Shown: in pieces, positions 1 to 64,000 of the stretch | Numbering within the stretch: the stretch's first letter is position 1 | Layout: each line of letters begins with the position of its first letter | Assembly: GCA_037143795.1 (NCBI GenBank) | Contig: JBAWXZ010000005.1 | Span: 130,527-194,526 of the forward strand | Length of the DNA: 64,000 nucleotides | Direction of reading: 5' to 3' | Source of the DNA: Eubacteriales bacterium | GTDB taxonomy: Bacteria; Bacillota; Clostridia; Saccharofermentanales; Saccharofermentanaceae | The notes under the pieces: generated by a model | Told to the model about the DNA's origin: nothing | Seen by the model: only the letters and a program-made list of their open reading frames with translations | Database searches by the model: none | Program-made: the position numbers and the translations under genes

Positions 1-1
1 G

Positions 2-481
2 GTCAGAAACAACGTCAGGGAGATCCGGGAAGCCATCACGGCCGGAATGGCATCCCAGGACAGTCTCAATGAGGTGCTGCGCAGCCTGGGTAAAGCCGAG
101 GGCTGGGGGACATGGGATCTTATGGGCGGCGGGCTGCTTTGCGACCTTGCCAAACACTCCGATATTGACGATGCACAGACGGAAGCCCGGCAGGCGCAAT
201 ATCTGCTGCGTCAATTCAGAACGGAACTCGTTGATGTAAGGATAGACTCGGATCTTCAGGTGGAAGTAGGCAGTTTTGCTAAATTTGCGGATTTCTTCTT
301 TGACGGGCTCTTTGCTGACTGGTGTATGCAGTCGAAGATTCACGATTCTCAGGCTAATGTTGAAAGTGTCGAAAAACAGGTGGAGGACGTTATCCTGAGG
401 CTCCGCTTACTGGCCGAGAACGAAACGGCTGTTATTATGAAGCTCGAAAAGGAGATAGAAAATCTGGTGTTGGACGCATAA
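2..481 (+). CDS. Hypothetical protein, 5'-truncated at the window edge (coiled-coil C-terminal fragment)
   Basis: The open frame runs from position 2 with no upstream stop, so the gene starts before the window. The C-terminus has heptad-like charged residues (EKQVEDVILRLRLLAENETAVIMKLEKEIENL). I recognise no motif. Confidence 0.35.
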   Translation, partial: VRNNVREIREAITAGMASQDSLNEVLRSLGKAEGWGTWDLMGGGLLCDLAKHSDIDDAQTEARQAQYLLRQFRTELVDVRIDSDLQVEVGSFAKFADFFFDGLFADWCMQSKIHDSQANVESVEKQVEDVILRLRLLAENETAVIMKLEKEIENLVLDA

Positions 482-608
482 TCCGTGAAATGATTTTTGT
501 AAGCCTTTATCATGTGACTTCTGAATTCTGATACAATAAAGATGTACAGATATGCGGCTGCATTCATCCGGTGCAGGTCGGAAGTGAAAATTGAGAGGCG
601 ATTCAAAA

Positions 609-1877
609 ATGATTTATTCAGTTTATGAGTTGTTTTATATTTTTGCTGTTTATGCTTTTCTTGGATGGCTCCTTGAAGTTGTTTTCGTTGCAGCCACCAG
701 GGGCGGATTTGATAACAGGGGCTTTCTCAATGGACCGGCCTGTCCGATTTACGGATTTGGCGCTCTGCTTACCCTTTTAATTCTGACTCCGTTCCGAAGT
801 AACTTCCTGGCGTTTTTTGCCTGTTCGGTTGTTCTTGCAACAATTCTGGAGCTCACTGCCGGATTTATTCTCGAGAAAGTCTTCCACGAAAAGTGGTGGG
901 ATTATAAAGACGAGCCGTTGAATTTCTACGGATATATCTGCATGAAGTACTCTCTTGCCTGGGGCGCCGGCTGTGCATTCCTGATGTATATCCTGCATCC
1001 GCTTGTGATTCGGTTTTTTGCCTGGATTCCGGCACCTGCCGGGTTCCTGTTTGTCGCGTGCCTGTATTTGCTTCTGGCGGCGGACCTGGGTGTTACCCTT
1101 GTTGCTTTTTCCAAAATCGCAGACAATATACGCATGATCAATCAACTGGGATCAAAAATACGATTGTTATCGGATACAATCGGCGACAATATATCCGGAG
1201 GCATTTTCTCTGTCATGAGGGCAAAGGACAGACGGGTATCCGATATTGATGAACTCAGAGAAAAATATGACGGACTCGTACAAAGGAATAAAATCCTTTT
1301 AAACAGGCTCTTTAGATTTTTTCATCCCTTAACAGGCCTCATGGACAGGGAAAGAATAAGAATGAGCCGCAAAACGGCCGGTACTGCCAGGCGTGCTCTT
1401 TCCGAAGAACTTTATTACAGTACGATCGAGGAGCTGCTTGCTGCGGATTGCGTGCAGGAGATGCAGCAATATAAGCAGCACGGCGACACATCGACATATA
1501 CGCATTGTCTTGCTGTTGCATACTACAGCTATCGCCTGTGCCGTGTACTTCCGATAAAGGTGGATATAAAAAGTGTTGCGCGCGGCGCACTTCTTCATGA
1601 TTTGTTCCTTTATGACTGGCATATTCCGGACGGGAGCCATCGTCTCCATGGCTTTTACCATCCCGGATTTGCATATGCGAATGCTGTGAAATATTTTGAT
1701 ATTAACAATATAGAAGCTGACATTATACGGAAACATATGTGGCCGCTGACTGTAACTCGGGTGCCCCGATGCCGTGAGGCTGCCATTGTCTGCCTTGTCG
1801 ACAAGTTCTGCTCATTTTCCGAGACTATCGGTCTCCGTTACAAGAGGCAATTAGTTTTCGAGAGCCCCAAAGAATAA
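609..1877 (+). CDS. Membrane protein with an N-terminal polytopic domain (putative ABC-transporter type IV/CmpB-like) fused to a C-terminal HD-domain phosphohydrolase
   Basis: The N-terminal ~170 aa are hydrophobic with several TM helices (FAVYAFLGWLLEVVFVAA... GFGALLTLLILTPF). The C-terminus has an HD-type motif (GALLHDLFLYDWH... HMWP). The ATG at 609 (MIYSVY) is preceded by GAGAGG; the ORF track starts at TTG 591. Confidence 0.55.
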   Translation: MIYSVYELFYIFAVYAFLGWLLEVVFVAATRGGFDNRGFLNGPACPIYGFGALLTLLILTPFRSNFLAFFACSVVLATILELTAGFILEKVFHEKWWDYKDEPLNFYGYICMKYSLAWGAGCAFLMYILHPLVIRFFAWIPAPAGFLFVACLYLLLAADLGVTLVAFSKIADNIRMINQLGSKIRLLSDTIGDNISGGIFSVMRAKDRRVSDIDELREKYDGLVQRNKILLNRLFRFFHPLTGLMDRERIRMSRKTAGTARRALSEELYYSTIEELLAADCVQEMQQYKQHGDTSTYTHCLAVAYYSYRLCRVLPIKVDIKSVARGALLHDLFLYDWHIPDGSHRLHGFYHPGFAYANAVKYFDINNIEADIIRKHMWPLTVTRVPRCREAAIVCLVDKFCSFSETIGLRYKRQLVFESPKE

Positions 1878-1896
1878 GGTACAGAGGGCGGAGTTT

Positions 1897-2880
1897 ATGA
1901 ATAATACGGAATTTCTCCTCCACTGCGACTCGCCCTGGGCAGTCTACCGGACACTTCTGGATTTACTGGATCTGGATGAGAAGGATGCTGCCGTTATAAA
2001 AGCCAGGGAAGAGATGGCAGCACATCCGCTCGTCCAAAAGCTTTTTCAGGAAATGAAGGATTGGCCCGGAGGTGTGCTGAACAGCCATAAAAGTGCGGGA
2101 CAGCTATACCACAAGCTTTCCTTCCTGGCGGAGATCGGGATAACCGGAGAGGATTATGACTTTTCGAATATTACGAATAATTTGACGGACCACCGGTCGG
2201 ATGAAGGACTTTTTCAGCTGCCGATGAATATTCCGGTACATTTCGGTGGATCCGGGCAGGATGAGTGGGCGTGGGCACTGTGCGATGCTCCTTTGCTGCT
2301 TTATTCGGCTTTGAAAATGAATCTCGCTGACAGGGGAGTGATACAGGAAGGCGTGCAATTCCTTAAGGGACTCGCCCGCGAAAACGGCTGGCCCTGCGCC
2401 GTATCAAAGGAACTCGGTAAATTTCACGGTCCCGGCAGTAAAAAGGATCCCTGTCCATATGTGAATCTGATTATACTCAAACTGCTCGCGCTTCTTGGTG
2501 AAAAGGACAGCCCGGAAGCACATGCCGGGGTAGAGTGCCTCCTCAACGCCTGGCAGACAAGCAGGGAACGGCATCCGTATATGTTTTTTATGGGGACGGA
2601 TTTCCGGAAATTGAAGGCTCCTTTTATCTGGTATGACATCCTTCATACCGCCGATGTCCTGTCGCAGTTCGATTTTGCAGTCAAAGACGAAAGATTTACC
2701 GGTATGCTTGCAATCATCAGTGAAAAAGCCGGGAAAGACGGTCTATTCACACCGGAATCAGTCTGGCAGGCATGGAAGGATTGGGATTTCGGACAGAAAA
2801 CGATGCCTTCCGCATGGCTGACGTTTCTCGCATACAGGATTATCAGGAGATGCAGTGAATCAGCAGTACCTCCTGCCTGA
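1897..2880 (+). CDS. Hypothetical cytoplasmic protein (327 aa)
   Basis: Intact ORF with a GAGGGCGGAG RBS. No recognisable catalytic motif. Trp/Leu-rich, so possibly an alpha-helical repeat fold. Confidence 0.4.
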   Translation: MNNTEFLLHCDSPWAVYRTLLDLLDLDEKDAAVIKAREEMAAHPLVQKLFQEMKDWPGGVLNSHKSAGQLYHKLSFLAEIGITGEDYDFSNITNNLTDHRSDEGLFQLPMNIPVHFGGSGQDEWAWALCDAPLLLYSALKMNLADRGVIQEGVQFLKGLARENGWPCAVSKELGKFHGPGSKKDPCPYVNLIILKLLALLGEKDSPEAHAGVECLLNAWQTSRERHPYMFFMGTDFRKLKAPFIWYDILHTADVLSQFDFAVKDERFTGMLAIISEKAGKDGLFTPESVWQAWKDWDFGQKTMPSAWLTFLAYRIIRRCSESAVPPA

Positions 2881-3006
2881 TATATGATGCAATTGTGTAT
2901 CAAAACTATACAGCGATATTAATATTGACTATACTGAAACCAGTTTCTGAAAAAGGACTGTGTTTGCCTGCGATCAAATCTTTCCGGAGAAAGTGATGGG
3001 AATTAC

Positions 3007-3897
3007 ATGGGGCATGATGACTTCTACAAAAGCCTGTTGGACAATACATATGAGGGCATCTATTTTGTGGATATCAACCGCAAGATTTCATTCTGGAACA
3101 AAGCCGCAGAATTAATCACCGGCTATTCGGCGGATGATGTAGTTGAGAAATATTGCTACAACAATATCCTTGATCATGTTGATCACGAAGGCAATCATCT
3201 TTGCGTGGACGGATGTCCGCTCCATAAGACGATCGATGACGGGGAGACAAGGGAGGCCGAGGTGTATCTGCGCCATAAAGCGGGACATCGGATACCGGTA
3301 AGTATCCGGGCCATTTCGATTAAGGAGAACGGCAGGGTCATTGGTGCTGTGGAGCTTTTTGTCGATATAACACAAAGACAGGAAGAAAAGAAGAAGACAG
3401 AGGAATACAAGTCGCTTGCCTTATATGATCAGCTGACGGGTCTTCCGAATCGAAGATATATCGAGAGCTTTCTGGAGTCGAAACTCAATGAGTACATATC
3501 CTTTCAAATACCGTTTGGTGTTCTTTTTGTTGATGTTGATAATTTTAAAAACTGCAATGATACGTATGGGCATGAGGCAGGGGATGAAGTTCTGAAAATG
3601 GTTGCAGCAAAGTGCTCCGGCCTCACCCGTTCGACAGACTTTTTCGGCCGTCTGGGCGGTGATGAGTTTGTTGCTGTTCTGACAGGAACAAACAGGGAAA
3701 ATATGGGTATGGTCGCTGAATCCATGCGAAAACTCGCGGAGAATTTTATATTTTTAGATAATGACCTTCATATCAATATTTCCATAGGAGCCACGCTGGT
3801 TAACAGTGATGATTCTGTGGCAAGTGTTTTGAAGCGTGCGGATTCCCTCCTGTACCAAAGCAAGCAGGGCGGAAGAAATAGAGTCACATACGGATGA
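3007..3897 (+). CDS. PAS-domain diguanylate cyclase (GGDEF)
   Basis: The N-terminus is PAS-like (FWNKAAELITGYSADDVV). The C-terminus carries an RLGGDEFVAVL GG(D/E)EF active site and the upstream RYIESFLE.. region typical of GGDEF domains. Confidence 0.8.
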   Translation: MGHDDFYKSLLDNTYEGIYFVDINRKISFWNKAAELITGYSADDVVEKYCYNNILDHVDHEGNHLCVDGCPLHKTIDDGETREAEVYLRHKAGHRIPVSIRAISIKENGRVIGAVELFVDITQRQEEKKKTEEYKSLALYDQLTGLPNRRYIESFLESKLNEYISFQIPFGVLFVDVDNFKNCNDTYGHEAGDEVLKMVAAKCSGLTRSTDFFGRLGGDEFVAVLTGTNRENMGMVAESMRKLAENFIFLDNDLHINISIGATLVNSDDSVASVLKRADSLLYQSKQGGRNRVTYG

Positions 3898-4124
3898 CGC
3901 CAGAAATCATGAGGTGCCTCGCTCAAAATGAAGCCGCCGGTATTGTCTGCCATTACCCCGGCAGCCTGGTCGGCGATTATGATACGTGCAGCAGTGAAGA
4001 GGAGATTTTCAGAATGATCAGGCATGGCAAAGAAATATGAAAAGCGTCCTGTTCTGCAGACTATTTTTCTCATGGTTTCGCGGACGGTCAGAAGGAACGG
4101 TATAACGTGAATCGAGGATACAAT

Positions 4125-6674
4125 ATGGAGATCAAAGATAAAGTCAGCACAGGGATAAGGGGATTTGACAAGGTTATTGATGATCTGCGTCTCGGGGACA
4201 ATGTCGTCTGGCAGGTCGATGCTATATCCGATTACAAAAAAGTGGTCGAGCCCTATGTTGAACAGGCTCTCCGCGATGGCCGAAACCTGATCTATTTCCG
4301 TTTTGGCAGCCATAAGCCAATACTTCAGGATCACCCGAACATTAAAATATACCGTGTCAGTCCCAAAACGGGTTTTGAGACGTTTGCCACCACCGTGCAT
4401 AACATTATTACTAAAGAGGGGAAAAGGGCGTTTTATGTCTTTGACTGCCTGTCTGACCTGCTTAAACACTGGCATTCCGATCTGATCATCGGTAATTTTT
4501 TCAAAGTAACCTGCCCCTATCTGTATGAACTTGACACGGTAGCGTATTTTGCTATTTTCCGTAATGTGCATACTTTCAGTACCATTGCAGGAATCCGGGA
4601 GACAACGCAGCTTCTTCTGGACTTATACCAGGTCAAAGGCAACTGGTATATTCATCCTTTGCGGGTCTGGCAGAGATATTCGCCGACCATGTTTTTCCCG
4701 CATCTGATCCAGGGACAGGAAGCGATCAGCATTACAGCCAGCGCAGAAGCGGCAGAGCTCTTTTCGAGCATCCACAGGGGTGAAGACCGCCCGGACCACT
4801 GGAACATCATATTCAACAAAGCCAGGGACGCACTTAAGCTCGATGATGAACAGCAGGACAAAACCAAGACACTTCTTCTGTTGATGCTGATGGGCAGCGA
4901 AACAAGGATGCTGCATCTGTGCGAGAAATATTTTACGCTCAAAGACGTCCTGACTATTGCTGCAAGGGAAATCGGAAGCGGACATATCGGCGGAAAGAGC
5001 GTCGGTATGCTGGTGGCAAGAAAAATACTGGAGGTGGAAGGGAAAGATCGCTATATGCCCTTTCTCGAATCCCATGACTCCTTTTATATTGGAACTGATG
5101 TTTTCTATACCTATGTTGTTCAAAACGGATGGTGGCGGCTTCGCACCATACAGAAGACGGTGGATGGCTATTATGCCAAAGCGCCTGAACTCAAGGAAAA
5201 ACTTATGCACGGATCATTTCCTGAGAATATTCAGGAACAATTCGTCAGAATGCTTGAATATTTCGGTCAGTCGCCGCTTATCGTAAGATCGAGTTCCCTT
5301 CTTGAAGATAATTTCGGCAACGCATTTGCAGGCAAGTATGAGAGCGTTTTCTGTGCGAACCAGGGTACTCCGGGCGAACGTTATGCGGCATTCTCCCAGG
5401 CAGTCCGCACGGTATATGCCAGCACGATGAACCCGGACGCCCTGGCTTACCGGATGAACCGCGGACTCTTCGACAAAGACGAGCAGATGGCAATTCTTGT
5501 GCAGCGTGTATCCGGTGACTACCACCAGGATGATTTTTTCCCGCATGCCGCAGGGGTCGGGAATTCCTCCAATTTATATGTCTGGGACAAATCCGTAGAC
5601 ATGGAAGCAGGGATGCTCCGACTGGTTTTCGGACTCGGGACCCGGGCCGTAGACCGTACTGTCGGCGACTACGCAAGAATCGTGACCCTCGATGACCCTC
5701 TTCGTATTCCGGTTATGAATTACGAGGATCAGAAAAAATTCTCGCAGCATTATGTGGATGTTATTTCACTTCGTGAAAATATTCTGACGAGCCGGTATTT
5801 TGAAGATATCCTCTCAAAAGATATCAAGGCGGACAAGGGACTATTTGTAAGCATAGACCAGGAATCTGCAAGGCGAATGCGCGAAAAGGGACAGAATAGC
5901 CGCAAGCCGCCCTTTTTGCTTGATTTTCATAAATTACTTAAGGATTCACACTTTCCGGAACTGATGAAAGAAATTCTCACAGAGCTGTCCCGCATATATG
6001 AATATCCGGTGGACATAGAATTTACTGTGAACTTCGGGAAAGACAACAGCTTCAAAGTCAACATCCTGCAATGCCGCCCGCTCCAGACCCGGGGCCTGGG
6101 AAGGGCAATAGAAATGCCGGTAATGGAAAATCCGGAGGACTGCCTGTTTTCAACAAAGGGTAATTTCATGGGTGGAAACATGAGGCTTCCGATTGATTAT
6201 GTCGTGTATGTGCAGGCAAAGGCTTATCTGTCCAGGAGTGAGCAGGAAAAATACGAAGTCGCAAGGCAGATCGGCAGAATTAACAATACACTCAAGGGGC
6301 AGTCCGTTATGCTGATCGGCCCCGGCCGGTGGGGGACCACAACGACCAGTCTCGGGGTTCCCGTGCACTTTTCAGAAATCAGCAATATGTCGGTCGTCTG
6401 CGAAGTCGCATCTACCCATACGGGTATGATGCCGGAACTGTCCTATGGCAGCCACTTTTTTCAGGATCTTGTAGAGACGGGAATTTTCTATGCGGCTATT
6501 TTTGACGGACAGAAGAATGTCGTATTTCATCCGGAACGAGTACTGGAATCGGAAAATGTTCTGACAGGAATCCTTGCCGACAGTGCTGCGTTTTCCGATG
6601 TAATCCATGTCGCCAAAGCAGACGGCATGATAATTTATTCGGATATTCTGACTCAGAGCCTGATATGCAGGTAG
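4125..6674 (+). CDS. PEP/pyruvate-binding (PPDK_N / PEP-synthase-like ATP-grasp) domain protein with an N-terminal KaiC/RecA-like domain
   Basis: IVRSSSLLEDNFGNAFAGKYESV matches the VRSS..ED..SFAGQ signature of the PEP-utilising ATP-grasp domain. The N-terminal ~250 aa resemble KaiC/RecA-type modules (GIRGFDKVIDDLRLGDNVVWQVD). ATG 4125 (MEIKDK) follows a GAGGA RBS; the ORF track begins at GTG 4107. Confidence 0.6.
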   Translation: MEIKDKVSTGIRGFDKVIDDLRLGDNVVWQVDAISDYKKVVEPYVEQALRDGRNLIYFRFGSHKPILQDHPNIKIYRVSPKTGFETFATTVHNIITKEGKRAFYVFDCLSDLLKHWHSDLIIGNFFKVTCPYLYELDTVAYFAIFRNVHTFSTIAGIRETTQLLLDLYQVKGNWYIHPLRVWQRYSPTMFFPHLIQGQEAISITASAEAAELFSSIHRGEDRPDHWNIIFNKARDALKLDDEQQDKTKTLLLLMLMGSETRMLHLCEKYFTLKDVLTIAAREIGSGHIGGKSVGMLVARKILEVEGKDRYMPFLESHDSFYIGTDVFYTYVVQNGWWRLRTIQKTVDGYYAKAPELKEKLMHGSFPENIQEQFVRMLEYFGQSPLIVRSSSLLEDNFGNAFAGKYESVFCANQGTPGERYAAFSQAVRTVYASTMNPDALAYRMNRGLFDKDEQMAILVQRVSGDYHQDDFFPHAAGVGNSSNLYVWDKSVDMEAGMLRLVFGLGTRAVDRTVGDYARIVTLDDPLRIPVMNYEDQKKFSQHYVDVISLRENILTSRYFEDILSKDIKADKGLFVSIDQESARRMREKGQNSRKPPFLLDFHKLLKDSHFPELMKEILTELSRIYEYPVDIEFTVNFGKDNSFKVNILQCRPLQTRGLGRAIEMPVMENPEDCLFSTKGNFMGGNMRLPIDYVVYVQAKAYLSRSEQEKYEVARQIGRINNTLKGQSVMLIGPGRWGTTTTSLGVPVHFSEISNMSVVCEVASTHTGMMPELSYGSHFFQDLVETGIFYAAIFDGQKNVVFHPERVLESENVLTGILADSAAFSDVIHVAKADGMIIYSDILTQSLICR

Positions 6675-6750
6675 TTCGGCCTTTCAGGAACGCCTGATAT
6701 TGATCGGGAAGGACAGCGGCACTAATTCTCTGGAAGGACTTACGCACAGC

Positions 6751-6795
6751 AAAAAAATCCCTCACACCCTGTTAAGGGGAATGAGGGATTTTTTG
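6751..6795. terminator. Bidirectional rho-independent terminator between the convergent PEP-like gene and gdhA
   Basis: Perfect 13-bp stem AAAAAATCCCTCA / TGAGGGATTTTTT with an inner CCCT-GTTA-AGGG extension. A/T tracts lie on both sides, giving a U-tract on either strand. Confidence 0.75.
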
Positions 6796-6821
6796 TTGCG
6801 TTTTGTGACTTGAGCCGAAAA

Positions 6822-8703
<1,882 letters not shown>

Positions 8704-9738
8704 ATGATTCTATTCGAATGTGATTACAGCGAAGGTGCTCATCCCAAAGTGCTTCAAAAACTTATCGATACAAACTATGAACAGACGAAAGCATATGGAG
8801 AGGATCCCTATTGTTTGGAAGCTGCCCGCCTGATCAAAGACAAATGCGGCCGGCCGGATGCTGACGTGCATTTTCTGACAGGGGGAACCCAGACAAATCT
8901 GACTCTGATTTCTGCAGCCCTTCGTCCGCATCAGGGTGTGATTTCTGCAGCCACGGGACACATAAATGTACATGAAAGCGGTGCTATAGAGGCAACCGGA
9001 CACAAAGTGCTGGAACTGCCGGGGACGGATGGAAAATTGACAGCTGCGCAGATTCAAAAGGCTTGTGAAGATCATTTCAATGACGTTAACCACGAACATA
9101 TGGTTCAGCCCCGGCTTGTATATATTTCGAATCCAACTGAAATCGGCTCTATATACAGCTTGTCTGAACTGACTGCGATCCGCGAAGCCTGCAGTCGGAA
9201 TCACCTGTATTTGTATATGGACGGCGCCCGGTTAGGTTATGCACTCTGTGCGCAGGGTAATGATCTGGATTTACCGGCCATAGCAGACCTATGTGACGCC
9301 TTTTATATCGGCGGGACGAAGCTTGGCACTCTATTCGGAGAGGCGCTTGTGATTTGCAGTGATGACCTTAAGGCGGATTTTCGATACATCATGAAACAGA
9401 AGGGCGGACTAATGGCGAAGGGAAGGCTTCTGGGCCTCCAGTTTCTTGCCCTTTTTGAAGATGATTTGTATTTTGACATCGCCCGCCATGCAAACGATAT
9501 GGCAATGCTCATCAAACAGGCATGTGAGAGGGCCGGCTTTGCATTTCTTATTCCCTCAGGCACCAATCAGCAGTTCCCTATCCTGCCGGATGAACTGCTC
9601 GAGGGAATCGGCAGGAAAATCACTTACTCTTTCTGGGAAAAGACGGATGACACGCACAGTGCGGTGCGTTTTTGTACAAGCTGGGCTACAAAAGAAACGG
9701 ATGTCGCAGAACTTGTAAAAGAGATTGAAAAGTCGTAA
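8704..9738 (+). CDS. ltaE: Low-specificity L-threonine aldolase (beta-eliminating lyase / PLP fold type I)
   Basis: MILFECDYSEGAHPKVLQKL... TGGTQTNLTLISAAL... the YIGGTKLG segment carries the PLP-lysine, consistent with the threonine-aldolase family. 344 aa is the typical length. Confidence 0.8.
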   Translation: MILFECDYSEGAHPKVLQKLIDTNYEQTKAYGEDPYCLEAARLIKDKCGRPDADVHFLTGGTQTNLTLISAALRPHQGVISAATGHINVHESGAIEATGHKVLELPGTDGKLTAAQIQKACEDHFNDVNHEHMVQPRLVYISNPTEIGSIYSLSELTAIREACSRNHLYLYMDGARLGYALCAQGNDLDLPAIADLCDAFYIGGTKLGTLFGEALVICSDDLKADFRYIMKQKGGLMAKGRLLGLQFLALFEDDLYFDIARHANDMAMLIKQACERAGFAFLIPSGTNQQFPILPDELLEGIGRKITYSFWEKTDDTHSAVRFCTSWATKETDVAELVKEIEKS

Positions 9739-9842
9739 GGGATTTGTGCCCCTCGTGAAGCAGGATAGTTTGTGACTTGCCGTATGTGGGCGTACAATGT
9801 GTGTAAGGCATTTCAAGGTAAACAGGGGAATCGAGGAAGATT

Positions 9843-10976
9843 ATGACAGCAGCCGTTGCCTATGTGGAAATCAATGCATTTGCATTTGTAATATTGATTT
9901 TGATATATTCCAATATTCGTCACCTCCAGGAAAAATATCTGCTTAAGCAGAGGATCTTTCTGGGTCTGATCGTATCCGTAGCATTTGAACTTGTTTTGGA
10001 TACACTCGTCTGGGTACTGGATGGGAAGTCCGGTATAATAGTAAGAAATATTAACTTGACGGCTACAGCGATCGGCTGTATATGCAGCGCAATCCCTTTT
10101 ATTCTATCCTGCCTTTATTTTGTTTTGCAGATACAGACGAACGGCAAAATTAAAAGGAATATGGTAATTGCGCTTCTTATTCCGGCCGCGTTAAACGCTG
10201 TTTTATCAATATTGAGTGTATTTAACGGATACTATTTTTACTTTGACAAGGCTAATCTATATCACAGGGGAGACATGTTTATTGTTATGCCTGCCATTTG
10301 GGTAGTGTATTTATTGTTTGCAGTCATCCTTCTGGTGAAGAATCGAAAAACGATACAAAAAAGATATTTTTTCCCGCTCATTGGATTTCTGGTTCCTCCC
10401 GTCGTAACAGGTATTTTGCAGTTTTCCATTTATGGGCTTTCGATTATATGGGCCAGTTTTGCAATATCCATGCAAATTGTCTTTATGAGCATTCAAAACA
10501 ACCAGTTGTATACAGATTACCTGACGGGTCTATTTAATCGGCGGCAGTTGGATTTCTATTTGGATGAACGCGTGAAAAACAAAAAAAATGATAAAATGAT
10601 GGCAGGTATCATGGTTGATCTGGATGCTTTTAAAAATATCAATGATAAATTCGGACATGTGGTGGGTGACTCGGCACTTATCGATGCCGCCCAAATCCTC
10701 CGCACAAGTTTCTGGAAAATGGATTTAATCTGCCGTTACGGCGGAGATGAATTCGTGATTATCATTGAAAGGGACAGCCGGAAGGAAATTATTGATAATG
10801 TGAATTTGCTGATTCGAAATGCGGGAAGGTTCAACCAAAAAGATAAGAGTCCCTATACAATCAGTTTCAGTATCGGGTATGATGTTTTTGACTATCAGGC
10901 CGAATCATCTTCCCAGCAATTCATTAACCGTATTGATTCGTTGATGTATGCCAATAAAAAACGGTCGAAATCCTGA
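9843..10976 (+). CDS. Membrane-anchored diguanylate cyclase (GGDEF)
   Basis: ~6 N-terminal TM helices followed by a GGDEF domain with an intact RYGGDEFVIII motif. RBS CGAGGAAG. Confidence 0.8.
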   Translation: MTAAVAYVEINAFAFVILILIYSNIRHLQEKYLLKQRIFLGLIVSVAFELVLDTLVWVLDGKSGIIVRNINLTATAIGCICSAIPFILSCLYFVLQIQTNGKIKRNMVIALLIPAALNAVLSILSVFNGYYFYFDKANLYHRGDMFIVMPAIWVVYLLFAVILLVKNRKTIQKRYFFPLIGFLVPPVVTGILQFSIYGLSIIWASFAISMQIVFMSIQNNQLYTDYLTGLFNRRQLDFYLDERVKNKKNDKMMAGIMVDLDAFKNINDKFGHVVGDSALIDAAQILRTSFWKMDLICRYGGDEFVIIIERDSRKEIIDNVNLLIRNAGRFNQKDKSPYTISFSIGYDVFDYQAESSSQQFINRIDSLMYANKKRSKS

Positions 10977-11027
10977 AACCACCTTACCGGGAACTTGCGC
11001 TGATCATAGGAAATAGGAGGACTGCAT

Positions 11028-11645
11028 ATGAATTTTGATGAGAAAGCACAAAACTGGGACACGGAAGAAAGAATGAAGAGAGCCCAGATGATTGCTAAGG
11101 AAATTGAGAAAACAATCGCAGGGGAGACATACCATAAGGCACTCGAATTTGGCTGCGGAACAGGACTTGTCAGTTTTAACCTTCTTCTTGTAGTCAGGGA
11201 AATTACTCTCGTCGATAGTTCGGAAGAAATGATTCATGTAGTGAAGAACAAAATTAAGAACTGTGCCATTCACAATATGTCGGCTTTGGAGATGGATATA
11301 GTGAAGGGTGATCAACTTCCTGCGCAGTATGATCTGATTTATTCATCCATGGCGCTGCACCATATTGCGGACACGAAAAAACTGCTTGGCAAACTCTATA
11401 AGCATATGGAAAAAGGCGGTCGGATATGTATTGTTGATTTGACCGAGGAAGACGGAAGTTTCCATAAGGAAGACAAGGAATTTGATGGTCATAACGGCTT
11501 TAATATCAAGGATTTGGAAGAGTTGTTTAAAAAAACCGGATTTGTAGAAATAGAATCAAACGTATTTTATTCAGGGGTTAAAGAAGCAGCAGGCGGCGAC
11601 GTACCATACTCGCTATTCCTGATGACAGCAAAAAAGAAAGGCTAG
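11028..11645 (+). CDS. Class I SAM-dependent methyltransferase
   Basis: Motif I LEFGCGTGLVS, plus an acidic post-II residue (LVDSSEEM). RBS AGGAGG. Confidence 0.75.
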   Translation: MNFDEKAQNWDTEERMKRAQMIAKEIEKTIAGETYHKALEFGCGTGLVSFNLLLVVREITLVDSSEEMIHVVKNKIKNCAIHNMSALEMDIVKGDQLPAQYDLIYSSMALHHIADTKKLLGKLYKHMEKGGRICIVDLTEEDGSFHKEDKEFDGHNGFNIKDLEELFKKTGFVEIESNVFYSGVKEAAGGDVPYSLFLMTAKKKG

Positions 11646-11654
11646 GATAAAATT

Positions 11655-12086
11655 ATGGAAATCAGAAAAATGACTATTGCGGATTATGAGCCGGTATATC
11701 GTCTTTGGACAAACACCGACGGGATGGGACTCAGGAGCATTGATGACTCCAGGGAAGGCATCGAGAAATTCCTGAACAAAAATCCCAATACGAATTTTGT
11801 TGCTGAGAACGAAGGGGAAGTCATTGGAGTAATATTGAGCGGAAATGACGGACGCAGAGGATTTATATACCACACAGCCGTTAGTACGTCACACCGTGGA
11901 CAGAAGATCGGAAGGGCCCTGCTGAACAACGTTTACGCTGCGATGAAGGCAGAGGGCATCAATAAGATGGGTCTGCTGATTTACACAAACAATGACAACG
12001 GCAATGCTTTCTGGCAGGCCCAGGACTGGGTGAAACGCAGCGATTTGTATTACTATGATAAAAACTTGAATGAAGAGAACCTCTAA
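11655..12086 (+). CDS. GNAT family N-acetyltransferase
   Basis: 143 aa. The acetyl-CoA-binding segment (VSTSHRGQKIGRALL, Q/RxxGxG/A-like) has the characteristic GNAT layout. Confidence 0.75.
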   Translation: MEIRKMTIADYEPVYRLWTNTDGMGLRSIDDSREGIEKFLNKNPNTNFVAENEGEVIGVILSGNDGRRGFIYHTAVSTSHRGQKIGRALLNNVYAAMKAEGINKMGLLIYTNNDNGNAFWQAQDWVKRSDLYYYDKNLNEENL

Positions 12087-12097
12087 GGGGGACAGCT

Positions 12098-12874
12098 ATG
12101 AAGTACTATGTGGCTGATGTATTTACGGATACGGTTTTCAAAGGTAATCCGGCCGGCATCTGTATTTTGGATGACTGGCCTGATGATTCGGTGCTTCAGA
12201 AAGTCGCATTCGAGAATAATCTGTCAGAGACGGCTTTCCTTCTGGAACAGGACGGTTATTATGACCTGCGGTGGTTTACTCCGGAGGTGGAAATAGATCT
12301 TTGCGGTCATGCGACGCTTGGCAGTGCATTTGTACTGATGAATTATATCGAGCCCAACTTAATGACAGTCTCTTTCCATACGCAGAGCGGTGTTCTCACG
12401 GTTCGCCGGGATGGGGATGAATTTATAATGGATTTTCCGAGCCGGAGACCAGTTCCCTGTGCGGTTCCGTCCGGCCTTGAGAAGGCGCTTGGCATCCATA
12501 TCCTGGAGACGCATGCTTCCCGTGACCTTCTGGTCCTGGTCGAAAATGAGCAGAAATTAAGGGAGATGAAGCCGGATTTTCATCTCCTGAAACAAATCAC
12601 AGAATACATGGGCTTTATTGTCACAGCCAAAGGAGAAGACTGTGATTTTGTATCGCGCTTCTTTGTGCCCGGTGCCGGGATCAATGAGGACCCTGTTACC
12701 GGTTCATCCCACTGCACACTGATTCCGTTCTGGAGCGAAATTCTAGGTAAAAAAGAGATGCTCGCCAGGCAATTGTCACTTCGCGGCGGAAGGATTTCCT
12801 GCAGGGAATGCGGGGAACGAGTGGAAATCAGCGGCGAGGCGGTGCTGTATATGCGCGGCGAGATACTGATTTGA
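12098..12874 (+). CDS. PhzF-family phenazine-biosynthesis-like isomerase
   Basis: The N-terminus MKYYVADVFTDTVFKGNPAGICIL is the hallmark of the PhzF/DAP-epimerase-like fold. 258 aa. Confidence 0.8.
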   Translation: MKYYVADVFTDTVFKGNPAGICILDDWPDDSVLQKVAFENNLSETAFLLEQDGYYDLRWFTPEVEIDLCGHATLGSAFVLMNYIEPNLMTVSFHTQSGVLTVRRDGDEFIMDFPSRRPVPCAVPSGLEKALGIHILETHASRDLLVLVENEQKLREMKPDFHLLKQITEYMGFIVTAKGEDCDFVSRFFVPGAGINEDPVTGSSHCTLIPFWSEILGKKEMLARQLSLRGGRISCRECGERVEISGEAVLYMRGEILI

Positions 12875-14127
12875 GTATCGGATATGCATGTCTGTCCGTC
12901 GGTGTACCAAACACGGATTTCAGAACCTGCGTTATGAAAAATGCCGGGGAAGAACGCCTGATGGAGGTCACTGCACAGAATCTTGCAGCCCTCGAAAACC
13001 TGATAGATTATAATTCCCAAAATGATATACGGCTCTTCCGGATCAGTTCCGATATAATCCCTTTTGGATCAAGCCCTGTAAATTCGCTTGCTTGGTGGGA
13101 TCTTTTCGCGCCTTCCTTATCACGGATCGGAGACAAAATCCGTGCCGCCGGCATGCGGGTCTCCATGCATCCGGGACAATACACTGTCCTCAATTCGCCG
13201 ACGGACGATGTTGTGGAACGTGCAGTTGCTGATCTTGCCTATCACGCACGGTTTCTTGATTCCCTGTGTACGGGGCCTGAAAATAAAATCATACTCCATA
13301 TCGGCGGCGTCTATGGTGATAAGGATGAAGCAATACGGCGTTTTACGGACAGGTACGAATGCCTCGAGGATGCCGTCAAGAGACGTCTGGTGCTCGAAAA
13401 TGACGAAAAATCATACAACATATGCGATGTGCTGAAAATTGCCCGAATGGTCGGCGCCCCCGCGGTTTTTGACAACCTGCACCATGCGATTCATCCCTGC
13501 ATGGAAGCTGGCTGTGAAGGAGATTGGATCGAATCATGCAAATCGACATGGAAACCGATTGATGGACGTCAGAAGATACATTATTCACAGCAGGAAAAAG
13601 GTAAGCGGACCGGTGCCCATTGCAGCAGTATCAGGATTGACGAGTTCCTCTCCTTCTATAAAAGCGTGCACGGGGAGAACCTCGACATTATGCTGGAGGT
13701 AAAGGACAAGAATCTTTCTGCGGTCAAATGCATCAACTGCACAACCCTTTCTCCGCGCCTGAACCGGCTGGAACTGGATTGGAGCCGATATAAATATCTG
13801 GTCCTTGAGCATGCCCCGGCGATATACCTGCAGATCCGGGAGCTTCTGAAAGACAGAAACGCCTATCCGGCCGTGGAGTTCTATCAACTCATTGAATCTG
13901 CCGCGCTGGAAGAAACCGTTTCTGGCAATGCCGAAAATGCAGCGCTGCATGTATGGGGTTATTTTAAGAAAATTGCAGCACAAAATGAGCAGGAGCAGTT
14001 TTTTCGCCGTCTGGATTTGTACAGGCAGGGACTAAAAGGCTCAGACAACTATAAAAATTACCTGCTTCGCCTCGCTCAAAAATATGATCAGAAGTATCTT
14101 CTGGAGTCACTTTATTTCTATATTTAA
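12871..14127 (+). CDS. uvsE: UV-damage endonuclease (UvsE/UVDE family) with a ~120-aa C-terminal extension
   Basis: The LSIGYACLSVGVPNTDFRTCVMKNA start region and ...HIGGVYGDKDEA..., ...LVLENDEKSYN..., ...FDNLHHAIHP... match the TIM-barrel UVDE metal-site blocks. The start is uncertain: TTG 12871 abuts the phzF stop, while the ORF track offers ATG 12808 overlapping phzF. Confidence 0.75.
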   Translation: MSIGYACLSVGVPNTDFRTCVMKNAGEERLMEVTAQNLAALENLIDYNSQNDIRLFRISSDIIPFGSSPVNSLAWWDLFAPSLSRIGDKIRAAGMRVSMHPGQYTVLNSPTDDVVERAVADLAYHARFLDSLCTGPENKIILHIGGVYGDKDEAIRRFTDRYECLEDAVKRRLVLENDEKSYNICDVLKIARMVGAPAVFDNLHHAIHPCMEAGCEGDWIESCKSTWKPIDGRQKIHYSQQEKGKRTGAHCSSIRIDEFLSFYKSVHGENLDIMLEVKDKNLSAVKCINCTTLSPRLNRLELDWSRYKYLVLEHAPAIYLQIRELLKDRNAYPAVEFYQLIESAALEETVSGNAENAALHVWGYFKKIAAQNEQEQFFRRLDLYRQGLKGSDNYKNYLLRLAQKYDQKYLLESLYFYI

Positions 14128-14759
14128 ACGGACCGGAGAACACCGACAGCCGATGTGCTGCCCAATCCTGTGTGAGGATCTTTGGGGGAGTGCACATTGA
14201 ACATAAATGCATTCGTACTGCAGATGTTTTCCGTAGTGTTGTGACCCTCTTCGACAGCGGCGTGACGGACGCGTCCGATAACCATACTTGTCTGACCTTT
14301 GCCGGAAAGATCATTAACAGATTCGAGCGTGCATTCCATGCAGAGGAAAGCTTCCTTCACACGCGGCGACAGAATCGTAGTACAGGGTTCTGCAGTCAGG
14401 CCGCCGGATGCAATCTCATCTTCGTCTTCCTCGTTGCTTGCTATTGTCTTGATACAGGCGTCATAATATTCCGGACGAATGAAGTTCAGGCAGAATTCTT
14501 TCTCCCGCAGAATGTTCTGGTATGTATGTGTTTTTTGCATGAGTCCCTGCATTACAGCAAAGAATCCTCCTCCGTCACCGGCAAAAGAGCTCCAGGCGTG
14601 AAAACAAGCGTTTGGTTTTCCGTTCTCTTTTCTGGTGGTGATCAGGAACATCGGTGAAGGAACACCGCATGTGAATTCCATGTAGGAAAAAACATTATAC
14701 TGACCAGCCCAGTCTTCAACAAAAGATTCAGGCCTGTTTTCCGTTAACTCAAGTTTCAT
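14124..14759 (-). CDS. Flavin-reductase-like (FMN-binding split-barrel) protein
   Basis: MKLELTENRPESFVEDWAGQYNVFSYMEFTCGVPSPMFLITTRKENGKPNA is typical of the flavin-reductase-like domain. The internal ATG is preceded by GGAG (the ORF track starts 16 codons upstream). It overlaps the uvsE stop by 4 nt, convergently. Confidence 0.65.
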   Translation of the reverse strand: MKLELTENRPESFVEDWAGQYNVFSYMEFTCGVPSPMFLITTRKENGKPNACFHAWSSFAGDGGGFFAVMQGLMQKTHTYQNILREKEFCLNFIRPEYYDACIKTIASNEEDEDEIASGGLTAEPCTTILSPRVKEAFLCMECTLESVNDLSGKGQTSMVIGRVRHAAVEEGHNTTENICSTNAFMFNVHSPKDPHTGLGSTSAVGVLRSV

Positions 14760-14857
14760 AAGGGGACTCCTTTCGTAACAGCGAGCGGACATATATACGG
14801 ATGACATTGTATATCGTTATCATATCAAAGTTATCCGGTCATAACAACTTCACTGGC

Positions 14858-14887
14858 TTGACGAATATCTGCGTTTGGTAGTATTAT
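14858..14887 (+). promoter_or_regulatory. Sigma-70-type promoter (TTGACG -35, 18-nt spacer, TATTAT -10) driving the 15008 gene
   Basis: TTGACG at 14858-14863 and TATTAT at 14882-14887, read directly from the sequence. Confidence 0.5.
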
Positions 14888-14916
14888 GAATTAGTAAATT
14901 ACTAATTTACTAATTC
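14888..14916. promoter_or_regulatory. Perfect 29-bp palindrome (13-bp arms, candidate repressor operator) immediately downstream of the -10
   Basis: GAATTAGTAAATT-act-AATTTACTAATTC. The arms are exact reverse complements. Confidence 0.55.
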
Positions 14917-15007
14917 AGTTAAACAATTGTCGTCTGCAGTCGATGCGCCGCAAAGTAAAAATTGTTGCAAACCCCAGACAACAGGCAAAAATGAAACGGA
15001 GAAAATT

Positions 15008-15487
15008 ATGAAAATTCCAACAACATTAAAGCACAAACCGGTGATCGTATCTGAAAACTATGGCAATGTCGACGGACGTACGGCATATAATACGGACGCA
15101 AAAGGACTGTCCCTTGGACTGGCGCAGTGGAATGACCGGGGGCATGTGGATATATCCGCCAAGGTCTGGCGCTATACAGGAGAGAAATGGTCGCGCCAGT
15201 CGGAGGAACTGCCCCTTCACCGTGTTCTAGACCTTGCGATCCTTGTATGCCGTGCCAGGCAATATTTTGCGGAAAACTACCGCCTGCCGAAGCTTTATGA
15301 TCCCGAGAATCCGGCGATTGACCGTATCGGCCTGCAGGGCGACGCGATGACGGTCGCCGTCTGTACGGATAACCCGATGATTGATGAGGACATCCGGCTA
15401 TTCGCAAATGCACTTGGCAAAGATGACGAGCTCATCAGTGAGCGTCTTTCGACTCTGTCACGCATTCTCAAGGAACTGGGGTATTGA
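15008..15487 (+). CDS. Hypothetical protein (159 aa)
   Basis: GGAG RBS 8 nt upstream of the ATG (MKIPTTLKHKPVIV...). No recognised motif. Confidence 0.5.
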   Translation: MKIPTTLKHKPVIVSENYGNVDGRTAYNTDAKGLSLGLAQWNDRGHVDISAKVWRYTGEKWSRQSEELPLHRVLDLAILVCRARQYFAENYRLPKLYDPENPAIDRIGLQGDAMTVAVCTDNPMIDEDIRLFANALGKDDELISERLSTLSRILKELGY

Positions 15488-15491
15488 TTTG

Positions 15492-15836
15492 ATGGATAAG
15501 CAAAGTAAAAAAGATATGGGTGCAGCCTATAAAGAAAAGAAAAAAACCGGCGGCATATATGCTATCCGTAATTCCGTGACAGGCAAGGCGCTTATCGGCG
15601 CTGCACCGGACATGGAGGGATTCAGGAATCGGTTCTCCTTTTCACAGGCGACAGGCTCATGTGTTCAGCCCAGGCTGGAAGCAGACTGGAAAAAATTCGG
15701 CGGACAGGCCTTTGTATTGGAGATCAAGGAGACCATCGAAAAGAAAAAGGATCAGACAGACCGCGAGTTTGCGGATGATTTAGCGACCTTGAAGGATCTC
15801 TGGCTGGAAAAATCAGATCCACTGTCATTTTACTGA
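15492..15836 (+). CDS. Small GIY-YIG nuclease-superfamily protein
   Basis: KKTGGIYAIRNSVTGKALIGAAPD... shows GIY-(10-11 aa)-YIG-like spacing (GIYAI ... LIGAA) followed by a conserved Arg/Glu region. It lies 5 nt after the upstream gene. Confidence 0.55.
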   Translation: MDKQSKKDMGAAYKEKKKTGGIYAIRNSVTGKALIGAAPDMEGFRNRFSFSQATGSCVQPRLEADWKKFGGQAFVLEIKETIEKKKDQTDREFADDLATLKDLWLEKSDPLSFY

Positions 15837-15952
15837 CAGTAGGCATAATGTCTATGGTTAACTGTATCCAATAAATCTTGCAGCCACAGCTATAGATAAG
15901 TAAAACACAGCACGCGCGTTCAAGTTTCCTGTTCTCCAAAGCGATAATATGA

Positions 15953-16900
15953 ATGCAGGAGGTGAGGAATATCAGACAGTCAGATGTTGTCCGTGCAGTT
16001 TCGCGAATGCAGGACTATATTGAAGCCCATGTTTCCGAACCGATTACGCTGCATCAGCTGGCCGGGACGGCCGGATACTCGCAGTGGCATTGTGAACGGA
16101 TTTTCAGGGAGCTGACCGGGAAATCACCATTCGAGTACATCAGGGCACTTCGACTTTCGAAAGCTGCTTTGATTCTGCGCGAAGGCCGGAGCAAAGTCAT
16201 TGATGTTGCATTTGACTTTGTTTTCGATTCCCATGAAGGCTTCACGAAGGCGTTCTCAAGGCAGTTCGGCTTACCGCCGGGCAGGTACAGGCGGGAGACG
16301 CCTGCTATACCGCTGTTCATGCCGTATCGGGTATCCGTAACGCCGGCTTCCCCGGAAAAGGAGAGAAAAAGTATGAGTACTACTGCAAATACCGTGTTTG
16401 TTCAGGTTGTGGAACGCCCCGAGAGACAGATAATGTTAAAAAGAGGCGTAAAGGCCACCGACTACTATACCTACTGTGAAGAAGCAGGGGATAAAGAAGG
16501 GTGTGAAGCCTCGGAAAAAATCTGGGGTGTTCTTTCCAGTGTGAAGGAAGCGCTTTATGAACCGATCGGCATGTGGCTTCCCCCGAAGATGATTCCGGAA
16601 GGCACCTCCCAATATGTACAGGGAGTCGAACTTCCGCTTGACTATCACAAACCCCTGCCGGAAGGTTATGAGATGATTATTGCGCCTCCCTGCAAAATGA
16701 TGGTCTTCCAGGGTCCGCCTTACAAGGACGAAGATTATGAAGATGCGATTTCCGACATCTGGGAACTTATGAAAACTTACGATCCGAAACTGTACGGATA
16801 TGAATGGGCAGACGATGAAGCCCCGCGTTTTCAGCTCGCGCCGATGGGATACCGGGGATATATTGAAGCCCGCCCTGTTCGTCCGGTCAATCCCGTCTGA
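15953..16900 (+). CDS. AraC-family transcriptional regulator with a C-terminal GyrI-like effector-binding domain
   Basis: N-terminal AraC HTH (ITLHQLAGTAGYSQWHCERIFRELTGKSPFEYIRALRL). The ~190-aa C-terminus is typical of GyrI-like small-molecule-binding domains. Confidence 0.8.
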   Translation: MQEVRNIRQSDVVRAVSRMQDYIEAHVSEPITLHQLAGTAGYSQWHCERIFRELTGKSPFEYIRALRLSKAALILREGRSKVIDVAFDFVFDSHEGFTKAFSRQFGLPPGRYRRETPAIPLFMPYRVSVTPASPEKERKSMSTTANTVFVQVVERPERQIMLKRGVKATDYYTYCEEAGDKEGCEASEKIWGVLSSVKEALYEPIGMWLPPKMIPEGTSQYVQGVELPLDYHKPLPEGYEMIIAPPCKMMVFQGPPYKDEDYEDAISDIWELMKTYDPKLYGYEWADDEAPRFQLAPMGYRGYIEARPVRPVNPV

Positions 16901-17128
16901 TGACAGGCATAAACAATCGATAGAATTTTGAAGAAAACTTAAAAATGAGCCGTCTTCCGGGAAGTGAAGTGAAATTCATCCGGGGGACGCTTCTTTTTTT
17001 AGGAAATTTATGTGTATGAATGCCGGAAATGGTAGAATATTTTGTAAGTATTGCTTGGATTTTATAGCATAAGATTATATGATGAAAATACAGGCAGTGG
17101 TTTTTGTTATCGACAGTCGGAGGGAAAT

Positions 17129-17623
17129 ATGGCAGATAATCTTCGTCCTTTTATCCCGGGTGACTGGGAAGCTGTAAACAGAATTTATAAACAGGGAATT
17201 GATACCAACCTTGCGACATTCCAGACTTCATGCCCGTCATATGAGGAGTGGGATGCTTCGCACCTTTCGTGCTGCAGGCTGGTATATGTATTGGACGGGC
17301 GTGTCGTAGGATGGGCTGCACTCTCACCGGTATCAAGCCGCTGTGTATATAAAGGTGTTGCTGAGCTCAGTATTTACATTGATGAGACCGTCCGAGGCAA
17401 TGGAATCGGCACGAAACTTCTAAGCCGCATCATTGAAGAGTCGGAAACACACGGAATCTGGACACTGCAGTCCGGAATCATCCAGGATAATAAAGCAAGC
17501 ATTCTGCTTCACAGGAAATGCGGCTTCAGGGAAGTCGGCTACCGTGAGAGAATTGCCCGAAATGCACACGGGGAGTGGAAAAATACCGTGCTGATGGAGC
17601 GCAGGAGCACAAATGATTTTTAA
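17129..17623 (+). CDS. GNAT acetyltransferase, phosphinothricin-acetyltransferase (PAT/Bar)-like
   Basis: FIPGDWEAVNRIYKQGIDTNLATF... VRGNGIGTKLL resembles the PAT subfamily. GGAGGG RBS before the ATG (MADNL). Confidence 0.7.
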   Translation: MADNLRPFIPGDWEAVNRIYKQGIDTNLATFQTSCPSYEEWDASHLSCCRLVYVLDGRVVGWAALSPVSSRCVYKGVAELSIYIDETVRGNGIGTKLLSRIIEESETHGIWTLQSGIIQDNKASILLHRKCGFREVGYRERIARNAHGEWKNTVLMERRSTNDF

Positions 17624-17695
17624 GACCTGATTCTGCACATGAAGGTCCGGTTTCCCGTCCTTTGGCTATATGGCCTGTACATGGGGGAAAATGAA

Positions 17696-18349
17696 ATGAT
17701 TACGGCTGAGAACCTTTTGTCCTATGAAAAACCCGCCCTTCCCCGGATAGCCGATACGCTCCGGCCGGAGGAAATCCGGCAGCTTATTGCCTGGCTCGAT
17801 GAAAAAGACGATATACGATACCCGGCATTTATGCTTCTCCAGTATAGATCGGAGCACTATCCCGATGTGTATCCATACTGGGACGTTTTCATCAGGAAGC
17901 TGCAAAGCGAAAACTCTTATCAGCGAAGTATCGGACTGATGCTGATGGCCGGGAATGCCAGATGGGACACCAGGGGACTTTTTGAATTGTCCATTAATCT
18001 TTACCTGTCTTTCTGCGGCGATGAAAAGCCTGTGACAGTCAGGCAATGTATTCAGGGACTTGAAAAAGTGATCCCGTTTAAGAGAAGCCTCCTTACTGAT
18101 ATAACAGAAAAATTGATTCCATTTAACATCATGGAATGTAAAGAAACACAGCGCAAAATTCTTCAGATGGACATCCTGCGTGTCCTTATTATGATCAACC
18201 TGATAGAAAAAAATGACAGGATAGACTCATATATTGAGCACGCATTGAATGCCGGTATTCTGGATAAGAAAGCGAAAAAGGAAGTGGAAATGCTTCTCCG
18301 GCAACAGGCCCCGTCGGACAAAGCTACATCAGTTCAGCAAAATCCTTAA
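17696..18349 (+). CDS. Hypothetical alpha-helical protein
   Basis: The ORF track starts at 17639; ATG 17696 (MITAENL) has a GGGGGA RBS. No catalytic motif seen. Leucine-rich helical repeats. Confidence 0.4.
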   Translation: MITAENLLSYEKPALPRIADTLRPEEIRQLIAWLDEKDDIRYPAFMLLQYRSEHYPDVYPYWDVFIRKLQSENSYQRSIGLMLMAGNARWDTRGLFELSINLYLSFCGDEKPVTVRQCIQGLEKVIPFKRSLLTDITEKLIPFNIMECKETQRKILQMDILRVLIMINLIEKNDRIDSYIEHALNAGILDKKAKKEVEMLLRQQAPSDKATSVQQNP

Positions 18350-18965
18350 CCGTAAAATCGGACAACGCGACAATCTGATCCCACTCATGGCCGGCATATG
18401 AGTCATATACGCCGCAGACCCTGAAACCGCCCGATTTTGCACCCTTAACAGCAGTCAGGATATCCTCATACACAACGCATTCTTCCGGCAGTAGGCTGAG
18501 CTTCTGTGCCGCAAGCAGGTAAATATCGGGAAATCCCTTGCCGCGGCTGACTTCCTGCAGCATGGTGAAGGATTCAAACATATCATAAATACCATTATTC
18601 TTCAGTACCGATTCAATGCTTTCCTGATGAAGGGCCGTTGCGACACCGAGCTTCACTCCCTTGTCCAAAAGATGAGCAAGATATTCCCGTGCATTTGGTT
18701 TAAGCCTGATTTCGGAAGCATATGCCTTTTGGGCCATAAGGTTCCATTCGCGGATGACCTCTTCCGCACTTTCGGCCAGGCCGTATTTTGCAATCGTATA
18801 TTCTGCGGCTTTGTGAAAACCAAGGGGCGTCACTGCCTGTGTGTATTCTTTTGTCGCCGTAATTCCTCGTTTTTCAAGGAAGCGGATATCAATTTGTTCC
18901 CATACGGATAATGAATCAAGAAGGGTTCCGTCCAGATCAAATATTGCACCTTTGATGTCATCCAT
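18324..18965 (-). CDS. HAD-IA family hydrolase (beta-phosphoglucomutase-like phosphatase)
   Basis: Motif I MDDIKGAIFDLDGTLLDS, a motif II Thr and a C-terminal DD-type motif. Confidence 0.8.
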   Translation of the reverse strand: MDDIKGAIFDLDGTLLDSLSVWEQIDIRFLEKRGITATKEYTQAVTPLGFHKAAEYTIAKYGLAESAEEVIREWNLMAQKAYASEIRLKPNAREYLAHLLDKGVKLGVATALHQESIESVLKNNGIYDMFESFTMLQEVSRGKGFPDIYLLAAQKLSLLPEECVVYEDILTAVKGAKSGGFRVCGVYDSYAGHEWDQIVALSDFTVKDFAELM

Positions 18966-19144
18966 ATCTTTACCTCGCTGCTGTTAGTGAATTCAGTTGC
19001 CGGCAAAGGCAGAAAACTGATTTATTAATTGTCGGATAACACTATTGTAGCATCTGTTGGTATAATGAAAATATGTTTCCAATCATCATTTTAGCACCTG
19101 TCCCTAAAAACGGGACATTTCGCGAGATAAGGGAGGAAGACGAT

Positions 19145-19585
19145 ATGTTTGAGATAAGGGAATGCCGACCTGAGGATCTTTCCGGACTTCTGCAGCTTTA
19201 TACGCATCTTCACGGGGACCCTGCACCTGCTATCAATGATAGGATTCTGGATATTTGGGAGCGGATAATGAATGATGAGAACCACCATATACTCGGTGGA
19301 TTTCTGGACGGCGCACTGGTGTCGTCCTGTGTAATTAATATAATTTTGAATCTCACGCACAACCAGCGCCCGTATGCGGTTATTGAGAATGTAATCACCG
19401 ATACGTCCGAAAGGGGACGCGGCTATGCCTCCGCAGTTTTAAAGGCAGCCAAAGAGATTGCTGAAAAGGAAAAATGCTACAAAATCATGCTGATGACTGG
19501 TTCCAAAAAGGAAAGCACACTGCACTTTTACGAGGCGGCCGGATACAACCGGCTGGACAAGACGGCATTCATCCAGTGGCTATGA
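19145..19585 (+). CDS. GNAT family N-acetyltransferase
   Basis: RGRGYASAVLKAA is an acetyl-CoA-binding loop. GGGAGG RBS before ATG 19145. Confidence 0.7.
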   Translation: MFEIRECRPEDLSGLLQLYTHLHGDPAPAINDRILDIWERIMNDENHHILGGFLDGALVSSCVINIILNLTHNQRPYAVIENVITDTSERGRGYASAVLKAAKEIAEKEKCYKIMLMTGSKKESTLHFYEAAGYNRLDKTAFIQWL

Positions 19586-19670
19586 GAGGCATTCATCTAT
19601 CGTATAAGCGGTGCTATGCTGCACCAATACAGTATTGGGAGCCGGGATCAGTGCCTGCGTGAGATTTACA

Positions 19671-20222
19671 TCAACCGCCGTTTTTCCGGCTTTGACTCTC
19701 GAAAAACAAACGCAGGTTCTCCGGCAGCACATAGGCAGCTTCTGTTTTGGATTGCTCTGATTTTGATCCGTATACTTCCTTTAGAATTGCATTAACAATC
19801 ATCCCTTTGGGCGGTGAATCGTAATGATTCCCTTCGTATGTGAAAACACGGCAGTCGACGCTGTCTCCGCACAAGGTTCCGCAATCGGTACAGTTGGATT
19901 CCGAGACATCCACTTCGATGTCTTTTCCGTTGATCCGGATGGTGGGTGAACTCATAAATGCATATTTTTCGGCAAGGGCAGCTGAAGTTATGTTCACTTT
20001 ATTTATTACTGCATCATATCCTGCGGATGAAAGCACAGAAGACACATCCGATATGGCATCGTCCAGATTACTGTCGGTTCCCTGGCATCTTTCACACACA
20101 CTCAGATCCAGATACAGAAAATCAATCGTAATTTTTTTCTTTTCAGGCACCGGTGTGCAGCAGCCGGAACCTTTGCAGCAGCCTGTGTTTTGATCCGGCA
20201 TATTACTCGCCTGCCTTTTCAA
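19671..20222 (-). CDS. Cys-rich DUF2703-like protein (possible metallo(id)-chaperone of the ars-like operon)
   Basis: Cysteine clusters (GCCKGSGCCTP near the N-terminus; CERCQG; CTDCGTLCGDSVDC). It sits last in the arsR-permease-thioredoxin operon. Confidence 0.45.
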   Translation of the reverse strand: MKRQASNMPDQNTGCCKGSGCCTPVPEKKKITIDFLYLDLSVCERCQGTDSNLDDAISDVSSVLSSAGYDAVINKVNITSAALAEKYAFMSSPTIRINGKDIEVDVSESNCTDCGTLCGDSVDCRVFTYEGNHYDSPPKGMIVNAILKEVYGSKSEQSKTEAAYVLPENLRLFFESQSRKNGG

Positions 20223-20445
20223 TTAACTTAGTGATTTCACCCGTCTTTAGTACTTTGCCGAAAGAAACGACCGTTTCATCAATAACAAGGGCCGGGGTCG
20301 ACATTACACCGAAAGAAGCGATCTCAGAAAAATCGGTTACTTTAATGATTTGGGCTTCCATTCCAAGGACTGCCAGTGCTTCTTTTGTGTTTTCTGCCAG
20401 GGTCATGCATTTTTTGCATCCGGAACCAAGAATTTTAATAATCAT
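20203..20445 (-). CDS. Thioredoxin-family small redox protein (redox-active disulfide protein 2 type)
   Basis: 80 aa. The motif MIIKILGSGCKKCMTL is CxxC in a thioredoxin-fold context. Confidence 0.75.
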   Translation of the reverse strand: MIIKILGSGCKKCMTLAENTKEALAVLGMEAQIIKVTDFSEIASFGVMSTPALVIDETVVSFGKVLKTGEITKLIEKAGE

Positions 20446-20519
20446 AGATTTGTTCTCCTTTATATGTTTTGACAGGTGTCGGAATTGTTTTTTGAAAATA
20501 TTATTACCAGGAAAAGCAA

Positions 20520-21524
20520 TTACATAAGAAATGAACCGAAGGCATTAAACGCATATCCGATGATGATGATCCCTGCGGTCACGATGCCTACAAAAGTGAT
20601 TAGAAGCTTTGATCTGACTACTTTTTTAAGCATTATGATGGAGGGAAGGGACAAAGCGGTAACCGCCATCATGAAGGACAGAGCCGTACCAAGTCCGACG
20701 CCCTTGCCGACGAGGGCTTCTGCGATCGGAAGCGTACCGAAAATATCAGCGTACATCGGAACACCCACGAAGGTAGCAAGAAGGACGGAATACCATTTGT
20801 CCTGTCCGAGAACAGCCGTGACAATATCCTGGGGAATCCAATTGTGAATGGCCGCACCGATTCCTACACCAATCAGGATATAAAGCCAGACCTTTTTGAC
20901 TATGCCCAGCACCTGTTCCACAGAGAAGTCGATCCTGTCTTTTTTGGTCAGTTCGGACTGTGCTATTTCGTGAACTTTATTGCTGAACACAAAGGGCTCG
21001 ACATACTTTTCCATTTTGAGTTTGCTGATTATCGTTCCTGCTGTGACGGCCAGCAGGACGCCGACAATCACATACGCCAGCGCTATTTTCCAGTTAAAAA
21101 TGCTGGCAAGAAGAAGTACGGACGCAAGATCTACCAGAGGGGAAGAGATAAGAAAGGAAAATGTGACGCCAAGCGGAAGGCCTGCATTGGTAAACCCAAT
21201 AAAGAGCGGTATGGATGAGCAGGAGCAGAAAGGTGTAACCGTCCCTAAAAGGGCACCGAGAATATTGGCTGTAATTCCGTTGAACCGCCCGAGTATCTTA
21301 CGGGTGCGTTCCGGCGGAAAGAAGCTCTGTATATAAGAGATCACGAAAATCAGTACGGACAGCAGAATGAATATCTTGATCGTGTCGTAGATAAAAAAAT
21401 GAATACTGCCGCCGAGGCGCTGTGTTACATCCAGTCCGAAAACCTTCTCGACAAGAAGTTTTATCAGGTCGGACAGCCACTGCATTTTTAGTAGTTGATC
21501 ATTGAGCCATTCAAGTACAATCAT
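20520..21524 (-). CDS. arsP: Permease of the ArsP / DUF318 family (organoarsenical-efflux-permease-like)
   Basis: Polytopic membrane protein containing TPFCSCSS, which matches the conserved ArsP TPFcSCSS signature (identified from memory of that family). Confidence 0.6.
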   Translation of the reverse strand: MIVLEWLNDQLLKMQWLSDLIKLLVEKVFGLDVTQRLGGSIHFFIYDTIKIFILLSVLIFVISYIQSFFPPERTRKILGRFNGITANILGALLGTVTPFCSCSSIPLFIGFTNAGLPLGVTFSFLISSPLVDLASVLLLASIFNWKIALAYVIVGVLLAVTAGTIISKLKMEKYVEPFVFSNKVHEIAQSELTKKDRIDFSVEQVLGIVKKVWLYILIGVGIGAAIHNWIPQDIVTAVLGQDKWYSVLLATFVGVPMYADIFGTLPIAEALVGKGVGLGTALSFMMAVTALSLPSIIMLKKVVRSKLLITFVGIVTAGIIIIGYAFNAFGSFLM

Positions 21525-21889
21525 TTATTTATTTCTCCTTTATTCCGGTTCGGAAGCGGACAGAGTTTCTCGTCTGCACAGATACAAATAGATTCCTGGC
21601 CGGAACTGCTGCTGAAACGGTCAAGAAGATCCCTTGCTTCACAAAAATTTGCAGCAATCAGTGAATAACGCATCCAAAGCCCGTCCTTTCGGCTTTTTAC
21701 CAGGCCGCTCTGCGTAAGAATCTTCATATGATAGGAAAGTGTCGGCTGCGATATGTCAAACCGCTCCTGGATTTTACAGGCGCAAAGTTCTCCGTCCTTT
21801 AACATATGAAGGATGGAAAGACGCGTCTCATCCGCTAACGCTTTAAAAACCGGTACACAGGCATTATTATCTGGTTCCAAATCAGTCAC
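21521..21889 (-). CDS. arsR: ArsR/SmtB-family metalloregulator
   Basis: LADETRLSILHMLKDGELCACKIQERFDISQPTLSYHMKILTQSGLV. A winged HTH with a Cys pair (CAC) precedes the recognition helix. Confidence 0.8.
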   Translation of the reverse strand: MTDLEPDNNACVPVFKALADETRLSILHMLKDGELCACKIQERFDISQPTLSYHMKILTQSGLVKSRKDGLWMRYSLIAANFCEARDLLDRFSSSSGQESICICADEKLCPLPNRNKGEINK

Positions 21890-22011
21890 CGCTTTCTCTT
21901 TTGCCTTAATACATCGAAATCTTTCTATATAGTAAACTATACATAGAAAAAATTCAATATAGTTTCGGAAAATTAAGCAGCGATATTCACGCTGATCCTT
22001 TTACGGGTGCA

Positions 22012-22560
22012 TTATTTCAAATTTTCAGCATCTTTGTAAATCCTGCTTACTTCTTCTTTTGACACCAATTTGGATATAAGGAATGCAATGATAATAATTC
22101 CCGGAATGTCGACAAGCAGACGTGTGGCGGCGAATTTGGCTCCGAGAGCTGAAAATTCAAACATAAGCATCGGAATCTTAGTTGTTGACCAGGCACCGAT
22201 GAATATAAGGATATTGCTGAATTTCACGCCTTTTTTCATAAATACGGCGGCAACCGGAAAAGCACCGTAGAGGGGCCCGGCTGCAGCGGACCCAATCAAA
22301 AATGCGAGAAGTATTCCCTTAAGACCGGAACCTTCGCCCATGTATTTGATCATCGTCTCACGGGGAATCCAGACATCAAGAAGTCCCAGAAGGATAAATA
22401 CGGGCGGAATAATCAGGAGCATCTGGATTAACTGGCTGCCGGCATTGCCGAGTGCCTTTATGCCGAGATCATAATTGAACAGTGTAAAGACAGCCAGACC
22501 GGCCGAGGTCAGGATGAAAGCACGATATCTTATCAGGAGCGCGGGCATCTTCAGCTTCAT
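22012..22560 (-). CDS. Two-component membrane permease complex, subunit B (DUF318 half-permease)
   Basis: Polytopic. It overlaps the upstream subunit by 4 nt. Split-permease pairs of this type (for example Streptococcus SMU_746c/747c) are known. Confidence 0.55.
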   Translation of the reverse strand: MKLKMPALLIRYRAFILTSAGLAVFTLFNYDLGIKALGNAGSQLIQMLLIIPPVFILLGLLDVWIPRETMIKYMGEGSGLKGILLAFLIGSAAAGPLYGAFPVAAVFMKKGVKFSNILIFIGAWSTTKIPMLMFEFSALGAKFAATRLLVDIPGIIIIAFLISKLVSKEEVSRIYKDAENLK

Positions 22561-23039
22561 TTTTTCACCGCCAGTCCGATTACCAGGGCAACTAGAAAAG
22601 AAAAGGCAAAAGCGAGTATATTCCGGATGATTGTGACTTTTTTGCCGAAATACTTGATTTCAACAGGCATTGTCACAACGCCGACCATCATGAGCGTTGA
22701 TACAAACGCACCGATCTGCATATATCCTGCGCCTCCTGCAAGCAGCATGGCGGCTGTTGGGAAAGCAATGAATCCCGGAATCAGCGTAATGGATCCGATG
22801 ACGGAGGCCAGAAGCACCCCGTACCAGCCGGAATCCTTACCGATCAATTTTGAAATGGCACCCGGATTCAGGACAGCAAGAAGCAGGCCGACCAGAAGCA
22901 GTACGACAAGAAGCTGCGGCAGGATGTTTTCAAAAGCCTTCCATGCCTTCTTTAAAGCCAGTCCGGTTTTTCTCCTGTCTTTGAAAAAAGATGCCGCTAA
23001 GAGTATGACGGTAATCCCATAAAAAATGTAAGTGTCCAC
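22557..23039 (-). CDS. Two-component membrane permease complex, subunit A
   Basis: 160 aa with ~4-5 TM helices. Translationally coupled with the 22012 gene. Confidence 0.55.
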   Translation of the reverse strand: MDTYIFYGITVILLAASFFKDRRKTGLALKKAWKAFENILPQLLVVLLLVGLLLAVLNPGAISKLIGKDSGWYGVLLASVIGSITLIPGFIAFPTAAMLLAGGAGYMQIGAFVSTLMMVGVVTMPVEIKYFGKKVTIIRNILAFAFSFLVALVIGLAVKK

Positions 23040-23160
23040 GCCGCCCCTCCTGACTGCATTTCTATAAGATCAGTATAATAGAAAATATGCCATTGAAACA
23101 AATTCGGTTTTTTCTTATATAAATAATAGTGTTAAACTGTTAAAAACGGGGGATTTACAT

Positions 23161-25041
23161 ATGATGGAAAAAAGAGAATCTGCACCTGGGCAATATGATG
23201 TGATCGTCATCGGCGGCGGATTGTCAGGCCTGACAGCCGGCAGCCTGCTTGCCAAAAGGGGACTTCACGTTGCTGTTATTGACAAGAGCTACAACCCGGG
23301 AGGGTCCTGCGGAACATTCAAAAGGGATAATGTAATCTTTGACCAGGGTGCGTCGATGCTGTTCGGATTCGGAGAGAAGGGATTCAACTCACACCGTTTT
23401 GTGATGAACTGCCTTGAAGAGCCGATCGACATCATCAAACACGACGCCCTCTACTGTGTGAATTACTTGGGCCACAGGATTATTTTCTGGGCGGATGTGC
23501 AGCTTTTTGCCGAAGAGCTGTCCAAGGTCTTTCCATTAGAAAAAGAGAATATTATTCGTTTTTATAAAGACTTAGGCATAATGTATCAGCATGTCATGGT
23601 AGAGAATCCGGCCTTTACGACTCCGGATGAAGTCGAACCTGCAATAGGACTGCGGCAACTGCTCAGCCACCCCGTCTCCTATGCGAAGTTTCTGGGCCTC
23701 ATGAACCGAAGTGCCAAAAGCCTTATGTCGAAATATTTTAAAGATCCTGCTATTTTTAAATTCTTTGACAAGCTTACCTCGACATACTGTTACACGACGG
23801 TTGAAGAAACGCCGGCAGTCCTTGCGGCTGTAATGTTCGTAGACAATCATACAGGCGGAAGTTTCTACCCGGCCGGTTCCACGGTATTTCTTCCCGGAAG
23901 GCTCGAAAAAGTCATTGAAGAGAATATCGGAGATATGATCCTTGAAAAAGAAGTCGTACGGATCCTTTTCACGGAAGGCAAACCTTCGGGTGTCGAACTT
24001 CTGTCCGGCGAAAAAATATATGCCGCCAATCTGATTTACTCCGGAAACGTATGGAGCCTGTATGACGGACTGATAGACCGGAAATATCTCCCGGAGGAAC
24101 GGATTGATTGGGCACGTAAGCTTATTCCGACATATCCGAGCGTGGTTCTCTATGCGTATGTCGACAAATCCGTCATTCCGGAGGATACACTGCCGATTGA
24201 AATGCTTGTCGGCAATCCCGACAGAATTGATGAGAGTGAGGTCACTGTATATATCTACAGTATTGACGATTCAACACTCTGTCCGGAGGACGGACATGTT
24301 ATGGTGGTTATCGGACCAACATTGGACGACTGGGACAGTGAAGATATATCGGAATACGAGGCGCATAAGGAAAGGGAAAAAGAACGCCTTACCCTTGTCC
24401 TTGAAAAACGTTTCCCCGGTTTTCAAAAAGCAATCAGGTATTCCGAATTAGCCTCACCGAAAACACTGACACGGTATGCCAATAAATATCACGGTGCGGT
24501 TGCGGGCCCGAAGCAAATGATCGGGCAGCATATGTTCAAACGCCTCCACACCAAAAGCGAATGGGATACATTATTTTATTGCGGGGAATCAACCGTTATG
24601 GGAACCGGTACACCGACCGTAACGGTTTCCGGACTGTCGGCCGCCAATGCCATACTGAAAAAGAAAGGGCTTGCACCGTATGTTTTCAGTAAGGATATGA
24701 AAAATTATGTGAATATCGTTGCCAAAAACACCGGCTCGGAATACTTAAACCTCAATTATCCGGAAGAGGTGCGCGTAATGATGTTGAAAGCATCCCGCTG
24801 CCAGTACTGTGAAGATGCAGCATGCATGAAGAATACTTCACTGGACATCAGGGGTATCATGAGACGTCTTACTGTCGGGAATACTGCAGGAGCGAAAAAA
24901 ATCGTAAATAAATACATTACGCAGAAAGTAAATCACGCAGCAGCCCTTGAAGAAAGTCAAAACTCATGCATCATGGGGGCCATGTACGGCACTCCGGTTG
25001 AAATCAAGACCATAGTTGGATTTTTGAACGAACAGCAATAG
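23161..25041 (+). CDS. FAD-dependent oxidoreductase of the phytoene-desaturase (CrtI/CrtN, COG1233) superfamily, with a ~130-aa Cys-containing C-terminal extension
   Basis: The N-terminal dinucleotide fold is YDVIVIGGGLSGLTAGSLLAKRGLHVAVIDKSYNPGGSCGTF. Then ...DQGASMLFG... typical of amine-oxidase/desaturase-like enzymes. 626 aa. Confidence 0.65.
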   Translation: MMEKRESAPGQYDVIVIGGGLSGLTAGSLLAKRGLHVAVIDKSYNPGGSCGTFKRDNVIFDQGASMLFGFGEKGFNSHRFVMNCLEEPIDIIKHDALYCVNYLGHRIIFWADVQLFAEELSKVFPLEKENIIRFYKDLGIMYQHVMVENPAFTTPDEVEPAIGLRQLLSHPVSYAKFLGLMNRSAKSLMSKYFKDPAIFKFFDKLTSTYCYTTVEETPAVLAAVMFVDNHTGGSFYPAGSTVFLPGRLEKVIEENIGDMILEKEVVRILFTEGKPSGVELLSGEKIYAANLIYSGNVWSLYDGLIDRKYLPEERIDWARKLIPTYPSVVLYAYVDKSVIPEDTLPIEMLVGNPDRIDESEVTVYIYSIDDSTLCPEDGHVMVVIGPTLDDWDSEDISEYEAHKEREKERLTLVLEKRFPGFQKAIRYSELASPKTLTRYANKYHGAVAGPKQMIGQHMFKRLHTKSEWDTLFYCGESTVMGTGTPTVTVSGLSAANAILKKKGLAPYVFSKDMKNYVNIVAKNTGSEYLNLNYPEEVRVMMLKASRCQYCEDAACMKNTSLDIRGIMRRLTVGNTAGAKKIVNKYITQKVNHAAALEESQNSCIMGAMYGTPVEIKTIVGFLNEQQ

Positions 25042-25068
25042 TTATTCCATCAGGAATGAGGAGACAAT

Positions 25069-26187
25069 ATGCCAGCTATAGTGACAATTATCGCCGGACT
25101 TATTGCAGCACTTCTTCTGTTCTGGCGGCATCCTGCCCTACGGAAGATAAGTGATACGAATGAAGGTACAGGTCAAACGGAGACAGCCGCGCTGCCGCCC
25201 AAAATATCAGTAATCATTCCTTCGAGAAATGAAGAATACAATTTGCAGAATATTCTTTCGGATCTTCAAAACCAGGATCTTCCGGCATATGAAATAATTT
25301 GTGTGGATGATGCATCGGAAGACCGGACAGCAGAGGTCATTGGTGCATTCGGAGTGCAGTATGTTGCTGTTATAAGTAAACCCGATGGCTGGGTAGGCAA
25401 ATCGTGGGCTTGTCAGGCCGGTGCGGATCGTGCGTCCGGGGAGTTGCTTCTTTTCATGGATGCAGATGTAAGACTGGATGCATCTGCCCTGCGTAAACTC
25501 GCAGGCACTTATGCAGCGAACCGGGGCGTGATTTCGGTCCAGCCATTCCATCAGGTCATAAGAATATACGAACATTTATCTTTCTTTTTCTCGCTTGTTC
25601 TTCTGGCCGCCAATGGAATCGGCTTCCCGTTCGGCAGGAGAAACATCGGGCTGTTCGGACCGGTTATTCTTGTCTCAAGGGAAGATTATATGCGGATTGA
25701 GGGTCATTATCCGGCTAAAAACAGCATCGTCGACGATCTGGCAATGGGTGAAGCGTTCAAACGCAAGGGGATCCGGCTGTCCCTTTATATGGGCGGGCCG
25801 GATATTTCGTTTCGCATGTACTCAGGAGGCTTTGCGGAACTATGCCAGGGCTGGATCAAAAATTTCGCATCCGGTGCGTTCAGGACGCCGGCTTACCTGA
25901 TCCTGTTCATTATTCTGTGGTTTGGTGCATGTACGGAGGTTGTAATCAGCTTCATCAGGACATTAACACAAGAATCCCTACCCATAACAGCAGCCGGCGC
26001 ATGCCTGTATCTTGCCTGGGCAGTATTCCTCTGGCTGATCTCCCGCAGAGTGGGAAGCTTCGGACTTGGAGCCGCCATGCTGTATCCGTTTCTGCTCGTT
26101 TTCTTTGTTATACTTTTATTGGTATCCCTTTTCAAGAAAGTCTTTGGCAGGACAGTCACATGGAAAGGCCGTAAAATTCAGATGTAG
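25069..26187 (+). CDS. Family-2 glycosyltransferase with a C-terminal TM bundle (CrtQ-like)
   Basis: The N-terminal TM is followed by ISVIIPSRNEEYNL...ICVDDASEDRT (GT-A DxD region). The C-terminal third is hydrophobic. 372 aa. Confidence 0.7.
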   Translation: MPAIVTIIAGLIAALLLFWRHPALRKISDTNEGTGQTETAALPPKISVIIPSRNEEYNLQNILSDLQNQDLPAYEIICVDDASEDRTAEVIGAFGVQYVAVISKPDGWVGKSWACQAGADRASGELLLFMDADVRLDASALRKLAGTYAANRGVISVQPFHQVIRIYEHLSFFFSLVLLAANGIGFPFGRRNIGLFGPVILVSREDYMRIEGHYPAKNSIVDDLAMGEAFKRKGIRLSLYMGGPDISFRMYSGGFAELCQGWIKNFASGAFRTPAYLILFIILWFGACTEVVISFIRTLTQESLPITAAGACLYLAWAVFLWLISRRVGSFGLGAAMLYPFLLVFFVILLLVSLFKKVFGRTVTWKGRKIQM

Positions 26188-26197
26188 AGGTGAATAA

Positions 26198-26719
26198 GTG
26201 CAGATATTTTATCTTCCGGATTCTTGCACGCTGATTCTGTTTTTCCTGCTTTGGCCAGCCTTTCAGGTGACGGCCGCACTTCTTTGCCTTGCAATGGACA
26301 ATTCGCACTTCTCGTACAAATCATTCATTTACCGCAGCAGGAAATGGGAGGATGAAGGGAAAATATATCAGAAGATATTCAAAATTCGCAGCTGGAAAAA
26401 ATACCTGCCGGACGGCGGTGCACTTATGAAAGGCGGATATGCAAAAAGACATTTGCAGACCCTCTCGAAAGAAGGCCTGCAAAGATTCCTTGTTGAATCC
26501 TGCCGTGCCGAATTATCCCACATCCTGGCGATTCTGCCTTTCTGGGTGTTCGGGTTATTTGCGCCGCCCAGAGTCATTCTCTTTATGTTTATTTATTCCA
26601 TGGCCATGAACCTGCCCTGCATAATCACGCAGAGATATAACCGGCCGCGTATCGTCCGCCTGCTTCAGGACGTGGAACGTTCTGAAATCGGCATGTACAG
26701 ATCCACTCCTCCGACATGA
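26198..26719 (+). CDS. Small membrane acyltransferase, CrtO (glycosyl-4,4'-diaponeurosporenoate acyltransferase)-like
   Basis: 173 aa. The segments RAELSHILAILPFWVFG and QRYNRPRIVRLL fit, from memory, the CrtO-family conserved blocks. GTG start with a GAGGTGA RBS. Confidence 0.45.
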   Translation: MQIFYLPDSCTLILFFLLWPAFQVTAALLCLAMDNSHFSYKSFIYRSRKWEDEGKIYQKIFKIRSWKKYLPDGGALMKGGYAKRHLQTLSKEGLQRFLVESCRAELSHILAILPFWVFGLFAPPRVILFMFIYSMAMNLPCIITQRYNRPRIVRLLQDVERSEIGMYRSTPPT

Positions 26720-27558
26720 TTTGAGTCCTCATCAAAGCCCAGATGCTCTTCAAGCCACTGATGCTTCCCGTTGGTATACTTGCTGTCCGACAGCCATCGG
26801 GAAAACCGGTTCCAGGCAGATATGATCTCCCGGCCAAGACTTCCGTCATCACCCCGTTTAACAGAAGTGACTGCATAAAGCCCTCCTTCAAGTGTTTTTG
26901 CCTTTACCAGCGGGTCATCGACAAGTGTATCCCGGTCTATGGTGACACATACTTCGTAGCCGTATTCCCTCTGGTCTTCAGAAACCGGGGAAGGGTTGTT
27001 GTATCCGAAGATCCGTGTTCGCTGCTCATTCATCCTGATCCCGGATGTGCTGAGCCATTTTTTCATAACGGCAAACGCGTTTTCTTCGGGATTTTCCCCG
27101 AAATAGCTGTAATAAGCTGCGCGCATCGGCTCGAGATTCCTGAGCACCTTGATTTCGGGGTATTTTTCTTGAAGGTCTTTATCCTGTGAATCAAAATATT
27201 CGTCCATTACACTCATCCTCTCAAATGAAAATGTTCCCCCGGTTTTCCGGAAATCACTTGGCAAAAATCCTGTTATCCGCCTGAAGGCCCTTGAAAATGA
27301 GTCGGCGCTGTTAAAATCATACTTCGCAGCAAGATCCATCACGCTGTACTGTGTATTTTTAAGATCAGAAGCGGCCAGGCTGGATCGGCGAAGCCGGACA
27401 TATTCTTTTGCCGGATATCCCACAAGAGCAAAAAACATCCGGTAAAACGTTGAAGTCGACATATAGGCTTCGCGGGCTGCCATCTGCAGGTCAACGGTGT
27501 CAAGCAGTCGGCTTTCCAGATATTCGAGGGATCTTTGAATTCTTTCATAATAGTTCAT
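26665..27558 (-). CDS. AraC-family regulator with a GyrI-like effector-binding domain
   Basis: N-terminal AraC HTH (MSTSTFYRMFFALVGYPAKEYVRLRR) and a GyrI-like C-terminus (FGYNNPSP...EYGYEVCV). Confidence 0.8.
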   Translation of the reverse strand: MNYYERIQRSLEYLESRLLDTVDLQMAAREAYMSTSTFYRMFFALVGYPAKEYVRLRRSSLAASDLKNTQYSVMDLAAKYDFNSADSFSRAFRRITGFLPSDFRKTGGTFSFERMSVMDEYFDSQDKDLQEKYPEIKVLRNLEPMRAAYYSYFGENPEENAFAVMKKWLSTSGIRMNEQRTRIFGYNNPSPVSEDQREYGYEVCVTIDRDTLVDDPLVKAKTLEGGLYAVTSVKRGDDGSLGREIISAWNRFSRWLSDSKYTNGKHQWLEEHLGFDEDSNHVGGVDLYMPISERSTS

Positions 27559-27700
27559 AAGGCTGCGCTCCTTAGCTCTTGTGAGTTAAGAATAGCACAG
27601 GTATATTGAGCGTATCCGACTTTTTGTGTCAAAACAAATGGCAGCGATATATAATGGGTTCACTGACCGGCAATATATTGGTTTTTTGAGGAGGCATGCT

Positions 27701-28474
27701 GTGAAGGTATACAAGAAGAAATGGTTCAAGATCATATCCATTCTTATTGCTGTTATACTTCTCCTTTTCGGAGCCTTTTTTGTTTACACGCTGGATTATT
27801 CCAGACCGGCGGATGCTGCCCTTGCCGCCCTGGAAGATACCGGTTCCGTCGATGTCAGCGAAAAGAGCGGGATGATAATCTTCTCTCCGAAGGGGGATTC
27901 AACCGGCACAGGATTTGCATTCTATCCGGGCGGCAAGGTCGACTATCGCTCATATGCACCGCTGATGGCTGACCTGGCGGGCCATGGTGTTACCTGCGTA
28001 CTTTTGAAAATGCCCTTTCAGCTGGCTGTCTTTGATATAAATGCCGCGGACCGGGCGATATCGGCTCTTCCGCAAATAACCCGCTGGTATGTGGGCGGTC
28101 ATTCCCTCGGCGGCGTTATGGCATCCTCCTTTGCAGCCGGCAATACGGATAAGGTGGAGGGAGTCGTTTTCCTGGCTGCCTATCCTTCCGGCGACATCAC
28201 GGATTCGGGGCTTCGAGTCCTTACCCTCTACGGGAGCAATGACGGTGTGCTCAATATGGATTCTTTCCGGTCAAGCAAAGACAAAGCTCCGCAGGACACA
28301 GTGTATCTTGAAATACCCGGAGGAAACCATGCAGGGTTTGGATCATATGGCGCTCAAAAGGGAGACAATGCTGCTTCCATTTCTCCGGAAGAGCAGCTAA
28401 AAGAAACAGCAGGGGCGATTGTTTTATTCTTTAACGGAGAAGACCCTGCCGCTGCTATTGCGCAGGCTAAGTAA
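27701..28474 (+). CDS. Alpha/beta-fold hydrolase with an N-terminal membrane anchor
   Basis: GHSLGG nucleophile elbow. GTG start preceded by GAGGAGG (the ORF track starts at 27626). Confidence 0.7.
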   Translation: MKVYKKKWFKIISILIAVILLLFGAFFVYTLDYSRPADAALAALEDTGSVDVSEKSGMIIFSPKGDSTGTGFAFYPGGKVDYRSYAPLMADLAGHGVTCVLLKMPFQLAVFDINAADRAISALPQITRWYVGGHSLGGVMASSFAAGNTDKVEGVVFLAAYPSGDITDSGLRVLTLYGSNDGVLNMDSFRSSKDKAPQDTVYLEIPGGNHAGFGSYGAQKGDNAASISPEEQLKETAGAIVLFFNGEDPAAAIAQAK

Positions 28475-28490
28475 CGAAAAGGAGAAATGC

Positions 28491-29270
28491 ATGCAGAGAA
28501 TCGAGGATCTGATCCGCGAATTTGCGGGGCGTCCTGAGGTGGAGAGCATTGCCCTGGGCGGTTCACGCGCAGTGAATTTACATGATGACAAATCAGATTA
28601 CGATGTGTACATATATTTGAACAGGGAGCTCAATCCCCTGATCCGCAAAGATATCCTGTCCCGGTTTTGCAGTTACATGGAAATTGACAATCAATATTGG
28701 GAAAATGAGGATGACTGCATCCTTTTCAGCGGGCCGGTTATTGAATTACTGTATCGGCAGCTGGACGACTTTGCGGCTTCCTTGGCCAGGGTAGTGGATG
28801 AGGCGCAGGCTTCAAACGGATACACTACATGTATGTGGGATAACCTCCTTAAGAGTGAAATCCTGTATGACAGGGCGGGTGCGCTTACCAGCCTGCAAAG
28901 TAAATACAAAATCAAATATCCGCAGAGACTCCGGCAGAACATCATCGATAAGAATACCAGATTGCTGGACGGTTACATCCCTTCGTATTTTGATCAGATT
29001 GTAAAGGCATCCGAACGGATGGATATTGTCAGTGTAAATCACAGGATCACGGAATTCCTGGCCAGCTATTTTGACATACTTTTTGCATATAATGAAGTCA
29101 CTCACCCGGGTGAAAAGCGATTGATTGCCCAGGCCAAGGCCCTGTGTAAAAAGCTGCCGGATCATTTCGAGGAAGACATTAACATGATTCTCCGACATTC
29201 ATATGAAATGGATCTCCTGGTAGAGGCCCTTGTGTCCTCGATCAGAAATCTGAAAAGGATGCTGCATTGA
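28491..29270 (+). CDS. Nucleotidyltransferase-domain protein
   Basis: The N-terminus has a GS...(D/E)x(D/E) minimal nucleotidyltransferase motif (ALGGSRAVNLHDDKSDYDVYIY). GGAG RBS. Confidence 0.55.
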   Translation: MQRIEDLIREFAGRPEVESIALGGSRAVNLHDDKSDYDVYIYLNRELNPLIRKDILSRFCSYMEIDNQYWENEDDCILFSGPVIELLYRQLDDFAASLARVVDEAQASNGYTTCMWDNLLKSEILYDRAGALTSLQSKYKIKYPQRLRQNIIDKNTRLLDGYIPSYFDQIVKASERMDIVSVNHRITEFLASYFDILFAYNEVTHPGEKRLIAQAKALCKKLPDHFEEDINMILRHSYEMDLLVEALVSSIRNLKRMLH

Positions 29271-30319
29271 AAAAGAGAACTAAGGCGATACTGTTTGCAC
29301 TTACGGCGGCTTTACTGTATGGAATACAGGTGCCGTTTTCGAAACTGCTCGAAGAAAAAATGGACACTCTCTTTCTGGCCGCATTCCTGTATCTGGGCGC
29401 CGGTATCGGGATGCTGGCCTTACATTCGGCAGAGCTTATTATGGCTCCGCGAAGAAAAGAAGCACCTCTCGGAAAGAAAGACCTTCCCTTTATCATTCTC
29501 ATGATCCTTCTGGATATTGCCGCGCCGATCCTCCTGCTGATGGGACTTCGCCTGAGCAGTGCGGGCACCGTATCCCTTTTGGGTAATTTTGAGATTGCAG
29601 CCACAGTGGTTTTGGCAATGCTGATTTTTCATGAAGCCGTCGGGAAACGGCTCTGGATAGCCATTGCCCTGATTTCGCTGGCGTCCATGGTTCTCTCCGT
29701 CGGCGACCTTTCCGCCGTCAGACTGTCCCCCGGCTCAATTCTGGTCCTTCTTGCCTGTGCTGTATGGGGTCTCGAGAACAACTGTACCAGAAAGCTTTCC
29801 GGAAAGAGCCCGATGCAGATCGTCATCATTAAAGGATGCGGCTCCGGATCGGGGGCCCTGATTCTCGCCCTTGTTTTTGGAAAGGCATCCGGACCGGTCC
29901 TATATATACTTCTGGCTGCAGTTCTTGGATTTGCGGCATATGGGATGAGCATATATTTTTATGTCAGGGCGCAGCGGGAGCTTGGTGCCGCGCGCACCAG
30001 TGCGTTTTATGCGGCCGCCCCTTTTGTAGGTGTTCTATTGTCCTGGATTGTCCTGCAGGAAAAAATATCATGGACTTTTCTCCTGGCGCTGATTCTTATG
30101 ATCGCCGGTACGGCATGCGGTATTTCGGAAAAACACAACCATATGCACGTTCACCTTCGTGAAGTACATGAGCACATGCACTCCCACACCGACGGACACC
30201 ATACGCATACACATGATTATGAAGTGACCGGCGAACACAGCCACATGCATACCCATGAAGAAATCCGGCATGACCACCCCCATACGCCGGATACTCATCA
30301 CAGGCACACGCATATATAG
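29267..30319 (+). CDS. DMT-superfamily (EamA-like) transporter with a ~50-aa histidine-rich C-terminal tail
   Basis: Ten TM helices, duplicated EamA-like. The tail is HEHMHSHTDGHHTHTHDYEVTGEHSHMHTHEEIRHDHPHTPDTHHRHTHI. The TTG start overlaps the upstream stop. Confidence 0.7.
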   Translation: MKKRTKAILFALTAALLYGIQVPFSKLLEEKMDTLFLAAFLYLGAGIGMLALHSAELIMAPRRKEAPLGKKDLPFIILMILLDIAAPILLLMGLRLSSAGTVSLLGNFEIAATVVLAMLIFHEAVGKRLWIAIALISLASMVLSVGDLSAVRLSPGSILVLLACAVWGLENNCTRKLSGKSPMQIVIIKGCGSGSGALILALVFGKASGPVLYILLAAVLGFAAYGMSIYFYVRAQRELGAARTSAFYAAAPFVGVLLSWIVLQEKISWTFLLALILMIAGTACGISEKHNHMHVHLREVHEHMHSHTDGHHTHTHDYEVTGEHSHMHTHEEIRHDHPHTPDTHHRHTHI

Positions 30320-30355
30320 CCAGGCAAAAAGAACATTGAAAACGGAGAAGATATT

Positions 30356-30850
30356 ATGCCGGAACGGATATCACATACTCTTGCGCCGGTTTTTGACGCA
30401 CAGTCGCGCATTCTTATTCTGGGCACGATGCCGTCTCCGCGTTCGCGGAAGGCCGGTTTCTATTACGGCCATCCGCAGAATCGTTTCTGGCGCGTGCTGG
30501 CGGATGTTTTCGCGGAGGACGTTCCGCCGGATAACAGGTCAAAAGAGGATTTCCTGCTGCGGCACCATATTGCGCTCTGGGACGTACTGCAGTCGTGCCG
30601 GATTGAGGGGGCGGATGACAGTTCGATCAGGGATCCGGTTCCGAATGATCTGAGCCTGATATTGGGAAAAGCTGATATAAAGGCTGTTTTCACCACCGGT
30701 CAGAAAGCAACACAGCTATATATGAAGCACTGCCTGCAAAGGACTGGAATCATGCCGGAATATCTTCCGTCCACAAGTCCTGCAAATTGCGCCCGTTTTT
30801 CGTATGAGGACCTGGTCCGTGCATATAAAGTGCTGGAAAAATTCATTTGA
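30356..30850 (+). CDS. Uracil-DNA-glycosylase-superfamily protein (Mug/TDG-like, G:U/G:T-mismatch or deoxyinosine glycosylase)
   Basis: ILILGTMPSPRSRKAGFYYGHPQNRFW parallels the Mug GINPGL...AHPxNRFW active-site motif. Confidence 0.7.
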   Translation: MPERISHTLAPVFDAQSRILILGTMPSPRSRKAGFYYGHPQNRFWRVLADVFAEDVPPDNRSKEDFLLRHHIALWDVLQSCRIEGADDSSIRDPVPNDLSLILGKADIKAVFTTGQKATQLYMKHCLQRTGIMPEYLPSTSPANCARFSYEDLVRAYKVLEKFI

Positions 30851-30916
30851 TATAGTTAAATTTTCGGAAACCGGCATATTTCAATATACAATTAATTCGT
30901 TTAGCCTTAAAATGTG

Positions 30917-30938
30917 AATTGTGCAATCCCGCACAATT
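30917..30938. promoter_or_regulatory. Short inverted repeat AATTGTGC-n6-GCACAATT upstream of the flotillin gene
   Basis: Perfect 8-bp arms. Located ~35 nt upstream of the flotillin RBS. Confidence 0.3.
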
Positions 30939-30970
30939 GATGCAGTGGCATAAAAGAAGGAGAAACACGT

Positions 30971-33031
30971 ATGGATCCGATTCAACTAGGTATTATTATT
31001 GTTGTTGGTATTCTGTTTCTTTACATATTGATTTTTAAGATTCTCGGACTGCGGGTTATTAATTCCAATGAAGTTGCAGTTATCGAAAAATGGTGGAGCT
31101 TTAAAGGGTCACTGAAGGATTCCATTATCGCTCTCAACGGGGAGGCCGGTTATTCACCGCACCTTCTGCGTGGCGGTATTCATTTCAAGACTGTCCTTAT
31201 GTACAGGATACACAAATATCCGCTTATCACGATTCCGCAGGGCCAGATAGCTTATATTTTCGCTCGTGACGGCAAGCCGCTTGAGCCGAGACAGACACTC
31301 GGCAAAGTAATTCCGGAAGCGAATAACTTTCAGGATATCATCGGCTTTCTTAAGAACGGCGGACAGAGGGGCCCCCAGAGAGGAATCATCAGGGAAGGTA
31401 CATATGCGATTAACCTGGCTCAATTTATTGTAATTACAGGCACGGATATCAAGGCGATTTTTTCCGGTTCAAAGCTGGACCGCTCAGAACTTGCCAGTAT
31501 GCAGCAGACACTTTTGGCCCGTAACGGATTCAGCCCGGTAATTATCATGGGCACTGCAAACCAGGCAGCCGACATGATGGGCATAGTCACCGTTCATGAC
31601 GGTCTTTCCCTTCCTGAGGGCGAGATCATCGCCCCGTACGTCGGTGAACAGCATGCCAGTTTCCAGGATCCGGAAGCATTCCTTGCACTGGAAGGCAGAC
31701 GCGGTAAGCAGATCCAGGTACTTATAGACGGAACATATTACATTAACCGTCTTTTTGCCACCGTGGAATTCCGCCCGAAGACTGTTGTTCCTATTGGATT
31801 TGTCGGTGTTGTCGTTTCTTTCTTCGGTAAAGAAGGCGTCGATACGACAGGGGTTGATTACAAACATGGCGAACTTGTTGCCAACGGCTGCAAGGGTGTT
31901 CTTGAGAAGCCCCTCATGCCCGGCAAGTATGCATTCAATACCGATGCAGGCAAGGTAGTCCTGGTTCCTACGACCAATATCATCCTGAAATGGAACAAGT
32001 CCGAGATGGGCGACCATAAGTACGATGAGAATCTGACGGAAGTCGATATCATCACCAAAGATGCATTCGAGCCGGCACTTCCACTTTCGGTTGTTATGCA
32101 TATCGATTATAAGCAGGCACCATGGGTCATCCAGCGTTTCGGCGATATCAACATGCTGGTTAACCAGTCCCTTGATCCTCTTGTAAGCGCATACTTCAAA
32201 GATGTCGCGCAGACAAAGACGATCATCGAGCTGATTCAGGAGCGCAGTGCCATCCGTGAAAGAGCTGTTGAAGAAATGCGTACGAAGTTTCAGAAGTACA
32301 ATCTGCAGCTTGAGGAAGTACTGATCGGTACACCGAAACCGGCAAGCGGGGATACACAGATTGAGATTATCCTGATGCAGCTTCGTGAGAGACAGATTGC
32401 TGAAGAGAAAAAGGTTACCTACGGTAAACAGCAGTCTGCAGCAGAGAGTGAAAAATCATTGCGTGAGGCTGAGGCAACCGCAATGCAGCAGAGCTTCCTG
32501 ACCAAATCCAAGATCCAGATCGAAATCGAAGGCAACGCCGGTGCCGCCCTTGCAAGTAAAGCAGAGCAGGAAGCCAACCAGATTATCGCCCTTGCCAGAG
32601 CTAACAACACCCGTATTCGTCTCGAAGGTGAGGCGGAAGCTTCCAAGGAGTCGAACGTAGGCCTTGCAAAAGCACAGGCTATCGATGCACAGGTCAAAGC
32701 ATACGGCGGAGCGGAATTCCGGATTATTCAGGAAGTCACCGACAAGCTGTCCGATGCAATCAAGAATACGAAAGTTGATATTGTTCCGAAAACGGTTGTC
32801 AACATGGGCGGCGGCTCAGACGAATCCGGTAACGGCGGAACGGGAACGGTTCTTGATGCTCTTCTGAAGTTCATCACATTGGAGAAGTTTGGTGTTTCCA
32901 TTGCCGACATTAATAAAGCAGCTGAGACGAAAAAATCAGAAGGAATCGCAGCCCCTGCTGCCCCGACGGAAGCTGCCGTTCCTGCGCCTTCCGCAACAAA
33001 GGAACCGACTGCTCCTGCCGCAGGCAAATAA
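30971..33031 (+). CDS. Flotillin-family (SPFH/band-7) membrane-scaffold protein
   Basis: An N-terminal TM, an SPFH domain, then long Ala/Glu/Gln-rich coiled coils (EAEATAMQQSFLTKSKIQIEIEGNAGAALASKAEQEANQIIALARANN) typical of FloT/YuaG-like flotillins. Confidence 0.8.
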   Translation: MDPIQLGIIIVVGILFLYILIFKILGLRVINSNEVAVIEKWWSFKGSLKDSIIALNGEAGYSPHLLRGGIHFKTVLMYRIHKYPLITIPQGQIAYIFARDGKPLEPRQTLGKVIPEANNFQDIIGFLKNGGQRGPQRGIIREGTYAINLAQFIVITGTDIKAIFSGSKLDRSELASMQQTLLARNGFSPVIIMGTANQAADMMGIVTVHDGLSLPEGEIIAPYVGEQHASFQDPEAFLALEGRRGKQIQVLIDGTYYINRLFATVEFRPKTVVPIGFVGVVVSFFGKEGVDTTGVDYKHGELVANGCKGVLEKPLMPGKYAFNTDAGKVVLVPTTNIILKWNKSEMGDHKYDENLTEVDIITKDAFEPALPLSVVMHIDYKQAPWVIQRFGDINMLVNQSLDPLVSAYFKDVAQTKTIIELIQERSAIRERAVEEMRTKFQKYNLQLEEVLIGTPKPASGDTQIEIILMQLRERQIAEEKKVTYGKQQSAAESEKSLREAEATAMQQSFLTKSKIQIEIEGNAGAALASKAEQEANQIIALARANNTRIRLEGEAEASKESNVGLAKAQAIDAQVKAYGGAEFRIIQEVTDKLSDAIKNTKVDIVPKTVVNMGGGSDESGNGGTGTVLDALLKFITLEKFGVSIADINKAAETKKSEGIAAPAAPTEAAVPAPSATKEPTAPAAGK

Positions 33032-33056
33032 CATTATTGTATCTGAATGAACATGC

Positions 33057-33106
33057 AAAAGAGGCTGTCCGATGTGGTTTGACCACAGAGGACAGCCTCT
33101 TTATTG
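33057..33106. terminator. Bidirectional rho-independent terminator between flotillin (+) and the marR-gpx operon (-)
   Basis: Stem AAAGAGGCTGTCC / GGACAGCCTCTTT with a palindromic inner GTGGTTTGACCAC. A/T runs lie on both flanks. Confidence 0.7.
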
Positions 33107-33133
33107 TTTGCATTACATATGACAGAGTGACTC

Positions 33134-33577
33134 TCACCCGTTTCGAAGCACCTGATTCTTCAGGAGGGTATCCAGCAGTTCTTTGAGCTTACCGGCTTCC
33201 ATGGACGTCATACCGAGCTGACAGAACATTTTTTGAGGGAGATCCAGAAAAGCCTTCTGCAGCTCCAGCCCGGCCTTAGTCAACGATACAATGACTGTGC
33301 GCTCGTCGTTTTTGCTGCGGTCGCGCGTCAGGATCCCGGCAGCCTCAAGTTTCTTGAGAAGAGGGGTCAGGGTACCGGAATCAAGATGCAATTTATTGCC
33401 CAGATCCGACACGGTAATATGATCTTCTTCCCAAAGGACAAGAAGCACAATGTACTGCGTATATGTAAGTCCATAAGCAGAGAGGAACGGCTTATACAAA
33501 CGGATAACTTCCTTCGAACCCGCATACAGCGCAAAGCATAACTGCTTATCCAGGTGAAGCGTACCGGGATTGTCCAT
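33134..33577 (-). CDS. MarR-family transcriptional regulator (OhrR-like, with an N-terminal redox Cys)
   Basis: MDNPGTLHLDKQLCFALY... carries a Cys ~15 residues from the N-terminus, as in OhrR. The winged-HTH core is DLGNKLHLDSGTLTPLLKKLEAAGIL. The internal ATG is used (the ORF track starts 42 codons earlier). Confidence 0.7.
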   Translation of the reverse strand: MDNPGTLHLDKQLCFALYAGSKEVIRLYKPFLSAYGLTYTQYIVLLVLWEEDHITVSDLGNKLHLDSGTLTPLLKKLEAAGILTRDRSKNDERTVIVSLTKAGLELQKAFLDLPQKMFCQLGMTSMEAGKLKELLDTLLKNQVLRNG

Positions 33578-33578
33578 T

Positions 33579-34121
33579 TTAAAGGCACCCCTCAATGGCA
33601 GAAGCCAAATTTTCAGGCACAACAGGCGGTTCAAAACGTCCGACGATTTTACCTTCGCGATCGAGCAGAAACTTAGTGAAATTCCATTTGATTGAACTGT
33701 CATGGAAAGACTTGCCGTACATTGCTTTGAGCATTGTCTCGAAAGCTATGTTTTTAAGACCGGATCCCATCCCGTCAAACGTAGTATTTTCTGTCAGATA
33801 TTTGTAGATCGGATCAGCATCTTCTCCGCGGACGTTGATTTTGGCTGACAGCGGGAAAGTTACACCGAAACGAAATTTGCAGAACTCCTGAACTTCTTCA
33901 TCAGTGCCGGGCTCCTGTTCTTTGAACTGATTGCAGGGGAAACCCAGAACAACAAGACCTTTATCGCCGTATGTCTCATACAGCTTTTCAAGACCTTCAT
34001 ATTGCGGAGTGAAACCGCATTTGCTGGCAGTATTAACAATGAGAAGTACTTTGCCTTTGTAATCGGATAGTGAGACCGGGTCTCCTTCAATGGAGGTATA
34101 GGTATAATCATATATAGACAT
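33579..34121 (-). CDS. gpx: Glutathione peroxidase
   Basis: LLIVNTASKCGFTPQYEGL... GFPCNQFKEQEP..., with the catalytic Cys and WNF triad. 180 aa. Confidence 0.9.
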   Translation of the reverse strand: MSIYDYTYTSIEGDPVSLSDYKGKVLLIVNTASKCGFTPQYEGLEKLYETYGDKGLVVLGFPCNQFKEQEPGTDEEVQEFCKFRFGVTFPLSAKINVRGEDADPIYKYLTENTTFDGMGSGLKNIAFETMLKAMYGKSFHDSSIKWNFTKFLLDREGKIVGRFEPPVVPENLASAIEGCL

Positions 34122-34339
34122 AATATTTTCTCCTCTCGATGTTCCGGATGAAATAGATTTTGTACAATTTAATTTTATACCACTTTTGCGGCATGGTCAA
34201 TGCCTGGCTGCTATAAGAATAGATTTTGTTATTGACATATGTTAAAATCAACAATAATCAGATTGGGCTCTTTTAATTAAACAGAAATCGGAAACAGCTT
34301 CCCGACCGGAAATTGCGGTGAAGGATAAAGGGGGACAAA

Positions 34340-34897
34340 ATGAATACTGATGCAGCAATAATCAATGAAGTAGTTCTCAAAAACGGGCAGGGCATGATTG
34401 TAAGAAGACCAGTACCTTCAGATGCCCGTAACATGATCGACTATCTGAATACCGTCGGCGGGGAAAGTGACAATCTTCTTTTCAGTAAAAATGAATTTGA
34501 GCTTACCGTTGAGCAGGAAAGTGCACATATTGTGAAAGTCAATTCTGATCCGAATATGTTTATGATTATTGGCACAGTAAATGGCACGATAATCAGTGCA
34601 GCACAAATAAACAGTCCCGCAAGGAAAAAAATAGCCCATAACAGCGAAGTCGGAATTTCGGTCAGGAAAGAATATTGGGGAAAAGGTGTCGGAACAGCGA
34701 TTATGGGAGAATTAATCAGGCATGCCAGTGAACGCGGAACAATCAGGAATATCAGCCTTGGTGTAAAAGCGGGCAACAGTAATGCGATCGCCCTTTATGA
34801 GAAATACGGATTTGTAAAAATCGGTATTCACAGGGACTACTTCAATATAGACGGAAATTATGACGATGAGATACTGATGGACCTTTATCTTAATTGA
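34340..34897 (+). CDS. GNAT family N-acetyltransferase
   Basis: VRKEYWGKGVGTAIMGELI is an acetyl-CoA loop. AAGGGGGA RBS. Confidence 0.7.
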   Translation: MNTDAAIINEVVLKNGQGMIVRRPVPSDARNMIDYLNTVGGESDNLLFSKNEFELTVEQESAHIVKVNSDPNMFMIIGTVNGTIISAAQINSPARKKIAHNSEVGISVRKEYWGKGVGTAIMGELIRHASERGTIRNISLGVKAGNSNAIALYEKYGFVKIGIHRDYFNIDGNYDDEILMDLYLN

Positions 34898-34926
34898 TGT
34901 TTTTGCCATCCTGCAATTATTTATTT

Positions 34927-35043
34927 GCAGAGAATTCCAATACCCTTCGAAGCTCCTTCCGCAGGCGAAGCCGAGGACCTGGAGCAGAGAAGGATATTGG
35001 AATTATCCCGACCGGGAGCAGAGAAGGGTATTGGAATTCTCTG
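34927..35043. repeat. MITE-like composite repeat: ~20-bp terminal inverted repeats flanking two tandem ~35-bp direct repeats
   Basis: GCAGAGAATTCCAATACCCTT (34927-47) is the reverse complement of AAGGGTATTGGAATTCTCTG (35024-43). Two direct copies of CCGA..GGAGCAGAGAAGG(A/G)TATTGGAATT(A/C)TC sit at ~34972-35006 and 35007-35041. Confidence 0.55.
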
Positions 35044-35132
35044 TTGACATGGACAAAAAATACTCGCAGAATGACACTGTACCCTTAGCGGGTATGATGA
35101 CATATTTTACAAAGATTGTGAGGAAGAAATAT

Positions 35133-35363
35133 ATGAAAAGAATAATTGCAATTGAAGGTATGACCTGCGGACATTGCCAGGCAAGAGTAGAAAAAGCCCT
35201 TAACTCCGTTGAAGGTGTGAAAGCTAAAGTTGACTTGAAGAAGAATTCTGCGACTGTCGAGGCCGACGGTACGGTATCGGATGATTTACTTAAAAAAACA
35301 GTTGAAGTAGCGGGGTATACCGTCACATCCATCGAAGAAAAGAAGGGATTTCTCGGCAGATAA
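35133..35363 (+). CDS. copZ: Copper chaperone CopZ (heavy-metal-associated domain)
   Basis: MKRIIAIEGMTCGHCQARVEKAL carries the GMTCxxC HMA motif. 76 aa. GAGGAAG RBS. Confidence 0.85.
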   Translation: MKRIIAIEGMTCGHCQARVEKALNSVEGVKAKVDLKKNSATVEADGTVSDDLLKKTVEVAGYTVTSIEEKKGFLGR

Positions 35364-35391
35364 TATCTGATCCGGGACGGAAATCAATTGA

Positions 35392-36273
35392 ATGGATAAA
35401 ATAAGGTCCGTAAATATTGCCTATTTTACAGGAACAGGCGGTACGCGCAAAGCGGCAGTGTATTTTGCTGAGTCGTGCAGGAACAGAGGCCTTTCCGTCG
35501 AAGTTATTCAGATTCGGGCAGGATCCCGGATGCCCGCAAAGGCTGATCTGCTGGTTCTTTTTTACGCTGTTTATGCCTTCAGTTCACCGGGGCCTGTTTA
35601 TCCGTGGATCGCCTCTCTTCCTGACGGCGAAGGTGCGCCGGCAGCGGTTGTCTCCGTATCCGGAGGAGGAGAGGAATCCCCCAACACTGCCTGCCGTACA
35701 GGTGCGATCCGCCGCCTGCAGCGCAAGGGGTATTCTGTTCATTATGAAGACATGCTGATCATGCCCTCAAATGCAATTGCCGCTACAGAGGAGGCAATAT
35801 CAATTGAACTAATGCGAATCCTTCCATCAAAGGTTGATGCGATTGCGGAGCATATCTTTGCAGGCCAAATACGCCGGACGAAGCCGGCGTTTTTTGACCG
35901 TGCATTTTCAGTGGGTGGTCGTATGGAAATATATGGTGCCCGCCTTTTCGGAAGACATATCCGTGCTGCAGAAAGCTGTAATGGCTGTGAGTGGTGTGCC
36001 AAAGGATGCCCGACAGGAAATATTATGATGAAGGAAGGCCGCCCGGTCTTTGGCAAAAAATGCATACTTTGTACGCGCTGTATGTATGGCTGCCCGCAAA
36101 AATCATTATCGCCGGCATTTTTCAAGTCATTCCTCTTAAAGGATGGATTCAGCATCCCTGAACTTGAAAAAAAGCTTGCGGTTACGCCGCCCGTGTCAGT
36201 TTCGGAACTGCCTGTGAGCGGTCTTTCAAAAGCAATTGAGGATTATTTGAAAAACATCAGAAGCGAAATCTGA
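35392..36273 (+). CDS. Flavodoxin-like domain fused to a 2x[4Fe-4S] ferredoxin domain (EFR-type iron-sulfur flavoprotein)
   Basis: N-terminal flavodoxin-like (VNIAYFTGTGGTRKAA). The C-terminus has CNGCEWCAKGCP and CILCTRCMYGCP, i.e. two CxxCxxCxxxCP clusters. Confidence 0.65.
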   Translation: MDKIRSVNIAYFTGTGGTRKAAVYFAESCRNRGLSVEVIQIRAGSRMPAKADLLVLFYAVYAFSSPGPVYPWIASLPDGEGAPAAVVSVSGGGEESPNTACRTGAIRRLQRKGYSVHYEDMLIMPSNAIAATEEAISIELMRILPSKVDAIAEHIFAGQIRRTKPAFFDRAFSVGGRMEIYGARLFGRHIRAAESCNGCEWCAKGCPTGNIMMKEGRPVFGKKCILCTRCMYGCPQKSLSPAFFKSFLLKDGFSIPELEKKLAVTPPVSVSELPVSGLSKAIEDYLKNIRSEI

Positions 36274-36321
36274 ATCAGGTCATCAGTACGGATCAGATGG
36301 CTCGGAAGTGACATGACTCTG

Positions 36322-37050
36322 TCAGGGATTCGGATCTGTCCAAAGAAGATCGTTCTGAATTGTATTGCTGGTTTTTGCAGTGATGCGTTTCTTGATTTCT
36401 TCAGCAGTGATTTCAAGGTGCCGGCGCATAAACAGTGATGCCAGTTGTGCGTCGCCTTCCTTAATATATTTCAAAATCAAAGGGTGGTATTCAAGTGCAA
36501 TATGCGGTCCCAGAAACTGGTACAGGTATTGCTGGTGCTTAATAAGATAGTCGGCGACAAAATTATTGATTTTCAAAATGAAAGGGTTTTTTGTGCCTTC
36601 TGCAATTATGCGGTGAAATTCAAAATCGTAAAGGAAAAATTTTTCGGGATCGTTGATAGATTCGAGCATTTTTTGATAGCAACGGTCTAAATCGGCAATA
36701 TCTTCAGCGGTTGCACTTTCCAGAAAATATACTACATTGGATGAATCAAACTGGATGCGGAAACGGATAATATTATATAAGTCACTGTCAGTCAGCGTAT
36801 ATGTCGGCACGGTTAATAAGGCTATCAGATTGGTATCCAGGACATATGTGCCGGAACCCTGAACCTTACGGACTACGGATAGTGTAACAAGTTTGTCAAT
36901 TGCCTGCCGGACGGCAACGCGGCTGATGCCCAAATCCTGCGACAGTTTTTGCTCTGTCCAGATTCGGTCATTTGGTTTCCATTCTTTGCTCCTGATTTTT
37001 TCACATATGAAATCGTAAACGATTTTTGTGGCGTTATTTTGATAAGCCAT
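36322..37050 (-). CDS. GntR-family transcriptional regulator (FadR/FCD subfamily)
   Basis: N-terminal GntR wHTH (LSQDLGISRVAVRQAIDKLVTLSVVRKVQGSGTYV) and a helical FCD C-domain. Confidence 0.8.
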   Translation of the reverse strand: MAYQNNATKIVYDFICEKIRSKEWKPNDRIWTEQKLSQDLGISRVAVRQAIDKLVTLSVVRKVQGSGTYVLDTNLIALLTVPTYTLTDSDLYNIIRFRIQFDSSNVVYFLESATAEDIADLDRCYQKMLESINDPEKFFLYDFEFHRIIAEGTKNPFILKINNFVADYLIKHQQYLYQFLGPHIALEYHPLILKYIKEGDAQLASLFMRRHLEITAEEIKKRITAKTSNTIQNDLLWTDPNP

Positions 37051-37214
37051 AAAGATACCACCTGTACTTTTCTTTTTGTAATATGAATCCGAAAAAGCGG
37101 TCTTAATAGAAAACACAAATCAATGCAAAGAACATCGAATTTTTTATTATTATAGCACAAAGAGATGAATGCTATTATGCCGCAGCCGGATTCCCGGCGA
37201 TATCGGGAACAGGA

Positions 37215-37850
37215 TTAAAATTCAATAGCCAGCGCCCTGACCGGAAATCCGTCTGCCTCGGCAAGAGGGATAGGTGCGGCGCTGAAGAAAACGATATCGG
37301 AGGGCAGTGACGACAGATTGGTCAGAGATTCTATAATAGCAGTGCCGTTGGACAGGAATGTTTTATGGACTTCAATATACTTTTCCGGATTCAGGGACGG
37401 AGCCTCAACACCGATCAATTCAAGGCCCAGTGATACGAGCCAGTCAGCCAGCTCTTCTGTGATGATGGGGTAATCCGTATAGAATTCAGGTTCTCCTGCA
37501 TAATTAGACCAGTTGGTGTGAAGCAGGAGCTTTTTGTACTTCCGGATTCTGTCTTCGTATGGCAGTAAGTCTGACACGTCAATTTTGTCAAAAGCCTGTT
37601 TCTGCGTGCAGTCAGCAACAACAGTATACCCAATATACTTTTCCAGGGGTACTGCGTCCAGACAGCTGCCCTCCTCTAAAAAATGGCGCGGCGCGTCGGT
37701 ATGCGTTCCTGCGTGGCTGTTGATTGAAGCAATCCCGAGATTGTAATGGTCCTTTTCGATGGTGTGCGACAGATTGTAATCCATTTCCGGCGTACCCGGA
37801 AAAACGGAACCGTGAACTGACAGCCGAAGTGTCAAATCATAAATCTTCAT
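37215..37850 (-). CDS. Cyclase-family protein (kynurenine-formamidase/arylformamidase-like metal hydrolase)
   Basis: HAGTHTDAPRHF is the characteristic HxGTHxDxPxH cyclase-family motif. Confidence 0.75.
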   Translation of the reverse strand: MKIYDLTLRLSVHGSVFPGTPEMDYNLSHTIEKDHYNLGIASINSHAGTHTDAPRHFLEEGSCLDAVPLEKYIGYTVVADCTQKQAFDKIDVSDLLPYEDRIRKYKKLLLHTNWSNYAGEPEFYTDYPIITEELADWLVSLGLELIGVEAPSLNPEKYIEVHKTFLSNGTAIIESLTNLSSLPSDIVFFSAAPIPLAEADGFPVRALAIEF

Positions 37851-37866
37851 GTGTAGGATCCTCCTG

Positions 37867-38523
37867 TTATATCAGCTTGCTGCAGAATTCTCTTGCCCGT
37901 CTGGTTATTTCTTCGAATTTCCCGCTTCCGGTCAGTTTTGCACTTACCAGATTACCACCGATGCCGACGCATTTTACACCGGCAGCTAAAAATTCGCACA
38001 TATTGTCGACGGTCACTCCGCCGACTGCGGCCATCGGGATATGTGACAGGGGCGCGAAAACCGATTTTATATAACCTGCGCCTAAATCACCGGCAGGAAA
38101 AACTTTCACGATGTCAGCTCCCATATTACGCGCAGCAACTATTTCGGTTGGCGAAAAAGCGCCTGGCATCGAGATTTTCCCGAGCTTTTTTGTGCGTAAA
38201 ATGACTGATTCATCCGTGTTTGGTGAAATAATATATTCTGCACCGGCACGGACTGCGTCTTCGACGGACTTGACATCCAGGACTGTACCGGCGCCAAGAT
38301 TGATTCTGCTGCCAAATTTAGCTGAAACAATCTGCAGGTTCTGCAGTGTAGTATTGTAGCCTTCATCACAACTGTAATCGAACGTTATTTCCACATTCCG
38401 GATGCCGCCCGCAAGAAGTGATTCCATTGTGTCGGCAATGTGTTCGGTCCGGACACCCCGGACAATGGCGATTATTTTATCAGATAGAATTGAATCGTAG
38501 ACTTCCTTGTTCATATAAATCAC
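37867..38523 (-). CDS. eda: KDPG / 2-dehydro-3-deoxy-6-phosphogalactonate aldolase (Eda/DgoA family)
   Basis: IIAIVRGV...NVEITF... Class I aldolase TIM barrel with a Lys-containing region (GAGYIKSVFAPL... VGGV). Confidence 0.8.
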   Translation of the reverse strand: MIYMNKEVYDSILSDKIIAIVRGVRTEHIADTMESLLAGGIRNVEITFDYSCDEGYNTTLQNLQIVSAKFGSRINLGAGTVLDVKSVEDAVRAGAEYIISPNTDESVILRTKKLGKISMPGAFSPTEIVAARNMGADIVKVFPAGDLGAGYIKSVFAPLSHIPMAAVGGVTVDNMCEFLAAGVKCVGIGGNLVSAKLTGSGKFEEITRRAREFCSKLI

Positions 38524-39201
38524 CTATATCCTTCCGAATTTAGCCAGCAGCTGTTCAAATGTCGCTCCGTTCAAAATTTCCTTTCGGGATGCTATTTCCA
38601 GGTCGGCCTGCCTGCGTGCTTTTATATAGACACTCTCGAGATCAGCATATGGGACGACAGAAACGCCGATTTCGTCGGCAATAATCAAGTCCCCCGGGTT
38701 TACAATAATTCCGCCGCAAACTATGGGAGTATTGATTTCGATTGGCTCTTTTCTGCCGGAAGTGGCAGTATGGGCTGCCCGCGGTCCGGATACTTTGGCA
38801 GTGACCGGGAATCCGAGCATCCTTGCTTCGTCCGTATCACGGCAGCTGCCATCAATTACAGCGCCTGCAATGCCGCCGTTTCGCGCAAGTCCCGACATCA
38901 GTCCTCCCCAGATGGATGTTTCCATCTCGCCGAATGCATCGATTACGATGACGTCGCCAGGTTTTGCAACATTGAAAACTTCGAGGCAGTCAACAATATC
39001 GCCGGCTGTCAGCTTTACAGTTATGGCAGGTCCGATTATAACTTTGTCGGCTGCCTTGGGCTTCATGTAAGTGCGCATTGTGTTATCGCGTTCCATCGAA
39101 TCACTGATAACGCAGGATAATGATAAGACGTCCGACATATCCCGGAACGGCTTGATTTTGGCTTCGTCGATTTCTGGTCTGGGTTCGATAATTTTTTTCA
39201 T
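38524..39201 (-). CDS. RraA-family protein (4-hydroxy-4-methyl-2-oxoglutarate aldolase / oxaloacetate decarboxylase-like)
   Basis: GDVIVIDAFGEMETSIWGGLMSGLARNGGIAGAVIDGSCRD matches the RraA/MenG-like swivel fold. Confidence 0.7.
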   Translation of the reverse strand: MKKIIEPRPEIDEAKIKPFRDMSDVLSLSCVISDSMERDNTMRTYMKPKAADKVIIGPAITVKLTAGDIVDCLEVFNVAKPGDVIVIDAFGEMETSIWGGLMSGLARNGGIAGAVIDGSCRDTDEARMLGFPVTAKVSGPRAAHTATSGRKEPIEINTPIVCGGIIVNPGDLIIADEIGVSVVPYADLESVYIKARRQADLEIASRKEILNGATFEQLLAKFGRI

Positions 39202-39219
39202 TGATTTGCTCCTTATATC

Positions 39220-40209
39220 CTATATCGATCTCGGTCTGACGATGTCAGCCGGCTTTTGGCCGAGTAAAACGGCTTTTACATTGTTCGATGCAACGTGACG
39301 GCATTCCTCCAGGGATTGCTTGCTGCAATATGCTGTGTGCGGAGTGAAAAAACAATTATCCAGGGAAAACAGCGGATTGTTGTCGGGACTCCAGTTTTTG
39401 GATTTCATCGGCTCTTCTTCAGGATCGTCAAGGGCTGCGGCTACAATCCATCCTTCTTTCAAAGCTGTGTATAAAGCTTTGTTATCGATGCATTTCCCTC
39501 TCGAGACGCCGACAAGGTAGGATTCATTGTTCATAAGCTTCAACATTTCTGCGTTCACGATGTGATGTGTTTCTGCCGTATAAGGACAAAGCACGCAAAC
39601 TACATTTGAAGTGGCGAACAGTTCCGCGGCTGTTACTTTAACAACACCGTGGCTTCGCATACAACCTTCTGAGACATATGGATCGGAACTGACGATATCA
39701 AATCCAAAGGCATGCAGTTTTCCGGCAAGATTCTGTGCAATACGCCCGAACCCGAGCAATCCGAATCGGGCACCTCTGAATCTGGGCAATGGTGCACGCC
39801 AATCCTGCCACTGATAACTTCCTTCATGAATTTTCTGATTATAAAACGGTAGATTCCGCATCAGCATGAATGCATCGCTTATGGCGTGATCGGCTACCTC
39901 ATCAAGACAATAGTCCGGCACATTGGTAACGAGTATCCCATGCTCCTGTGCGGCTGCAACATCAACAATATCGACACCGATACCGTATCGGGCGATTACT
40001 TTACAATTCTTCAGTTGATCAATGACATTTCTGGTTATACGGGCGTATTGCTGAAGGATCGCGTCCGCGTCGGCGGCAAGTTCCCCGAGATTTTCCCCTG
40101 AATTGCAGCTTAGTCCGATTACCTCGGCCCCTATTGGTTCAAGGATACTTTTTTCAATTGATAAGTCAGGATAGTCAAAATCACTGACATATACTTTGAA
40201 TTTCGACAT
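39220..40209 (-). CDS. D-isomer-specific 2-hydroxyacid dehydrogenase (NAD-binding)
   Basis: GLLGFGRIAQNLAGKL Rossmann motif, with the catalytic RGKCIDNKAL...H region. Confidence 0.8.
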   Translation of the reverse strand: MSKFKVYVSDFDYPDLSIEKSILEPIGAEVIGLSCNSGENLGELAADADAILQQYARITRNVIDQLKNCKVIARYGIGVDIVDVAAAQEHGILVTNVPDYCLDEVADHAISDAFMLMRNLPFYNQKIHEGSYQWQDWRAPLPRFRGARFGLLGFGRIAQNLAGKLHAFGFDIVSSDPYVSEGCMRSHGVVKVTAAELFATSNVVCVLCPYTAETHHIVNAEMLKLMNNESYLVGVSRGKCIDNKALYTALKEGWIVAAALDDPEEEPMKSKNWSPDNNPLFSLDNCFFTPHTAYCSKQSLEECRHVASNNVKAVLLGQKPADIVRPRSI

Positions 40210-40613
40210 ACTATTTACCTCTTTTCTGTTTTGTGCTCCTGATATCCTAATTTGTATTATGAATTTTAACCTCTGGAACGATAGGTGTCAATGGGTTTGT
40301 ACAAAAAGTACACAAATTATCAAATATTTAAGAAAAATGCAGCAAATAGCATAAAATATTTTGCTAATAGGTAAGATGAATGGTGGATGAATTTAAGATG
40401 AATATATGCAAAGTGTACAATAAAAACAAATATTGTTATGCATTTTGACTGCACCTTTGGTTATATTTAACGAATATTTTGTCCTTTATTTGTTCCATAT
40501 GTCAATTGATAAGACAACTTGCGGGGCATACAATCGTTTCGTAAGCACGAATGCCTTTCGTATATAGGAAAGTGCGGTTGTTTTGGAATAATACAAACCG
40601 CTGAGGAGACATA

Positions 40614-41612
40614 ATGTTTGTTGCAACAATTGATACGGGAACAACGAATACCAGGGTAACCATTTGGAAAGATGCAAGCCCTGAATACACGGCGCATCGT
40701 CCGGCCGGGGTCAGAATGACATCAATTAACCGAAGTAATAACGCGTTGGTTCAGGCAGTTCGCGAGGCTTTGGCAGAATCCGTTGCAAATGTTGGAATAA
40801 CCGAGGCGGATCTGAAAGCTATTCTGGCAAGCGGAATGATTACATCAGATTTAGGTATATTTGAAGTGCCGCATGTTGTTGCGCCTGTATCAGAAGCAGA
40901 CCTTGCCGGACAGATCGTCAAAGCTCTCATTCCGGAAGTCAGCGAATCATCCCCGATATATTTCATTCCCGGAATAAAAAATCGTGTGAATAATCTCTCC
41001 GCAGTAAATTGTGAGGAAATGGACATTATGCGGGGGGAAGAAACCGAAGCCTTCGGAATAATTGCCAGGGAATCCCTACAGGGTCCGGCAATACTGGTCC
41101 TGCCAGGTTCACATACGAAATTTATTTACTTCAATGCGCATAATCAGATTGAAGGCTGCATGACAACTTTGGCAGGAGAGATGCTGATGCAGCTGACCGA
41201 AGCGACTATTCTTACCGACTCGTTAAATGCGGAGTATGCGGAAGCCATAGATGAAAAATGGATTATCGACGGAGCTGAATCGGCAAAGAAAGTCGGGCTT
41301 AACAGGACAGCTTCCCTCATACGCATTCTTGACCTGTTTACTGATGCATCACTTAAACAAAGGGCGAATTTCCTGCTTGGAGCTGTTGTTCAGACAGATA
41401 TCACAGCACTTCTGAACAGCAGTATTTTTCATCTGAAGTGTGGAAGCCGCATTCTTGTTTGCTCAAATTCAGTATTTTCTGCAGCCATGTTTCATATTTT
41501 GAAGAATACTCCCGTACTTACAGGAAAGATCACACAGATCTCACCCGGAGCAGCACAGAATCTTGCGGGATACGGTGCTATTCATCTGGCACAAAAAGCG
41601 GGAATTATTTAA
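40614..41612 (+). CDS. 2-dehydro-3-deoxygalactonokinase-like sugar-acid kinase (DgoK family, ASKHA fold)
   Basis: N-terminal MFVATIDTGTTNTRVTIW (ASKHA phosphate-1 motif), with size and architecture as in DgoK. Confidence 0.65.
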   Translation: MFVATIDTGTTNTRVTIWKDASPEYTAHRPAGVRMTSINRSNNALVQAVREALAESVANVGITEADLKAILASGMITSDLGIFEVPHVVAPVSEADLAGQIVKALIPEVSESSPIYFIPGIKNRVNNLSAVNCEEMDIMRGEETEAFGIIARESLQGPAILVLPGSHTKFIYFNAHNQIEGCMTTLAGEMLMQLTEATILTDSLNAEYAEAIDEKWIIDGAESAKKVGLNRTASLIRILDLFTDASLKQRANFLLGAVVQTDITALLNSSIFHLKCGSRILVCSNSVFSAAMFHILKNTPVLTGKITQISPGAAQNLAGYGAIHLAQKAGII

Positions 41613-41634
41613 AGTTTAAAAGGAGGCTTTTCAA

Positions 41635-43140
41635 TTGGAAGAAGTATTACGTGTTGAAAATATCATAAAAGCCTTTCCCGGTGTACTCGCCGTGAACGAT
41701 GTCAGTTTTACGCTGAACAGGGGGGAGGTTATTGCCCTTCTTGGTGAAAATGGAGCCGGAAAATCGACTCTCACCAAAATAATCTGCGGTGCCCTGAAAC
41801 CTGATTCCGGCGAGATTTACGTCAACGGTGGGAAAGTAAGATTTGAATCAGCAAATGACGCCATGAAAAAAGGTATCGGAATGGTCTATCAGGAATTATC
41901 CATGGTAGGGAATATGACGGTTGCAGAGAATATTTTCATGAACAGACAGCCAGTCAACCGTCTTGGCAGTATTCGCTGGAATCAGCTTTATCAGGATACG
42001 GCACGACTGCTTGCCAAATTTAAAATTGAAATTAATCCGAAAACCCTTATGAAGAACCTTTCGGTGGGAACACAGCAGTTGATTGAAATCCTTAAAGCAA
42101 TTTCCATGAACCCGGGAATAATTATCCTGGATGAACCGACCAGCTCCTTGACGGAAACAGAAACGAAATTGATGTTTCAGACAATTCGAATGCTTAAGAC
42201 GGAAGGTCATTCCTTCATTTATATATCACATAAGCTATCTGAGATTTTTCAAATATCGGATCGGGTTATTGTAATGCGGGACGGGTGTTATGTTGGAGGA
42301 CGTACGACGAGCGATACGGACGAAAACGAAATCATCAAAATGATGGTCGGACGGGAAATTACGGATATATACGGACACCCGCAAAGCAAAGTGAACACTG
42401 CTGATGAATATAGCTTCGAGGTCAAAGATCTGTCAGCCGGTAATTTATATCATTCAATTTCCTTTGGTGTTAGAAAAGGTGAAATTCTGGGTGTTTCCGG
42501 TCTGATCGGCGCAGGGCGATCCGAACTTGCACTAGGTATTATCGGTGCGCATAAACGAGACAGCGGAAAAATCTTTCTTAACACAAGGGAATTGAAAATC
42601 AACTCTCCAAAGGATGCTAAAAAGAATAAAATCTCATATCTTACGGAAGACCGTAAAAAAATGGGGCTCTATCTGGGATTTTCAATAAAAAATAATATGG
42701 CCGCAACTCAATTGGAACGCCTGTCGTCCGGCTGGCGGCTGAATAATAGTCTGTTAAAGGCACACGCAATAAATGAAAGCAGGAAATATGCAATAGCCAC
42801 GCCCAGCGTGGAGCAGCTTGTCGGCAAGCTGTCAGGCGGCAATCAGCAGAAATGCCTGTTGTCCATGTGTCTTGCGGCCGAACCGGATGTTGTCATTTTC
42901 GATGAGCCGACCAGGGGTGTTGATGTCGGGGCAAAATCGGAAATCTATAAAATTATTCGAAACTATGCAGCCCTTGGCAAGTGCGTGATTCTGATTTCTT
43001 CAGAACTTCCGGAATTGCTTGGTGTGAGTGACAGGATTCTGGTTCTTTATCATGGACGGATTACAGGCGAAGTAAAAAAAGATGCATTTGACGAAGAATT
43101 AATTATGCAGTACGCAACGAATACAAAACAGGCGATATAA
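41635..43140 (+). CDS. Sugar ABC transporter ATP-binding protein (tandem ABC domains, RbsA/MglA-like)
   Basis: Two Walker A motifs (GENGAGKST; a second degenerate GLIGAGRSE), LSGGNQQK signatures, 501 aa. TTG start with an AGGAGG RBS. Confidence 0.85.
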   Translation: MEEVLRVENIIKAFPGVLAVNDVSFTLNRGEVIALLGENGAGKSTLTKIICGALKPDSGEIYVNGGKVRFESANDAMKKGIGMVYQELSMVGNMTVAENIFMNRQPVNRLGSIRWNQLYQDTARLLAKFKIEINPKTLMKNLSVGTQQLIEILKAISMNPGIIILDEPTSSLTETETKLMFQTIRMLKTEGHSFIYISHKLSEIFQISDRVIVMRDGCYVGGRTTSDTDENEIIKMMVGREITDIYGHPQSKVNTADEYSFEVKDLSAGNLYHSISFGVRKGEILGVSGLIGAGRSELALGIIGAHKRDSGKIFLNTRELKINSPKDAKKNKISYLTEDRKKMGLYLGFSIKNNMAATQLERLSSGWRLNNSLLKAHAINESRKYAIATPSVEQLVGKLSGGNQQKCLLSMCLAAEPDVVIFDEPTRGVDVGAKSEIYKIIRNYAALGKCVILISSELPELLGVSDRILVLYHGRITGEVKKDAFDEELIMQYATNTKQAI

Positions 43141-43150
43141 GGAGACATAT

Positions 43151-44125
43151 ATGAAAGGTTTCTACAGGCAAATGAAAGTGGCACTGGCCCAGCGGGAGTT
43201 GATTTTAACACTGGTTATTCTTGTACTGACAGGTGTTATTTCGCTGTTTTCAAAGTATTTCCTGACCTCGGCAAACATTCTTTCTATGTTCACTGCACTT
43301 ACCGTTGAAGGAATTATCGTAATCGGCATGACACTGCTCCTGATTATAGGAGGCCTTGATCTTTCGGTGGGTGCGGTTATGGCATTTACCGGAGTATTGA
43401 CTGCAATGATGATCAAATCCGGCATTCCGATTGCATTGTCTATAATATTGGCACTGCTTGCAGCGCTGGTGATCGGAGCAGTAAATGGCCTGCTGATTGC
43501 AAAAGCAAAGCTTAATTCATTCATAACGACGCTTGGCATGATGATGGCGGTAAAGGGCCTGATGCTGGTTCTTTCAAACGGAAAAGCGGTGCCGAATATG
43601 CCTGCAGGCTTCAAGATGATCGGTCAAAGCAGGATTCTCGGATTGCAGCTGCCGATTGTTATCATGATTATACTGGTTGTCGGCATGGATTTATTTGTCA
43701 GGAATTCACGTATTATGAGACGCAATTATTACGTCGGAAATAATGAACTGTCGGCAAAATTGAATGGTATTAATGTAAATGCAGTTAAAATTGCAACTTA
43801 TTGCCTTTCTGCCTTTTTTGCAGGAATCGCCGGTGTTCTGATAACCGCAAGATTCGGATCTGCATCCGTTACTTTAGGCGATAACACAGCTATGAACGTC
43901 ATTACGGCAGCCATCATCGGCGGCGCCAGCCTTAACGGCGGCCAGGGCACGATACTCGGTGCATTTTTAGGTGCAACGTTCATGCAGCTGATCTCAACAT
44001 CCCTTAATATGCTCGGTGTAAATATGTATTGGCAGAACTTTGCAACCGGCGCCATTCTGATCATTGCGATTTTGATAGATGCAATAAATGAAAGCAGAAA
44101 AGCCGGAAAAAAATCAATTTCCTGA
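43151..44125 (+). CDS. Sugar ABC transporter permease (RbsC/AraH-like)
   Basis: Polytopic with ~10 TM helices. Branched-chain/monosaccharide permease family features. Confidence 0.8.
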   Translation: MKGFYRQMKVALAQRELILTLVILVLTGVISLFSKYFLTSANILSMFTALTVEGIIVIGMTLLLIIGGLDLSVGAVMAFTGVLTAMMIKSGIPIALSIILALLAALVIGAVNGLLIAKAKLNSFITTLGMMMAVKGLMLVLSNGKAVPNMPAGFKMIGQSRILGLQLPIVIMIILVVGMDLFVRNSRIMRRNYYVGNNELSAKLNGINVNAVKIATYCLSAFFAGIAGVLITARFGSASVTLGDNTAMNVITAAIIGGASLNGGQGTILGAFLGATFMQLISTSLNMLGVNMYWQNFATGAILIIAILIDAINESRKAGKKSIS

Positions 44126-44138
44126 CAAGGGGGACAGA

Positions 44139-45194
44139 ATGAAAAAAACAATGAAAGCTTTCCGGGTAAACGCGCCGCTTCAGATGGACCTGGAAGAAAT
44201 ACCTTTTCCTTTGATCAACGATGAGGAAGTGCTTGTCAAAGTTAAAGCTGCAGGCATATGCACAACGGATATCGAGTTATATGACGGTTCAATGCCGTAT
44301 TACAAGCAGGGATTATCTAAAATGCCTATTACTATCGGACATGAATGGTCCGGAACCATCTCTCAGATCGGGAAAAATGTCAAAGGACTGCAGGTCGGGG
44401 ACCTGGTTGTCGGAGACATCAGTATAGGCTGCGGAAAGTGCCGTAACTGCTTAAGGGGCATGTATCATCTCTGTGATGATCGAACCGAGCTCGGGGTCAT
44501 AAGATATGACGGATGCATGGCGGAATACCTCAAGACTGAGGGTAAAAATATTTATAAAGTTCCGGAGGGCATCACTGCTGAAGAAGCCGCTCTCGTAGAA
44601 CCCGCAGCTACTGCATTATATGGTGTAAGAAAGACACATCTTGATCCGGGTGACAGGGTTGCCGTGTTCGGCGACGGTTCGATCGGGCTTCTGGCTGCAC
44701 AAATCGCTAACTGCAGCGGAGCCGGTAAGGTTGCCGTAGTAGCCAGAAAAGATCTGCACAGGGAATTGATTGAAAGTCTGGGTCTTACGCTTATCAACAG
44801 CAATGACGGGGACTTACATAAAATGATCGAAACCGCGCTCGGTGGTCCGGCTGACGTCGTATTTGAAGCAACCGGCAATGCAGAGGCATATAAAAGCGCA
44901 ATTTCAGTCGTTCGTCCGGGCGGCAAATTATGTGCAATGTCGATTACTGGTACACCTGAGATAGCAATTGACATGGATTATGTTGTAACCCGAGATATTA
45001 CTATTATTGGAATGCTGGCAAGTCCGAATTCATTTGCACAGACGCTTGCACTGATTGCTGCAGGAAAAATTAATGTTGCGGCATGTATTTCACATAGATT
45101 CCCATTTGAACAAACCGTAGAAGCGCTTGACTTTGTTCGCAGCAAGACGTCAAGAAACAGGATTAAGGTGGTTATCCTGCACGATCAGGCTTAA
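44139..45194 (+). CDS. Zinc-dependent alcohol/polyol dehydrogenase (MDR, sorbitol-dehydrogenase-like)
   Basis: GHEWSGTI (catalytic Zn) with structural-Zn Cys (CGKCRNCLRGMYHLC) and GDGSIGLLAAQIA Rossmann. ATG 44139 with an AAGGGGGA RBS (the ORF track starts upstream, overlapping the permease). Confidence 0.8.
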   Translation: MKKTMKAFRVNAPLQMDLEEIPFPLINDEEVLVKVKAAGICTTDIELYDGSMPYYKQGLSKMPITIGHEWSGTISQIGKNVKGLQVGDLVVGDISIGCGKCRNCLRGMYHLCDDRTELGVIRYDGCMAEYLKTEGKNIYKVPEGITAEEAALVEPAATALYGVRKTHLDPGDRVAVFGDGSIGLLAAQIANCSGAGKVAVVARKDLHRELIESLGLTLINSNDGDLHKMIETALGGPADVVFEATGNAEAYKSAISVVRPGGKLCAMSITGTPEIAIDMDYVVTRDITIIGMLASPNSFAQTLALIAAGKINVAACISHRFPFEQTVEALDFVRSKTSRNRIKVVILHDQA

Positions 45195-45259
45195 GGCACT
45201 GCAGTGCTTTAACGATATGGAAGAACACAAAAAATGGAGAAAAAAAAGGAGTCAGGACT

Positions 45260-46342
45260 ATGAAAAAATTAATTGCTATCGTTTTGATGCTCAGTCTCAG
45301 TTTTGCTTTGCTGACAGCCTGTGATACCTCAGCTGCCGGTACATCCGCTGCTTCGACCGATGTTTCTTCAAAAGCAGCCGCCCCGGCGGCAGCTGGAATG
45401 GCTGATGGAACACTGGGCGCAATGGTTGATCCTAATGATGAGTACATTGTTGTAAACTGCCTGAATAATATTGAGTATTTTAATGCACATAAGTACGGTT
45501 GGGAAATGGCCGGTAAGCTTTTTGGAGTGAAGACCAGCTGGGTAGGCCCGATGGACGATGATGTCAGCGCAATGGTCAGTGCCTTTGATTCCGCTGTTGC
45601 AAAAAAACCGGCAGGAATTGCGGTATGGGGATTTGACACGGCACTTCAGCCCAGCATTGATGCCGCTATGGCAGCCGGCATTCCCGTTGTTACTTTCGTC
45701 GGCGATATTAAGGACAGTCAAAGACTGTCATACGTTGGTTCATCACAGTATGATATCGGTTTCAACGGTGCAAAACTTTATGCTGAATCTATCGGAGGAA
45801 CTGGCAAAATTGCTATTATGACGCTTCCGGGAAATCAAATGTTTGAAGAACGCCAGAAGGGTTTTGAAGATGCTTTCGCTGAGTATCCCGGTATTACAAT
45901 TGCAGGCTACGGTGACACAAAAGCTGATACCGTAACGGCTGTCAGCGCAGCCAAGGATCTGCTTAACAGTAATCCGGATCTGGTTGGGTTTGTCTGTACG
46001 GACTCAACCGGGGCTATTGGTGCATCCACAGCAGTTGAGGAACTTGGCCTGAAAGGAAAAGTTGATATCCTTGGTATGGATCGAAATACGGATATTCTCC
46101 AGATGATCAAAGATGGTACGATTACGGCCTCTATCGTGCAGGATGATGTTTCGATGAGCTATTGGGCAATGCTCACCCTGATCAGTGCAAAGTACGTCAA
46201 TATTCCCCTGACATCCGATAATGCAGCAGCCGGGGCCAAGGTTTCACCTATCAACATCTATACCTCGGTCAATCTTGTCACAGCTGATAATGCTGATTAC
46301 TATCTCAAGGCCAATGAGCTATATGCTACAAATGGATTCTGA
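45260..46342 (+). CDS. Sugar ABC transporter substrate-binding lipoprotein
   Basis: Lipobox LLTAC plus an Ala/Ser/Thr-rich linker. Periplasmic-binding-protein type I fold. Confidence 0.8.
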   Translation: MKKLIAIVLMLSLSFALLTACDTSAAGTSAASTDVSSKAAAPAAAGMADGTLGAMVDPNDEYIVVNCLNNIEYFNAHKYGWEMAGKLFGVKTSWVGPMDDDVSAMVSAFDSAVAKKPAGIAVWGFDTALQPSIDAAMAAGIPVVTFVGDIKDSQRLSYVGSSQYDIGFNGAKLYAESIGGTGKIAIMTLPGNQMFEERQKGFEDAFAEYPGITIAGYGDTKADTVTAVSAAKDLLNSNPDLVGFVCTDSTGAIGASTAVEELGLKGKVDILGMDRNTDILQMIKDGTITASIVQDDVSMSYWAMLTLISAKYVNIPLTSDNAAAGAKVSPINIYTSVNLVTADNADYYLKANELYATNGF

Positions 46343-46370
46343 TAATAGAAACGGAAAGGAGCTGTTTGAT

Positions 46371-47138
46371 TTGAACAGTACCTCGGCGCGAACCTTACAA
46401 ATATTGAGTTTACTTAGTCAGGCTGATCAGCCTATGACGTTAACTCAAATCAGTGAAATGCTGAGCGCACCGGTAAGCAGCACCTGCAACATTATCAGCA
46501 CCATGCTGAAACTTGGATTTGTCAGGCTGAGTGACCCGAAGATGAAAACTTATACAATCGGAATTAAAGCATATGAAGCCGGGATTGCGTATATTAAAAA
46601 CACTAATTTTGTAGGCGTCGCAAAACCGTTTTTAGAAAAAATGTCCAGGGAATCAGAGACAACAACATTTCTGGGCGTTCAAAACGGTGCCCGGATCGTG
46701 TATCTGGACAAAGTTGAATCTTCCAAGTCAGTTCGTACAACAGCGGTCCTTGGTTCCTATAAGGGAATGTATTTTACCGGGCTGGGCAAAGCAATCCTCG
46801 CCAGTATGCCGGATAAAGCGGTTGAGGATATGTATTACGGATCCGTGTTCCAGGCATATACCGAAAACACGATCTGTGATATAGAGCGGTTAAAGGATGA
46901 CCTGCAGCAGACAAGGGAAAGGGGATATGCAATCGACGACCGCGAAGGCGAGATATCGCTATACTGCATTGCGGCTCCCGTCCGGAATCATGCAGGAAAA
47001 GTAATCGCAGCAGTGAGTATTGCCAGCTTTTATGACCTTCTGACGGAAGAAAGCCGTAAAAAGAACGCAGATATTCTGGTGAGCAATGCTGTTGAAATTT
47101 CAAGACTGCTTGGCTATTCAGGTACTTTGCTCTATTGA
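46371..47138 (+). CDS. IclR-family transcriptional regulator
   Basis: N-terminal wHTH (MTLTQISEMLSAPVSSTCNIISTMLKLGFV) and a C-terminal effector domain. Start uncertain: TTG 46371 with AAGGAG 10 nt upstream, or ATG 46332. Confidence 0.75.
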   Translation: MNSTSARTLQILSLLSQADQPMTLTQISEMLSAPVSSTCNIISTMLKLGFVRLSDPKMKTYTIGIKAYEAGIAYIKNTNFVGVAKPFLEKMSRESETTTFLGVQNGARIVYLDKVESSKSVRTTAVLGSYKGMYFTGLGKAILASMPDKAVEDMYYGSVFQAYTENTICDIERLKDDLQQTRERGYAIDDREGEISLYCIAAPVRNHAGKVIAAVSIASFYDLLTEESRKKNADILVSNAVEISRLLGYSGTLLY

Positions 47139-47266
47139 TTCCGCACGAGACCAACCAATCCCCTGATCTGTGTTTTTCATTTCAGATTGATTCGATACAT
47201 GAAAACAGAATACAATACAAGTAACGCAAATACGGCATCGATTCGTATATTCGAGAGGAGATTTTT

Positions 47267-47764
47267 ATGACATACCCAAGAGCGCTGTCCCATATTGGCT
47301 TATCTGTCCCCGATCTTGACAAGGCAGTTAAATTTTACACTGAGGTAATGGGCTGGTATATCATAATGACACCATCAGCCATTGAAAGAGATGATACCGA
47401 TATCGGAATTATGTGTGATGATGTCTTCGGAGACCAGTGGACGAAGTTTCGTATTGCCCATCTTTCGACAAGTAATGGTATTGGTGTGGAAATCTTTGAA
47501 TTCCCCAATAATATTCCTGTGGAACCTGAGTTCCGCTATTGGAAAACCGGTTTGTTTCATTTTTCCGTTCTGGATCCCGACCTGGAAGGCCTTGTCAAAA
47601 AAATTGTTGAGAATGGCGGCAAACAGCGTATGCCGGTCCGACATTACTATAATGGAGAGAAGCCTTACAGAATGTGCTACGTTGAAGATCCGTTCGGCAT
47701 TATCTTTGAAGTATATAGTCATAGTTATGAATTGACCTATTCATCCGGCGCCTATAACGACTAA
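47267..47764 (+). CDS. VOC-family protein (glyoxalase/bleomycin-resistance/dioxygenase fold)
   Basis: HIGLSVPDLDKAVKFYTEVMGW is the canonical VOC betaalphabetabetabeta start. Confidence 0.75.
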   Translation: MTYPRALSHIGLSVPDLDKAVKFYTEVMGWYIIMTPSAIERDDTDIGIMCDDVFGDQWTKFRIAHLSTSNGIGVEIFEFPNNIPVEPEFRYWKTGLFHFSVLDPDLEGLVKKIVENGGKQRMPVRHYYNGEKPYRMCYVEDPFGIIFEVYSHSYELTYSSGAYND

Positions 47765-47792
47765 AACGATTCAAAATTTGATCTGAGTTCTG

Positions 47793-47820
47793 CATCCCGG
47801 GCATTTCTATGCCCGGGATG
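47793..47820. terminator. Stem-loop (12-bp perfect stem) between the two transporter operons; possible terminator/attenuator
   Basis: CATCCCGGGCAT-ttct-ATGCCCGGGATG. No strong downstream T-tract. Confidence 0.4.
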
Positions 47821-47875
47821 ACGCAGACCGGGTATTCCTATGCCCTTTTAAGGGCAATATTTTGAGGTAACTTCT

Positions 47876-49390
47876 ATGGCATCTGAAGTTTTTTGGAAAA
47901 TTGATCACCTGTGTATGAGCTTCCCGGCAGTGAAAGCGCTTCAGGACATCTGTCTTGAAATCAATAAGGGTGAAATTCTTGGTCTGTTAGGTGAGAACGG
48001 AAGTGGAAAATCCACTTTGATAAAATGTCTTTCAGGTGTACACCAGCCGCAATCCGGGGAAATCATCATCAATGGCAAGCCGGTTAAAATATCCAACCCG
48101 CAGGAGGCTTGCCGGCTGGGTGTATCAACTGTATATCAGGAGTTTTCGCTCGTTCCTACTTTAAGTGTATATGAAAATGTTTTTCTCGGACAGCTGCACA
48201 TGAAAAAATCAGGGCTCGTTGACTGGCAGACTATGTACGGAAAAACCCGGGATATTCTGGATGCACTGGAGATTCATATCAGTCCATCCGCTATTGTAAG
48301 TACACTGTCGGTGGCTGAGCAGCAGCTTGTTGAAATTGCGAAGGGGTATAACACGTCCGGGAGCCTTTTCATCCTGGACGAGCCTACTACAGCGCTGTCC
48401 GAGCCGGAGGTAATCCGGCTGCATTCACTTCTTTCCAGTCTGAAAAAAGACGGGCATACAATCATCTACATATCACACCGGCTTGATGAGATGCTTACGA
48501 TCGTTGACCGGGTCGCGGTTCTGAAAAACGGTGTTCTTGCCGGCGTTATTCCCAAAGAACAATTATGTATTGACACAATTGTTCAACTGATGTCCGGCCG
48601 TGTTATTGCCGACCATTATCCAAAACAAAAAAATGCCCGGGATGAAGTGATTCTTAAAGTGGAAAATCTCAGGACAAAAAATGGTGTGAACGGTGTCAGC
48701 TTCGAAGTCAGGAAGGGTGAGGTTTTTGGCCTTGCAGGACTTTTAGGTTCAGGCCGTACGGAAATTGCACGGGCGCTGTTCGGCGTCGACAAATTATCAG
48801 ACGGGAGAATTATTTTCAAGGGTAAAGAGATCCATATCGATTCTCCCCAGAAGGCTATTGATTCCGGCCTGGCCTTTATAACGGAAAACAGAAAGACAGA
48901 CGGACTGTTTTTCAATTTTAACGGTATAAAAAATTCGACAACTGCAAAAATTAAAAAATTATTCCGCTCCCGGATTTTGAGGGTTATGGATCTTAAAAAA
49001 GAGAAAGAATCTTACCTCGAGAGCGTACGTAAATTGGAGATTGAGCCGCTTTCAGCAGTGAAGCTTGTCAGCTACCTTTCCGGTGGAAATCAGCAGAAAG
49101 TAGTTATCTCAAGATGGCTTTTTGCAGATGCTGACTTCTTCATTATGGACGAGCCGACACAGGGGATTGATGTAGGTGCCCGGCTTCAAGTCTATAACAT
49201 AATAAATGAACTTACTAAAATCGGAAAAAGCATCCTGCTGATTAGTTCGGATCATCTGGAACTGCTGTCAATGAGTGACAGGATTGCAACCATACGATCC
49301 GGAAAAATCACTCAGATTTCCAATGCACAGGATATGGATAAGAAATCCATTATGAGTGACGGACATTTACATGGAGAGGCAAAAATATGA
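47876..49390 (+). CDS. Sugar ABC transporter ATP-binding protein (tandem ABC domains)
   Basis: GENGSGKST Walker A, LSVAEQQLVEIAKG and LSGGNQQK signatures. 504 aa. Confidence 0.85.
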   Translation: MASEVFWKIDHLCMSFPAVKALQDICLEINKGEILGLLGENGSGKSTLIKCLSGVHQPQSGEIIINGKPVKISNPQEACRLGVSTVYQEFSLVPTLSVYENVFLGQLHMKKSGLVDWQTMYGKTRDILDALEIHISPSAIVSTLSVAEQQLVEIAKGYNTSGSLFILDEPTTALSEPEVIRLHSLLSSLKKDGHTIIYISHRLDEMLTIVDRVAVLKNGVLAGVIPKEQLCIDTIVQLMSGRVIADHYPKQKNARDEVILKVENLRTKNGVNGVSFEVRKGEVFGLAGLLGSGRTEIARALFGVDKLSDGRIIFKGKEIHIDSPQKAIDSGLAFITENRKTDGLFFNFNGIKNSTTAKIKKLFRSRILRVMDLKKEKESYLESVRKLEIEPLSAVKLVSYLSGGNQQKVVISRWLFADADFFIMDEPTQGIDVGARLQVYNIINELTKIGKSILLISSDHLELLSMSDRIATIRSGKITQISNAQDMDKKSIMSDGHLHGEAKI

Positions 49391-50382
49391 AACAGAAATC
49401 ACAAGCTAATTTGCTCGCGGACCAGAGCTTTATCGGGCCTCTTGCTGCCGCGGTTATAGTTGCCATTATTGTCGGATTCACTACGGATAAGTTCTGGGCC
49501 TTTAATAACCTGAACAATATTGCCCTGGCAGTCTCGATTACTGCACTGATAGCAATTGGTGCAACACTCGTAATATTTATTGGCGGCATCGATATTTCAT
49601 CGGGGTCCATGATTGCCCTGATAACTATGGCTATGGCAAATCTGATCAAGATGAACGGGTATCCCGTATGGACCGGAATTCTGCTTGCCATCGTGCTCGG
49701 AGGCGTTTTGGGTGCATGCAATGGTTTTCTCACAGCATATCTGCGTGTGCCCTCCTTTATTTCAACTTTGGCGGGTGCCAGTATTTTCAAAGGCTTTGCC
49801 TTTCTGCTGAACGGCGGCTCTCCGATCTTTTCTGTCGCACCTAACTTTGAATTTCTCTTTTACGGGAAATTATTCAATACAATACCCCTTCCATTTATTT
49901 ATGTAGCAGTATTTTATTTTATCTTTGCCGGTTTTATGAAGTATTCCAGACAGGGCCGTGAAATTTACGCAGTCGGCGGCAATGAAAGCGCTGCAAGACT
50001 ATCAGGAATAAATGTCAAGCGAGTCAAGCTTTTGACATTTGTGATCGCTGGAATCATGGCGGGATTTGCAGCTGTACTAATGGCCTCGCGTTTGAACTCA
50101 GGATCCCCAAATTACGGAGCCGGAATGGAGATGTCTGCAATTGCTGCTGCCGTTATCGGCGGAGCAAGCCTTGCCGGAGGCAGGGGGAGCATTATCAATA
50201 CGCTTCTTGGGGCGCTGACGATTGTCATTGTTCAAAACGGTCTCAATTTGAATGCTGTCAACACATCATTACAAAGTATTACACTTGGTTCCATTATTCT
50301 ATTTGCTGTTCTCCTTGATATGTGGAAAGTTGAATTTTCGCAAATTGCGAAAAAAGTTTTCAGAGCTCAAAAGCAACTTTAA
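49387..50382 (+). CDS. Sugar ABC transporter permease
   Basis: Polytopic RbsC-like. ATGA overlap with the upstream ATPase. Confidence 0.8.
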   Translation: MKQKSQANLLADQSFIGPLAAAVIVAIIVGFTTDKFWAFNNLNNIALAVSITALIAIGATLVIFIGGIDISSGSMIALITMAMANLIKMNGYPVWTGILLAIVLGGVLGACNGFLTAYLRVPSFISTLAGASIFKGFAFLLNGGSPIFSVAPNFEFLFYGKLFNTIPLPFIYVAVFYFIFAGFMKYSRQGREIYAVGGNESAARLSGINVKRVKLLTFVIAGIMAGFAAVLMASRLNSGSPNYGAGMEMSAIAAAVIGGASLAGGRGSIINTLLGALTIVIVQNGLNLNAVNTSLQSITLGSIILFAVLLDMWKVEFSQIAKKVFRAQKQL

Positions 50383-50464
50383 AGCAGCTTGATAAGCTCA
50401 TTCCAACACGGCTATATTTATGAATTGGTCATAAATATATAATTTAAAACGGAGGGAAAAAATC

Positions 50465-51616
50465 ATGAAAAAGATCAAGTTTCTCGCAGCGGTACTACTG
50501 AGCACAGTCTTCATCCTGTCGAACCTTGCCGGATGTTCAGCACAGACCGCAGCAACATCAGCAGAAAGTACAAAAGCACCCGCAGGTGTTACAACAGCCG
50601 CCCAGACAACGGATGCTGCAACAACAGCCGCCTCAACAACTGCTTCCATCCCTGGGATTACGTATGCCGGCCCTGTTGCAATTACAGCACAGGCGTCATT
50701 TGACAACCTGAAAAAAGACGGGAATTTTACAGTTATTTACATGCCGCCGGCCACTGAGTTCAATTATTACATGGCTATCGGTGCCGGTATTGAAGCACGG
50801 GCCAAGGAACTCGGAATCAGCTACTCCTTGCTTGCACCGCAGAGCGGAGCAGATATTAACGGACAGATGAGTATGCTGCAGGATGTAATCGGACGGGATG
50901 ACGTCAACATGATCATTCTTTCCACACATGATGAGAACGCTGCAGCCCCGCTTGTCAAGCAGGCTGTTGATAAGGGAATCGAGGTCATTATCGTAAACTC
51001 GGATATTCTGACTTTCCCGACACCGGTTCACGGCGTTGTAGGTTATGTACAGCGCAATGCGCAGAAAAGTATTGGAGAGTATGCTGTCAATCTCATGGCA
51101 GGTAAAGATGTTAAGGTTGGCATGATTCTTGGTCAGCCCGGATGGCACGCCACAGAGAGATCGGAAGGATTCCTTGAGGGAATAAAAGGAGCTTCGAATT
51201 TTGAAGTTGTTGCACAGCTTGACGGAAAATGGAATGTTGAGGGCGGTAACCAGGCTGCTACGGATATGCTCCAGGCGCATCCTGAAATCAATATGATCGT
51301 TGCCGGAAATGACTATGAAATTATGGGAGCACAGAAGGCCGCAGAAGCTTTAGGCCGGACCGATATCATTTTCCTTGGAAATGACGGCGATACTGCATGT
51401 CTTGAAGAAATCAATGACGGTACAATCACCGCGACTGCCAACACAACTCCTTTTGTAATGGGACAGATAGCCATTCAGGTTGCTGCTGACGGTTTGTCCG
51501 GGAAATTTACCGGAGGCTTTATTGAGACCCCCAGTGTTGTTACAGACAAAACAAATGCCATAGATTTTTTAAAGCTTCCTGACACACTCTTCCCTAAACC
51601 TTCGAAACAGTATTAA
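50465..51616 (+). CDS. Sugar ABC transporter substrate-binding lipoprotein
   Basis: Lipobox LAGC and a Thr/Ala-rich linker. PBP type I. Confidence 0.8.
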   Translation: MKKIKFLAAVLLSTVFILSNLAGCSAQTAATSAESTKAPAGVTTAAQTTDAATTAASTTASIPGITYAGPVAITAQASFDNLKKDGNFTVIYMPPATEFNYYMAIGAGIEARAKELGISYSLLAPQSGADINGQMSMLQDVIGRDDVNMIILSTHDENAAAPLVKQAVDKGIEVIIVNSDILTFPTPVHGVVGYVQRNAQKSIGEYAVNLMAGKDVKVGMILGQPGWHATERSEGFLEGIKGASNFEVVAQLDGKWNVEGGNQAATDMLQAHPEINMIVAGNDYEIMGAQKAAEALGRTDIIFLGNDGDTACLEEINDGTITATANTTPFVMGQIAIQVAADGLSGKFTGGFIETPSVVTDKTNAIDFLKLPDTLFPKPSKQY

Positions 51617-51700
51617 TAATTGTATAAAACAAGCCAAATTTCCTGCGGGCATTTCAAAGTGCCCGCAGGGAAGGTTTCAAAACCAGAATAGGAGCTCATT

Positions 51701-52723
51701 ATGGGTAAAGTTGTATGTTTCGGTGAAATTATGGGGCGCCTGAACCCTCCTGGGTATCTTAAAGTAGTACAGGCACATTCATTCGAATTATCTTTTGCCG
51801 GCGGCGAGGCAAATGTTGCTGTCTCCGTTGCGAATTTCGGAGCGAAAGCATCCTTTGTAACAAAGCTGCCGAAAAATGATCTCGCAAAAAATGCCCTTCG
51901 TATTTTAAAGGGATACGATGTGGATGTTTCGGATATTGTATATGGCGGCGAACGGCTTGGTATGTATTATGTTGAAAAGGGGGCCTCGCAGCGTCCTTCT
52001 AAAATCATATATGACCGCAAATATTCTTCTATTTCCACCGCTTCCGGAACGGACTTTGATTGGGAAAAAATATTTGCAGATGCGGACTGGTTTCATTTTA
52101 CCGGCATCACTCCGGCATTGTCGGATGAGTTGGCCCGGATTTGCAGCGATGCCTGCACAGAGGCGAAAAAACGCGGTATCTTTATCAGCTGCGATTTGAA
52201 TTACCGTAAGAATTTATGGTCCCCAGAAAAAGCTGGAAAGGTAATGGGCGGCTTAATGCCGTTTGTAGATCTAATTATTGCAAATGAAGAAGATGCAGAT
52301 ATGGTGTTTGGCATCAAAGCGTCCCATACGGATGTTACATCGGCATCCCTCAGTCACGCAGGTTATGAAGATGTTGCAGCCCAATTATGCAGGCGGTTCG
52401 GAAGCGATTATGTTGCGATTACACTTCGCGGGAGTATTTCAGCGAGCGACAACCGTTGGAGCGGAATGCTGTATTCCGACGGACAAAGTAATTTTTCAAG
52501 GGAGTACAATATCCATATTGTAGATCGTGTCGGCGGCGGTGATTCATTTGCCGGAGCACTTATATTTGCACTGCATGAAAAATATGAACCGAAAATGGCT
52601 ATTGAGTTTGCAGCAGCTGCATCCTGTTTGAAACATGCAATCGAATTTGATTTTAATCAGGTTACTGTTTCAGATGTGGAAACCCTGCTGGACGGTGACG
52701 GATCAGGTCGTGTGCAGCGATAA
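51701..52723 (+). CDS. kdgK: PfkB-family sugar kinase, 2-dehydro-3-deoxygluconokinase-like
   Basis: N-terminal VVCFGEIMGRL with GG and a C-terminal DRVGGGDSFAGAL (PfkB signature 2). Confidence 0.8.
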   Translation: MGKVVCFGEIMGRLNPPGYLKVVQAHSFELSFAGGEANVAVSVANFGAKASFVTKLPKNDLAKNALRILKGYDVDVSDIVYGGERLGMYYVEKGASQRPSKIIYDRKYSSISTASGTDFDWEKIFADADWFHFTGITPALSDELARICSDACTEAKKRGIFISCDLNYRKNLWSPEKAGKVMGGLMPFVDLIIANEEDADMVFGIKASHTDVTSASLSHAGYEDVAAQLCRRFGSDYVAITLRGSISASDNRWSGMLYSDGQSNFSREYNIHIVDRVGGGDSFAGALIFALHEKYEPKMAIEFAAAASCLKHAIEFDFNQVTVSDVETLLDGDGSGRVQR

Positions 52724-52769
52724 CCGGAAGGGTTAACTATTGAATCCGAAAATATTAAGGAGATATATC

Positions 52770-53132
52770 ATGGGGAGACAAATAGAGGAAATGGGCTTTT
52801 ATGTTGCGCATATCGGTATCAATTGCATGGATGAAAAAAGTGCGTCACAAGCCGCCAATACATTCTCCGGGATTTTTGGTTTCCCCGTTAAGGATGGGAA
52901 GTCATCTTTGTTTGCCGGTAAGCAAATTGAATTGTTAAAAAGTCCCGGTTATGGATCAAAAGGACACATTGCCGTAATGTCAAATGATATTGATGAATCG
53001 ATCAGACTGCTTTATGACAATGGAGTTGACTTTATATGGGATTCTATTTCAAAGAACGAAAAAGGAGAGACCGTGCGCATATTTTTGAAAAATGAAATTG
53101 AAGGATTTGCGATACATCTTCTGAGAACGTGA
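52770..53132 (+). CDS. Small hypothetical protein, possibly VOC/glyoxalase-like fold
   Basis: FYVAHIGINC... GFAIHLL pattern. AAGGAG RBS. Weak assignment. Confidence 0.35.
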   Translation: MGRQIEEMGFYVAHIGINCMDEKSASQAANTFSGIFGFPVKDGKSSLFAGKQIELLKSPGYGSKGHIAVMSNDIDESIRLLYDNGVDFIWDSISKNEKGETVRIFLKNEIEGFAIHLLRT

Positions 53133-53266
53133 AATAGATAAGTATGCATGATTAGTTTTTCAATCTGAAATATTAACTGGCCGGAAACACCGAAAATGCG
53201 GATTCCGACCAGTTTTAATTTCCCGGGCAATCGAATAAATATTCAGTAAGAAAGGAATGCAAACTA

Positions 53267-54349
53267 ATGAATAACCGGATTACTTTATGTAATGTAAAAA
53301 AAAGACTTGAAGAACAGGCATTTGATTATGAGGTCCTGATGCTCCAGGACGATTTTTCGATATTGTGCTCGGGAAGAGGCGGAAGAATCTTTGGCCCCTT
53401 TGAAAGTGAAGATTCGGAAAGTGTCTTTTGGGTGAATAAAGCTTTCCGATATTCCGAAGCTTTTGCCGGATTTATCCGTGATGAAGAATGGAATATGGGT
53501 GGAGACAGAATCTGGATTGCACCGGAGATACCTTTTTTCGTAAAGGACAGGGCAGCCGGATTTGATAGCTTTATTGTGCAAAAGCATCTTGATCCTGGAA
53601 ATTATGATTTGTGCAGAAGAGCTGATTCCATAATTCTGGATCAGGATGTTATTCTCGATGTTTATCAGAATGCGTGCACAAAAAAAGAATTTCATCTTAA
53701 AAAGACAATTTGTAAAAGTGATAATCCTCTTCGGAATTTGCCGGTATTTGAAGAATTGAGCAGCAAAGTCAAGTTCTGCGGATTTGAGCAGATAATTGAA
53801 TTAGCTGATAATTCCGAAGATTGTGACCTTTACCTTGAGAACTGGATACTTACTCAGGTGAATACACCAGGCATTCTGATTGTTCCCTTTCTGGGAAGGA
53901 TGGAATTTGTTGATTATTTTGAGCCAGTTGAGAAACAGGATTTTTATATCCGGGATAATTATATGGAGATTAATGTTACCGGTGACAGACGGTATAAGCT
54001 TGGATTCAAATCAGTTATTTCAACAGGCAGATCAGGATATTTAAGTAAGCTGTCTGATGGCCGGAGTTATCTGATTATCAGGTCATTCATTAATAATCCA
54101 TCCTCCCTGTATTGCTGCGAACCATTTGATAAACCGGGTCAAACCGGTTGTTCTTCATTTATATATAATGATTCAGGTGCCCTGGGCGGATATGCGGAAA
54201 TGGAAAATCTCGGAATAACAATATCCGGGGATACAGGGAAAAAATGTTCAGCCGATGTTGTTTATAACTGGCTGTATATAGGGGAGGAGACAGCATTAAA
54301 ACAGATAGCGAATACACTTTTGGAAATAAAATTAATCAAATACAATTGA
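53267..54349 (+). CDS. Hypothetical protein (360 aa), last gene of the sugar-acid operon
   Basis: Intact ORF with RBS. No motif recognised. Lower GC than its neighbours. Confidence 0.45.
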   Translation: MNNRITLCNVKKRLEEQAFDYEVLMLQDDFSILCSGRGGRIFGPFESEDSESVFWVNKAFRYSEAFAGFIRDEEWNMGGDRIWIAPEIPFFVKDRAAGFDSFIVQKHLDPGNYDLCRRADSIILDQDVILDVYQNACTKKEFHLKKTICKSDNPLRNLPVFEELSSKVKFCGFEQIIELADNSEDCDLYLENWILTQVNTPGILIVPFLGRMEFVDYFEPVEKQDFYIRDNYMEINVTGDRRYKLGFKSVISTGRSGYLSKLSDGRSYLIIRSFINNPSSLYCCEPFDKPGQTGCSSFIYNDSGALGGYAEMENLGITISGDTGKKCSADVVYNWLYIGEETALKQIANTLLEIKLIKYN

Positions 54350-54638
54350 CAAGTAAACATCTAGGTATGATAATAAAATCATCCTAGATCCGTGATATTT
54401 TTGACTTAATTAAGGAATAGCAGCACATATTAAATTGCCGTAAGATAGCAGAACATATATAAGCCGCCTGTGTCAGCAGAGCATAGTTGCGTTAAAAACA
54501 GATTCAGAATGCAGTCCATCAGTATTATTTTATGACTTAGCCTATTAGTCTTTTTTGCTTTCTCATTTTTGTCATGCGCTTTTTTTCAAATGCCGATTCA
54601 ACCGATCCAAATGCGGTTCCTGAATCTTCGATGAAAGG

Positions 54639-56342
54639 GTGACAGATATGGACTTGAAATACAATAAATGTACGCATCTCCGGGATTTACGCGCACTAAT
54701 TAATTATTCAGCCGGCAAATATGGCGATAAACCGGCTTTTCGGGAGTTTGACGCCAACCATGAAGTGCTGGAATATTCTTTCAATCAACTTAAAACCGAT
54801 ACGGAGGCTTTGGGCGCAAAACTTGTTGCTGATAACATGGCGGGCCGGCATTTTGCCCTGCTGGGCGAAAGCTCATACGGCTATGTCGTCAGTTACCTGG
54901 CTATGGTGAATTGGGTTGGCGTCATTGTTCCTATTGACAGGGAACTGACTGTCGAAGATATCATTAACCTGCTTAATAAAAGTGACGCTGAAGGCATATT
55001 TTTCTCCAATACATTCGCATCCGTTATTCCGGATATTCTTGCCGCATGTCCGGATATTTCATGCACGGTCAATATCAGTTCAACCGCTCCCAGCTTGAAG
55101 TACCATTCGCTGCATGATTTTATCGAAGCCGGACAATCCCTTATAGATCAGGGATTTACTTCTTATCAGGACACGGATCTGGATGTTGATAAGCTCTGCA
55201 CAATTCTGTTTACATCAGGAACGACAGGCGCTAATAAGGGCGTAATGCTCTGCCACAGGAATCTGACAACCTGCCTGTTTGCGGCCATGTCACTTTTTGT
55301 TTTGCCGGAAACCAGTTTTTCCGTACTCCCGATCAACCATTCATATGAATTTAATATTCATGTCCTTGGCAGCATATACGGGGGAGCTGCCCTGTGTTTC
55401 AACGATTCCATCAAGCACGTCAAAGAGAATCTGCAGATTTTTAAGCCGCAGATGAGCCTTATGGTGCCCATGATTGTAGAGGGTCTTTATAAGAATATCT
55501 GGAAGGAGGCAGTAAAAAATAATCTGGATAAACACTTGAAATATGGCATCTGGTACAGCAATTTGATCCGCAAAATTGGAATTGATCAGAGAAGACTGTT
55601 TTTCAATCCGATCCACATAAACCTCGGAGGTAATCTGAAGATGATCGTCAGCGGCGGGGCCCCCCTGAACCAGGAACTGGTAAAAGGCTTTGATGATCTG
55701 GGTATAAGCGTGTATAACGGATACGGCATCACCGAATGCTCACCTCTTATATCATCAAACAGTCCCCTGTACAATAAGCCGGGAAGTGTAGGCGTAATAG
55801 TCCCGGGCTGCACGGTCAGAATCGGAGACAAAAATCCGGAAGGCATCGGCGAAATTCAGGTCAAAGGCGATAACGTCATGCTTGGATACTACAAGGATGA
55901 GGATGCGACCAGAAGATCGTTTACTGAGGACGGGTGGTTTAAGACAGGAGACCTTGGATATCAGAATAAAAAGGGGGTTTTATTCATTACAGGACGCCAG
56001 AAGAACTTGATTATCCTTCCCAACGGGAAAAATGTTCATCCGGAAGAACTCGAAGAACACCTGTTCAAACGCATTAATTATATCCGTGAAGCGGTCGTAT
56101 ATGCCCAGGTGGACGAGAAGGGAAACGACAGTATTATTACGGTGATTGCATACCTCGACCAGCAGTTCACAGATGCGATGGGTATGAGCAGGGCAAAGGA
56201 AATGTTTGAAGAAGATGTAAACAGAGTGAACAGGCATCTGGCAGCATATAAGAGAATAACTCAGGCACTGGTTCGTGAGACTGAGTTCGAAAAGACAACA
56301 ACAAAGAAAATCAAGAGAAATGCTATTAACAGGGGGGTGTAA
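54639..56342 (+). CDS. AMP-dependent synthetase/ligase (fatty-acyl-AMP ligase or acyl-ACP synthetase type)
   Basis: AMP-binding core FTSGTTGANKGVMLCHRNL and YGITE...; then GWFKTGDLG and the PNGKNVHPEELEE C-terminal subdomain. 567 aa. Confidence 0.8.
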   Translation: MTDMDLKYNKCTHLRDLRALINYSAGKYGDKPAFREFDANHEVLEYSFNQLKTDTEALGAKLVADNMAGRHFALLGESSYGYVVSYLAMVNWVGVIVPIDRELTVEDIINLLNKSDAEGIFFSNTFASVIPDILAACPDISCTVNISSTAPSLKYHSLHDFIEAGQSLIDQGFTSYQDTDLDVDKLCTILFTSGTTGANKGVMLCHRNLTTCLFAAMSLFVLPETSFSVLPINHSYEFNIHVLGSIYGGAALCFNDSIKHVKENLQIFKPQMSLMVPMIVEGLYKNIWKEAVKNNLDKHLKYGIWYSNLIRKIGIDQRRLFFNPIHINLGGNLKMIVSGGAPLNQELVKGFDDLGISVYNGYGITECSPLISSNSPLYNKPGSVGVIVPGCTVRIGDKNPEGIGEIQVKGDNVMLGYYKDEDATRRSFTEDGWFKTGDLGYQNKKGVLFITGRQKNLIILPNGKNVHPEELEEHLFKRINYIREAVVYAQVDEKGNDSIITVIAYLDQQFTDAMGMSRAKEMFEEDVNRVNRHLAAYKRITQALVRETEFEKTTTKKIKRNAINRGV

Positions 56343-56346
56343 AAAA

Positions 56347-56577
56347 ATGCTTAACATCATTGTAAAGGATCTGCTGGAGTATGTGGATGTCGAGGAAAGC
56401 ACAATTACGGAAAAAACGAAACCCGCTTCCGACCTGCACCTGAATTCGTATGATTATATCTGTCTGGTAGGCAAACTTGAGGATGATCTCGGCATTACGA
56501 TTTCGGAAAGCGATCTGAGAGGTTTTACTACGCTGGGCGATCTGGACGAATATGTTCAAAAGAAAATGCTCCAATGA
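56347..56577 (+). CDS. Free-standing acyl carrier protein
   Basis: 76 aa. LHLNSYDYICL places Ser in the D/N-S-(L/Y)-D phosphopantetheine-attachment context. The ORF track starts earlier in the same frame, but ATG 56347 follows an AGGGGGG RBS. Confidence 0.7.
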   Translation: MLNIIVKDLLEYVDVEESTITEKTKPASDLHLNSYDYICLVGKLEDDLGITISESDLRGFTTLGDLDEYVQKKMLQ

Positions 56578-57152
56578 TATACATTGTCTGTTCAAAGGGT
56601 GATCGTTTTTTGACGGCACAGGAGCAATCGGATATGTCGCAGCACCTGCTCAGGACAGGGATGTCCGGAGAACATGGAATTGATGTCGTTAATGACGATA
56701 TCATCAGAAATGCATGGGGCAAACCGTTTTTAAAAGATCACCCTGATATTTATTTCAACGTAAGCCATTGTACAGGCGGCGTAGCATTGTCCATATCGTC
56801 ATTCCGAACAGGTATTGATATCGAAAAGGTTCGTTCATTTTCCGAAATTACAGCCAGGAAGATCCTTGCAGATAACGAACTGGAAACCATAAAGAACTCA
56901 AAGTACCCTGAATTGGATTTTTTTCGTTTCTGGACACTTAAGGAAAGCTACTTAAAAGCGCTGGGGATAGGTATATCCTATCCTCTGAATAAAATCAATT
57001 TTACAATCGATCAGAATTCAAATATTACAACGGATTTGAAGGGCTGTATGTTTGGCCTGTTTGAAAACGAACGGAATTTTGTCGCCGCCGTATGTTACCT
57101 GAACCGCAATGATCGCTTGAAGGAAACACTCATATACCGTTTACTGCCTTAA
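56574..57152 (+). CDS. 4'-phosphopantetheinyl transferase (Sfp type)
   Basis: FNVSHCTGGVALS and FWTLKESYLKALGIGI match the PPTase motifs (F/W)(N/S)xSH and WxxKEAxxK. ATGA-coupled to the ACP gene. Confidence 0.8.
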   Translation: MIYIVCSKGDRFLTAQEQSDMSQHLLRTGMSGEHGIDVVNDDIIRNAWGKPFLKDHPDIYFNVSHCTGGVALSISSFRTGIDIEKVRSFSEITARKILADNELETIKNSKYPELDFFRFWTLKESYLKALGIGISYPLNKINFTIDQNSNITTDLKGCMFGLFENERNFVAAVCYLNRNDRLKETLIYRLLP

Positions 57153-57165
57153 GTAGGTGAAATGA

Positions 57166-57870
57166 ATGGAAGACTATATCAGATTCGATCATGTGAAAAA
57201 GATTTACAAAATGGGTGAATATGACATTGAAGCCCTTGCAGGAGTATCTTTTTCCATTAATAAGGGCGAATTTGTCATTATTGCCGGTGCCAGCGGCGCA
57301 GGTAAAAGCACCGTGCTGAATATTCTTGGCGGAATGGACAGCCTGACATCGGGCAAGATTTTTGTGGACAACCGCGAAATAAGCAAATTCAAGCCAAAGG
57401 AACTGATAGAGTACAGAAGGCATGATGTCGGATTTGTTTTTCAGTTCTATAATCTGGTGCAAAATCTTACGGCCAAAGAAAATATAGAGCTGGCATCCCA
57501 GATTTGTAAAAATCCGATGGACATTAATGAAGTCATTGAGGGTGTCGGCTTAAGTGACAGAAAGAAGAATTTTCCTTCACAGCTTTCCGGAGGCGAACAG
57601 CAGAGAGTGGCTATCGCCAGGGCCCTGGCTAAAAATCCCAAGCTTATGCTCTGCGACGAACCCACGGGCGCACTTGACTATAATACCGGAAAGTCCATAT
57701 TGAAGCTGCTTCAGAATACGAGCCGGAATAATGGGATGACGGTAGTCGTTATTACGCATAACCTTGCGCTGACGCCGATGGGCGATCAGGTAATCCGTCT
57801 CAAGAGCGGACTCATTGACTCCATTGTCTATAATCCGGACCCTCAAAGTATTGATGAAATCGAGTGGTAG
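57166..57870 (+). CDS. ABC transporter ATP-binding protein (MacB/LolD/FtsE-like)
   Basis: [24 protein letters not shown], and a D-loop/H-motif (VVVITHN). Confidence 0.85.
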
Positions 57871-57873
57871 CAT

Positions 57874-60800
57874 ATGAAATACTCACTTCTCAAGGATATA
57901 TTCAAAGAGATTGTGAAGAGTCCCAACCGCTTTCTTTCCATATTTTTGATTGTTGGACTTGGAACGGCTTTTTTTGCCGGACTAAAGGCAGCAGCCCCGG
58001 ATATGAAAAATACGGCTGATCTTTATTATGACAATTATAATATGATGGACATCAGGGTACTCTCGACGATGGGTCTTACAGATGAAGACATCGAAGCTAT
58101 GAAGCTTGTTGCGGGAGTCGAGACGGTTCAGCCATCTTACTTTGCGGATGTCGTTACAACCATCCATTCCAACGAGTGTGTTTTTCGTATTCATGCTCTT
58201 CCTGCTGCTGCGATCTCCGCCGGTTCTGAGGACTATCTGAACAAACCCAAAATTGTCGAAGGAAGGCTTCCGGCAAAGTCCGGTGAATGTATTATTGAAA
58301 AGTCAAATGCCGTCGACCTCGGCCTTCAAATCGGTGATACCATGACTGTGGCATCCGGAAAGAAAGAGGATCTGACGAATGTTCTTACTACGGATACTTT
58401 TACCATTGTCGGTAAAGCGGTATCCCCTTATTACCTGACCTATGATAAAGACTCTTCCGACATTGGCAGCGGAAAAGTCAATTTCTTTATGATGATCCTG
58501 TCAACTGATTTCAGCTACCCGGTCTATACAGAAGCCCTGGTAACCGTCAAAGGTGCCAAGGCACTCAACTCATACAGCCCGGAGTATCGTAAGCTGGTCG
58601 AAAAAACATTAAACCAGCTGGATAATGTCGTGGCTGAGCGCTCTGAAGACCGTCTGGCCGAACTTAAAAGTATGGCGACAGACCAGCTGAATGAAAAGAA
58701 GGCAGAGCTTAAGTTAAAAGAAGACGATTTCAATACGCAAATCGCAGATGGGCAGGTAAAATTAGATGATGCCCGGGACAAGCTGGTAGAGGCGCAGGCG
58801 ACACTTGACAGCGAAAAGAAAAACTATGAGATACAGATTGCAGCGGGCCAAAAACAAATCGATGACGGGGAAGCGGAACTAACCCAGGGTAAGATTGATT
58901 ATAATAACGCTGTTATTAAGTACGATCTTGCTCAGCAACAGTACGGCAGCCTTATTTCATCCCTTGATGAAGTTACATCCGCACTCAATCAGGTTGATTC
59001 GGACTCCCAGGTGCAGATCAATGAGATAAACATCAGGCTTGCAACGGACCCGACACTTACCGATCAGCAGCGTGCGGATTTCATGGCACAGAAGGAAACA
59101 CTGCTCGAGAATCAGGCGTCCGCTCAATCCGGGCTGGATCAACTGGACGATCTTAACAGGTCCTCCCAGGCGACCATGAAGGATGCAAAAACCCAGCTCG
59201 ACGATGCGAAGGCCAAACTGGATGCTTCACAGGTAAAGCTTGACCAGGCAAAAGCAGATTTGAACACAGCAAAACAAGAATCTGCCGTCAAATTTGCAGA
59301 TGCTGAAAAACAGATCGCTGACGGTACGGTTGAATATGATACGGCGAAGAAAGATTTTGACACCAAAAAGGCGGACGGAGAAACGCAGATTCAAGACGGA
59401 AAAGAGCAGGTGATCCGGGCGGAGAACCAGATTGAACTGCTATCCAAACCCAATTACTATGTGCTGGATAGAAATAAACTTTACAGTTATGCCGACTATG
59501 CATCTACAGCGGACAGAATGGATGCCATCGCCAAGATCTTCCCTGTATTTTTCTTCTTTGTGGCTGTTCTTGTCTGCCTGACAACCATGACGAGGATGGT
59601 CGATGAACAGCGGGGGACCATTGGGACCTTCAAGGCACTTGGATACACCAAGGTTGAGATTGTATATAAATATGTCAATTATGCGGCATTAGCGAGTGCC
59701 GCAGGCGGAGTGCTGGGTGTAATTGCCGGGATAAATATCTTTCCAAAGCTTATTTTTGATTCATGGTCGATGATGTATTCGCTGCCGCCCATGCAGGCTA
59801 TACCCCAGATACCGCTGATGGTCTTAACTGTAATAGCCGGCATACTAATTACCACGGTCTCGTCCTATGCTGCCTGCAATCAGGAACTCACGGTAACACC
59901 GGCGCTTCTGATGAGGCCGAAAGCACCGAAGGCAGGAAAAACCATCGTAATGGAAAAAATTAATTTTATATGGAATCACCTGAGTTTCAGCCAAAAGGTA
60001 ACGGCCAGAAACATTTTCCGGTATAAGAAAAGATTTTTCATGACGATCATAGGCATAGCCGGGTGCTCCGCACTCCTTGTTGCCGGTTTCGGGCTGAGCA
60101 ACTCTATCGGCCAGATTGTTGAAAAGCAATTTCACCAGATATTTACATACAATTTGAGCATGCGGTTTACTCCGACAGCGACCGATGACGAGAAAGAAGC
60201 TGTTGTACAAAAACTAAGTCAGATTCCTGAAATAAAGTCCTCACTGAAAGCAACGGAGATTAATGCAAAAATACAAAGTAACGGAGAGGAAATAGCCATG
60301 ACTTTAATCTGTCCGGACAACAGCGCTGACTTTTCAAATTACATATCCCTTCAGGACAGAACCTCGCAGAAGAAAATGATGCTGCCTGTGAGCGGACTGA
60401 TTATTACCGAAAAATTATCCAAGGAACTCGGTGTCGGGGTCGGCGATTCGGTCACGGTATATAATGCCGACGAAGCAGTCAAAAAGCTGGAAATTGCCGG
60501 AATAACGGAGAATTATATTTTTCACTATGGATATATCAGCCGCGAGTATTATAAGGAAATTTTCCGGTTTGACCCGGAATTCAATAGTATGCTGATTAAA
60601 TTGAATCAGCCTTCCAAGGATGTTGAGACGGCGCTGGGCAGTGAACTGATTGCCATGGACCAGGTAGCATCGGTTGCTTATTATTCTGATGTGGCCGTTA
60701 AATTTCAGGACACTATTAAAAGCCTGGATGCCATTGTATTGGCTATCATTGGAAGCGCCGGGCTTCTGGCTTTCGTCGTGCTTTATAATCTTACGAACAT

Positions 60801-61125
60801 CAACCTGAGCGAGCGTATTCGTGAGATTGCAACCATAAAAGTGCTTGGATTCTATAACAGGGAGGTTGCTTCCTACGTATACAGGGAGAACATCATTCTG
60901 TCCCTGATCGGTACGGCCGCGGGTTTAGGGTTAGGCATATACCTGCATAGAATTATCATGTCATCCATTGAACAGAACGGCATCATGTTCGGCAATTATA
61001 TAGCCGGTAATAGCTTCCTGTACGCCTTTGCCATTACAATGGCATTCAGCATGCTGGTTAATATTGTCATGTACAGGAGATTAAAGAATATTCCCATGGT
61101 CGAATCACTGAAAACTATTGAATAG
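57874..61125 (+). CDS. FtsX-family ABC permease with duplicated 4-TM FtsX modules and a large coiled-coil extracytoplasmic domain (MacB-like exporter)
   Basis: 1083 aa. TM clusters at ~aa 20-40, ~540-700 and ~940-1083. A long Gln/Asp/Ala/Lys-rich coiled-coil region (QLDDAKAKLDASQVKLDQAKADLNTAKQE) lies between them. Confidence 0.8.
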   Translation: MKYSLLKDIFKEIVKSPNRFLSIFLIVGLGTAFFAGLKAAAPDMKNTADLYYDNYNMMDIRVLSTMGLTDEDIEAMKLVAGVETVQPSYFADVVTTIHSNECVFRIHALPAAAISAGSEDYLNKPKIVEGRLPAKSGECIIEKSNAVDLGLQIGDTMTVASGKKEDLTNVLTTDTFTIVGKAVSPYYLTYDKDSSDIGSGKVNFFMMILSTDFSYPVYTEALVTVKGAKALNSYSPEYRKLVEKTLNQLDNVVAERSEDRLAELKSMATDQLNEKKAELKLKEDDFNTQIADGQVKLDDARDKLVEAQATLDSEKKNYEIQIAAGQKQIDDGEAELTQGKIDYNNAVIKYDLAQQQYGSLISSLDEVTSALNQVDSDSQVQINEINIRLATDPTLTDQQRADFMAQKETLLENQASAQSGLDQLDDLNRSSQATMKDAKTQLDDAKAKLDASQVKLDQAKADLNTAKQESAVKFADAEKQIADGTVEYDTAKKDFDTKKADGETQIQDGKEQVIRAENQIELLSKPNYYVLDRNKLYSYADYASTADRMDAIAKIFPVFFFFVAVLVCLTTMTRMVDEQRGTIGTFKALGYTKVEIVYKYVNYAALASAAGGVLGVIAGINIFPKLIFDSWSMMYSLPPMQAIPQIPLMVLTVIAGILITTVSSYAACNQELTVTPALLMRPKAPKAGKTIVMEKINFIWNHLSFSQKVTARNIFRYKKRFFMTIIGIAGCSALLVAGFGLSNSIGQIVEKQFHQIFTYNLSMRFTPTATDDEKEAVVQKLSQIPEIKSSLKATEINAKIQSNGEEIAMTLICPDNSADFSNYISLQDRTSQKKMMLPVSGLIITEKLSKELGVGVGDSVTVYNADEAVKKLEIAGITENYIFHYGYISREYYKEIFRFDPEFNSMLIKLNQPSKDVETALGSELIAMDQVASVAYYSDVAVKFQDTIKSLDAIVLAIIGSAGLLAFVVLYNLTNINLSERIREIATIKVLGFYNREVASYVYRENIILSLIGTAAGLGLGIYLHRIIMSSIEQNGIMFGNYIAGNSFLYAFAITMAFSMLVNIVMYRRLKNIPMVESLKTIE

Positions 61126-61171
61126 AAAAGAACAGCAGATGAAAAGCACGGCTCAGGCAGGAGGTAAAAGA

Positions 61172-62548
61172 ATGGAAAGCAGAAAGTTATACCCTTTAAC
61201 ACCTTCACAAAAACTTATTTTTCTGGCATGGCAATACACGATACACAAACAGGTTCCGAATATTCCCACATCATGCTTTGTCGATGATGACCTTGACCTT
61301 GCTGTTTTAAAGAATGCGGCCGAAGAAGCTGTTAAACGAAATGACGCATTCGCAATCCGGATTACCAAGCAAGGCAAAGAGAAAATGCAGTACTTCTCAT
61401 ACAGAAGTGTTCTTGCGCTGGAGATGATTGACTTCACCGGTAAAAACACAAAGGATATGGAAGAGTTTTTTTATAAAATCGGTTCGACAAGGATGCCGTT
61501 ATATGATAAACCGCTTGCTAAAATTTACATTGTAAAATCTCCGGATGGGAAAGGCGGCGTGTTTTCCTGCATTTCACATCTGATTATGGACTCCTGGGCA
61601 ATCAGCATGTTTTATAAAGATATTTTTGAAGTGTATTTTGCACTGAAAGACAATGAACCTATTCCCAAGGCGCTGCCTGATTATGAGTCTGTGCTTCAGA
61701 AGGAGATTGCCTACACCTCGTCTGAAAAATATAAAAAGGATTATGCATTCTGGGAGCAGGAGCTATCCGGGCCTAAGCCGATATTTACCCATGTGAACGG
61801 ATCCATCGTCCTTGAGAAGCAGCGTGAAAAGAAGAAAGATCCGCAGCTTCGGTTCGGAAACAGTTTTTTTATCAGGACGACGGCTGCCCATGTGGTTCGT
61901 ATGATTGAAAAAGAGGATGTAGATAAAATGAAGGCATTCTGTCTTGAAAATGGTATTCCAACTATGCAGGTGCTATTTTTGCTGGGAATCAGAAATTATC
62001 TTGCCAAGGTCAACGGCAGGGAAAAGGACGTCAGCATCAATTCTGTTGTAGCACGCCGGGGTACCATTGATGAGAAGCTGACGGGCGGCACACGTGTTCA
62101 CCCGCTTCCGTTCCGGACAATCTTTGAAGAAGATGTTACATTTATGGAAATGCTGAAAATTATATTAGAGAAGCAAAACATACTGTATAGGCATGCCGAC
62201 TTTGACCCGATGGAAGCATTTAAAATCATGCACAAAAACTATGATTTTCCGCCGCAGAATACCTACATTACACTGCATCTGACATTTCAGCCCGTACCCC
62301 TGGAAGCCAAAAACGGAGCCAAAGTGAGAACAAAATGGTACTGCAACGGAACGGCTGCTTCAAATATAGGCGTATCAATCATGGACGGGGACGGTACCGG
62401 GGCACTTAGATGCTACTACGAGTATCACGATAAAATGATAGAGCCGGAAACCCTCGACAAGACCCATAACTATATGAAAAACGTCATTCTCGCAGGAATC
62501 GGGAATCCGCACTTAACACTCAAAGAACTGCTGGATTTACCGGTATAA
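61172..62548 (+). CDS. Free-standing condensation-domain protein (NRPS C-domain / CoA-dependent acyltransferase superfamily), paralog 1
   Basis: C1-like LYPLTPSQKLIFLAWQY, and a variant catalytic motif CISHLIMDSWAISMF (cf. HHxxxDG) ~150 aa in. 458 aa. GGAGG RBS. The ORF track starts at 61118. Confidence 0.7.
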   Translation: MESRKLYPLTPSQKLIFLAWQYTIHKQVPNIPTSCFVDDDLDLAVLKNAAEEAVKRNDAFAIRITKQGKEKMQYFSYRSVLALEMIDFTGKNTKDMEEFFYKIGSTRMPLYDKPLAKIYIVKSPDGKGGVFSCISHLIMDSWAISMFYKDIFEVYFALKDNEPIPKALPDYESVLQKEIAYTSSEKYKKDYAFWEQELSGPKPIFTHVNGSIVLEKQREKKKDPQLRFGNSFFIRTTAAHVVRMIEKEDVDKMKAFCLENGIPTMQVLFLLGIRNYLAKVNGREKDVSINSVVARRGTIDEKLTGGTRVHPLPFRTIFEEDVTFMEMLKIILEKQNILYRHADFDPMEAFKIMHKNYDFPPQNTYITLHLTFQPVPLEAKNGAKVRTKWYCNGTAASNIGVSIMDGDGTGALRCYYEYHDKMIEPETLDKTHNYMKNVILAGIGNPHLTLKELLDLPV

Positions 62549-62613
62549 GATAAATTCTGCTTTCCCACAGGAACACTAAGCGGCAAACAAAATGAACGGA
62601 TGAGGAGAAGAAT

Positions 62614-63996
62614 ATGGAGGAACATACATATTACCCGTTATCACCGGCTCAGCTTCTGAACTTCATGAGCTGGAAATACACTTTTCACAAACAGATCATG
62701 AATATACCGACTTCTTTCCTGATTGAGAAGCAGCTGGATCTTGGTGTTTTAAAGAAGGCTGTTGAAGAAGCGGTTCAAAGGAACGATTCGTTTGGCATCC
62801 GCATTGTAAAGGACGGCAAAGAAACCAGGCAATATTTCACCGACAGGAAATTGCTGCTCCTCGAAACAAAAGATTTCAGCGGAAAGACCGTTGAAGAAAT
62901 GAACAATTTTTTCCACAGAATCGGGGAAAAAAAGATACCTTTATACGAACAGCCGCTCGCTAAAGTTTATATTATCCGATCGCCGGAGGGATTTTGCGGA
63001 ATATATTCCTGTATCTGCCATCTTATGATGGACACCTGGGCGATCAGCATGTTCTATAAGGATATTATGGCTATTTATCATACTCTTACGGAAAATGCAC
63101 CTATGCCGGCTCCCATCAGAAGCTGTGAATCCGTAATTCGGAAAGAAATCGAATATAAAGCATCGCCTCAATACGAAAAGGGTCTGGAATTCTGGCGTGA
63201 AGAGGTTAAAGGTGACGGAACGCTGCCGACTTTCACACATGTCAATGGGCAGGGGATGCTGGAAAGCTACCGCAAATTGATCAGAAAACCGGATTATCCG
63301 TTTGCCCGGACCTTTTTTATGCGGACGACTGCCAGACATGAAGTTCTTCAGGTCGATAAAGACGATGTCGACAGGATGAAGAATTATTGCCTTGAAAATA
63401 ATATTCCAACCATGCAGCTGCTGTTTTTCCTTGGGCTGCGTACCTATCTTTCCCGGGTTAACAACCGGGCAAAAGATGTCAGTATTACCGATGTTGTTGC
63501 ACGGCGCGGGACACTCGAGGAGAAGCTGTCCGGAGGGACCAGACCGCAGGGGCTTTTCTGCAGGACGTATATGGAAGAAGACACTTCTTTTGCCGCTGCC
63601 CTTGATTATCTGATGCAAAAGCATAATTCACTCTACCGTCATGCAGATACTTTCACAATGGATGTTCTTGATATAGTCTATTCGACATACGGCATGAAAT
63701 CGTATGAGGGTTACAGCACTACATTATTTACATTCCAGCCGATTCCGCTTGATTTTGGCAGCGGAATAAAAAGTCATTCGGAGTGGTACTGCAACGGGGC
63801 GGCTGCATGCAGCCTCTATATTATGGTCATGGACGGCGAAGAGGAGGGCTCGCTGCGGTGTTATTACGAATATATGGACAAGATCATTAAAGTTGCAACA
63901 TTAAGAACATGCCATAATTACATGCTTAATGTTATCAGGGCCGGCATCGCGAATCCGTCAATAAAACTGAAGGAACTATTGGAACTTCCCCTTTAA
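62614..63996 (+). CDS. Free-standing condensation-domain protein, paralog 2
   Basis: YPLSPAQLLNFMSWKY and CICHLMMDTWAISMF, ~55% identical to paralog 1 by eye. 460 aa. GAGGAG RBS. Confidence 0.7.
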   Translation: MEEHTYYPLSPAQLLNFMSWKYTFHKQIMNIPTSFLIEKQLDLGVLKKAVEEAVQRNDSFGIRIVKDGKETRQYFTDRKLLLLETKDFSGKTVEEMNNFFHRIGEKKIPLYEQPLAKVYIIRSPEGFCGIYSCICHLMMDTWAISMFYKDIMAIYHTLTENAPMPAPIRSCESVIRKEIEYKASPQYEKGLEFWREEVKGDGTLPTFTHVNGQGMLESYRKLIRKPDYPFARTFFMRTTARHEVLQVDKDDVDRMKNYCLENNIPTMQLLFFLGLRTYLSRVNNRAKDVSITDVVARRGTLEEKLSGGTRPQGLFCRTYMEEDTSFAAALDYLMQKHNSLYRHADTFTMDVLDIVYSTYGMKSYEGYSTTLFTFQPIPLDFGSGIKSHSEWYCNGAAACSLYIMVMDGEEEGSLRCYYEYMDKIIKVATLRTCHNYMLNVIRAGIANPSIKLKELLELPL

Positions 63997-64000
63997 ATAC

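Follow-up and report, generated by a model that had tools for sequence, protein, structure and literature searches.

The window analysed here, a stretch of 64,000 nt, carries at 23161-26719 three plus-strand open reading frames packed as a tight operon (Table 1). With gaps of 27 nt between the oxidoreductase and GT2 genes and 10 nt between the GT2 and CrtO genes, and with a Shine-Dalgarno sequence ahead of each (GGAGA for GT2, AGGTGA before the GTG of CrtO), the three constitute a single operon. All three co-directional genes of the original prediction are present where it placed them, with products of 626, 372 and 173 aa, and profile searches for PF01593, PF00535 and PF18927 each recovered the expected gene. 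Upstream lies a promoter-like site with 10 of 12 consensus matches, in a region whose site counts do not exceed shuffled expectation; its -10 region is conserved in an 86%-identical relative, L088.

Table 1. Features of the operon and its surroundings (window coordinates)
Feature	Position	Strand	Remarks
Candidate promoter-like site, CTGACT-18-TATAAT	23050..23079	+	upstream of operon
626-aa CrtI/CrtISO-superfamily flavoenzyme with predicted C-terminal Fe-S tail	23161..25041	+	anchor gene of module
FAD-binding Amino_oxidase/CrtISO-like catalytic domain, residues ~12-503	23194..24669	+	aligns full length to carotenoid isomerase, CrtD and CrtI-family profiles and to PDB 4rep
Half-Fer4_20 domain, residues ~517-626	24709..25038	+	predicted single [4Fe-4S] cluster
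Predicted [4Fe-4S] ligands	C547 24799-24801; C550 24808-24810; C555 24823-24825; C603 24967-24969	+	
372-aa membrane GT2 glycosyltransferase	25069..26187	+	PF00535 1e-23; PF13506 (GT21) 3.7e-7
173-aa CrtO-family membrane acyltransferase (glycosyl-4,4'-diaponeurosporenoate acyltransferase family)	26198..26719	+	GTG start
AraC (HTH_18) + Cass2/GyrI-like regulator	26665..27558	-	convergent with operon; overlaps CrtO 3' end by 55 nt
AraC-family protein, N-terminal HTH_18 and ~200 aa unassigned	15953..16900	+	6 kb upstream of operon
UvdE UV-damage endonuclease	12808..14127	+	TIGR00629 193 bits, cut-off 124; 9 kb upstream of operon

A CrtISO-like flavoenzyme with a predicted Fe-S tail

The catalytic domain of the 626-aa enzyme opens with a GxGxxG dinucleotide-binding motif and matches the Amino_oxidase family (PF01593, 8.6e-20, residues 21-499); its closest solved folds are 4rep (CrtD-type) and 4dgk (CrtI). 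Contrary to what was first proposed, it is not CrtN-like; the best NCBIfam profile is that of carotenoid isomerase, TIGR02730, at 238 bits over the full length (cut-off 587), against 145 bits for CrtD and 109 bits for crtI_fam. Homologues of the oxidoreductase are ~65% identical across phyla and form a group separate from ordinary CrtISO/CrtD-like proteins (~500 aa), which are only ~28% identical to them. As the enzyme falls below every curated cut-off, we infer that it forms a new, distinct subfamily among the flavoenzymes of the CrtISO/CrtI superfamily. Named-family cut-offs are likewise missed by the GT2 and by the C-terminal tail.

That tail, the extra Cys-containing domain of the original prediction, is real: its four cysteines are invariant in 22 homologues. 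Pfam Fer4_20 aligns to it at 21.4 bits, slightly below cut-off, and a profile built from it matches NfnB (4ylf_B, E 0.008) and DPD (E 0.11). Long relatives join the Amino_oxidase domain to a complete Fer4_20 (75-95 bits) and a GltD-type Pyr_redox_2 domain (NAD(P)H/FAD); the window protein has half of Fer4_20 and no Pyr_redox_2, and alignment to the long relatives indicates that it retains Cys 1, 2, 3 and 8 of the eight-Cys DPD/GltD-type pattern, enough for one [4Fe-4S] cluster. Given the full electron-transfer complement of the long relatives, the CrtISO-like flavin most likely receives electrons, a direction that domain architecture and thermodynamics both suggest and that would suit isomerisation or saturation rather than O2- or quinone-linked desaturation. 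Under N2, CRTI shows no activity unless quinone or O2 is supplied, and CRTISO requires FADred (PMC3382138). The second reading offered for the locus, in which an anaerobe uses the enzyme reductively as a saturase or in the manner of RetSat, gains real support from the half-Fer4_20 tail and the GltD-type module of the long relatives.

Glycosyltransferase, acyltransferase and the search for a synthase

The GT2 has an N-terminal transmembrane helix, two DxD motifs (VDDASED and MDADV) and a C-terminal bundle of three to four transmembrane helices. Its nearest curated families are the terpenoid-lipid glycosyltransferases HpnB (99 bits, full length) and CruG (62 bits), both under cut-off; the GT2s of loci with oxidoreductases of intermediate length reach 156 and 123 bits, respectively. 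The 173-aa protein, with about four hydrophobic helices, matches PF18927 CrtO at 5.2e-35 and 121 bits (cut-off 27.3), over profile positions 4-122 of 123. These affinities, CrtO over its Pfam threshold and GT2 nearest HpnB/CruG, uphold the proposal that the genes embody the tailoring half of a staphyloxanthin-type logic, in which a lipid is glycosylated and then acylated. The CrtO gene shares the strand of the anchor gene in 31/31 loci. A PlsY paralogue takes its place, in the same position, in four loci, so the acylation step is retained there; this paralogue lies below the PlsY cut-off and is therefore probably repurposed.

As predicted, no synthase accompanies the trio: the window contains no PROSITE SQS_PSY signature, and phmmer found no match to a PDB-verified S. 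aureus CrtM probe in its six-frame translation. Nor was an SQS_PSY synthase found across 1.89 Mb from more than 120 related loci, a pattern unusual among carotenoid clusters and one that counts against the pathway we favour below. Also missing from the window are a second CrtI-family paralogue, crtM, any aldH and a Rieske gene. No linked synthase makes the backbone; its source is either an unlinked or unrecognised synthase or salvage. Heliobacteria offer a parallel: they produce C30 carotenoid glucoside esters under anaerobic conditions, no crtM can be identified in them, and the genes for glycosyl and acyl transfer are unassigned (PMC7143216). In anaerobic Clostridia, a solitary 'CrtN' occurs whose role is unclear (PMC9907078).

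Distribution, neighbourhood and regulators

At least 452 species representatives encode a relative of the oxidoreductase, and nearly all of them are anaerobic. Dark digesters are the habitat of many carriers, an observation that counts against our main proposal. Across 81 loci, the partners found near the oxidoreductase are a second CrtI-family paralogue (45), GT2 (36), CrtO (31), a TspO-fold membrane protein (27), UvdE (18), heliorhodopsin (9) and a Rieske oxygenase (9) that resembles the methyl-oxidising sterol enzyme SdmA (93 bits). GT2 and CrtO both adjoin the oxidoreductase in 18/39 full-flank loci from several phyla, which is not chance; where present they share its strand, are no more than 3 kb away and often show translational coupling, and long and intermediate forms of the oxidoreductase keep the same partners as short forms. 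The oxidoreductase stands without any partner in 9/39 full-flank loci, and its function therefore need not depend on GT2 and CrtO. A further point against our main proposal is that the heliorhodopsin link comes from about three lineages, with seven of the nine loci in Anaerolineaceae, and that the gene is absent from this window. The conserved neighbourhoods suggest a protective role against light or oxidative stress, and the window trio is a minimal, reduced copy of a larger, widespread anaerobe module with ties to heliorhodopsin and UV repair.

In its 18 loci UvdE is found no farther than 10 kb from the oxidoreductase, always on the same strand and at a median of 825 nt; in relatives it is fused to DUF1722, and in L089 the gene adjoins the Rieske gene. 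UvdE belongs to the ancestral cluster with a loose linkage only. The AraC/GyrI-like gene that the original prediction took for a possible ligand sensor does exist on the minus strand, but the role fits poorly: the gene is kept only in the closest relative, L088, is absent from the next, L089, and elsewhere has just weak matches beside the module. It is not a conserved member of the module and is probably not its dedicated sensor. A better candidate regulator is the AraC-family gene farther upstream, which is syntenic in L088 and L089 and whose orthologues (E ~1e-92) divergently adjoin the oxidoreductase in Anaerolineaceae (L033, L040, L049 and L055).

Proposed pathway and alternatives

We propose, with a probability of about 0.5, that the trio is the minimal form of a conserved strict-anaerobe module that builds an acylated glycoside of a polyene or isoprenoid (carotenoid-like) membrane lipid. 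The FAD of the 626-aa enzyme would be wired to the single C-terminal [4Fe-4S] cluster and receive electrons, for which NAD(P)H would be the donor in the long forms and, presumably, ferredoxin or another, separate partner in the window enzyme. With its flavin reduced, the enzyme would act either as a CRTISO-type cis-trans isomerase kept in the reduced state or as a RetSat-like C=C saturase, and not as a desaturase of CrtI/CrtN type, which needs O2 or quinone. The HpnB/CruG-like GT2 would then add a hexose to a hydroxyl or carboxyl of the lipid and the CrtO-family enzyme esterify the sugar with a fatty acid, roles suggested by family membership.

Were the locus instead one piece of a canonical staphyloxanthin-like route to C30 carotenoids de novo, with its genes scattered over the genome, crtM (with crtN) at an unlinked site would make 4,4'-diapophytoene/diaponeurosporene, the 626-aa enzyme would serve as the desaturase or terminal oxidase of CrtN/CrtP type, and GT2 and CrtO, which fit the final tailoring steps, would finish the glycosyl-diaponeurosporenoate ester. 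Functional crtM and crtN do occur in Eubacterium limosum, which belongs to the same order and is obligately anaerobic (PMC11611032), and the CrtI-family paralogue and SdmA-like Rieske protein of the fuller clusters could give CrtN- and CrtP-like chemistry. We nonetheless think this unlikely: the enzyme is CrtISO-like, and electron input is favoured both by its Fe-S tail and by the NAD(P)H module that relatives carry, desaturation to NAD(P)+ probably being thermodynamically uphill. CrtP-type oxidation, moreover, requires O2, one carrier, Acetobacterium, has no quinones, and the paralogue, Rieske, crtM and aldH genes missing from the window, like the synthase linked at none of the more than 120 loci, weigh against a split pathway as well.

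Less probable again is a membrane lipid that is not an isoprenoid, with the flavoenzyme isomerising or saturating acyl double bonds, GT2 making a glycosyl-diacylglycerol or glycosyl fatty-acid ester, and CrtO acylating the sugar. CrtI-like enzymes do act on fatty acyl chains in furan fatty acid synthesis, the GT2 also matches GT21, no isoprenoid synthase is linked at any locus examined, and the oxidoreductase frequently occurs without GT2 or CrtO. The PlsY-type acyl-phosphate acyltransferase paralogue that replaces CrtO, together with a SAM methyltransferase of weak CMAS similarity upstream in L115, fits a fatty-acyl or glycerolipid substrate as well as it fits our main proposal. Yet the methyltransferase is generic, with best matches to CpaM, UbiG and similar proteins rather than CFA synthase, and the paralogue is probably repurposed; the top profile affinities of the trio are carotenoid or hopanoid (carotenoid isomerase, HpnB/CruG, CrtO), and a neighbourhood of TspO-fold protein, heliorhodopsin and UvdE is typical of pigment or light-response loci. 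We give least credence to a reading without a single pathway, in which the oxidoreductase works by itself on exogenous unsaturated compounds, as a reductase or electron sink, and has no more than a loose tie to GT2 and CrtO, which form a glycolipid pair of their own. Its partnerless loci, a cross-phylum identity suggestive of a strongly constrained, self-sufficient enzyme, and long forms that own an NAD(P)H module and are often alone speak for such independence; the close, co-directional and often translationally coupled placement of GT2 and CrtO across phyla and all form lengths, with gaps of 27 and 10 nt in the window, speaks against it.

Comparison with known systems

The proposed module resembles staphyloxanthin crtOPQMN of S. 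aureus and the planctomycete and Methylobacterium C30 glycoside-ester clusters, where a CrtQ-type GT2 and then a PF18927 CrtO stand beside CrtI-superfamily flavoenzymes and a polyene is modified, glycosylated and acylated on the sugar. Unlike these clusters, it has no linked CrtM, HpnCDE or Sqs in more than 120 loci and no AldH; its flavoenzyme is CrtISO-like with an Fe-S tail, not CrtN or CrtP; and it is carried by strict anaerobes, whereas CrtN and CrtP depend on O2 or quinone. By its best profile the 626-aa enzyme is closest to CRTISO/CrtH and vertebrate RetSat, and CRTISO, with reduced FAD in a non-redox reaction, and RetSat, saturating C=C bonds on the same fold, both fit an electron-input module. 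It lies, however, far below the equivalog cut-off and is distant from ordinary members, and no CRTISO or RetSat is known to bear a Fe-S domain of the Fer4_20 family or a fusion to a GltD-type reductase. Those features recall DPD, GltD and NfnB, whose N-terminal Fer4_20 and Pyr_redox_2 electron-input module is complete in the long relatives; in DPD, its Fe-S clusters relay electrons from NADPH to a second flavin, where a C=C bond is reduced. The acceptor here is a CrtISO-like FAD domain rather than a DHODH-like FMN domain, and the window protein has 4/8 Cys and no Pyr_redox_2.

The myxoxanthophyll (CruF/CruG) and salinixanthin/chlorobactene glucoside laurate (CruC/CruD) pathways similarly pair a CruG-like GT2, which glycosylates a hydroxylated carotenoid, with a membrane acyltransferase that esterifies the sugar; salinixanthin, itself an acylated carotenoid glycoside, serves as antenna to a rhodopsin. 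The module differs in that its acyltransferase is CrtO-type (PlsY-type in some loci), not PlsC-type CruD, in its GT2, which is below the CruG cut-off, and in that no CruF- or CrtC-type hydratase was found with it. The closest chemical and ecological precedent for its predicted product is the heliobacterial C30 glucoside esters, exemplified by the OH-diaponeurosporene glucoside C16:0/C16:1 esters of Heliorestis, from strictly anaerobic Firmicutes (PMC7143216), although heliobacteria have ordinary crtN genes. What is new here is a CrtISO-like flavoenzyme with a predicted Fe-S tail in a probable glycolipid module without a linked synthase, a combination previously uncharacterised.

A three-gene operon led by a CrtISO-like flavoenzyme

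The three co-directional genes of the original prediction, for an oxidoreductase, a GT2 glycosyltransferase and a CrtO acyltransferase, are all open reading frames on the plus strand, separated by 27 and 10 nt (the latter running from the GT2 stop codon to the CrtO start), each with a Shine-Dalgarno sequence before it. The observation of the trio is confirmed, and the interpretation attached to it is in part supported. A promoter-like site is also present, the regional count of such sites being not above chance, and there was no Rfam match to an RNA element or riboswitch upstream of the operon or anywhere else in the window. MEI8199601.1 and MEI8199603.1 are protein records tied to the metagenome-assembled genome of the window.

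Coordinates of features in the window and, where prefixed by a locus handle (L), in related loci
Feature	Position	Strand	Basis or remark
PPDK_N protein, 855 aa	4107-6674	+	PEP-utilising, rifampicin-phosphotransferase-like
UvdE, 439 aa	12808-14127	+	NCBIfam scan
AraC-family protein	15953-16900	+	N-terminal HTH_18, unassigned C-terminal half of ~200 aa
Inserted metal/redox island	19671-23039	-	DUF2703, Thioredoxin_3, ArsP_1 permease, ArsR, second ArsP-like permease
Second ArsP-like permease	22012-22560; 22557-23039		split into two ORFs
Promoter-like site	23050-23079		
Oxidoreductase, 626 aa	23161-25041	+	PF01593
GT2 glycosyltransferase, 372 aa	25069-26187	+	PF00535
CrtO acyltransferase, 173 aa, GTG start	26198-26719	+	PF18927
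Terminator-like hairpin	26483-26452	-	inside CrtO gene
AraC/GyrI gene	26665-27558	-	convergent, overlaps last 55 nt of CrtO gene (26665-26719)
Small biosynthetic cluster	54639-63996	+	unrelated to module
PlsY-type paralogues	L115:12747-13361; L111:2893-3501; L121:8159-8785; L134:1841-2518		between oxidoreductase and GT2
Oxidative-stress genes	L025:15047-17613; L002:9360-9899; L006:8185-9816		also downstream in L088 and L089
863-aa protein, Parasporobacterium	L006:15057-17648		directly after CrtO

The 626-aa protein matches Amino_oxidase (71.9 bits, E 8.6e-20, cut-off 19.8) and NAD_binding_8 (53 bits), and has an N-terminal FAD Rossmann motif, VIVIGGGLSGL, at residues 14-24. Its label as a CrtN/CrtI-family enzyme holds at the level of the fold, the nearest solved structures being 4rep (a CrtD-type desaturase) and 4dgk (CrtI), but not at the level of the subfamily: against TIGR02734, within the phytoene desaturase family CrtI/CrtN/CrtP/CrtD, it scores 109 bits versus a cut-off of 238.1, and against CrtD (TIGR02733) 145 bits versus 550. 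The top curated family is the carotenoid isomerase CrtISO/CrtH (TIGR02730), matched over positions 1-488 of 493 at 238 bits, below the equivalog cut-off of 586.9. Homologues from Lachnospiraceae, Acetobacterium, Dehalococcoidia, Anaerolineaceae and other groups share ~65% identity; those with the C-terminal tail form a compact family, with some two dozen full-length members after clustering of the library at 50% identity, separated by a clear score gap from ordinary CrtISO/CrtD-like proteins (~500 aa, ~28% identity). By its sequence, the family is a distinct subfamily of flavoenzymes with a predicted Fe-S cluster.

The glycosyltransferase (PF00535, 84.6 bits versus a cut-off of 23.3, E 1e-23) has the DxD motifs VDDASED and MDADV and a C-terminal transmembrane bundle. 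Of the curated families, HpnB (99 bits) and CruG (62 bits) come closest, and it is a member of neither (equivalog cut-offs 379 and 600), the subgroup comparison covering these two models. The 173-aa protein is a clear match to PF18927 (120.9 bits versus a gathering cut-off of 27.3, E 5.2e-35, profile positions 4-122 of 123), with hydrophobic helices at ~1-33 and 104-144. By its family, the protein would acylate the C6'' hydroxyl of a glycosyl carotenoate.

A predicted Fe-S tail and its long relatives

The extra Cys-containing C-terminal domain of the original prediction is borne out: the last 110 residues carry an invariant C547-x2-C550-x4-C555 plus C603. Fer4_20 (PF14691), the 2x[4Fe-4S] domain known as DPD domain II and the GltD N-terminal domain, scores 21.4 bits on the window protein versus a threshold of 25.8, with four of its eight cysteines present. 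A profile of the tail found only weak matches in the PDB: NfnB (4ylf_B, E 0.008) and DPD (E 0.11), the top match being an unrelated potassium channel (4hpf_A, E 0.0014). The decisive evidence for the Fe-S assignment is instead the architecture of relatives of 800-980 aa, which join Amino_oxidase to a full Fer4_20 (75-95 bits) and Pyr_redox_2. When the tails are aligned, the long forms have the canonical eight-cysteine pattern, of which the window protein keeps Cys 1, 2, 3 and 8, together expected to bind a single cluster. We read the window tail as half a Fer4_20 domain with a predicted single cluster, and the long forms, by their domain content, as a fusion of a CrtISO-like domain with an entire NAD(P)H-FAD-2x[4Fe-4S] module of the GltD/DPD/NfnB type at its C-terminal side. 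That these relatives might be oxidoreductase-GT2 fusions is ruled out, the fused parts being Fer4_20 and Pyr_redox_2. Long forms include relative proteins P0261, P0263, P0282 and P0287 (958-980 aa) and loci L092-L109, with tandem duplicates in some (L096, L102); intermediate forms of ~800 aa also occur.

GltD/DPD/NfnB-type modules pass NAD(P)H electrons via Fe-S clusters to a second flavin. Published biochemistry shows that CRTI, without quinone or O2, performs no desaturation under N2, that CRTISO requires reduced FAD for its non-redox isomerisation, and that CRTI carrying FADred isomerises anaerobically (PMC3382138). From this biochemistry and the Fe-S/NAD(P)H architecture we infer that the enzyme is probably not a desaturase but reductively driven: an isomerase maintained in its reduced state, or a saturase resembling RetSat.

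A widespread module in anaerobes

When one genome per species was scanned, at least 452 species representatives had a relative of the oxidoreductase. The best 80 of the 452 are almost all strict anaerobes, from Clostridia, Acetobacterium, Dehalococcoidia, Anaerolineaceae, Thermotogaceae, Coriobacteriia, Sphaerochaeta, Lentisphaerae and Halobacteroidaceae. Isolates carrying a relative include Parasporobacterium paucivorans DSM 15970, Acetobacterium bakii DSM 8239, Anaerobium acetethylicum GluBS11 and Trichococcus palustris DSM 9172. Partners were counted in 81 distinct loci by clustering the flanking ORFs and building HMMs for the recurrent families.

Families recurring near the oxidoreductase in 81 distinct loci
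Partner	Loci	Position relative to oxidoreductase
Second CrtI-family paralogue (~525 aa, no tail)	45/81	always directly downstream, median gap 22 nt
GT2	36/81	same strand, downstream
CrtO	31/81	same strand, downstream
TspO-fold membrane protein (268 aa)	27/81	either side
UvdE (DUF1722 fusion where checked)	18/81	same strand
Rieske/VanA_C oxygenase	9/81	directly upstream
TetR	9/81	upstream
Heliorhodopsin (PF18761, 3e-98)	9/81	median 262 nt away; upstream 8/9, divergent 7/9

CrtO is paired with GT2 in 31 loci. Among the 39 loci with full flanks, GT2 and CrtO occur together in 18, and none of the partners in nine; only four of those 18 have the layout of the window, in which oxidoreductase, GT2 and CrtO follow one another and the paralogue is missing. 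The paralogue was not found in the window, whose module content is the trio and a UvdE gene 9 kb upstream, nothing more. Its close relatives L088 and L089 are syntenic with it, and in L089 UvdE adjoins the Rieske gene. This makes the window an eroded and interrupted version of a larger cluster, full examples of which are L039 and L084, and the trio the minimal form of a widespread module. Around the long and intermediate forms (~40 neighbourhoods from a metagenome scan), GT2 occurs in seven loci, CrtO in one and the paralogue in many, with Rieske and TetR also among the partners.

In four loci differing in GC content (49-63%), the place that CrtO holds in the window is taken by a PlsY-type acyl-phosphate acyltransferase, whose score of 100-112 bits falls short of the PlsY equivalog cut-off (137) and marks it as a paralogue rather than the housekeeping enzyme. 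The accompanying GT2 reaches 156 bits for HpnB and 123 for CruG. We read this as a non-orthologous replacement of the acylation step, in which the logic of glycosylating and then acylating is kept.

Several other genes were considered as parts of the module. The window genes for DUF6530, flavin reductase, Abhydrolase_5, EamA, UDG, Band_7 and PhzF do not recur in distant loci, and the 268-aa membrane protein lacks the conserved histidines of a Blh/Brp retinal-forming dioxygenase. UvdE is fused to a C-terminal DUF1722 in relatives (the L025 representative and L089), the YbgA-type domain known from photolyase operons; as annotated, the window copy runs into the preceding PhzF-like gene at its 5' end, and translation probably begins ~20 codons later. 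Across lineages, genes linked to oxidative stress recur in the surroundings of the module (pirin, rubrerythrin-ferredoxin fusions, glutathione peroxidase, hybrid-cluster protein), which would fit a context of O2 or light stress.

The AraC/GyrI gene, put forward in the original prediction as a possible hydrophobic-ligand sensor, is not conserved with the module and was rejected as a component. A better regulator candidate is the separate AraC-family gene, because its orthologues (E ~1e-92) lie divergently beside the oxidoreductase in Anaerolineaceae (Chloroflexi), a cross-phylum conservation that is unusually high for a regulator. The PPDK_N protein is 44% identical to the 863-aa protein that comes right after CrtO in Parasporobacterium, a pairing seen in no other locus that may be coincidence. 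The metal/redox island lies just upstream of the operon; two unannotated ORFs of 89 and 133 aa at the same position in L089 may be the counterpart of the split ArsP-like pair. The small biosynthetic cluster comprises an AMP-binding ligase, a 100-aa possible carrier protein, a 4'-phosphopantetheinyl transferase, an ABC ATPase with a 1083-aa MacB/FtsX permease, and two stand-alone condensation-domain proteins, the second reaching the window end.

Association with heliorhodopsins

Heliorhodopsin genes stand directly beside the oxidoreductase in seven Anaerolineaceae loci (L029, L035, L039, L043, L044, L060 and L075), in L008 (Dehalococcoidia) and in L018 (Trichococcus), mostly divergent and 180-290 nt away; the 64-kb window has no PF18761 match. 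This pairing is not among the ten neighbour groups of the published heliorhodopsin classification, nor is the module listed in published surveys of heliorhodopsin neighbours. A recent preprint, based on structure and docking, argues that heliorhodopsins of monoderms bind exogenous carotenoids.

No linked carotenoid synthase

As originally predicted, the 64 kb contain no CrtM/CrtB-type synthase, whether sought as an SQS_PSY signature or as a homologue of Staphylococcus aureus CrtM (the probe being identical to PDB 4e9u). No SQS_PSY protein was found in 1.89 Mb of related loci either (best E 0.27-0.76), nor a CrtM-like gene in the ~40 long- and intermediate-form loci. For carotenoid clusters it is unusual that none of the more than 120 loci has a linked synthase. 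The lipocone 'Wok' was considered as a hidden non-canonical carotenoid synthase, but Wok is DUF2238, which neither CrtO nor the 268-aa membrane protein matches; the yellow affinity substance of Clostridium thermocellum, considered as a product, is an aryl-polyene alkaloid from a different pathway.

Discussion

The reading we favour, with a probability of about 0.5, is that the operon makes an acylated glycoside of a polyene or isoprenoid lipid, its first enzyme being a new, reductively driven Fe-S member of the CrtISO/RetSat fold. Reduced-flavin isomerisation or saturation of the polyene would be followed by glycosylation by the GT2 and then by acylation of the sugar. A canonical C30 pathway in split form seems unlikely: the confirmed CrtO match would suit it, and the window, having neither SQS_PSY nor a second CrtI-family enzyme, lacks a complete crtOPQMN set; the Pfam scan, which covered 46 of the 62 ORFs in the window, gave no Aldedh member. 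The PlsY-type acyltransferase in CrtO's place leaves room for a non-isoprenoid lipid as substrate, which we consider decidedly unlikely; the literature on conjugated-linoleate reductase and biohydrogenation offered no usable precedent for a CrtI-like lipid reductase. That the oxidoreductase acts as a functionally independent reductase is improbable, even with the nine full-flank loci in which it has none of the partners, set against the 18 with both GT2 and CrtO.

A more specific proposal, which we consider unlikely, is that in anaerobic and mostly monoderm bacteria the module is a dedicated route to a carotenoid glycoside ester of the membrane that dispenses with a canonical synthase. In one version, environmental carotenoids would be salvaged, and the Fe-S flavoenzyme would re-isomerise them or saturate them in part before a sugar and an acyl group are added for membrane anchoring, giving a photoprotectant or the proposed exogenous antenna of heliorhodopsin. 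In the other, the backbone would come from a C30 synthase that has so far escaped recognition, the very enzyme that heliobacterial genomes lack, and the module would act on its product. Were one of the two true, anaerobic Clostridia and Chloroflexi would have a first function for their 'orphan CrtN-like' genes, and carotenoid isomerases/saturases driven by ferredoxin or NAD(P)H would form a new class.

The module is widespread and uncharacterised, and bears on questions of both carotenoids in anaerobes and heliorhodopsins. If our proposals hold, three matters would become testable: the role of lone CrtI-family genes in strictly anaerobic Clostridia and Chloroflexi, how acylated carotenoid glycosides arise without oxygen and without an identifiable CrtM, and the origin of the carotenoid proposed for heliorhodopsins, given a tailoring operon divergent beside heliorhodopsin in Anaerolineaceae. 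An anaerobic polyene isomerisation or saturation enzyme would also be a possible tool for oxygen-free carotenoid engineering. To our knowledge no member of the oxidoreductase family has been characterised; since a relative occurs in at least 452 species representatives, one expression experiment would annotate thousands of genes.

The combination of a CrtISO/RetSat fold with an Fe-S (and NAD(P)H) module of the DPD/GltD type would be architecturally new for anaerobic polyene isomerisation or saturation. A missing linked synthase is not evidence against carotenoids in this ecological group, as three precedents indicate. Heliobacteria, strictly anaerobic Firmicutes, make 4,4'-diaponeurosporene and OH-diaponeurosporene glucoside C16 esters, and crtM is identifiable in neither heliobacterial genome, the glycosyl- and acyl-transferase genes being unassigned (PMC7143216); we found no later literature resolving this gap. 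Of the heliobacteria, Heliorestis convoluta makes the glucoside esters and Heliomicrobium modesticaldum does not. Anaerobic Clostridia carry only a 'CrtN', whose function was called unclear (Santana-Molina et al. 2022), and in Eubacterium limosum crtM and crtN are both functional and unlinked.

Follow-up and report, generated by a model that had tools for sequence, protein, structure and literature searches.

The window analysed here, a 64,000-nucleotide stretch of contig JBAWXZ010000005.1 from an Eubacteriales bacterium, carries seven tightly packed ORFs on the forward strand between 54639 and 63996 (Table 1). They encode a ligase, an acyl carrier protein (ACP), a phosphopantetheinyl transferase (PPTase), an ABC ATPase, a permease and two condensation-domain proteins, C1 and C2. 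Successive genes are separated by 4, -4, 13, 3, 46 and 65 nt, the negative value reflecting a 4 nt overlap of the ACP and PPTase genes, and the whole corresponds to the co-directional, closely spaced or overlapping set described in an earlier note on this DNA. The Pfam families expected there were all found above their gathering scores, namely PF00501 (188 bits), PF00550 (23), PF01648 (59), PF00005 (125), PF02687 (102) and PF00668 (127 in C1 and 112 in C2), as was PF12704 (54).

Table 1. Features of the seven-gene operon and its upstream region (window positions)
Feature	Position	Strand	Basis
Promoter, sigma-70-type	54346..54374	+	TTGACA-17 nt-GATAAT, 11/12 matches
Leader / 5' UTR, ~265 nt	54375..54647	+	modestly AT-rich
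Ligase, 564 aa, ANL-superfamily adenylating enzyme	54648..56342 (alternative start 54639)	+	PF00501, PF23562
ACP, 76 aa, free-standing	56347..56577	+	PF00550, Ser34 in DLHLNSYD
Sfp-type 4'-phosphopantetheinyl transferase, 192 aa	56574..57152	+	PF01648
ABC ATPase, 234 aa, LolD/FtsE/MacB type	57166..57870	+	PF00005
FtsX/MacB-type (type VII ABC) permease, fused two-module, 1083 aa	57874..61125	+	PF02687 twice, PF12704
Helical hairpin within permease, ~280 residues	58579..59439	+	DSSP on AF2 model
C1 condensation-domain acyltransferase, 458 aa, free-standing	61172..62548	+	PF00668, SHLIMDSW
C2 condensation-domain acyltransferase, 460 aa, paralogue of C1	62614..63996	+	PF00668, CHLMMDTW

Borders and upstream region

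The ligase more likely starts at the ATG at 54648, which is preceded by GAAAGGG, than at 54639, and the gene call on a 196-kb contig that holds an identical locus (L001) agrees. For C1, a longer ORF beginning at TTG 61118 was rejected, its homologues all beginning at the position corresponding to ATG 61172. The next gene beyond C2 on the 196-kb contig encodes a convergent alpha/beta-hydrolase; the operon ends at C2, and the further genes that the earlier note allowed for past the window edge do not follow on the forward strand.

An AT-rich dedicated promoter had been proposed at 54350-54638. The best promoter-like site between 54000 and 64000 does lie at its upstream edge, and the ATTGACAA and GA(T/A)AAT blocks are invariant upstream of this cassette and three others (L003, L010 and L008) while the remaining upstream sequence diverges. 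The AT-richness is only modest, with a GC fraction of 0.35-0.39 over 54350-54638 as against 0.43-0.48 in the cassette genes. The leader contains no recognised regulatory RNA: an Rfam search gave no match at E<=1 or at gathering score, and its folding energy is not below that of shuffled sequences (z +1.48).

The biosynthetic proteins and the pump

C1 and C2 are condensation-superfamily proteins, as had been supposed, and both match OaaC, the fatty-acid-amide (FAA) synthase of Coprococcus eutactus (PDB 12KH) that converts acyl-ACP and free amines to fatty-acid amides in vitro. The match covers residues 4-455 of C1 (E 1.9e-61, 30% identity) and the full length of C2 (E 1.7e-49, 26% identity); the PDB matches that come after it are C domains of modular NRPSs at about 1e-10 and VibH at 8e-6. 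With the ligase and ACP also homologous to their Oaa counterparts, the likeness to FAA clusters of gut Clostridia that the earlier note suggested is borne out. The cassette C proteins share the motif (S/N/C)HxxxD(S/T)W, in which the catalytic His and Asp do not vary among the aligned family members. In a neighbour-joining tree the free-standing C proteins, each about 460 aa long, group together as one clade relative to three modular NRPS C domains (200/200 bootstraps), within which the cassette proteins stand apart from the OaaC clade in 172/200.

C1 and C2 are 52% identical, and each has positional orthologues in two other cassettes (L003 and L010), with the C2 orthologue group recovered in 200/200 bootstraps; both paralogues have thus been maintained. 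Larger arrays of three and six C genes, which share 60-78% identity and are monophyletic (200/200), appear to be recent lineage-specific expansions. An Oscillospiraceae MAG (L009, L011, L012) carries C genes of the same clade outside any cassette, amid genes for GT2 and GT4 glycosyltransferases, a GDSL acylhydrolase and other AMP-binding proteins, and therefore some acceptors may be glycans or envelope components. Enzymes of the C superfamily are also capable of ester formation.

The ligase is homologous from end to end to a ligase adjoining an OaaC homologue (35% identity, E 4e-95, 289 bits), and contains the motifs TSGTTGANKG, YGITE, TGDLG and GRQKN and a C-terminal TKKIKR. Its top PDB match reaches just 115 bits, the closest relatives with a solved structure being CoA ligases and luciferases, and among NCBIfam families it scores best, though below the cutoff, for a subfamily of long-chain-fatty-acid--CoA ligases. 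We infer that it activates a fatty acid and loads the ACP; the earlier assignment as a fatty acyl-AMP ligase (FAAL) in the strict sense is no more than a candidate one. The ACP is only just above the PF00550 cutoff of 20.8 bits but reaches 40 bits with NCBIfam ACP models, and it has the modifiable serine on which the earlier reading depended: Ser34 does not vary among 18 cassette ACPs, and its aligned counterpart in Oaa-type ACPs is the serine of the FSS(F/L)D motif. The top NCBIfam matches of the PPTase are HetI, AusB and AcpT, and its translation contains GIDIE and WTLKESYLK.

The pump genes occupy the middle of the operon, which has no adaptor gene. The ATPase matches NCBIfam models of the LolD, FtsE, DevA and MacB types at 180-200 bits and has a Walker motif, the signature LSGGEQQR and the Walker B sequence LMLCDEP. 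Hydropathy predicts eight transmembrane (TM) helices in the permease, and its AF2 model (pLDDT 81.9) has two extracytoplasmic domains, into the first of which is inserted a hairpin of two uninterrupted antiparallel helices (residues 236-391 and 397-522). This hairpin is enriched in D, A, Q and K, and its sequence weakly matches coiled coils, the MacA hairpin among them (E 0.007). The top Foldseek match of the model is YbbP of E. coli YbbAP (9ge6_A; E 4e-20, target-normalised TM-score 0.63), followed by BceB, LolE/C, MacB and HrtB. Describing the pump as MacB-like is apt for its FtsX/MacB-type domains, but in its predicted fold the permease appears to resemble the fused YbbP type more closely than MacB.

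Distribution and proposed function

At least 17 distinct genomes, from Clostridia and Actinomycetota, have the order ligase-ACP-PPTase-ABC-FtsX-C(n), with a few nt between genes and with unrelated flanks, so that it is no chance juxtaposition. The number of C genes is 1, 2, 3 or 6, with a single copy the commonest state (about 11 of the 17 genomes). Judging by name, the hosts are largely not gut commensals, and they include Actinomycetota; a role at host GPCRs should therefore not be assumed. Permease homologues above about 50% identity remain within the cassette, and those at about 42% identity belong to plain TetR-ABC-FtsX operons in which the biosynthetic genes are absent (L036).

We consider it probable that the operon is a self-contained unit that makes and releases fatty-acyl conjugates, most likely N-acyl amides. 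The PPTase would convert the dedicated ACP to its holo form, onto which the ligase would load an activated fatty acid. C1 and C2, each with acyl-ACP as donor, would then use the conserved His and Asp of their (S/C)HxxxD(S/T) motif to pass the acyl group on to a nucleophile that diffuses freely; there is one carrier protein in the cassette and no second, so the acceptor is not carrier-bound. The two enzymes probably differ in amine preference, and we therefore propose that two head-group variants are made from one acyl pool. The amphiphilic products would enter the membrane, from the outer leaflet of which the ATPase and YbbP-like permease would pull and expel them, possibly assisted by the long hairpin. 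In outline this is the scheme of ligase, ACP, acyl-transferring C enzymes and product-handling pump put forward previously, and the sequence evidence supports it; the low identity to OaaC (26-30% only), the separate clade and the S, N or C at the start of the motif count against this reading, as do the C genes outside cassettes and the capacity of the superfamily to form esters.

The C enzymes could instead acylate a membrane-bound or cell-surface acceptor, such as an amino-sugar, a glycolipid, a teichoic-acid-like polymer or a lipid head group, with the pump moving or presenting the lipid-linked product in the envelope. The C genes near glycosyltransferase genes in the Oscillospiraceae MAG fit such a role, as do the extension into the wall that the modelled hairpin would make and the tendency of type VII ABC systems to handle membrane-embedded lipids or lipoproteins together with extracytoplasmic partners. 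We nevertheless think it unlikely, since no glycosyltransferase or polymer-synthesis gene occurs in the cassette in any of the approximately 17 genomes, the flanks are not conserved, and the nearest characterised enzyme acts on free small amines; the patchy spread and variable C copy number also suit accessory metabolism better than a core envelope function. A quite improbable alternative has C1 and C2 modify two positions of one acceptor, for example both amino groups in a diamine or in a basic amino acid, or first an amine and next a hydroxyl group, to give a single di-acylated lipid. One ligase and one ACP do serve two old, maintained paralogues, and two-step acylation of one head group has a precedent in ornithine lipid (OlsB/OlsA), but the prevalence of single-C cassettes indicates that one acylation suffices for function, and the larger arrays look like diversification and not a fixed multistep pathway.

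Type VII ABC pumps can also serve self-protection, as in BceAB-like systems, instead of product release. The ABC/FtsX pair might accordingly shield the producer from its membrane-active product or from outside compounds, or otherwise not export the product, which would exit passively or remain inside. The TetR-ABC-FtsX operons and the presence of BceB-type resistance transporters among the structural neighbours of the permease are in keeping with this. We regard it as very improbable, however, for the closer permease homologues do not leave the cassette, and a position always between the PPTase and C genes (gaps 3-46 nt) in two phyla points to a function linked with the product; moreover, a pump can both export and protect.

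Comparison with known systems

Among pumps, E. coli YbbAP(-TesA) (9ge6; PMC12646458) likewise pairs a separate ATPase with a permease in which two FtsX-type modules are fused pseudo-symmetrically and which has two MacB-like extracytoplasmic domains, and it is proposed to pull hydrophobic molecules out of the membrane; type VII systems in general are described there as extracting lipid-like molecules from the membrane and not carrying them across it. YbbP is only about 9% identical to the window permease in the Foldseek alignment, has ten TM helices where eight are predicted here, and differs from the window permease in that the latter carries the roughly 280-residue hairpin in its first extracytoplasmic domain; furthermore, the window host is Gram-positive and its operon has no TesA-like partner gene. 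With MacAB-TolC and the MacAB-type pumps of Gram-positives (Spr0693-0695, YknXYZ) the window pump shares the FtsX/MacB fold, the ATPase type and a long alpha-hairpin, which in those machines is part of a distinct hexameric adaptor (MacA, Spr0693) but here is single and fused into the permease.

The NAS genes of Bacteroidota and others, which make commendamide-type N-acyl amides (Cohen et al. 2015, 2017, as cited in PMC10871352), share with the window the likely product class, N-acyl amides or lipoamino acids, but represent an unrelated enzyme family and mechanism ('an unrelated pathway', PMC10871352) and lack the trio of ligase, ACP and C domain. As proposed for the window C proteins, starter C domains (CDA-C1, for example) use an acyl donor, and VibH, itself a free-standing C domain, has a free amine as acceptor; both are among the next-best PDB matches, which are weak (E 1e-10 to 1e-5, mostly in the N-lobe), but they function as parts or partners of modular NRPS lines and with peptidyl or aryl carrier proteins.

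The closest likeness is to the FAA pathways, whose C domains reportedly form the sister group of starter C domains: OaaA/OaaACP/OaaC, the other gut-Clostridia clusters of Chang et al. 2021 (Nat Microbiol 6:792) as described in PMC13310621 and PMC10871352, and ebf/ecf of Enterocloster. All have a free-standing adenylating enzyme, ACP and C domain homologous to the window proteins, no acceptor carrier protein and a non-canonical xHxxxD(S) catalytic motif. Because the literature terms these pathways NRPS-like, their C, A and T domains being of NRPS type, the earlier label 'NRPS-independent' is a misnomer. The window proteins are, however, only 26-35% identical to the Oaa proteins, and the gene order is A-T-PPT-pump-C(n) as opposed to C-T-A with a divergent TetR gene in the Oaa-type loci. 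The cassette adds a built-in PPTase and type VII ABC pump, has no counterpart of the SCP2-like lipid-transfer and hydrolase genes found in ebf/ecf, and has one to six C paralogues in place of the one of Oaa-type loci. Its C motif differs from the Oaa-type DHRLxDSC, with S, N or C in the first position where D or H is reported for FAA C domains, and its hosts extend to Clostridia that are not gut commensals and to Actinomycetota. We found no description of this arrangement in the searchable literature; the cassette is an uncharacterised variant of the known FAA pathway and not a new kind of system.

Organization and boundaries of the operon

The seven co-directional ORFs that an earlier note on this DNA had recognized from the sequence alone are all present with the sizes it gave, the six Pfam families it predicted all exceed their gathering scores, and NCBIfam assignments agree. 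Characteristic signatures are readable in the translations: TSGTTGANKG, YGITE, TGDLG, GRQKN and a C-terminal TKKIKR in the ligase, DLHLNSYD in the ACP, GIDIE and WTLKESYLK in the PPTase, the Walker A, signature and Walker B motifs in the ATPase, and SHLIMDS and CHLMMDT in the condensation-type proteins C1 and C2 respectively. The PPTase is of the Sfp type (PF01648, 59 bits; top NCBIfam models HetI, AusB and AcpT). The exact C2 protein was also found on a 196-kb ENA contig (L001) carrying an identical locus, and translation of the ligase most likely begins with the ATG at 54648, since GAAAGGG precedes this codon and the gene call on L001 uses the same ATG.

Features of the operon and its upstream region, in window coordinates
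Feature	Position	Strand	Remarks
PfkB-family sugar kinase, weak glyoxalase-like protein and DUF6786 protein genes	51701-54349	+	
Promoter-like site	54346-54374		TTGACA-17-GATAAT
Promoter-to-ligase leader	54375-54647		~265 nt
Ligase	54639/54648-56342	+	564 aa counted from 54648
ACP	56347-56577	+	76 aa
PPTase	56574-57152	+	4-nt overlap with ACP gene
ABC ATPase	57166-57870	+	234 aa
Permease	57874-61125	+	1083 aa
Predicted hairpin within permease	58579-59439		residues 236-522
C1	61172-62548	+	458 aa
C2	62614-63996	+	460 aa

The promoter-like site is the top-scoring one of the 10-kb region, and neither its -35 nor its -10 block varies across four upstream regions that otherwise diverge. A riboswitch or attenuator in the leader was ruled out: Rfam gives no match there at E<=1, and none at gathering score across the whole window, the folding energy is no better than that of shuffled sequences (z +1.48), and no terminator-like site was found on the + strand of the leader. 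The three genes upstream were rejected as members of the cassette because their adjacency to it is not conserved in other genomes. At the other end, it had been suggested that more genes may follow beyond the window edge; on L001, however, a convergent abhydrolase_3 (alpha/beta-hydrolase) gene comes next, and the operon thus ends at C2. Nor is this hydrolase part of the cassette: of the related loci, only that of the closest relative (L003) shares it, and it bears no relation to the hydrolase found in a Lachnospiraceae fatty-acid-amide (FAA) locus.

Relationship to the fatty-acid-amide enzymes of gut Clostridia

Fatty-acid amides of gut Clostridia, currently the subject of active research, are GPCR ligands and have been linked to IBD, with the first C-domain structure appearing in 2026. 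The clusters producing such GPCR-active amides, which the earlier note had invoked, are a real precedent (Chang et al., 2021, as recounted in PMC13310621 and PMC10871352); according to the same accounts, their pathways comprise a free-standing A domain, an ACP and a C domain. The ebf/ecf clusters additionally have a PPTase, an SCP2-like protein and a hydrolase (PMC13310621, PMC10871352). OaaC, the condensation enzyme of the Oaa pathway of Coprococcus eutactus, has been crystallized (PDB 12KH, its identity confirmed by the structure paper) and is active in vitro with acyl-ACP and free amines (2026 JBC). The 127 sequences of the C_FAA clade are monophyletic, sister to starter C domains, and share the motif (D/H)HxxxDS (PMC13310621).

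The comparison with characterized clostridial amide synthases that the earlier note proposed links both C proteins to OaaC. C1 (E 1.9e-61, residues 4-455, 30% identity) and C2 (E 1.7e-49, residues 5-457, 26% identity) match 12KH over their full length, the PDB matches that follow being modular NRPS C domains at ~1e-10. An exhaustive search of representative proteins returned 274 clusters at E<=1e-30, which form a continuum of stand-alone C proteins of ~460 aa. In bootstrapped neighbour-joining trees (Poisson distances, 200 replicates) that also included three modular NRPS C domains, the stand-alone proteins, including OaaC and those of the window, are monophyletic relative to the three modular domains (200/200), and the OaaC group falls outside the cassette-linked clade in 172 of the 200 replicates. 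The second His and the Asp of the catalytic motif are invariant, while the motif opens with S, N or C in the cassette clade rather than D/H, so that the clade motifs read (S/N/C)HxxxD(S/T)W for the cassette and DHRLxDSC for Oaa; C1 retains the DS of the published motif, whereas C2 does not.

C1 and C2 are 52% identical and are old paralogues; in the same trees, each groups with positional orthologues from the relatives L003 and L010 (154/200 for C1, 200/200 for C2). Fixed differences between them were considered as a clue to specificity and proved uninformative, there being just three across four orthologues each, none near the catalytic motif. The 3- and 6-gene C arrays are lineage-specific expansions (200/200) with copies 60-78% identical; the six genes (L004:1963-11374) and the three (L007:7020-11374) lie in tandem downstream of a cassette-type pump and belong to one lineage-specific clade. 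A further contig of 3.3 kb is filled by three tandem C genes (L034:3-3309) of another stand-alone clade, 33% identical to C1, and tandem C arrays are therefore not restricted to the pump-linked clade.

For the ligase and the ACP we turned to Oaa-type loci recovered via OaaC homologues, using the ligases of two of these (L031 and L032) as stand-ins for the Oaa ligase, OaaA. The window ligase is 35% identical to that of L031 over 548 aligned positions (E 4e-95), the L031 gene lying two genes from an OaaC homologue (68% identity), and 33% identical to that of L032. Its best match among solved structures, at 115 bits, is to CoA ligases and luciferases, far below the match to the Oaa-type ligase, and it scores 56 bits against the Legionella FAAL (3kxw) and 54 bits against the acyl-ACP synthetase 8jyl. 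Synteny and homology to the Oaa-type ligase suggest that the ligase loads the ACP. The latter, a dedicated free-standing carrier by its PF00550 and NCBIfam ACP matches, shares 27% identity with the Oaa-type ACP, and its invariant Ser34 aligns with the Oaa-type serine; each cassette has only this one carrier gene, and an acceptor carrier protein is absent. These sequence comparisons indicate that all three core parts, the ligase, ACP and C protein, are distantly homologous to the characterized Oaa system.

The pump and the distribution of the cassette

The permease contains PF02687 twice and PF12704 twice, with eight TM helices and two extracytoplasmic domains predicted from hydropathy, and together with the ATPase (180-200 bits on LolD, FtsE and MacB-type NCBIfam models) it constitutes a type VII ABC system of FtsX module plus ATPase. 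In an AlphaFold model built from 33 homologues (pLDDT 81.9), two uninterrupted helices (residues 236-391 and 397-522) are predicted to form an antiparallel hairpin of ~280 residues within the first extracytoplasmic domain. If straight, the hairpin would measure roughly 20 nm, and a single one would be unable to form a MacA-like duct. Foldseek places the model closest to E. coli YbbP (9ge6_A, E 4e-20), followed by BceB, LolC/E, MacB and HrtB (down to 1e-10). YbbAP and other type VII ABC systems are described as working by mechanotransmission, pulling lipid-like molecules out of the membrane instead of transporting them through it (PMC12646458). Neither the operon nor its conserved relatives contain a gene for a separate membrane-fusion adaptor such as that of the tripartite MacAB system; in its place the permease carries the fused hairpin.

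Permease homologues number 1576 at E<=1e-20. Those at least about 50% identical to that of the window remain within the cassette, and those at 42% identity are found in plain TetR-ABC-FtsX operons without biosynthetic genes, a distribution showing that the biosynthetic genes have captured a single branch from a pump family widespread in Gram-positives. The 42%-identity pumps (L036:6674-11387) occur in Holdemania-type gut bacteria and are abundant in metagenomes.

Three surveys of the cassette, using gene neighbourhoods of C1 homologues, a one-genome-per-species scan and a tblastn census, agree that the order ligase, ACP, PPTase, ABC ATPase, FtsX permease of ~1080 aa and one or more C genes is kept between unrelated flanks. 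Its hosts include MAGs of Eubacteriales, Oscillospiraceae, Mageeibacillus and other Clostridia, further Clostridia (Proteiniclasticum, Clostridium swellfunianum, C. folliculivorans and C. polynesiense), and Actinomycetota MAGs of Brooklawnia, Propionicimonas and Dermatophilaceae. About 11 genomes have a single C gene, four have two (the window, L003, L010 and L014), one has three (L007) and one has six (L004). Cassette GC tracks host GC from 32% to 66%, suggesting that transfer was not recent. The full cassette in four high-GC Actinomycetota MAGs (L019, L023, L025 and L028) has a GC content of 60-66%, 2-5 points under its flanks; in L019 the PPTase gene lies downstream of the C gene and not after the ACP. 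Plasmid carriage was discounted, as PLSDB holds no close relative and its sole match is a Bacillus at 21% identity. An extra AMP-binding gene lies a few kilobases downstream of the cassette in close relatives, encoding in one an 871-aa fusion with an AP_endonuc_2 (xylose-isomerase-like) domain (L003:16910-19525) and in the other a ligase 34% identical to that of the cassette (L010:13975-15642).

Proposed mechanism and comparison with known systems

We propose that the PPTase would prime the ACP, which the ligase would charge with a fatty acid, probably long-chain; C1 and C2 would each use the acyl group to modify a free nucleophile, most likely a different amine for each enzyme, and the products would move into the membrane, from which the pump would then extract and release them. 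Sequence and homology back the identities of the parts, their catalytic residues, the logic of a single carrier and the close, conserved linkage of the genes; which substrates are used, how C1 and C2 share the work and how transport proceeds are inferred.

In one Oscillospiraceae MAG, four or five C genes from the clade of C1 and C2 lie outside any ligase-ACP-pump cassette (L011:8519-16444; L012:128-9333; L009:6796-11377), with neighbours encoding GT2 and GT4 glycosyltransferases, a GDSL acylhydrolase, other AMP-binding enzymes, an aldehyde dehydrogenase and a 1065-aa zinc-ribbon protein. These surroundings hint that some members of the C family may acylate glycans or envelope molecules, and the glycosyltransferase, GDSL and AMP-binding neighbours are the main support for envelope or glycoconjugate acylation as the role of the C enzymes; polymer-synthesis genes are however absent from every cassette, and we consider this role unlikely. 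That C1 and C2 act sequentially on one molecule in a double acylation is quite improbable, a single C gene being the usual state of the cassette, and we give very little credence to a pump serving self-protection rather than export.

We put forward tentatively, as a possibility that we do not favour strongly, that the cassette is a secretion-coupled generator of a lipid-amide repertoire, in which a single ligase/ACP acyl pool supplies an expandable tandem array of one to six C enzymes. Through local duplications the C copies would come to differ in their amine head groups and might, by analogy with the OaaC homodimer, form heterodimers, while the type VII ABC extractor with its hairpin would take the products out of the membrane and across the Gram-positive wall. 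If so, the cassette would represent an uncharacterized route of small-lipid signalling or antagonism among anaerobes, independent of animal hosts and spread by transfer between Clostridia and Actinomycetota. Its occurrence in Actinomycetota and in organisms that are not gut commensals by name points to a broader ecological role for these lipids than host signalling.

The locus places the three-enzyme FAA chemistry in a second, divergent lineage with its own PPTase, and its dedicated pump bears on how such lipids exit the Gram-positive cell, a question that the Oaa-type clusters leave open. Acceptor specificity can be explored through the natural variation in C number from one to six, which is also a source of new amide-forming biocatalysts. 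The cassette is a good experimental lead, though unlikely to greatly surprise a specialist. The chemistry and the three-protein logic are already known. No description of the pump-linked layout was found in the open-access literature, where searchable, and relative to that literature it is apparently new that the pathway is firmly coupled to a fused type VII ABC pump bearing a hairpin, that a PPTase is built in, that the C array varies in size, that the catalytic motif takes a variant form, and that the cassette is distributed across phyla, largely outside gut commensals. While the Oaa-type loci have the order C-ACP-A with a divergent TetR gene and neither PPTase nor pump, the cassette runs from ligase and ACP through PPTase, ABC ATPase and FtsX permease to its C genes, with both built in.

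Follow-up and report, generated by a model that had tools for sequence, protein, structure and literature searches.

Two adjacent genes at the end of an operon from a Saccharofermentanaceae bacterium (GenBank assembly GCA_037143795.1) encode related condensation (C) enzymes, and their pairing raises the question of whether a single cluster could make two product families. The window analyzed here is a stretch of 64,000 nucleotides (contig JBAWXZ010000005.1, positions 130,527 to 194,526 of the forward strand), and all coordinates refer to it. The first gene, C1 (61172-62548, forward strand), encodes a protein of 458 aa, and the second, C2 (62614-63996, forward strand), encodes one of 460 aa; for both, the start codons in the ORF list agree with independent gene calls on the source contig. 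The initial annotation had described tandem, diverged paralogues 65 bp apart, each with its own ribosome-binding site, and the ORFs, BLASTP, and the Shine-Dalgarno sites bear this out. The intergenic gap is 65 bp, C1 is preceded by GGAGG (61160-61164, 7 nt upstream of the ATG), and C2 by GAGGAG (62602-62607, 6 nt upstream of the ATG). The identity estimated by eye, about 55%, was close but slightly too high, as pairwise alignment gave 52% (235/450 positions, E = 0).

We found that the Pfam Condensation profile PF00668 spans both proteins end to end (residues 5-453/455, profile positions 3-444 of 456), with E-values of 9e-37 for C1 and 4e-32 for C2 and scores of 127 and 112 bits against a gathering cutoff of 30.6. 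These full-length matches, together with the retained catalytic His and Asp, support the earlier view that both are genuine C-domain enzymes. PF00668 is the sole Pfam domain in either protein; thus, C1 and C2 are free-standing, without a fused adenylation or carrier domain, and their lengths fall within the C_FAA size range of ~300-520 aa. Neither protein gave a Pfam match to the WS/DGAT (PF03007/PF06974) or BAHD/Tri101 (PF02458) families, PF00668 being the only hit at E <= 0.01. We therefore rejected WS/DGAT, PapA-specific, and BAHD/Tri101 identities.

The sequences that had drawn attention to the pair, CISHLIMDSWAI and CICHLMMDTWAI, are both present in the proteins as quoted, at residues 133-144. 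The motifs within them, S135-H136-L-I-M-D140-S-W in C1 (DNA 61574-61597) and C135-H136-L-M-M-D140-T-W in C2 (DNA 63016-63039), align on HHxxxDG(W). A phmmer comparison with the C domains of PvdL placed "ishlimds" opposite "ihhlvvdg" and "shlimdsw" opposite "hhilidaw," so the S/C-HxxxD block coincides with the HHxxxDG active site, the point on which the initial annotation had staked its reading. In this alignment, Ser or Cys occupies the position of the first His, H136 corresponds to the second, catalytic His, D140 to the Asp, and Ser or Thr replaces the Gly. H136 and D140 are invariant in a 25-sequence alignment and kept in all 118 of 118 full-length homologues. The exchange of Gly for Ser/Thr thus stands as a departure from the canonical motif, while the Trp that follows, also listed as a deviation, does not: it comes after 110 of the 153 HHxxxDG motifs (72%) in the 33 megasynthases of our hit list.

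The first motif position is Ser, Asn, Cys, or Ala among 120 close homologues and Asp or His in none of them (0/120). In the wider stand-alone family, sampled as 50%-identity representatives, this position is highly variable and most often Ser, and we rejected the idea that the S/C-H pair is unique. A noncanonical (D/H)HxxxDS motif is a published trait of fatty acid amide (FAA) condensation domains, in which position 7 varies (S 42%, A 36%, G 17%) (PMC13310621). Taken literally, this formula is not satisfied by C1 (Ser at positions 1 and 7) or by C2 (Cys at position 1, Thr at position 7). Because position 1 is so variable in the wider family, the literal formula describes the subgroup around the enzyme OaaC, whose members uniformly carry DHRLxDSC, rather than the family as a whole.

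Among solved or characterized proteins, the closest to the pair by a wide margin is OaaC of Coprococcus eutactus (PDB 12KH), with an E-value for C1 of 1.9e-61 as compared to 7e-11 for the next match. In a neighbor-joining tree, a single clade with 100% support unites the window proteins with the OaaC group and with 30 further stand-alone representatives, and this clade is sister to N-terminal, starter-type C domains rather than to internal ones (99% support). This is a distance tree with 300 bootstraps and capped distances, with outgroups taken from the hit list rather than from a curated subtype set. It took the place of the phylogeny originally proposed and, together with the Pfam results, places C1 and C2 among the stand-alone FAA-type enzymes, beside the starter type. 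Within the clade, the window enzymes occupy a subclade separate from OaaC, with which they share 30% identity over the full length. The AlphaFold2 model of C1 (pLDDT 89, pTM 0.86) shows the two-lobed, V-shaped, chloramphenicol acetyltransferase-like fold. When it was searched against PDB entries released up to April 2026, a set with canonical C domains but not OaaC, the top 50 matches were all C domains with TM scores of 0.7-0.8.

Starter C domains such as CDA-C1 (4JN3) and RzmA (7C1H) resemble the pair in their fatty-acyl donor and their position in the tree, and that of CDA gave the best fold match in this OaaC-free library (TM 0.81). However, they are always fused into megasynthases, act on a carrier-bound aminoacyl acceptor, and carry HHxxxDG. 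We rejected a role as the starter C domain of a lipopeptide nonribosomal peptide synthetase because C1 and C2 stand alone and their operon, with one ACP, has neither the amino-acid adenylation domain nor the second carrier of such systems. VibH, the vibriobactin amide synthase (PDB 1L5A), is likewise a stand-alone C domain of the same fold that joins a carrier-bound acyl group to a free small-molecule amine; it is, however, a distant match (E 8e-6), with a canonical motif, a siderophore context, and an aryl donor on an aryl carrier protein. The mycobacterial FadD-Pks-PapA-MmpL loci (PapA1/PapA2, PapA5) follow a like logic, as a fatty-acyl-AMP ligase, a carrier-bound donor, C-like paralogues, and a membrane exporter occur in one locus. 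The PapA enzymes, however, transfer acyl groups to the oxygen of sugars or diols, export relies on an RND-type MmpL, and this analysis found no specific sequence relationship between PapA and the window enzymes. By their sequences, C1 and C2 thus belong to the already known FAA-type class and not to a new one.

The pair lies at the end of a seven-gene operon on the forward strand, behind genes for an adenylating enzyme, an acyl carrier protein (ACP), a 4'-phosphopantetheinyl transferase (PPTase), an ABC ATPase, and a MacB/FtsX-type permease. At its head, we found a promoter-like site (54346..54374; TTGACA and GATAAT, 17 nt apart) that matches 11 of 12 consensus positions, is the best site within the 53-64 kb region, and has its hexamers kept at the same place in two sister loci, L003 and L007. 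The leader of ~270 nt that follows was searched for a riboswitch or T-box that might hint at the amine, and it gave no Rfam match at E <= 1. The adenylating enzyme (54648..56342) is free-standing, AMP-binding, and of the fatty-acid type (Pfam PF00501 and PF23562); its best NCBIfam models are long-chain fatty-acid ligases, all under their cutoffs. The ACP (56347..56577, 76 aa), the only carrier protein of the operon, matches Pfam PP-binding and NCBIfam ACP models below cutoffs, and Ser34 in LNSYD is its predicted phosphopantetheine attachment site. The Sfp/HetI-type PPTase gene (56574..57152; Pfam PF01648, E 6.5e-16, with weak HetI and AusB matches in NCBIfam) overlaps that of the ACP by 4 nt. 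The ABC ATPase (57166..57870; Pfam PF00005, E 6e-36) precedes a permease of 1083 aa (57874..61125; two Pfam FtsX and two MacB_PCD matches), the predicted product exporter, in which two FtsX modules accompany a long coiled-coil extracytoplasmic insert with a weak SMC coiled-coil match at residues 258-521. With gaps of at most 65 nt, a single 4-nt overlap, and one conserved promoter, the operon leaves no space for further genes, and none within the cassette would supply an amine.

This setting resembles that of OaaC, another stand-alone C domain of ~460 aa whose gene neighbors encode a free-standing adenylating enzyme for fatty acids and an ACP. The likeness extends to all three proteins: against their homologous counterparts in the Oaa trio, the window C enzymes show 30% identity, the adenylating enzyme 35% (over 538 aa, to OaaA of the C. 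eutactus FAA cluster), and the ACP 28%, with the attachment Ser aligned. In the OaaC motif, too, just the second His and the Asp are retained, and Ser stands in for Gly. Supplied with acyl-ACP and free amines in vitro, OaaC is reported to form FAAs (PMC13310621), with an amine selectivity described as strict and an acyl selectivity described as relaxed where that paper cites the original reconstitution. Related FAA-type systems include the stand-alone C domains of gut Clostridia credited there to Chang et al. 2021 and the ebf/ecf clusters (PMC10871352). The window cassette differs from the Oaa cluster in its gene order (A-ACP-PPTase-ABC-permease-C(n) as compared to C-T-A), its dedicated MacB-type ABC exporter, its arrays of 1 to 6 C genes, and its hosts, as the OaaC group is found in Lachnospiraceae and the window cassette in other Bacillota and in Actinomycetota.

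By homology to the OaaA/OaaACP/OaaC system, the pathway would begin with the PPTase turning the ACP into its holo form, after which the adenylating enzyme would activate a fatty acid and load it onto the ACP. The acyl-ACP would then bind in the donor tunnel of C1 or C2, where His136 may position and deprotonate the amine of a freely diffusing small molecule for attack on the thioester, releasing an N-acyl amide. The adjacent ABC ATPase and permease would export this lipid-like product, a role assigned through guilt by association, and two paralogues working in parallel would yield two product series from the operon. We thus lean toward the reading in which C1 and C2 are catalytically competent FAA-type enzymes that draw on one acyl-ACP donor in parallel, use different amine acceptors, and have their products exported. 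Within this reading, we infer that amides are formed, that the acceptor is a free amine, that the two enzymes differ in specificity, and that the product is exported.

Some 20 further genomes from Bacillota and Actinomycetota share this gene order; they belong to groups known mostly from metagenome-assembled genomes (MAGs), e.g., Proteiniclasticum, Oscillospiraceae, and Propionibacteriaceae, and range from 32% GC to 68% GC. Cassettes with a single C gene are found in Proteiniclasticum ruminis DSM 24773 and Clostridium folliculivorans D1-1, for instance. At E <= 1e-30, the homologues fall into 274 representative clusters. The ABC ATPase is the best-conserved gene, with 68-97% identity across almost all sister cassettes (55% in a partial match in L021), and in nearly every one a permease gene separates the PPTase gene from the C genes. 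The number of C genes is 1, 2, or 6, and most cassettes have a single one; because one C gene is enough in most cassettes, additional copies seem to be supplementary. Related C genes adjoin glycosyltransferases and a GDSL lipase in one Oscillospiraceae MAG.

These data also bear on a route in which the two enzymes act in sequence: one paralogue would acylate a diamine, a polyamine, or an amino acid that has two nucleophiles, and its partner would add a second acyl chain to the mono-acylated intermediate, giving a multiply acylated lipid in place of two product families. In sulfolipid-1 synthesis of Mycobacterium tuberculosis, the stand-alone C-like acyltransferases PapA2 and then PapA1 provide a precedent, and the co-transcription of C1 and C2, their common donor system, and the arrays of up to six C genes are all compatible with it. 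Nevertheless, we consider sequential action unlikely. Most cassettes have a single C gene, implying that the basic pathway is complete with one; the cassette of L034 has a C2-like enzyme alone; and C genes were duplicated on at least four independent occasions, a pattern more in keeping with diversification than with a fixed two-step pathway.

Alternatively, the paralogues might differ in donor preference, that is, in acyl chain length or saturation, or one of them might form esters by O-acylating, e.g., a sugar or hydroxy acid. Enzymes of the C-domain superfamily can also form esters, as is established for relatives such as PapA5, and the neighborhood of the C genes in the Oscillospiraceae MAG would suit such chemistry. 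Moreover, starter-type C domains, the nearest in fold and tree, tune chain length through the donor tunnel, as stated in PMC13310621 with reference to RzmA. On the other hand, the one family member characterized so far is strictly selective for its amine but tolerant of different acyl chains, and no sequence feature points specifically to O-acylation. Because the operon has one adenylating enzyme and one ACP, donor choice would lie largely upstream of the C step, making a difference in acceptor likelier than one in donor. We regard a donor- or ester-based difference as quite improbable and retain parallel action on different amines.

The history of the two genes points in the same direction as their setting. 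Orthologous C1/C2 pairs occur in other genomes, so the duplication is old, and the two copies had split before the lineages of the window, L003, and L007 diverged; the C2 lineage, marked by CHLMMDTW, is a distinct orthologous group of at least eight members. Both genes are under purifying selection, with dN/dS values against the L003 orthologs of 0.060 for C1 and 0.089 for C2, and both proteins retain all 40 of 40 invariant positions of the subfamily alignment. Synonymous sites between C1 and C2 are saturated, so dS could not be estimated. It is thus very doubtful that C2 or C1 is a decaying copy from a recent, redundant duplication: apart from the tandem position, which would fit, the identity of only 52%, the saturation, the orthologous pairs, the dN/dS below 0.1 for both, and the intact frames and catalytic residues all argue against it.

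The same conservation weighs on the possibility that C1 and C2 form a heterodimer, or that one serves the other chiefly as a regulatory or structural partner. OaaC exists as a stable homodimer in which the ACP site stays blocked until holo- or acyl-ACP comes in, and its dissociation appears to gate catalysis (PMC13310621). The adjacent and probably co-expressed C1 and C2 could echo this arrangement. However, His136, Asp140, and all residues invariant in the subfamily are intact in C1 and C2 alike, strong purifying selection acts on both, and single-C cassettes are the rule, so we judge a heterodimeric or regulatory role decidedly unlikely.

The fixed differences between the two lineages are concentrated in the catalytic motif. 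Comparing small clades of 13 and 8 sequences, we counted eight fixed differences, three of which (S135C, I138M, and S141T) fall inside the catalytic motif, a region that had been flagged before the count was made. Motif change is not the general route of divergence, because all six copies in L005 share SHLIMDSW. Together, the ancient and retained duplication, the purifying selection, the differences concentrated in the motif, and the prevalence of single-C sister cassettes indirectly favor two specificities for C1 and C2, and two specificities with two product families, as the initial annotation had suggested, are plausible.

Operons of this kind, equipped with a dedicated export pump and with anywhere from 1 to 6 C genes, are so far undescribed; a literature search, whose reach did not include Chang et al. 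2021, returned no ABC-linked or multi-C version of the FAA pathway. More tentatively, we propose that A-ACP-PPTase-MacB-type ABC pump-C(n) may represent an exporter-coupled FAA branch in which the number of C genes (1, 2, or 6, with further orphan copies scattered through one genome) sets the size of the repertoire of N-acyl amides that are made with a single acyl donor and secreted. Different acceptor classes might then be recognized by the C1 and C2 lineages, which differ mainly in residues next to the catalytic His and Asp.

Bacterial fatty acid amides are known to act as ligands for human receptors. To our knowledge, work on the enzymes forming them has been confined to a narrow gut clade whose clusters each have one C gene. 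The window cassette departs from those clusters in its dedicated pump, its quite different bacteria, and its repeated C duplication. If each copy has its own amine, the arrays would be natural sets of closely related amide synthases with differing specificities that could help to map the acceptor pocket and serve biocatalysis. No long-standing question depends on the pair, yet even if the copies do not differ in amine, it would still offer a clean test case for the divergence of stand-alone C domains.

Both C1 (61172–62548, plus strand) and C2 (62614–63996, plus strand) are uninterrupted reading frames, 458 and 460 amino acids long, and their boundaries agree with those of genes called independently on the source contig (ENA ERZ4224321 NODE_44, 196,464 bp). 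As described in the initial annotation, a 65-bp gap separates the genes and each has its own ribosome-binding site, GGAGG 7 nt before the ATG of C1 and GAGGAG 6 nt before that of C2. Its view of the two as tandem, diverged paralogs also held, while the identity estimated by eye at ~55% became 52% across 450 residues by BLASTP. The Pfam family Condensation (PF00668) covers both proteins end to end, in agreement with their assignment as C-domain enzymes, and no other family matched either protein at E ≤ 0.01.

The top match among solved structures was 12KH chain A (E 1.9e-61; runner-up, 7e-11). According to the depositing paper, 12KH is OaaC of Coprococcus eutactus, a free-standing condensation enzyme that produces fatty acid amides (FAAs) from acyl-ACP and free amines, with strict selectivity for the amine and relaxed selectivity for the acyl chain; the same study placed the FAA clade nearest starter C domains (PMC13310621). 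Over its full length, C1 shares 30% identity with OaaC. The AF2 model of C1 (pLDDT 89) adopts the standard C-domain fold, and its best solved fold match was the CDA starter C domain (TM 0.81). As a stand-in for the phylogeny initially proposed as a check, we used a bootstrapped neighbor-joining (NJ) distance tree. It combined C1, C2, and their relatives with the OaaC group, 30 additional stand-alone representatives, and C domains excised from megasynthases. All stand-alone proteins, including C1 and C2, formed a single clade with 100% support. This clade was sister to N-terminal (starter-type) rather than internal C domains with 99% support, relative to outgroups that are not a curated set. 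Thus, the match to OaaC, the fold, and the NJ clade place C1 and C2 in the FAA-type family of stand-alone proteins, which is already known.

The motif strings reported earlier, which include SHLIMDSW (C1) and CHLMMDTW (C2), were found in the proteins. In phmmer alignments with PvdL C domains, SHLIMDS aligned with HHLVVDG and SHLIMDSW with HHILIDAW; because of this pairing, H136 corresponds to the second (catalytic) His and D140 to the Asp. The alignments bear out the claim that these two residues are kept, while the first His is replaced by Ser (C1) or Cys (C2) and the Gly by Ser (C1) or Thr (C2). In contrast, counting the Trp as part of the deviation proved wrong, as Trp directly follows HHxxxDG in 110 of 153 motifs from 33 megasynthases in our own hit list. 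Among 118 full-length close homologues plus C1 and C2 (n = 120), position 1 was occupied by S (71), N (36), C (11), or A (2) and never by H or D, position 7 by S (105), T (8), F (4), or A (3), and position 8 by W in all but two. The OaaC group uniformly carries DHRLxDSC. Across the wider family of stand-alone proteins, sampled as 50%-identity representatives, nearly any small or polar residue can stand at position 1, most commonly Ser, and the His and Asp are the sole constant motif residues. The variability of position 1 across relatives therefore makes the "non-canonical motif" a family trait. Neither the enzyme family nor its unusual motif is new; the latter was published for the OaaC type as (D/H)HxxxDS (PMC13310621), a formula that, taken literally, fits the OaaC subgroup only.

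In NJ trees, C1 clustered with the first and C2 with the second C gene of two related loci, L003 and L007. At least eight proteins make up the CHLMMDTW lineage, and the sole C gene of another cassette (L034) is C2-like; the duplications at L005, L011/L012, and L020 are separate and younger (65–79% identity). The dN/dS ratios against the L003 orthologs were 0.060 for C1 and 0.089 for C2, a range like that of other operon genes, which contradicts a redundant, decaying copy. The C1/C2 duplication is old, and both copies have been retained under selection. With no more than one exception tolerated in each clade, just eight fixed differences separate the lineages. Of these, three lie within the catalytic motif (S135C, I138M, and S141T), a clustering that is suggestive, although the clades are small and the motif was singled out beforehand. 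Three more fall at residues 221–227, a region that may correspond to the OaaC-specific insertion described previously (PMC13310621).

C1 and C2 are the last two of the seven genes in a tightly packed plus-strand operon, preceded by genes for an adenylating enzyme (54648–56342), an ACP (56347–56577), a PPTase (56574–57152), an ABC ATPase (57166–57870), and a MacB/FtsX permease (57874–61125). The first two are homologous to the Oaa system (35% to OaaA and 28% to OaaACP). A strong promoter-like site at 54346–54374 is conserved among relatives. Genes for sugar transport and catabolism lie on the 5′ side; the closest relative has different ones there, which sets the start of the cassette at the adenylating gene.

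By homology, the PPTase would prime the ACP, the adenylating enzyme would load it with a fatty acid, C1 or C2 would use His136 as catalyst to pass the acyl chain on to a free amine, and the ABC/MacB pump would export the product. A single adenylating enzyme and a single ACP make the donor side common to C1 and C2; that the two differ in donor chain length, or that esters are formed, seems quite unlikely. OaaC is a homodimer, and a C1–C2 heterodimer would echo it, yet we regard this arrangement as improbable. Sequential double acylation by both enzymes is also unlikely; cassettes carry one C gene as a rule. Because of the single adenylating enzyme and ACP, the amine-selective homologue, and this single-C norm, the most economical reading, to which we lean, is that C1 and C2 act in parallel on different amines, yielding two product series.

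A species-representative genome scan with contig look-ups revealed the A-ACP-PPTase-ABC-permease-C block, in conserved order, in about 20 further genomes, three of which had the PPTase absent or undetected. The hosts include Oscillospiraceae, Mageeibacillus, Proteiniclasticum, Clostridium folliculivorans, and high-GC Actinomycetota (Propionibacteriaceae and Dermatophilaceae). The GC content of the cassettes spans 32–68% and stays within ~4 percentage points of the flanks. Five lineages have two C genes, and one genome has six, where a tandem stand-alone array, the largest seen, follows the block (L005:6865–16276; GCA_966193725.1, CBIGXC010000037.1); all six carry SHLIMDSW and share 65–79% identity. 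The OaaC cluster, in contrast, consists of C-T-A alone and has no transporter, whereas the window cassette has an ABC ATPase and permease; the ebf/ecf FAA clusters contain a PPTase, a lipid-transfer-like protein, and a hydrolase (PMC10871352). A literature search that excluded the founding paper (Chang et al. 2021) returned no description of an ABC-linked, multi-C cassette. The exporter-coupled cassette, its spread past gut Clostridia to Actinomycetota, and the repeated multiplication of the C gene appear undescribed. They are a promising starting point for research on natural products and enzyme specificity, if no surprise to a specialist.

In the Actinomycetota loci L018, L019, L021, L024, and L031, cassette GC is 65–68%, 3–4 points under the flanks, and the C. 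folliculivorans locus (L017, 32% GC) has the same cassette and gene order, which implies an old inter-phylum transfer followed by amelioration. The Oscillospiraceae MAG SRP263991_co4_306 has at least six related C genes dispersed on four contigs (L006:9902–11377; L008:10001–11377 and 14972–16444; L009:128–3143; L033:9983–11380). None of them adjoins an intact A-ACP-ABC block; the nearest approach is AMP-binding-like ORFs close to L006 and L009. Genes nearby encode, among others, glycosyltransferases, a GDSL lipase, an aldehyde dehydrogenase, and an S-layer-homology protein, perhaps a hint that components of the cell envelope are acylated.

The source contig stops ~2 kb past C2. The next gene, convergent on the minus strand, encodes an Abhydrolase_3/BD-FAE esterase (11412–12380 of L001; just past the window end, from ~64025 in window numbering) that may supply free fatty acids and can be compared with the hydrolase of the ebf/ecf clusters (PMC10871352). 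Homologues with 60–63% identity adjoin C genes in two distant lineages, co-directionally in L020 and divergently in L025. Within the permease, the first extracytoplasmic region contains an insert of roughly 270 residues (~250–520) that is rich in coiled-coil-like repeats and has a weak SMC match, found throughout the cassette family and unusual among FtsX/MacB permeases. A ~270-nt leader (54375–54647) separates the conserved promoter from the first gene; it matched no Rfam family and could have a regulatory role that has gone unrecognised. Toward the 3′ end of the leader, sequence that includes a T-run (CGCTTTTTTTC) is shared by the window and L003 but not by L007. Further upstream, 40614–52723 holds a neighboring pair of paralogous ABC uptake systems of the sugar type (ATPase, BPD_transp_2 permease, and periplasmic binding protein). 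Interspersed with them are a 2-keto-3-deoxy-galactonokinase-like gene and genes for a zinc alcohol dehydrogenase and a PfkB kinase; the region is one of ordinary carbohydrate catabolism with no relation to C1 and C2.
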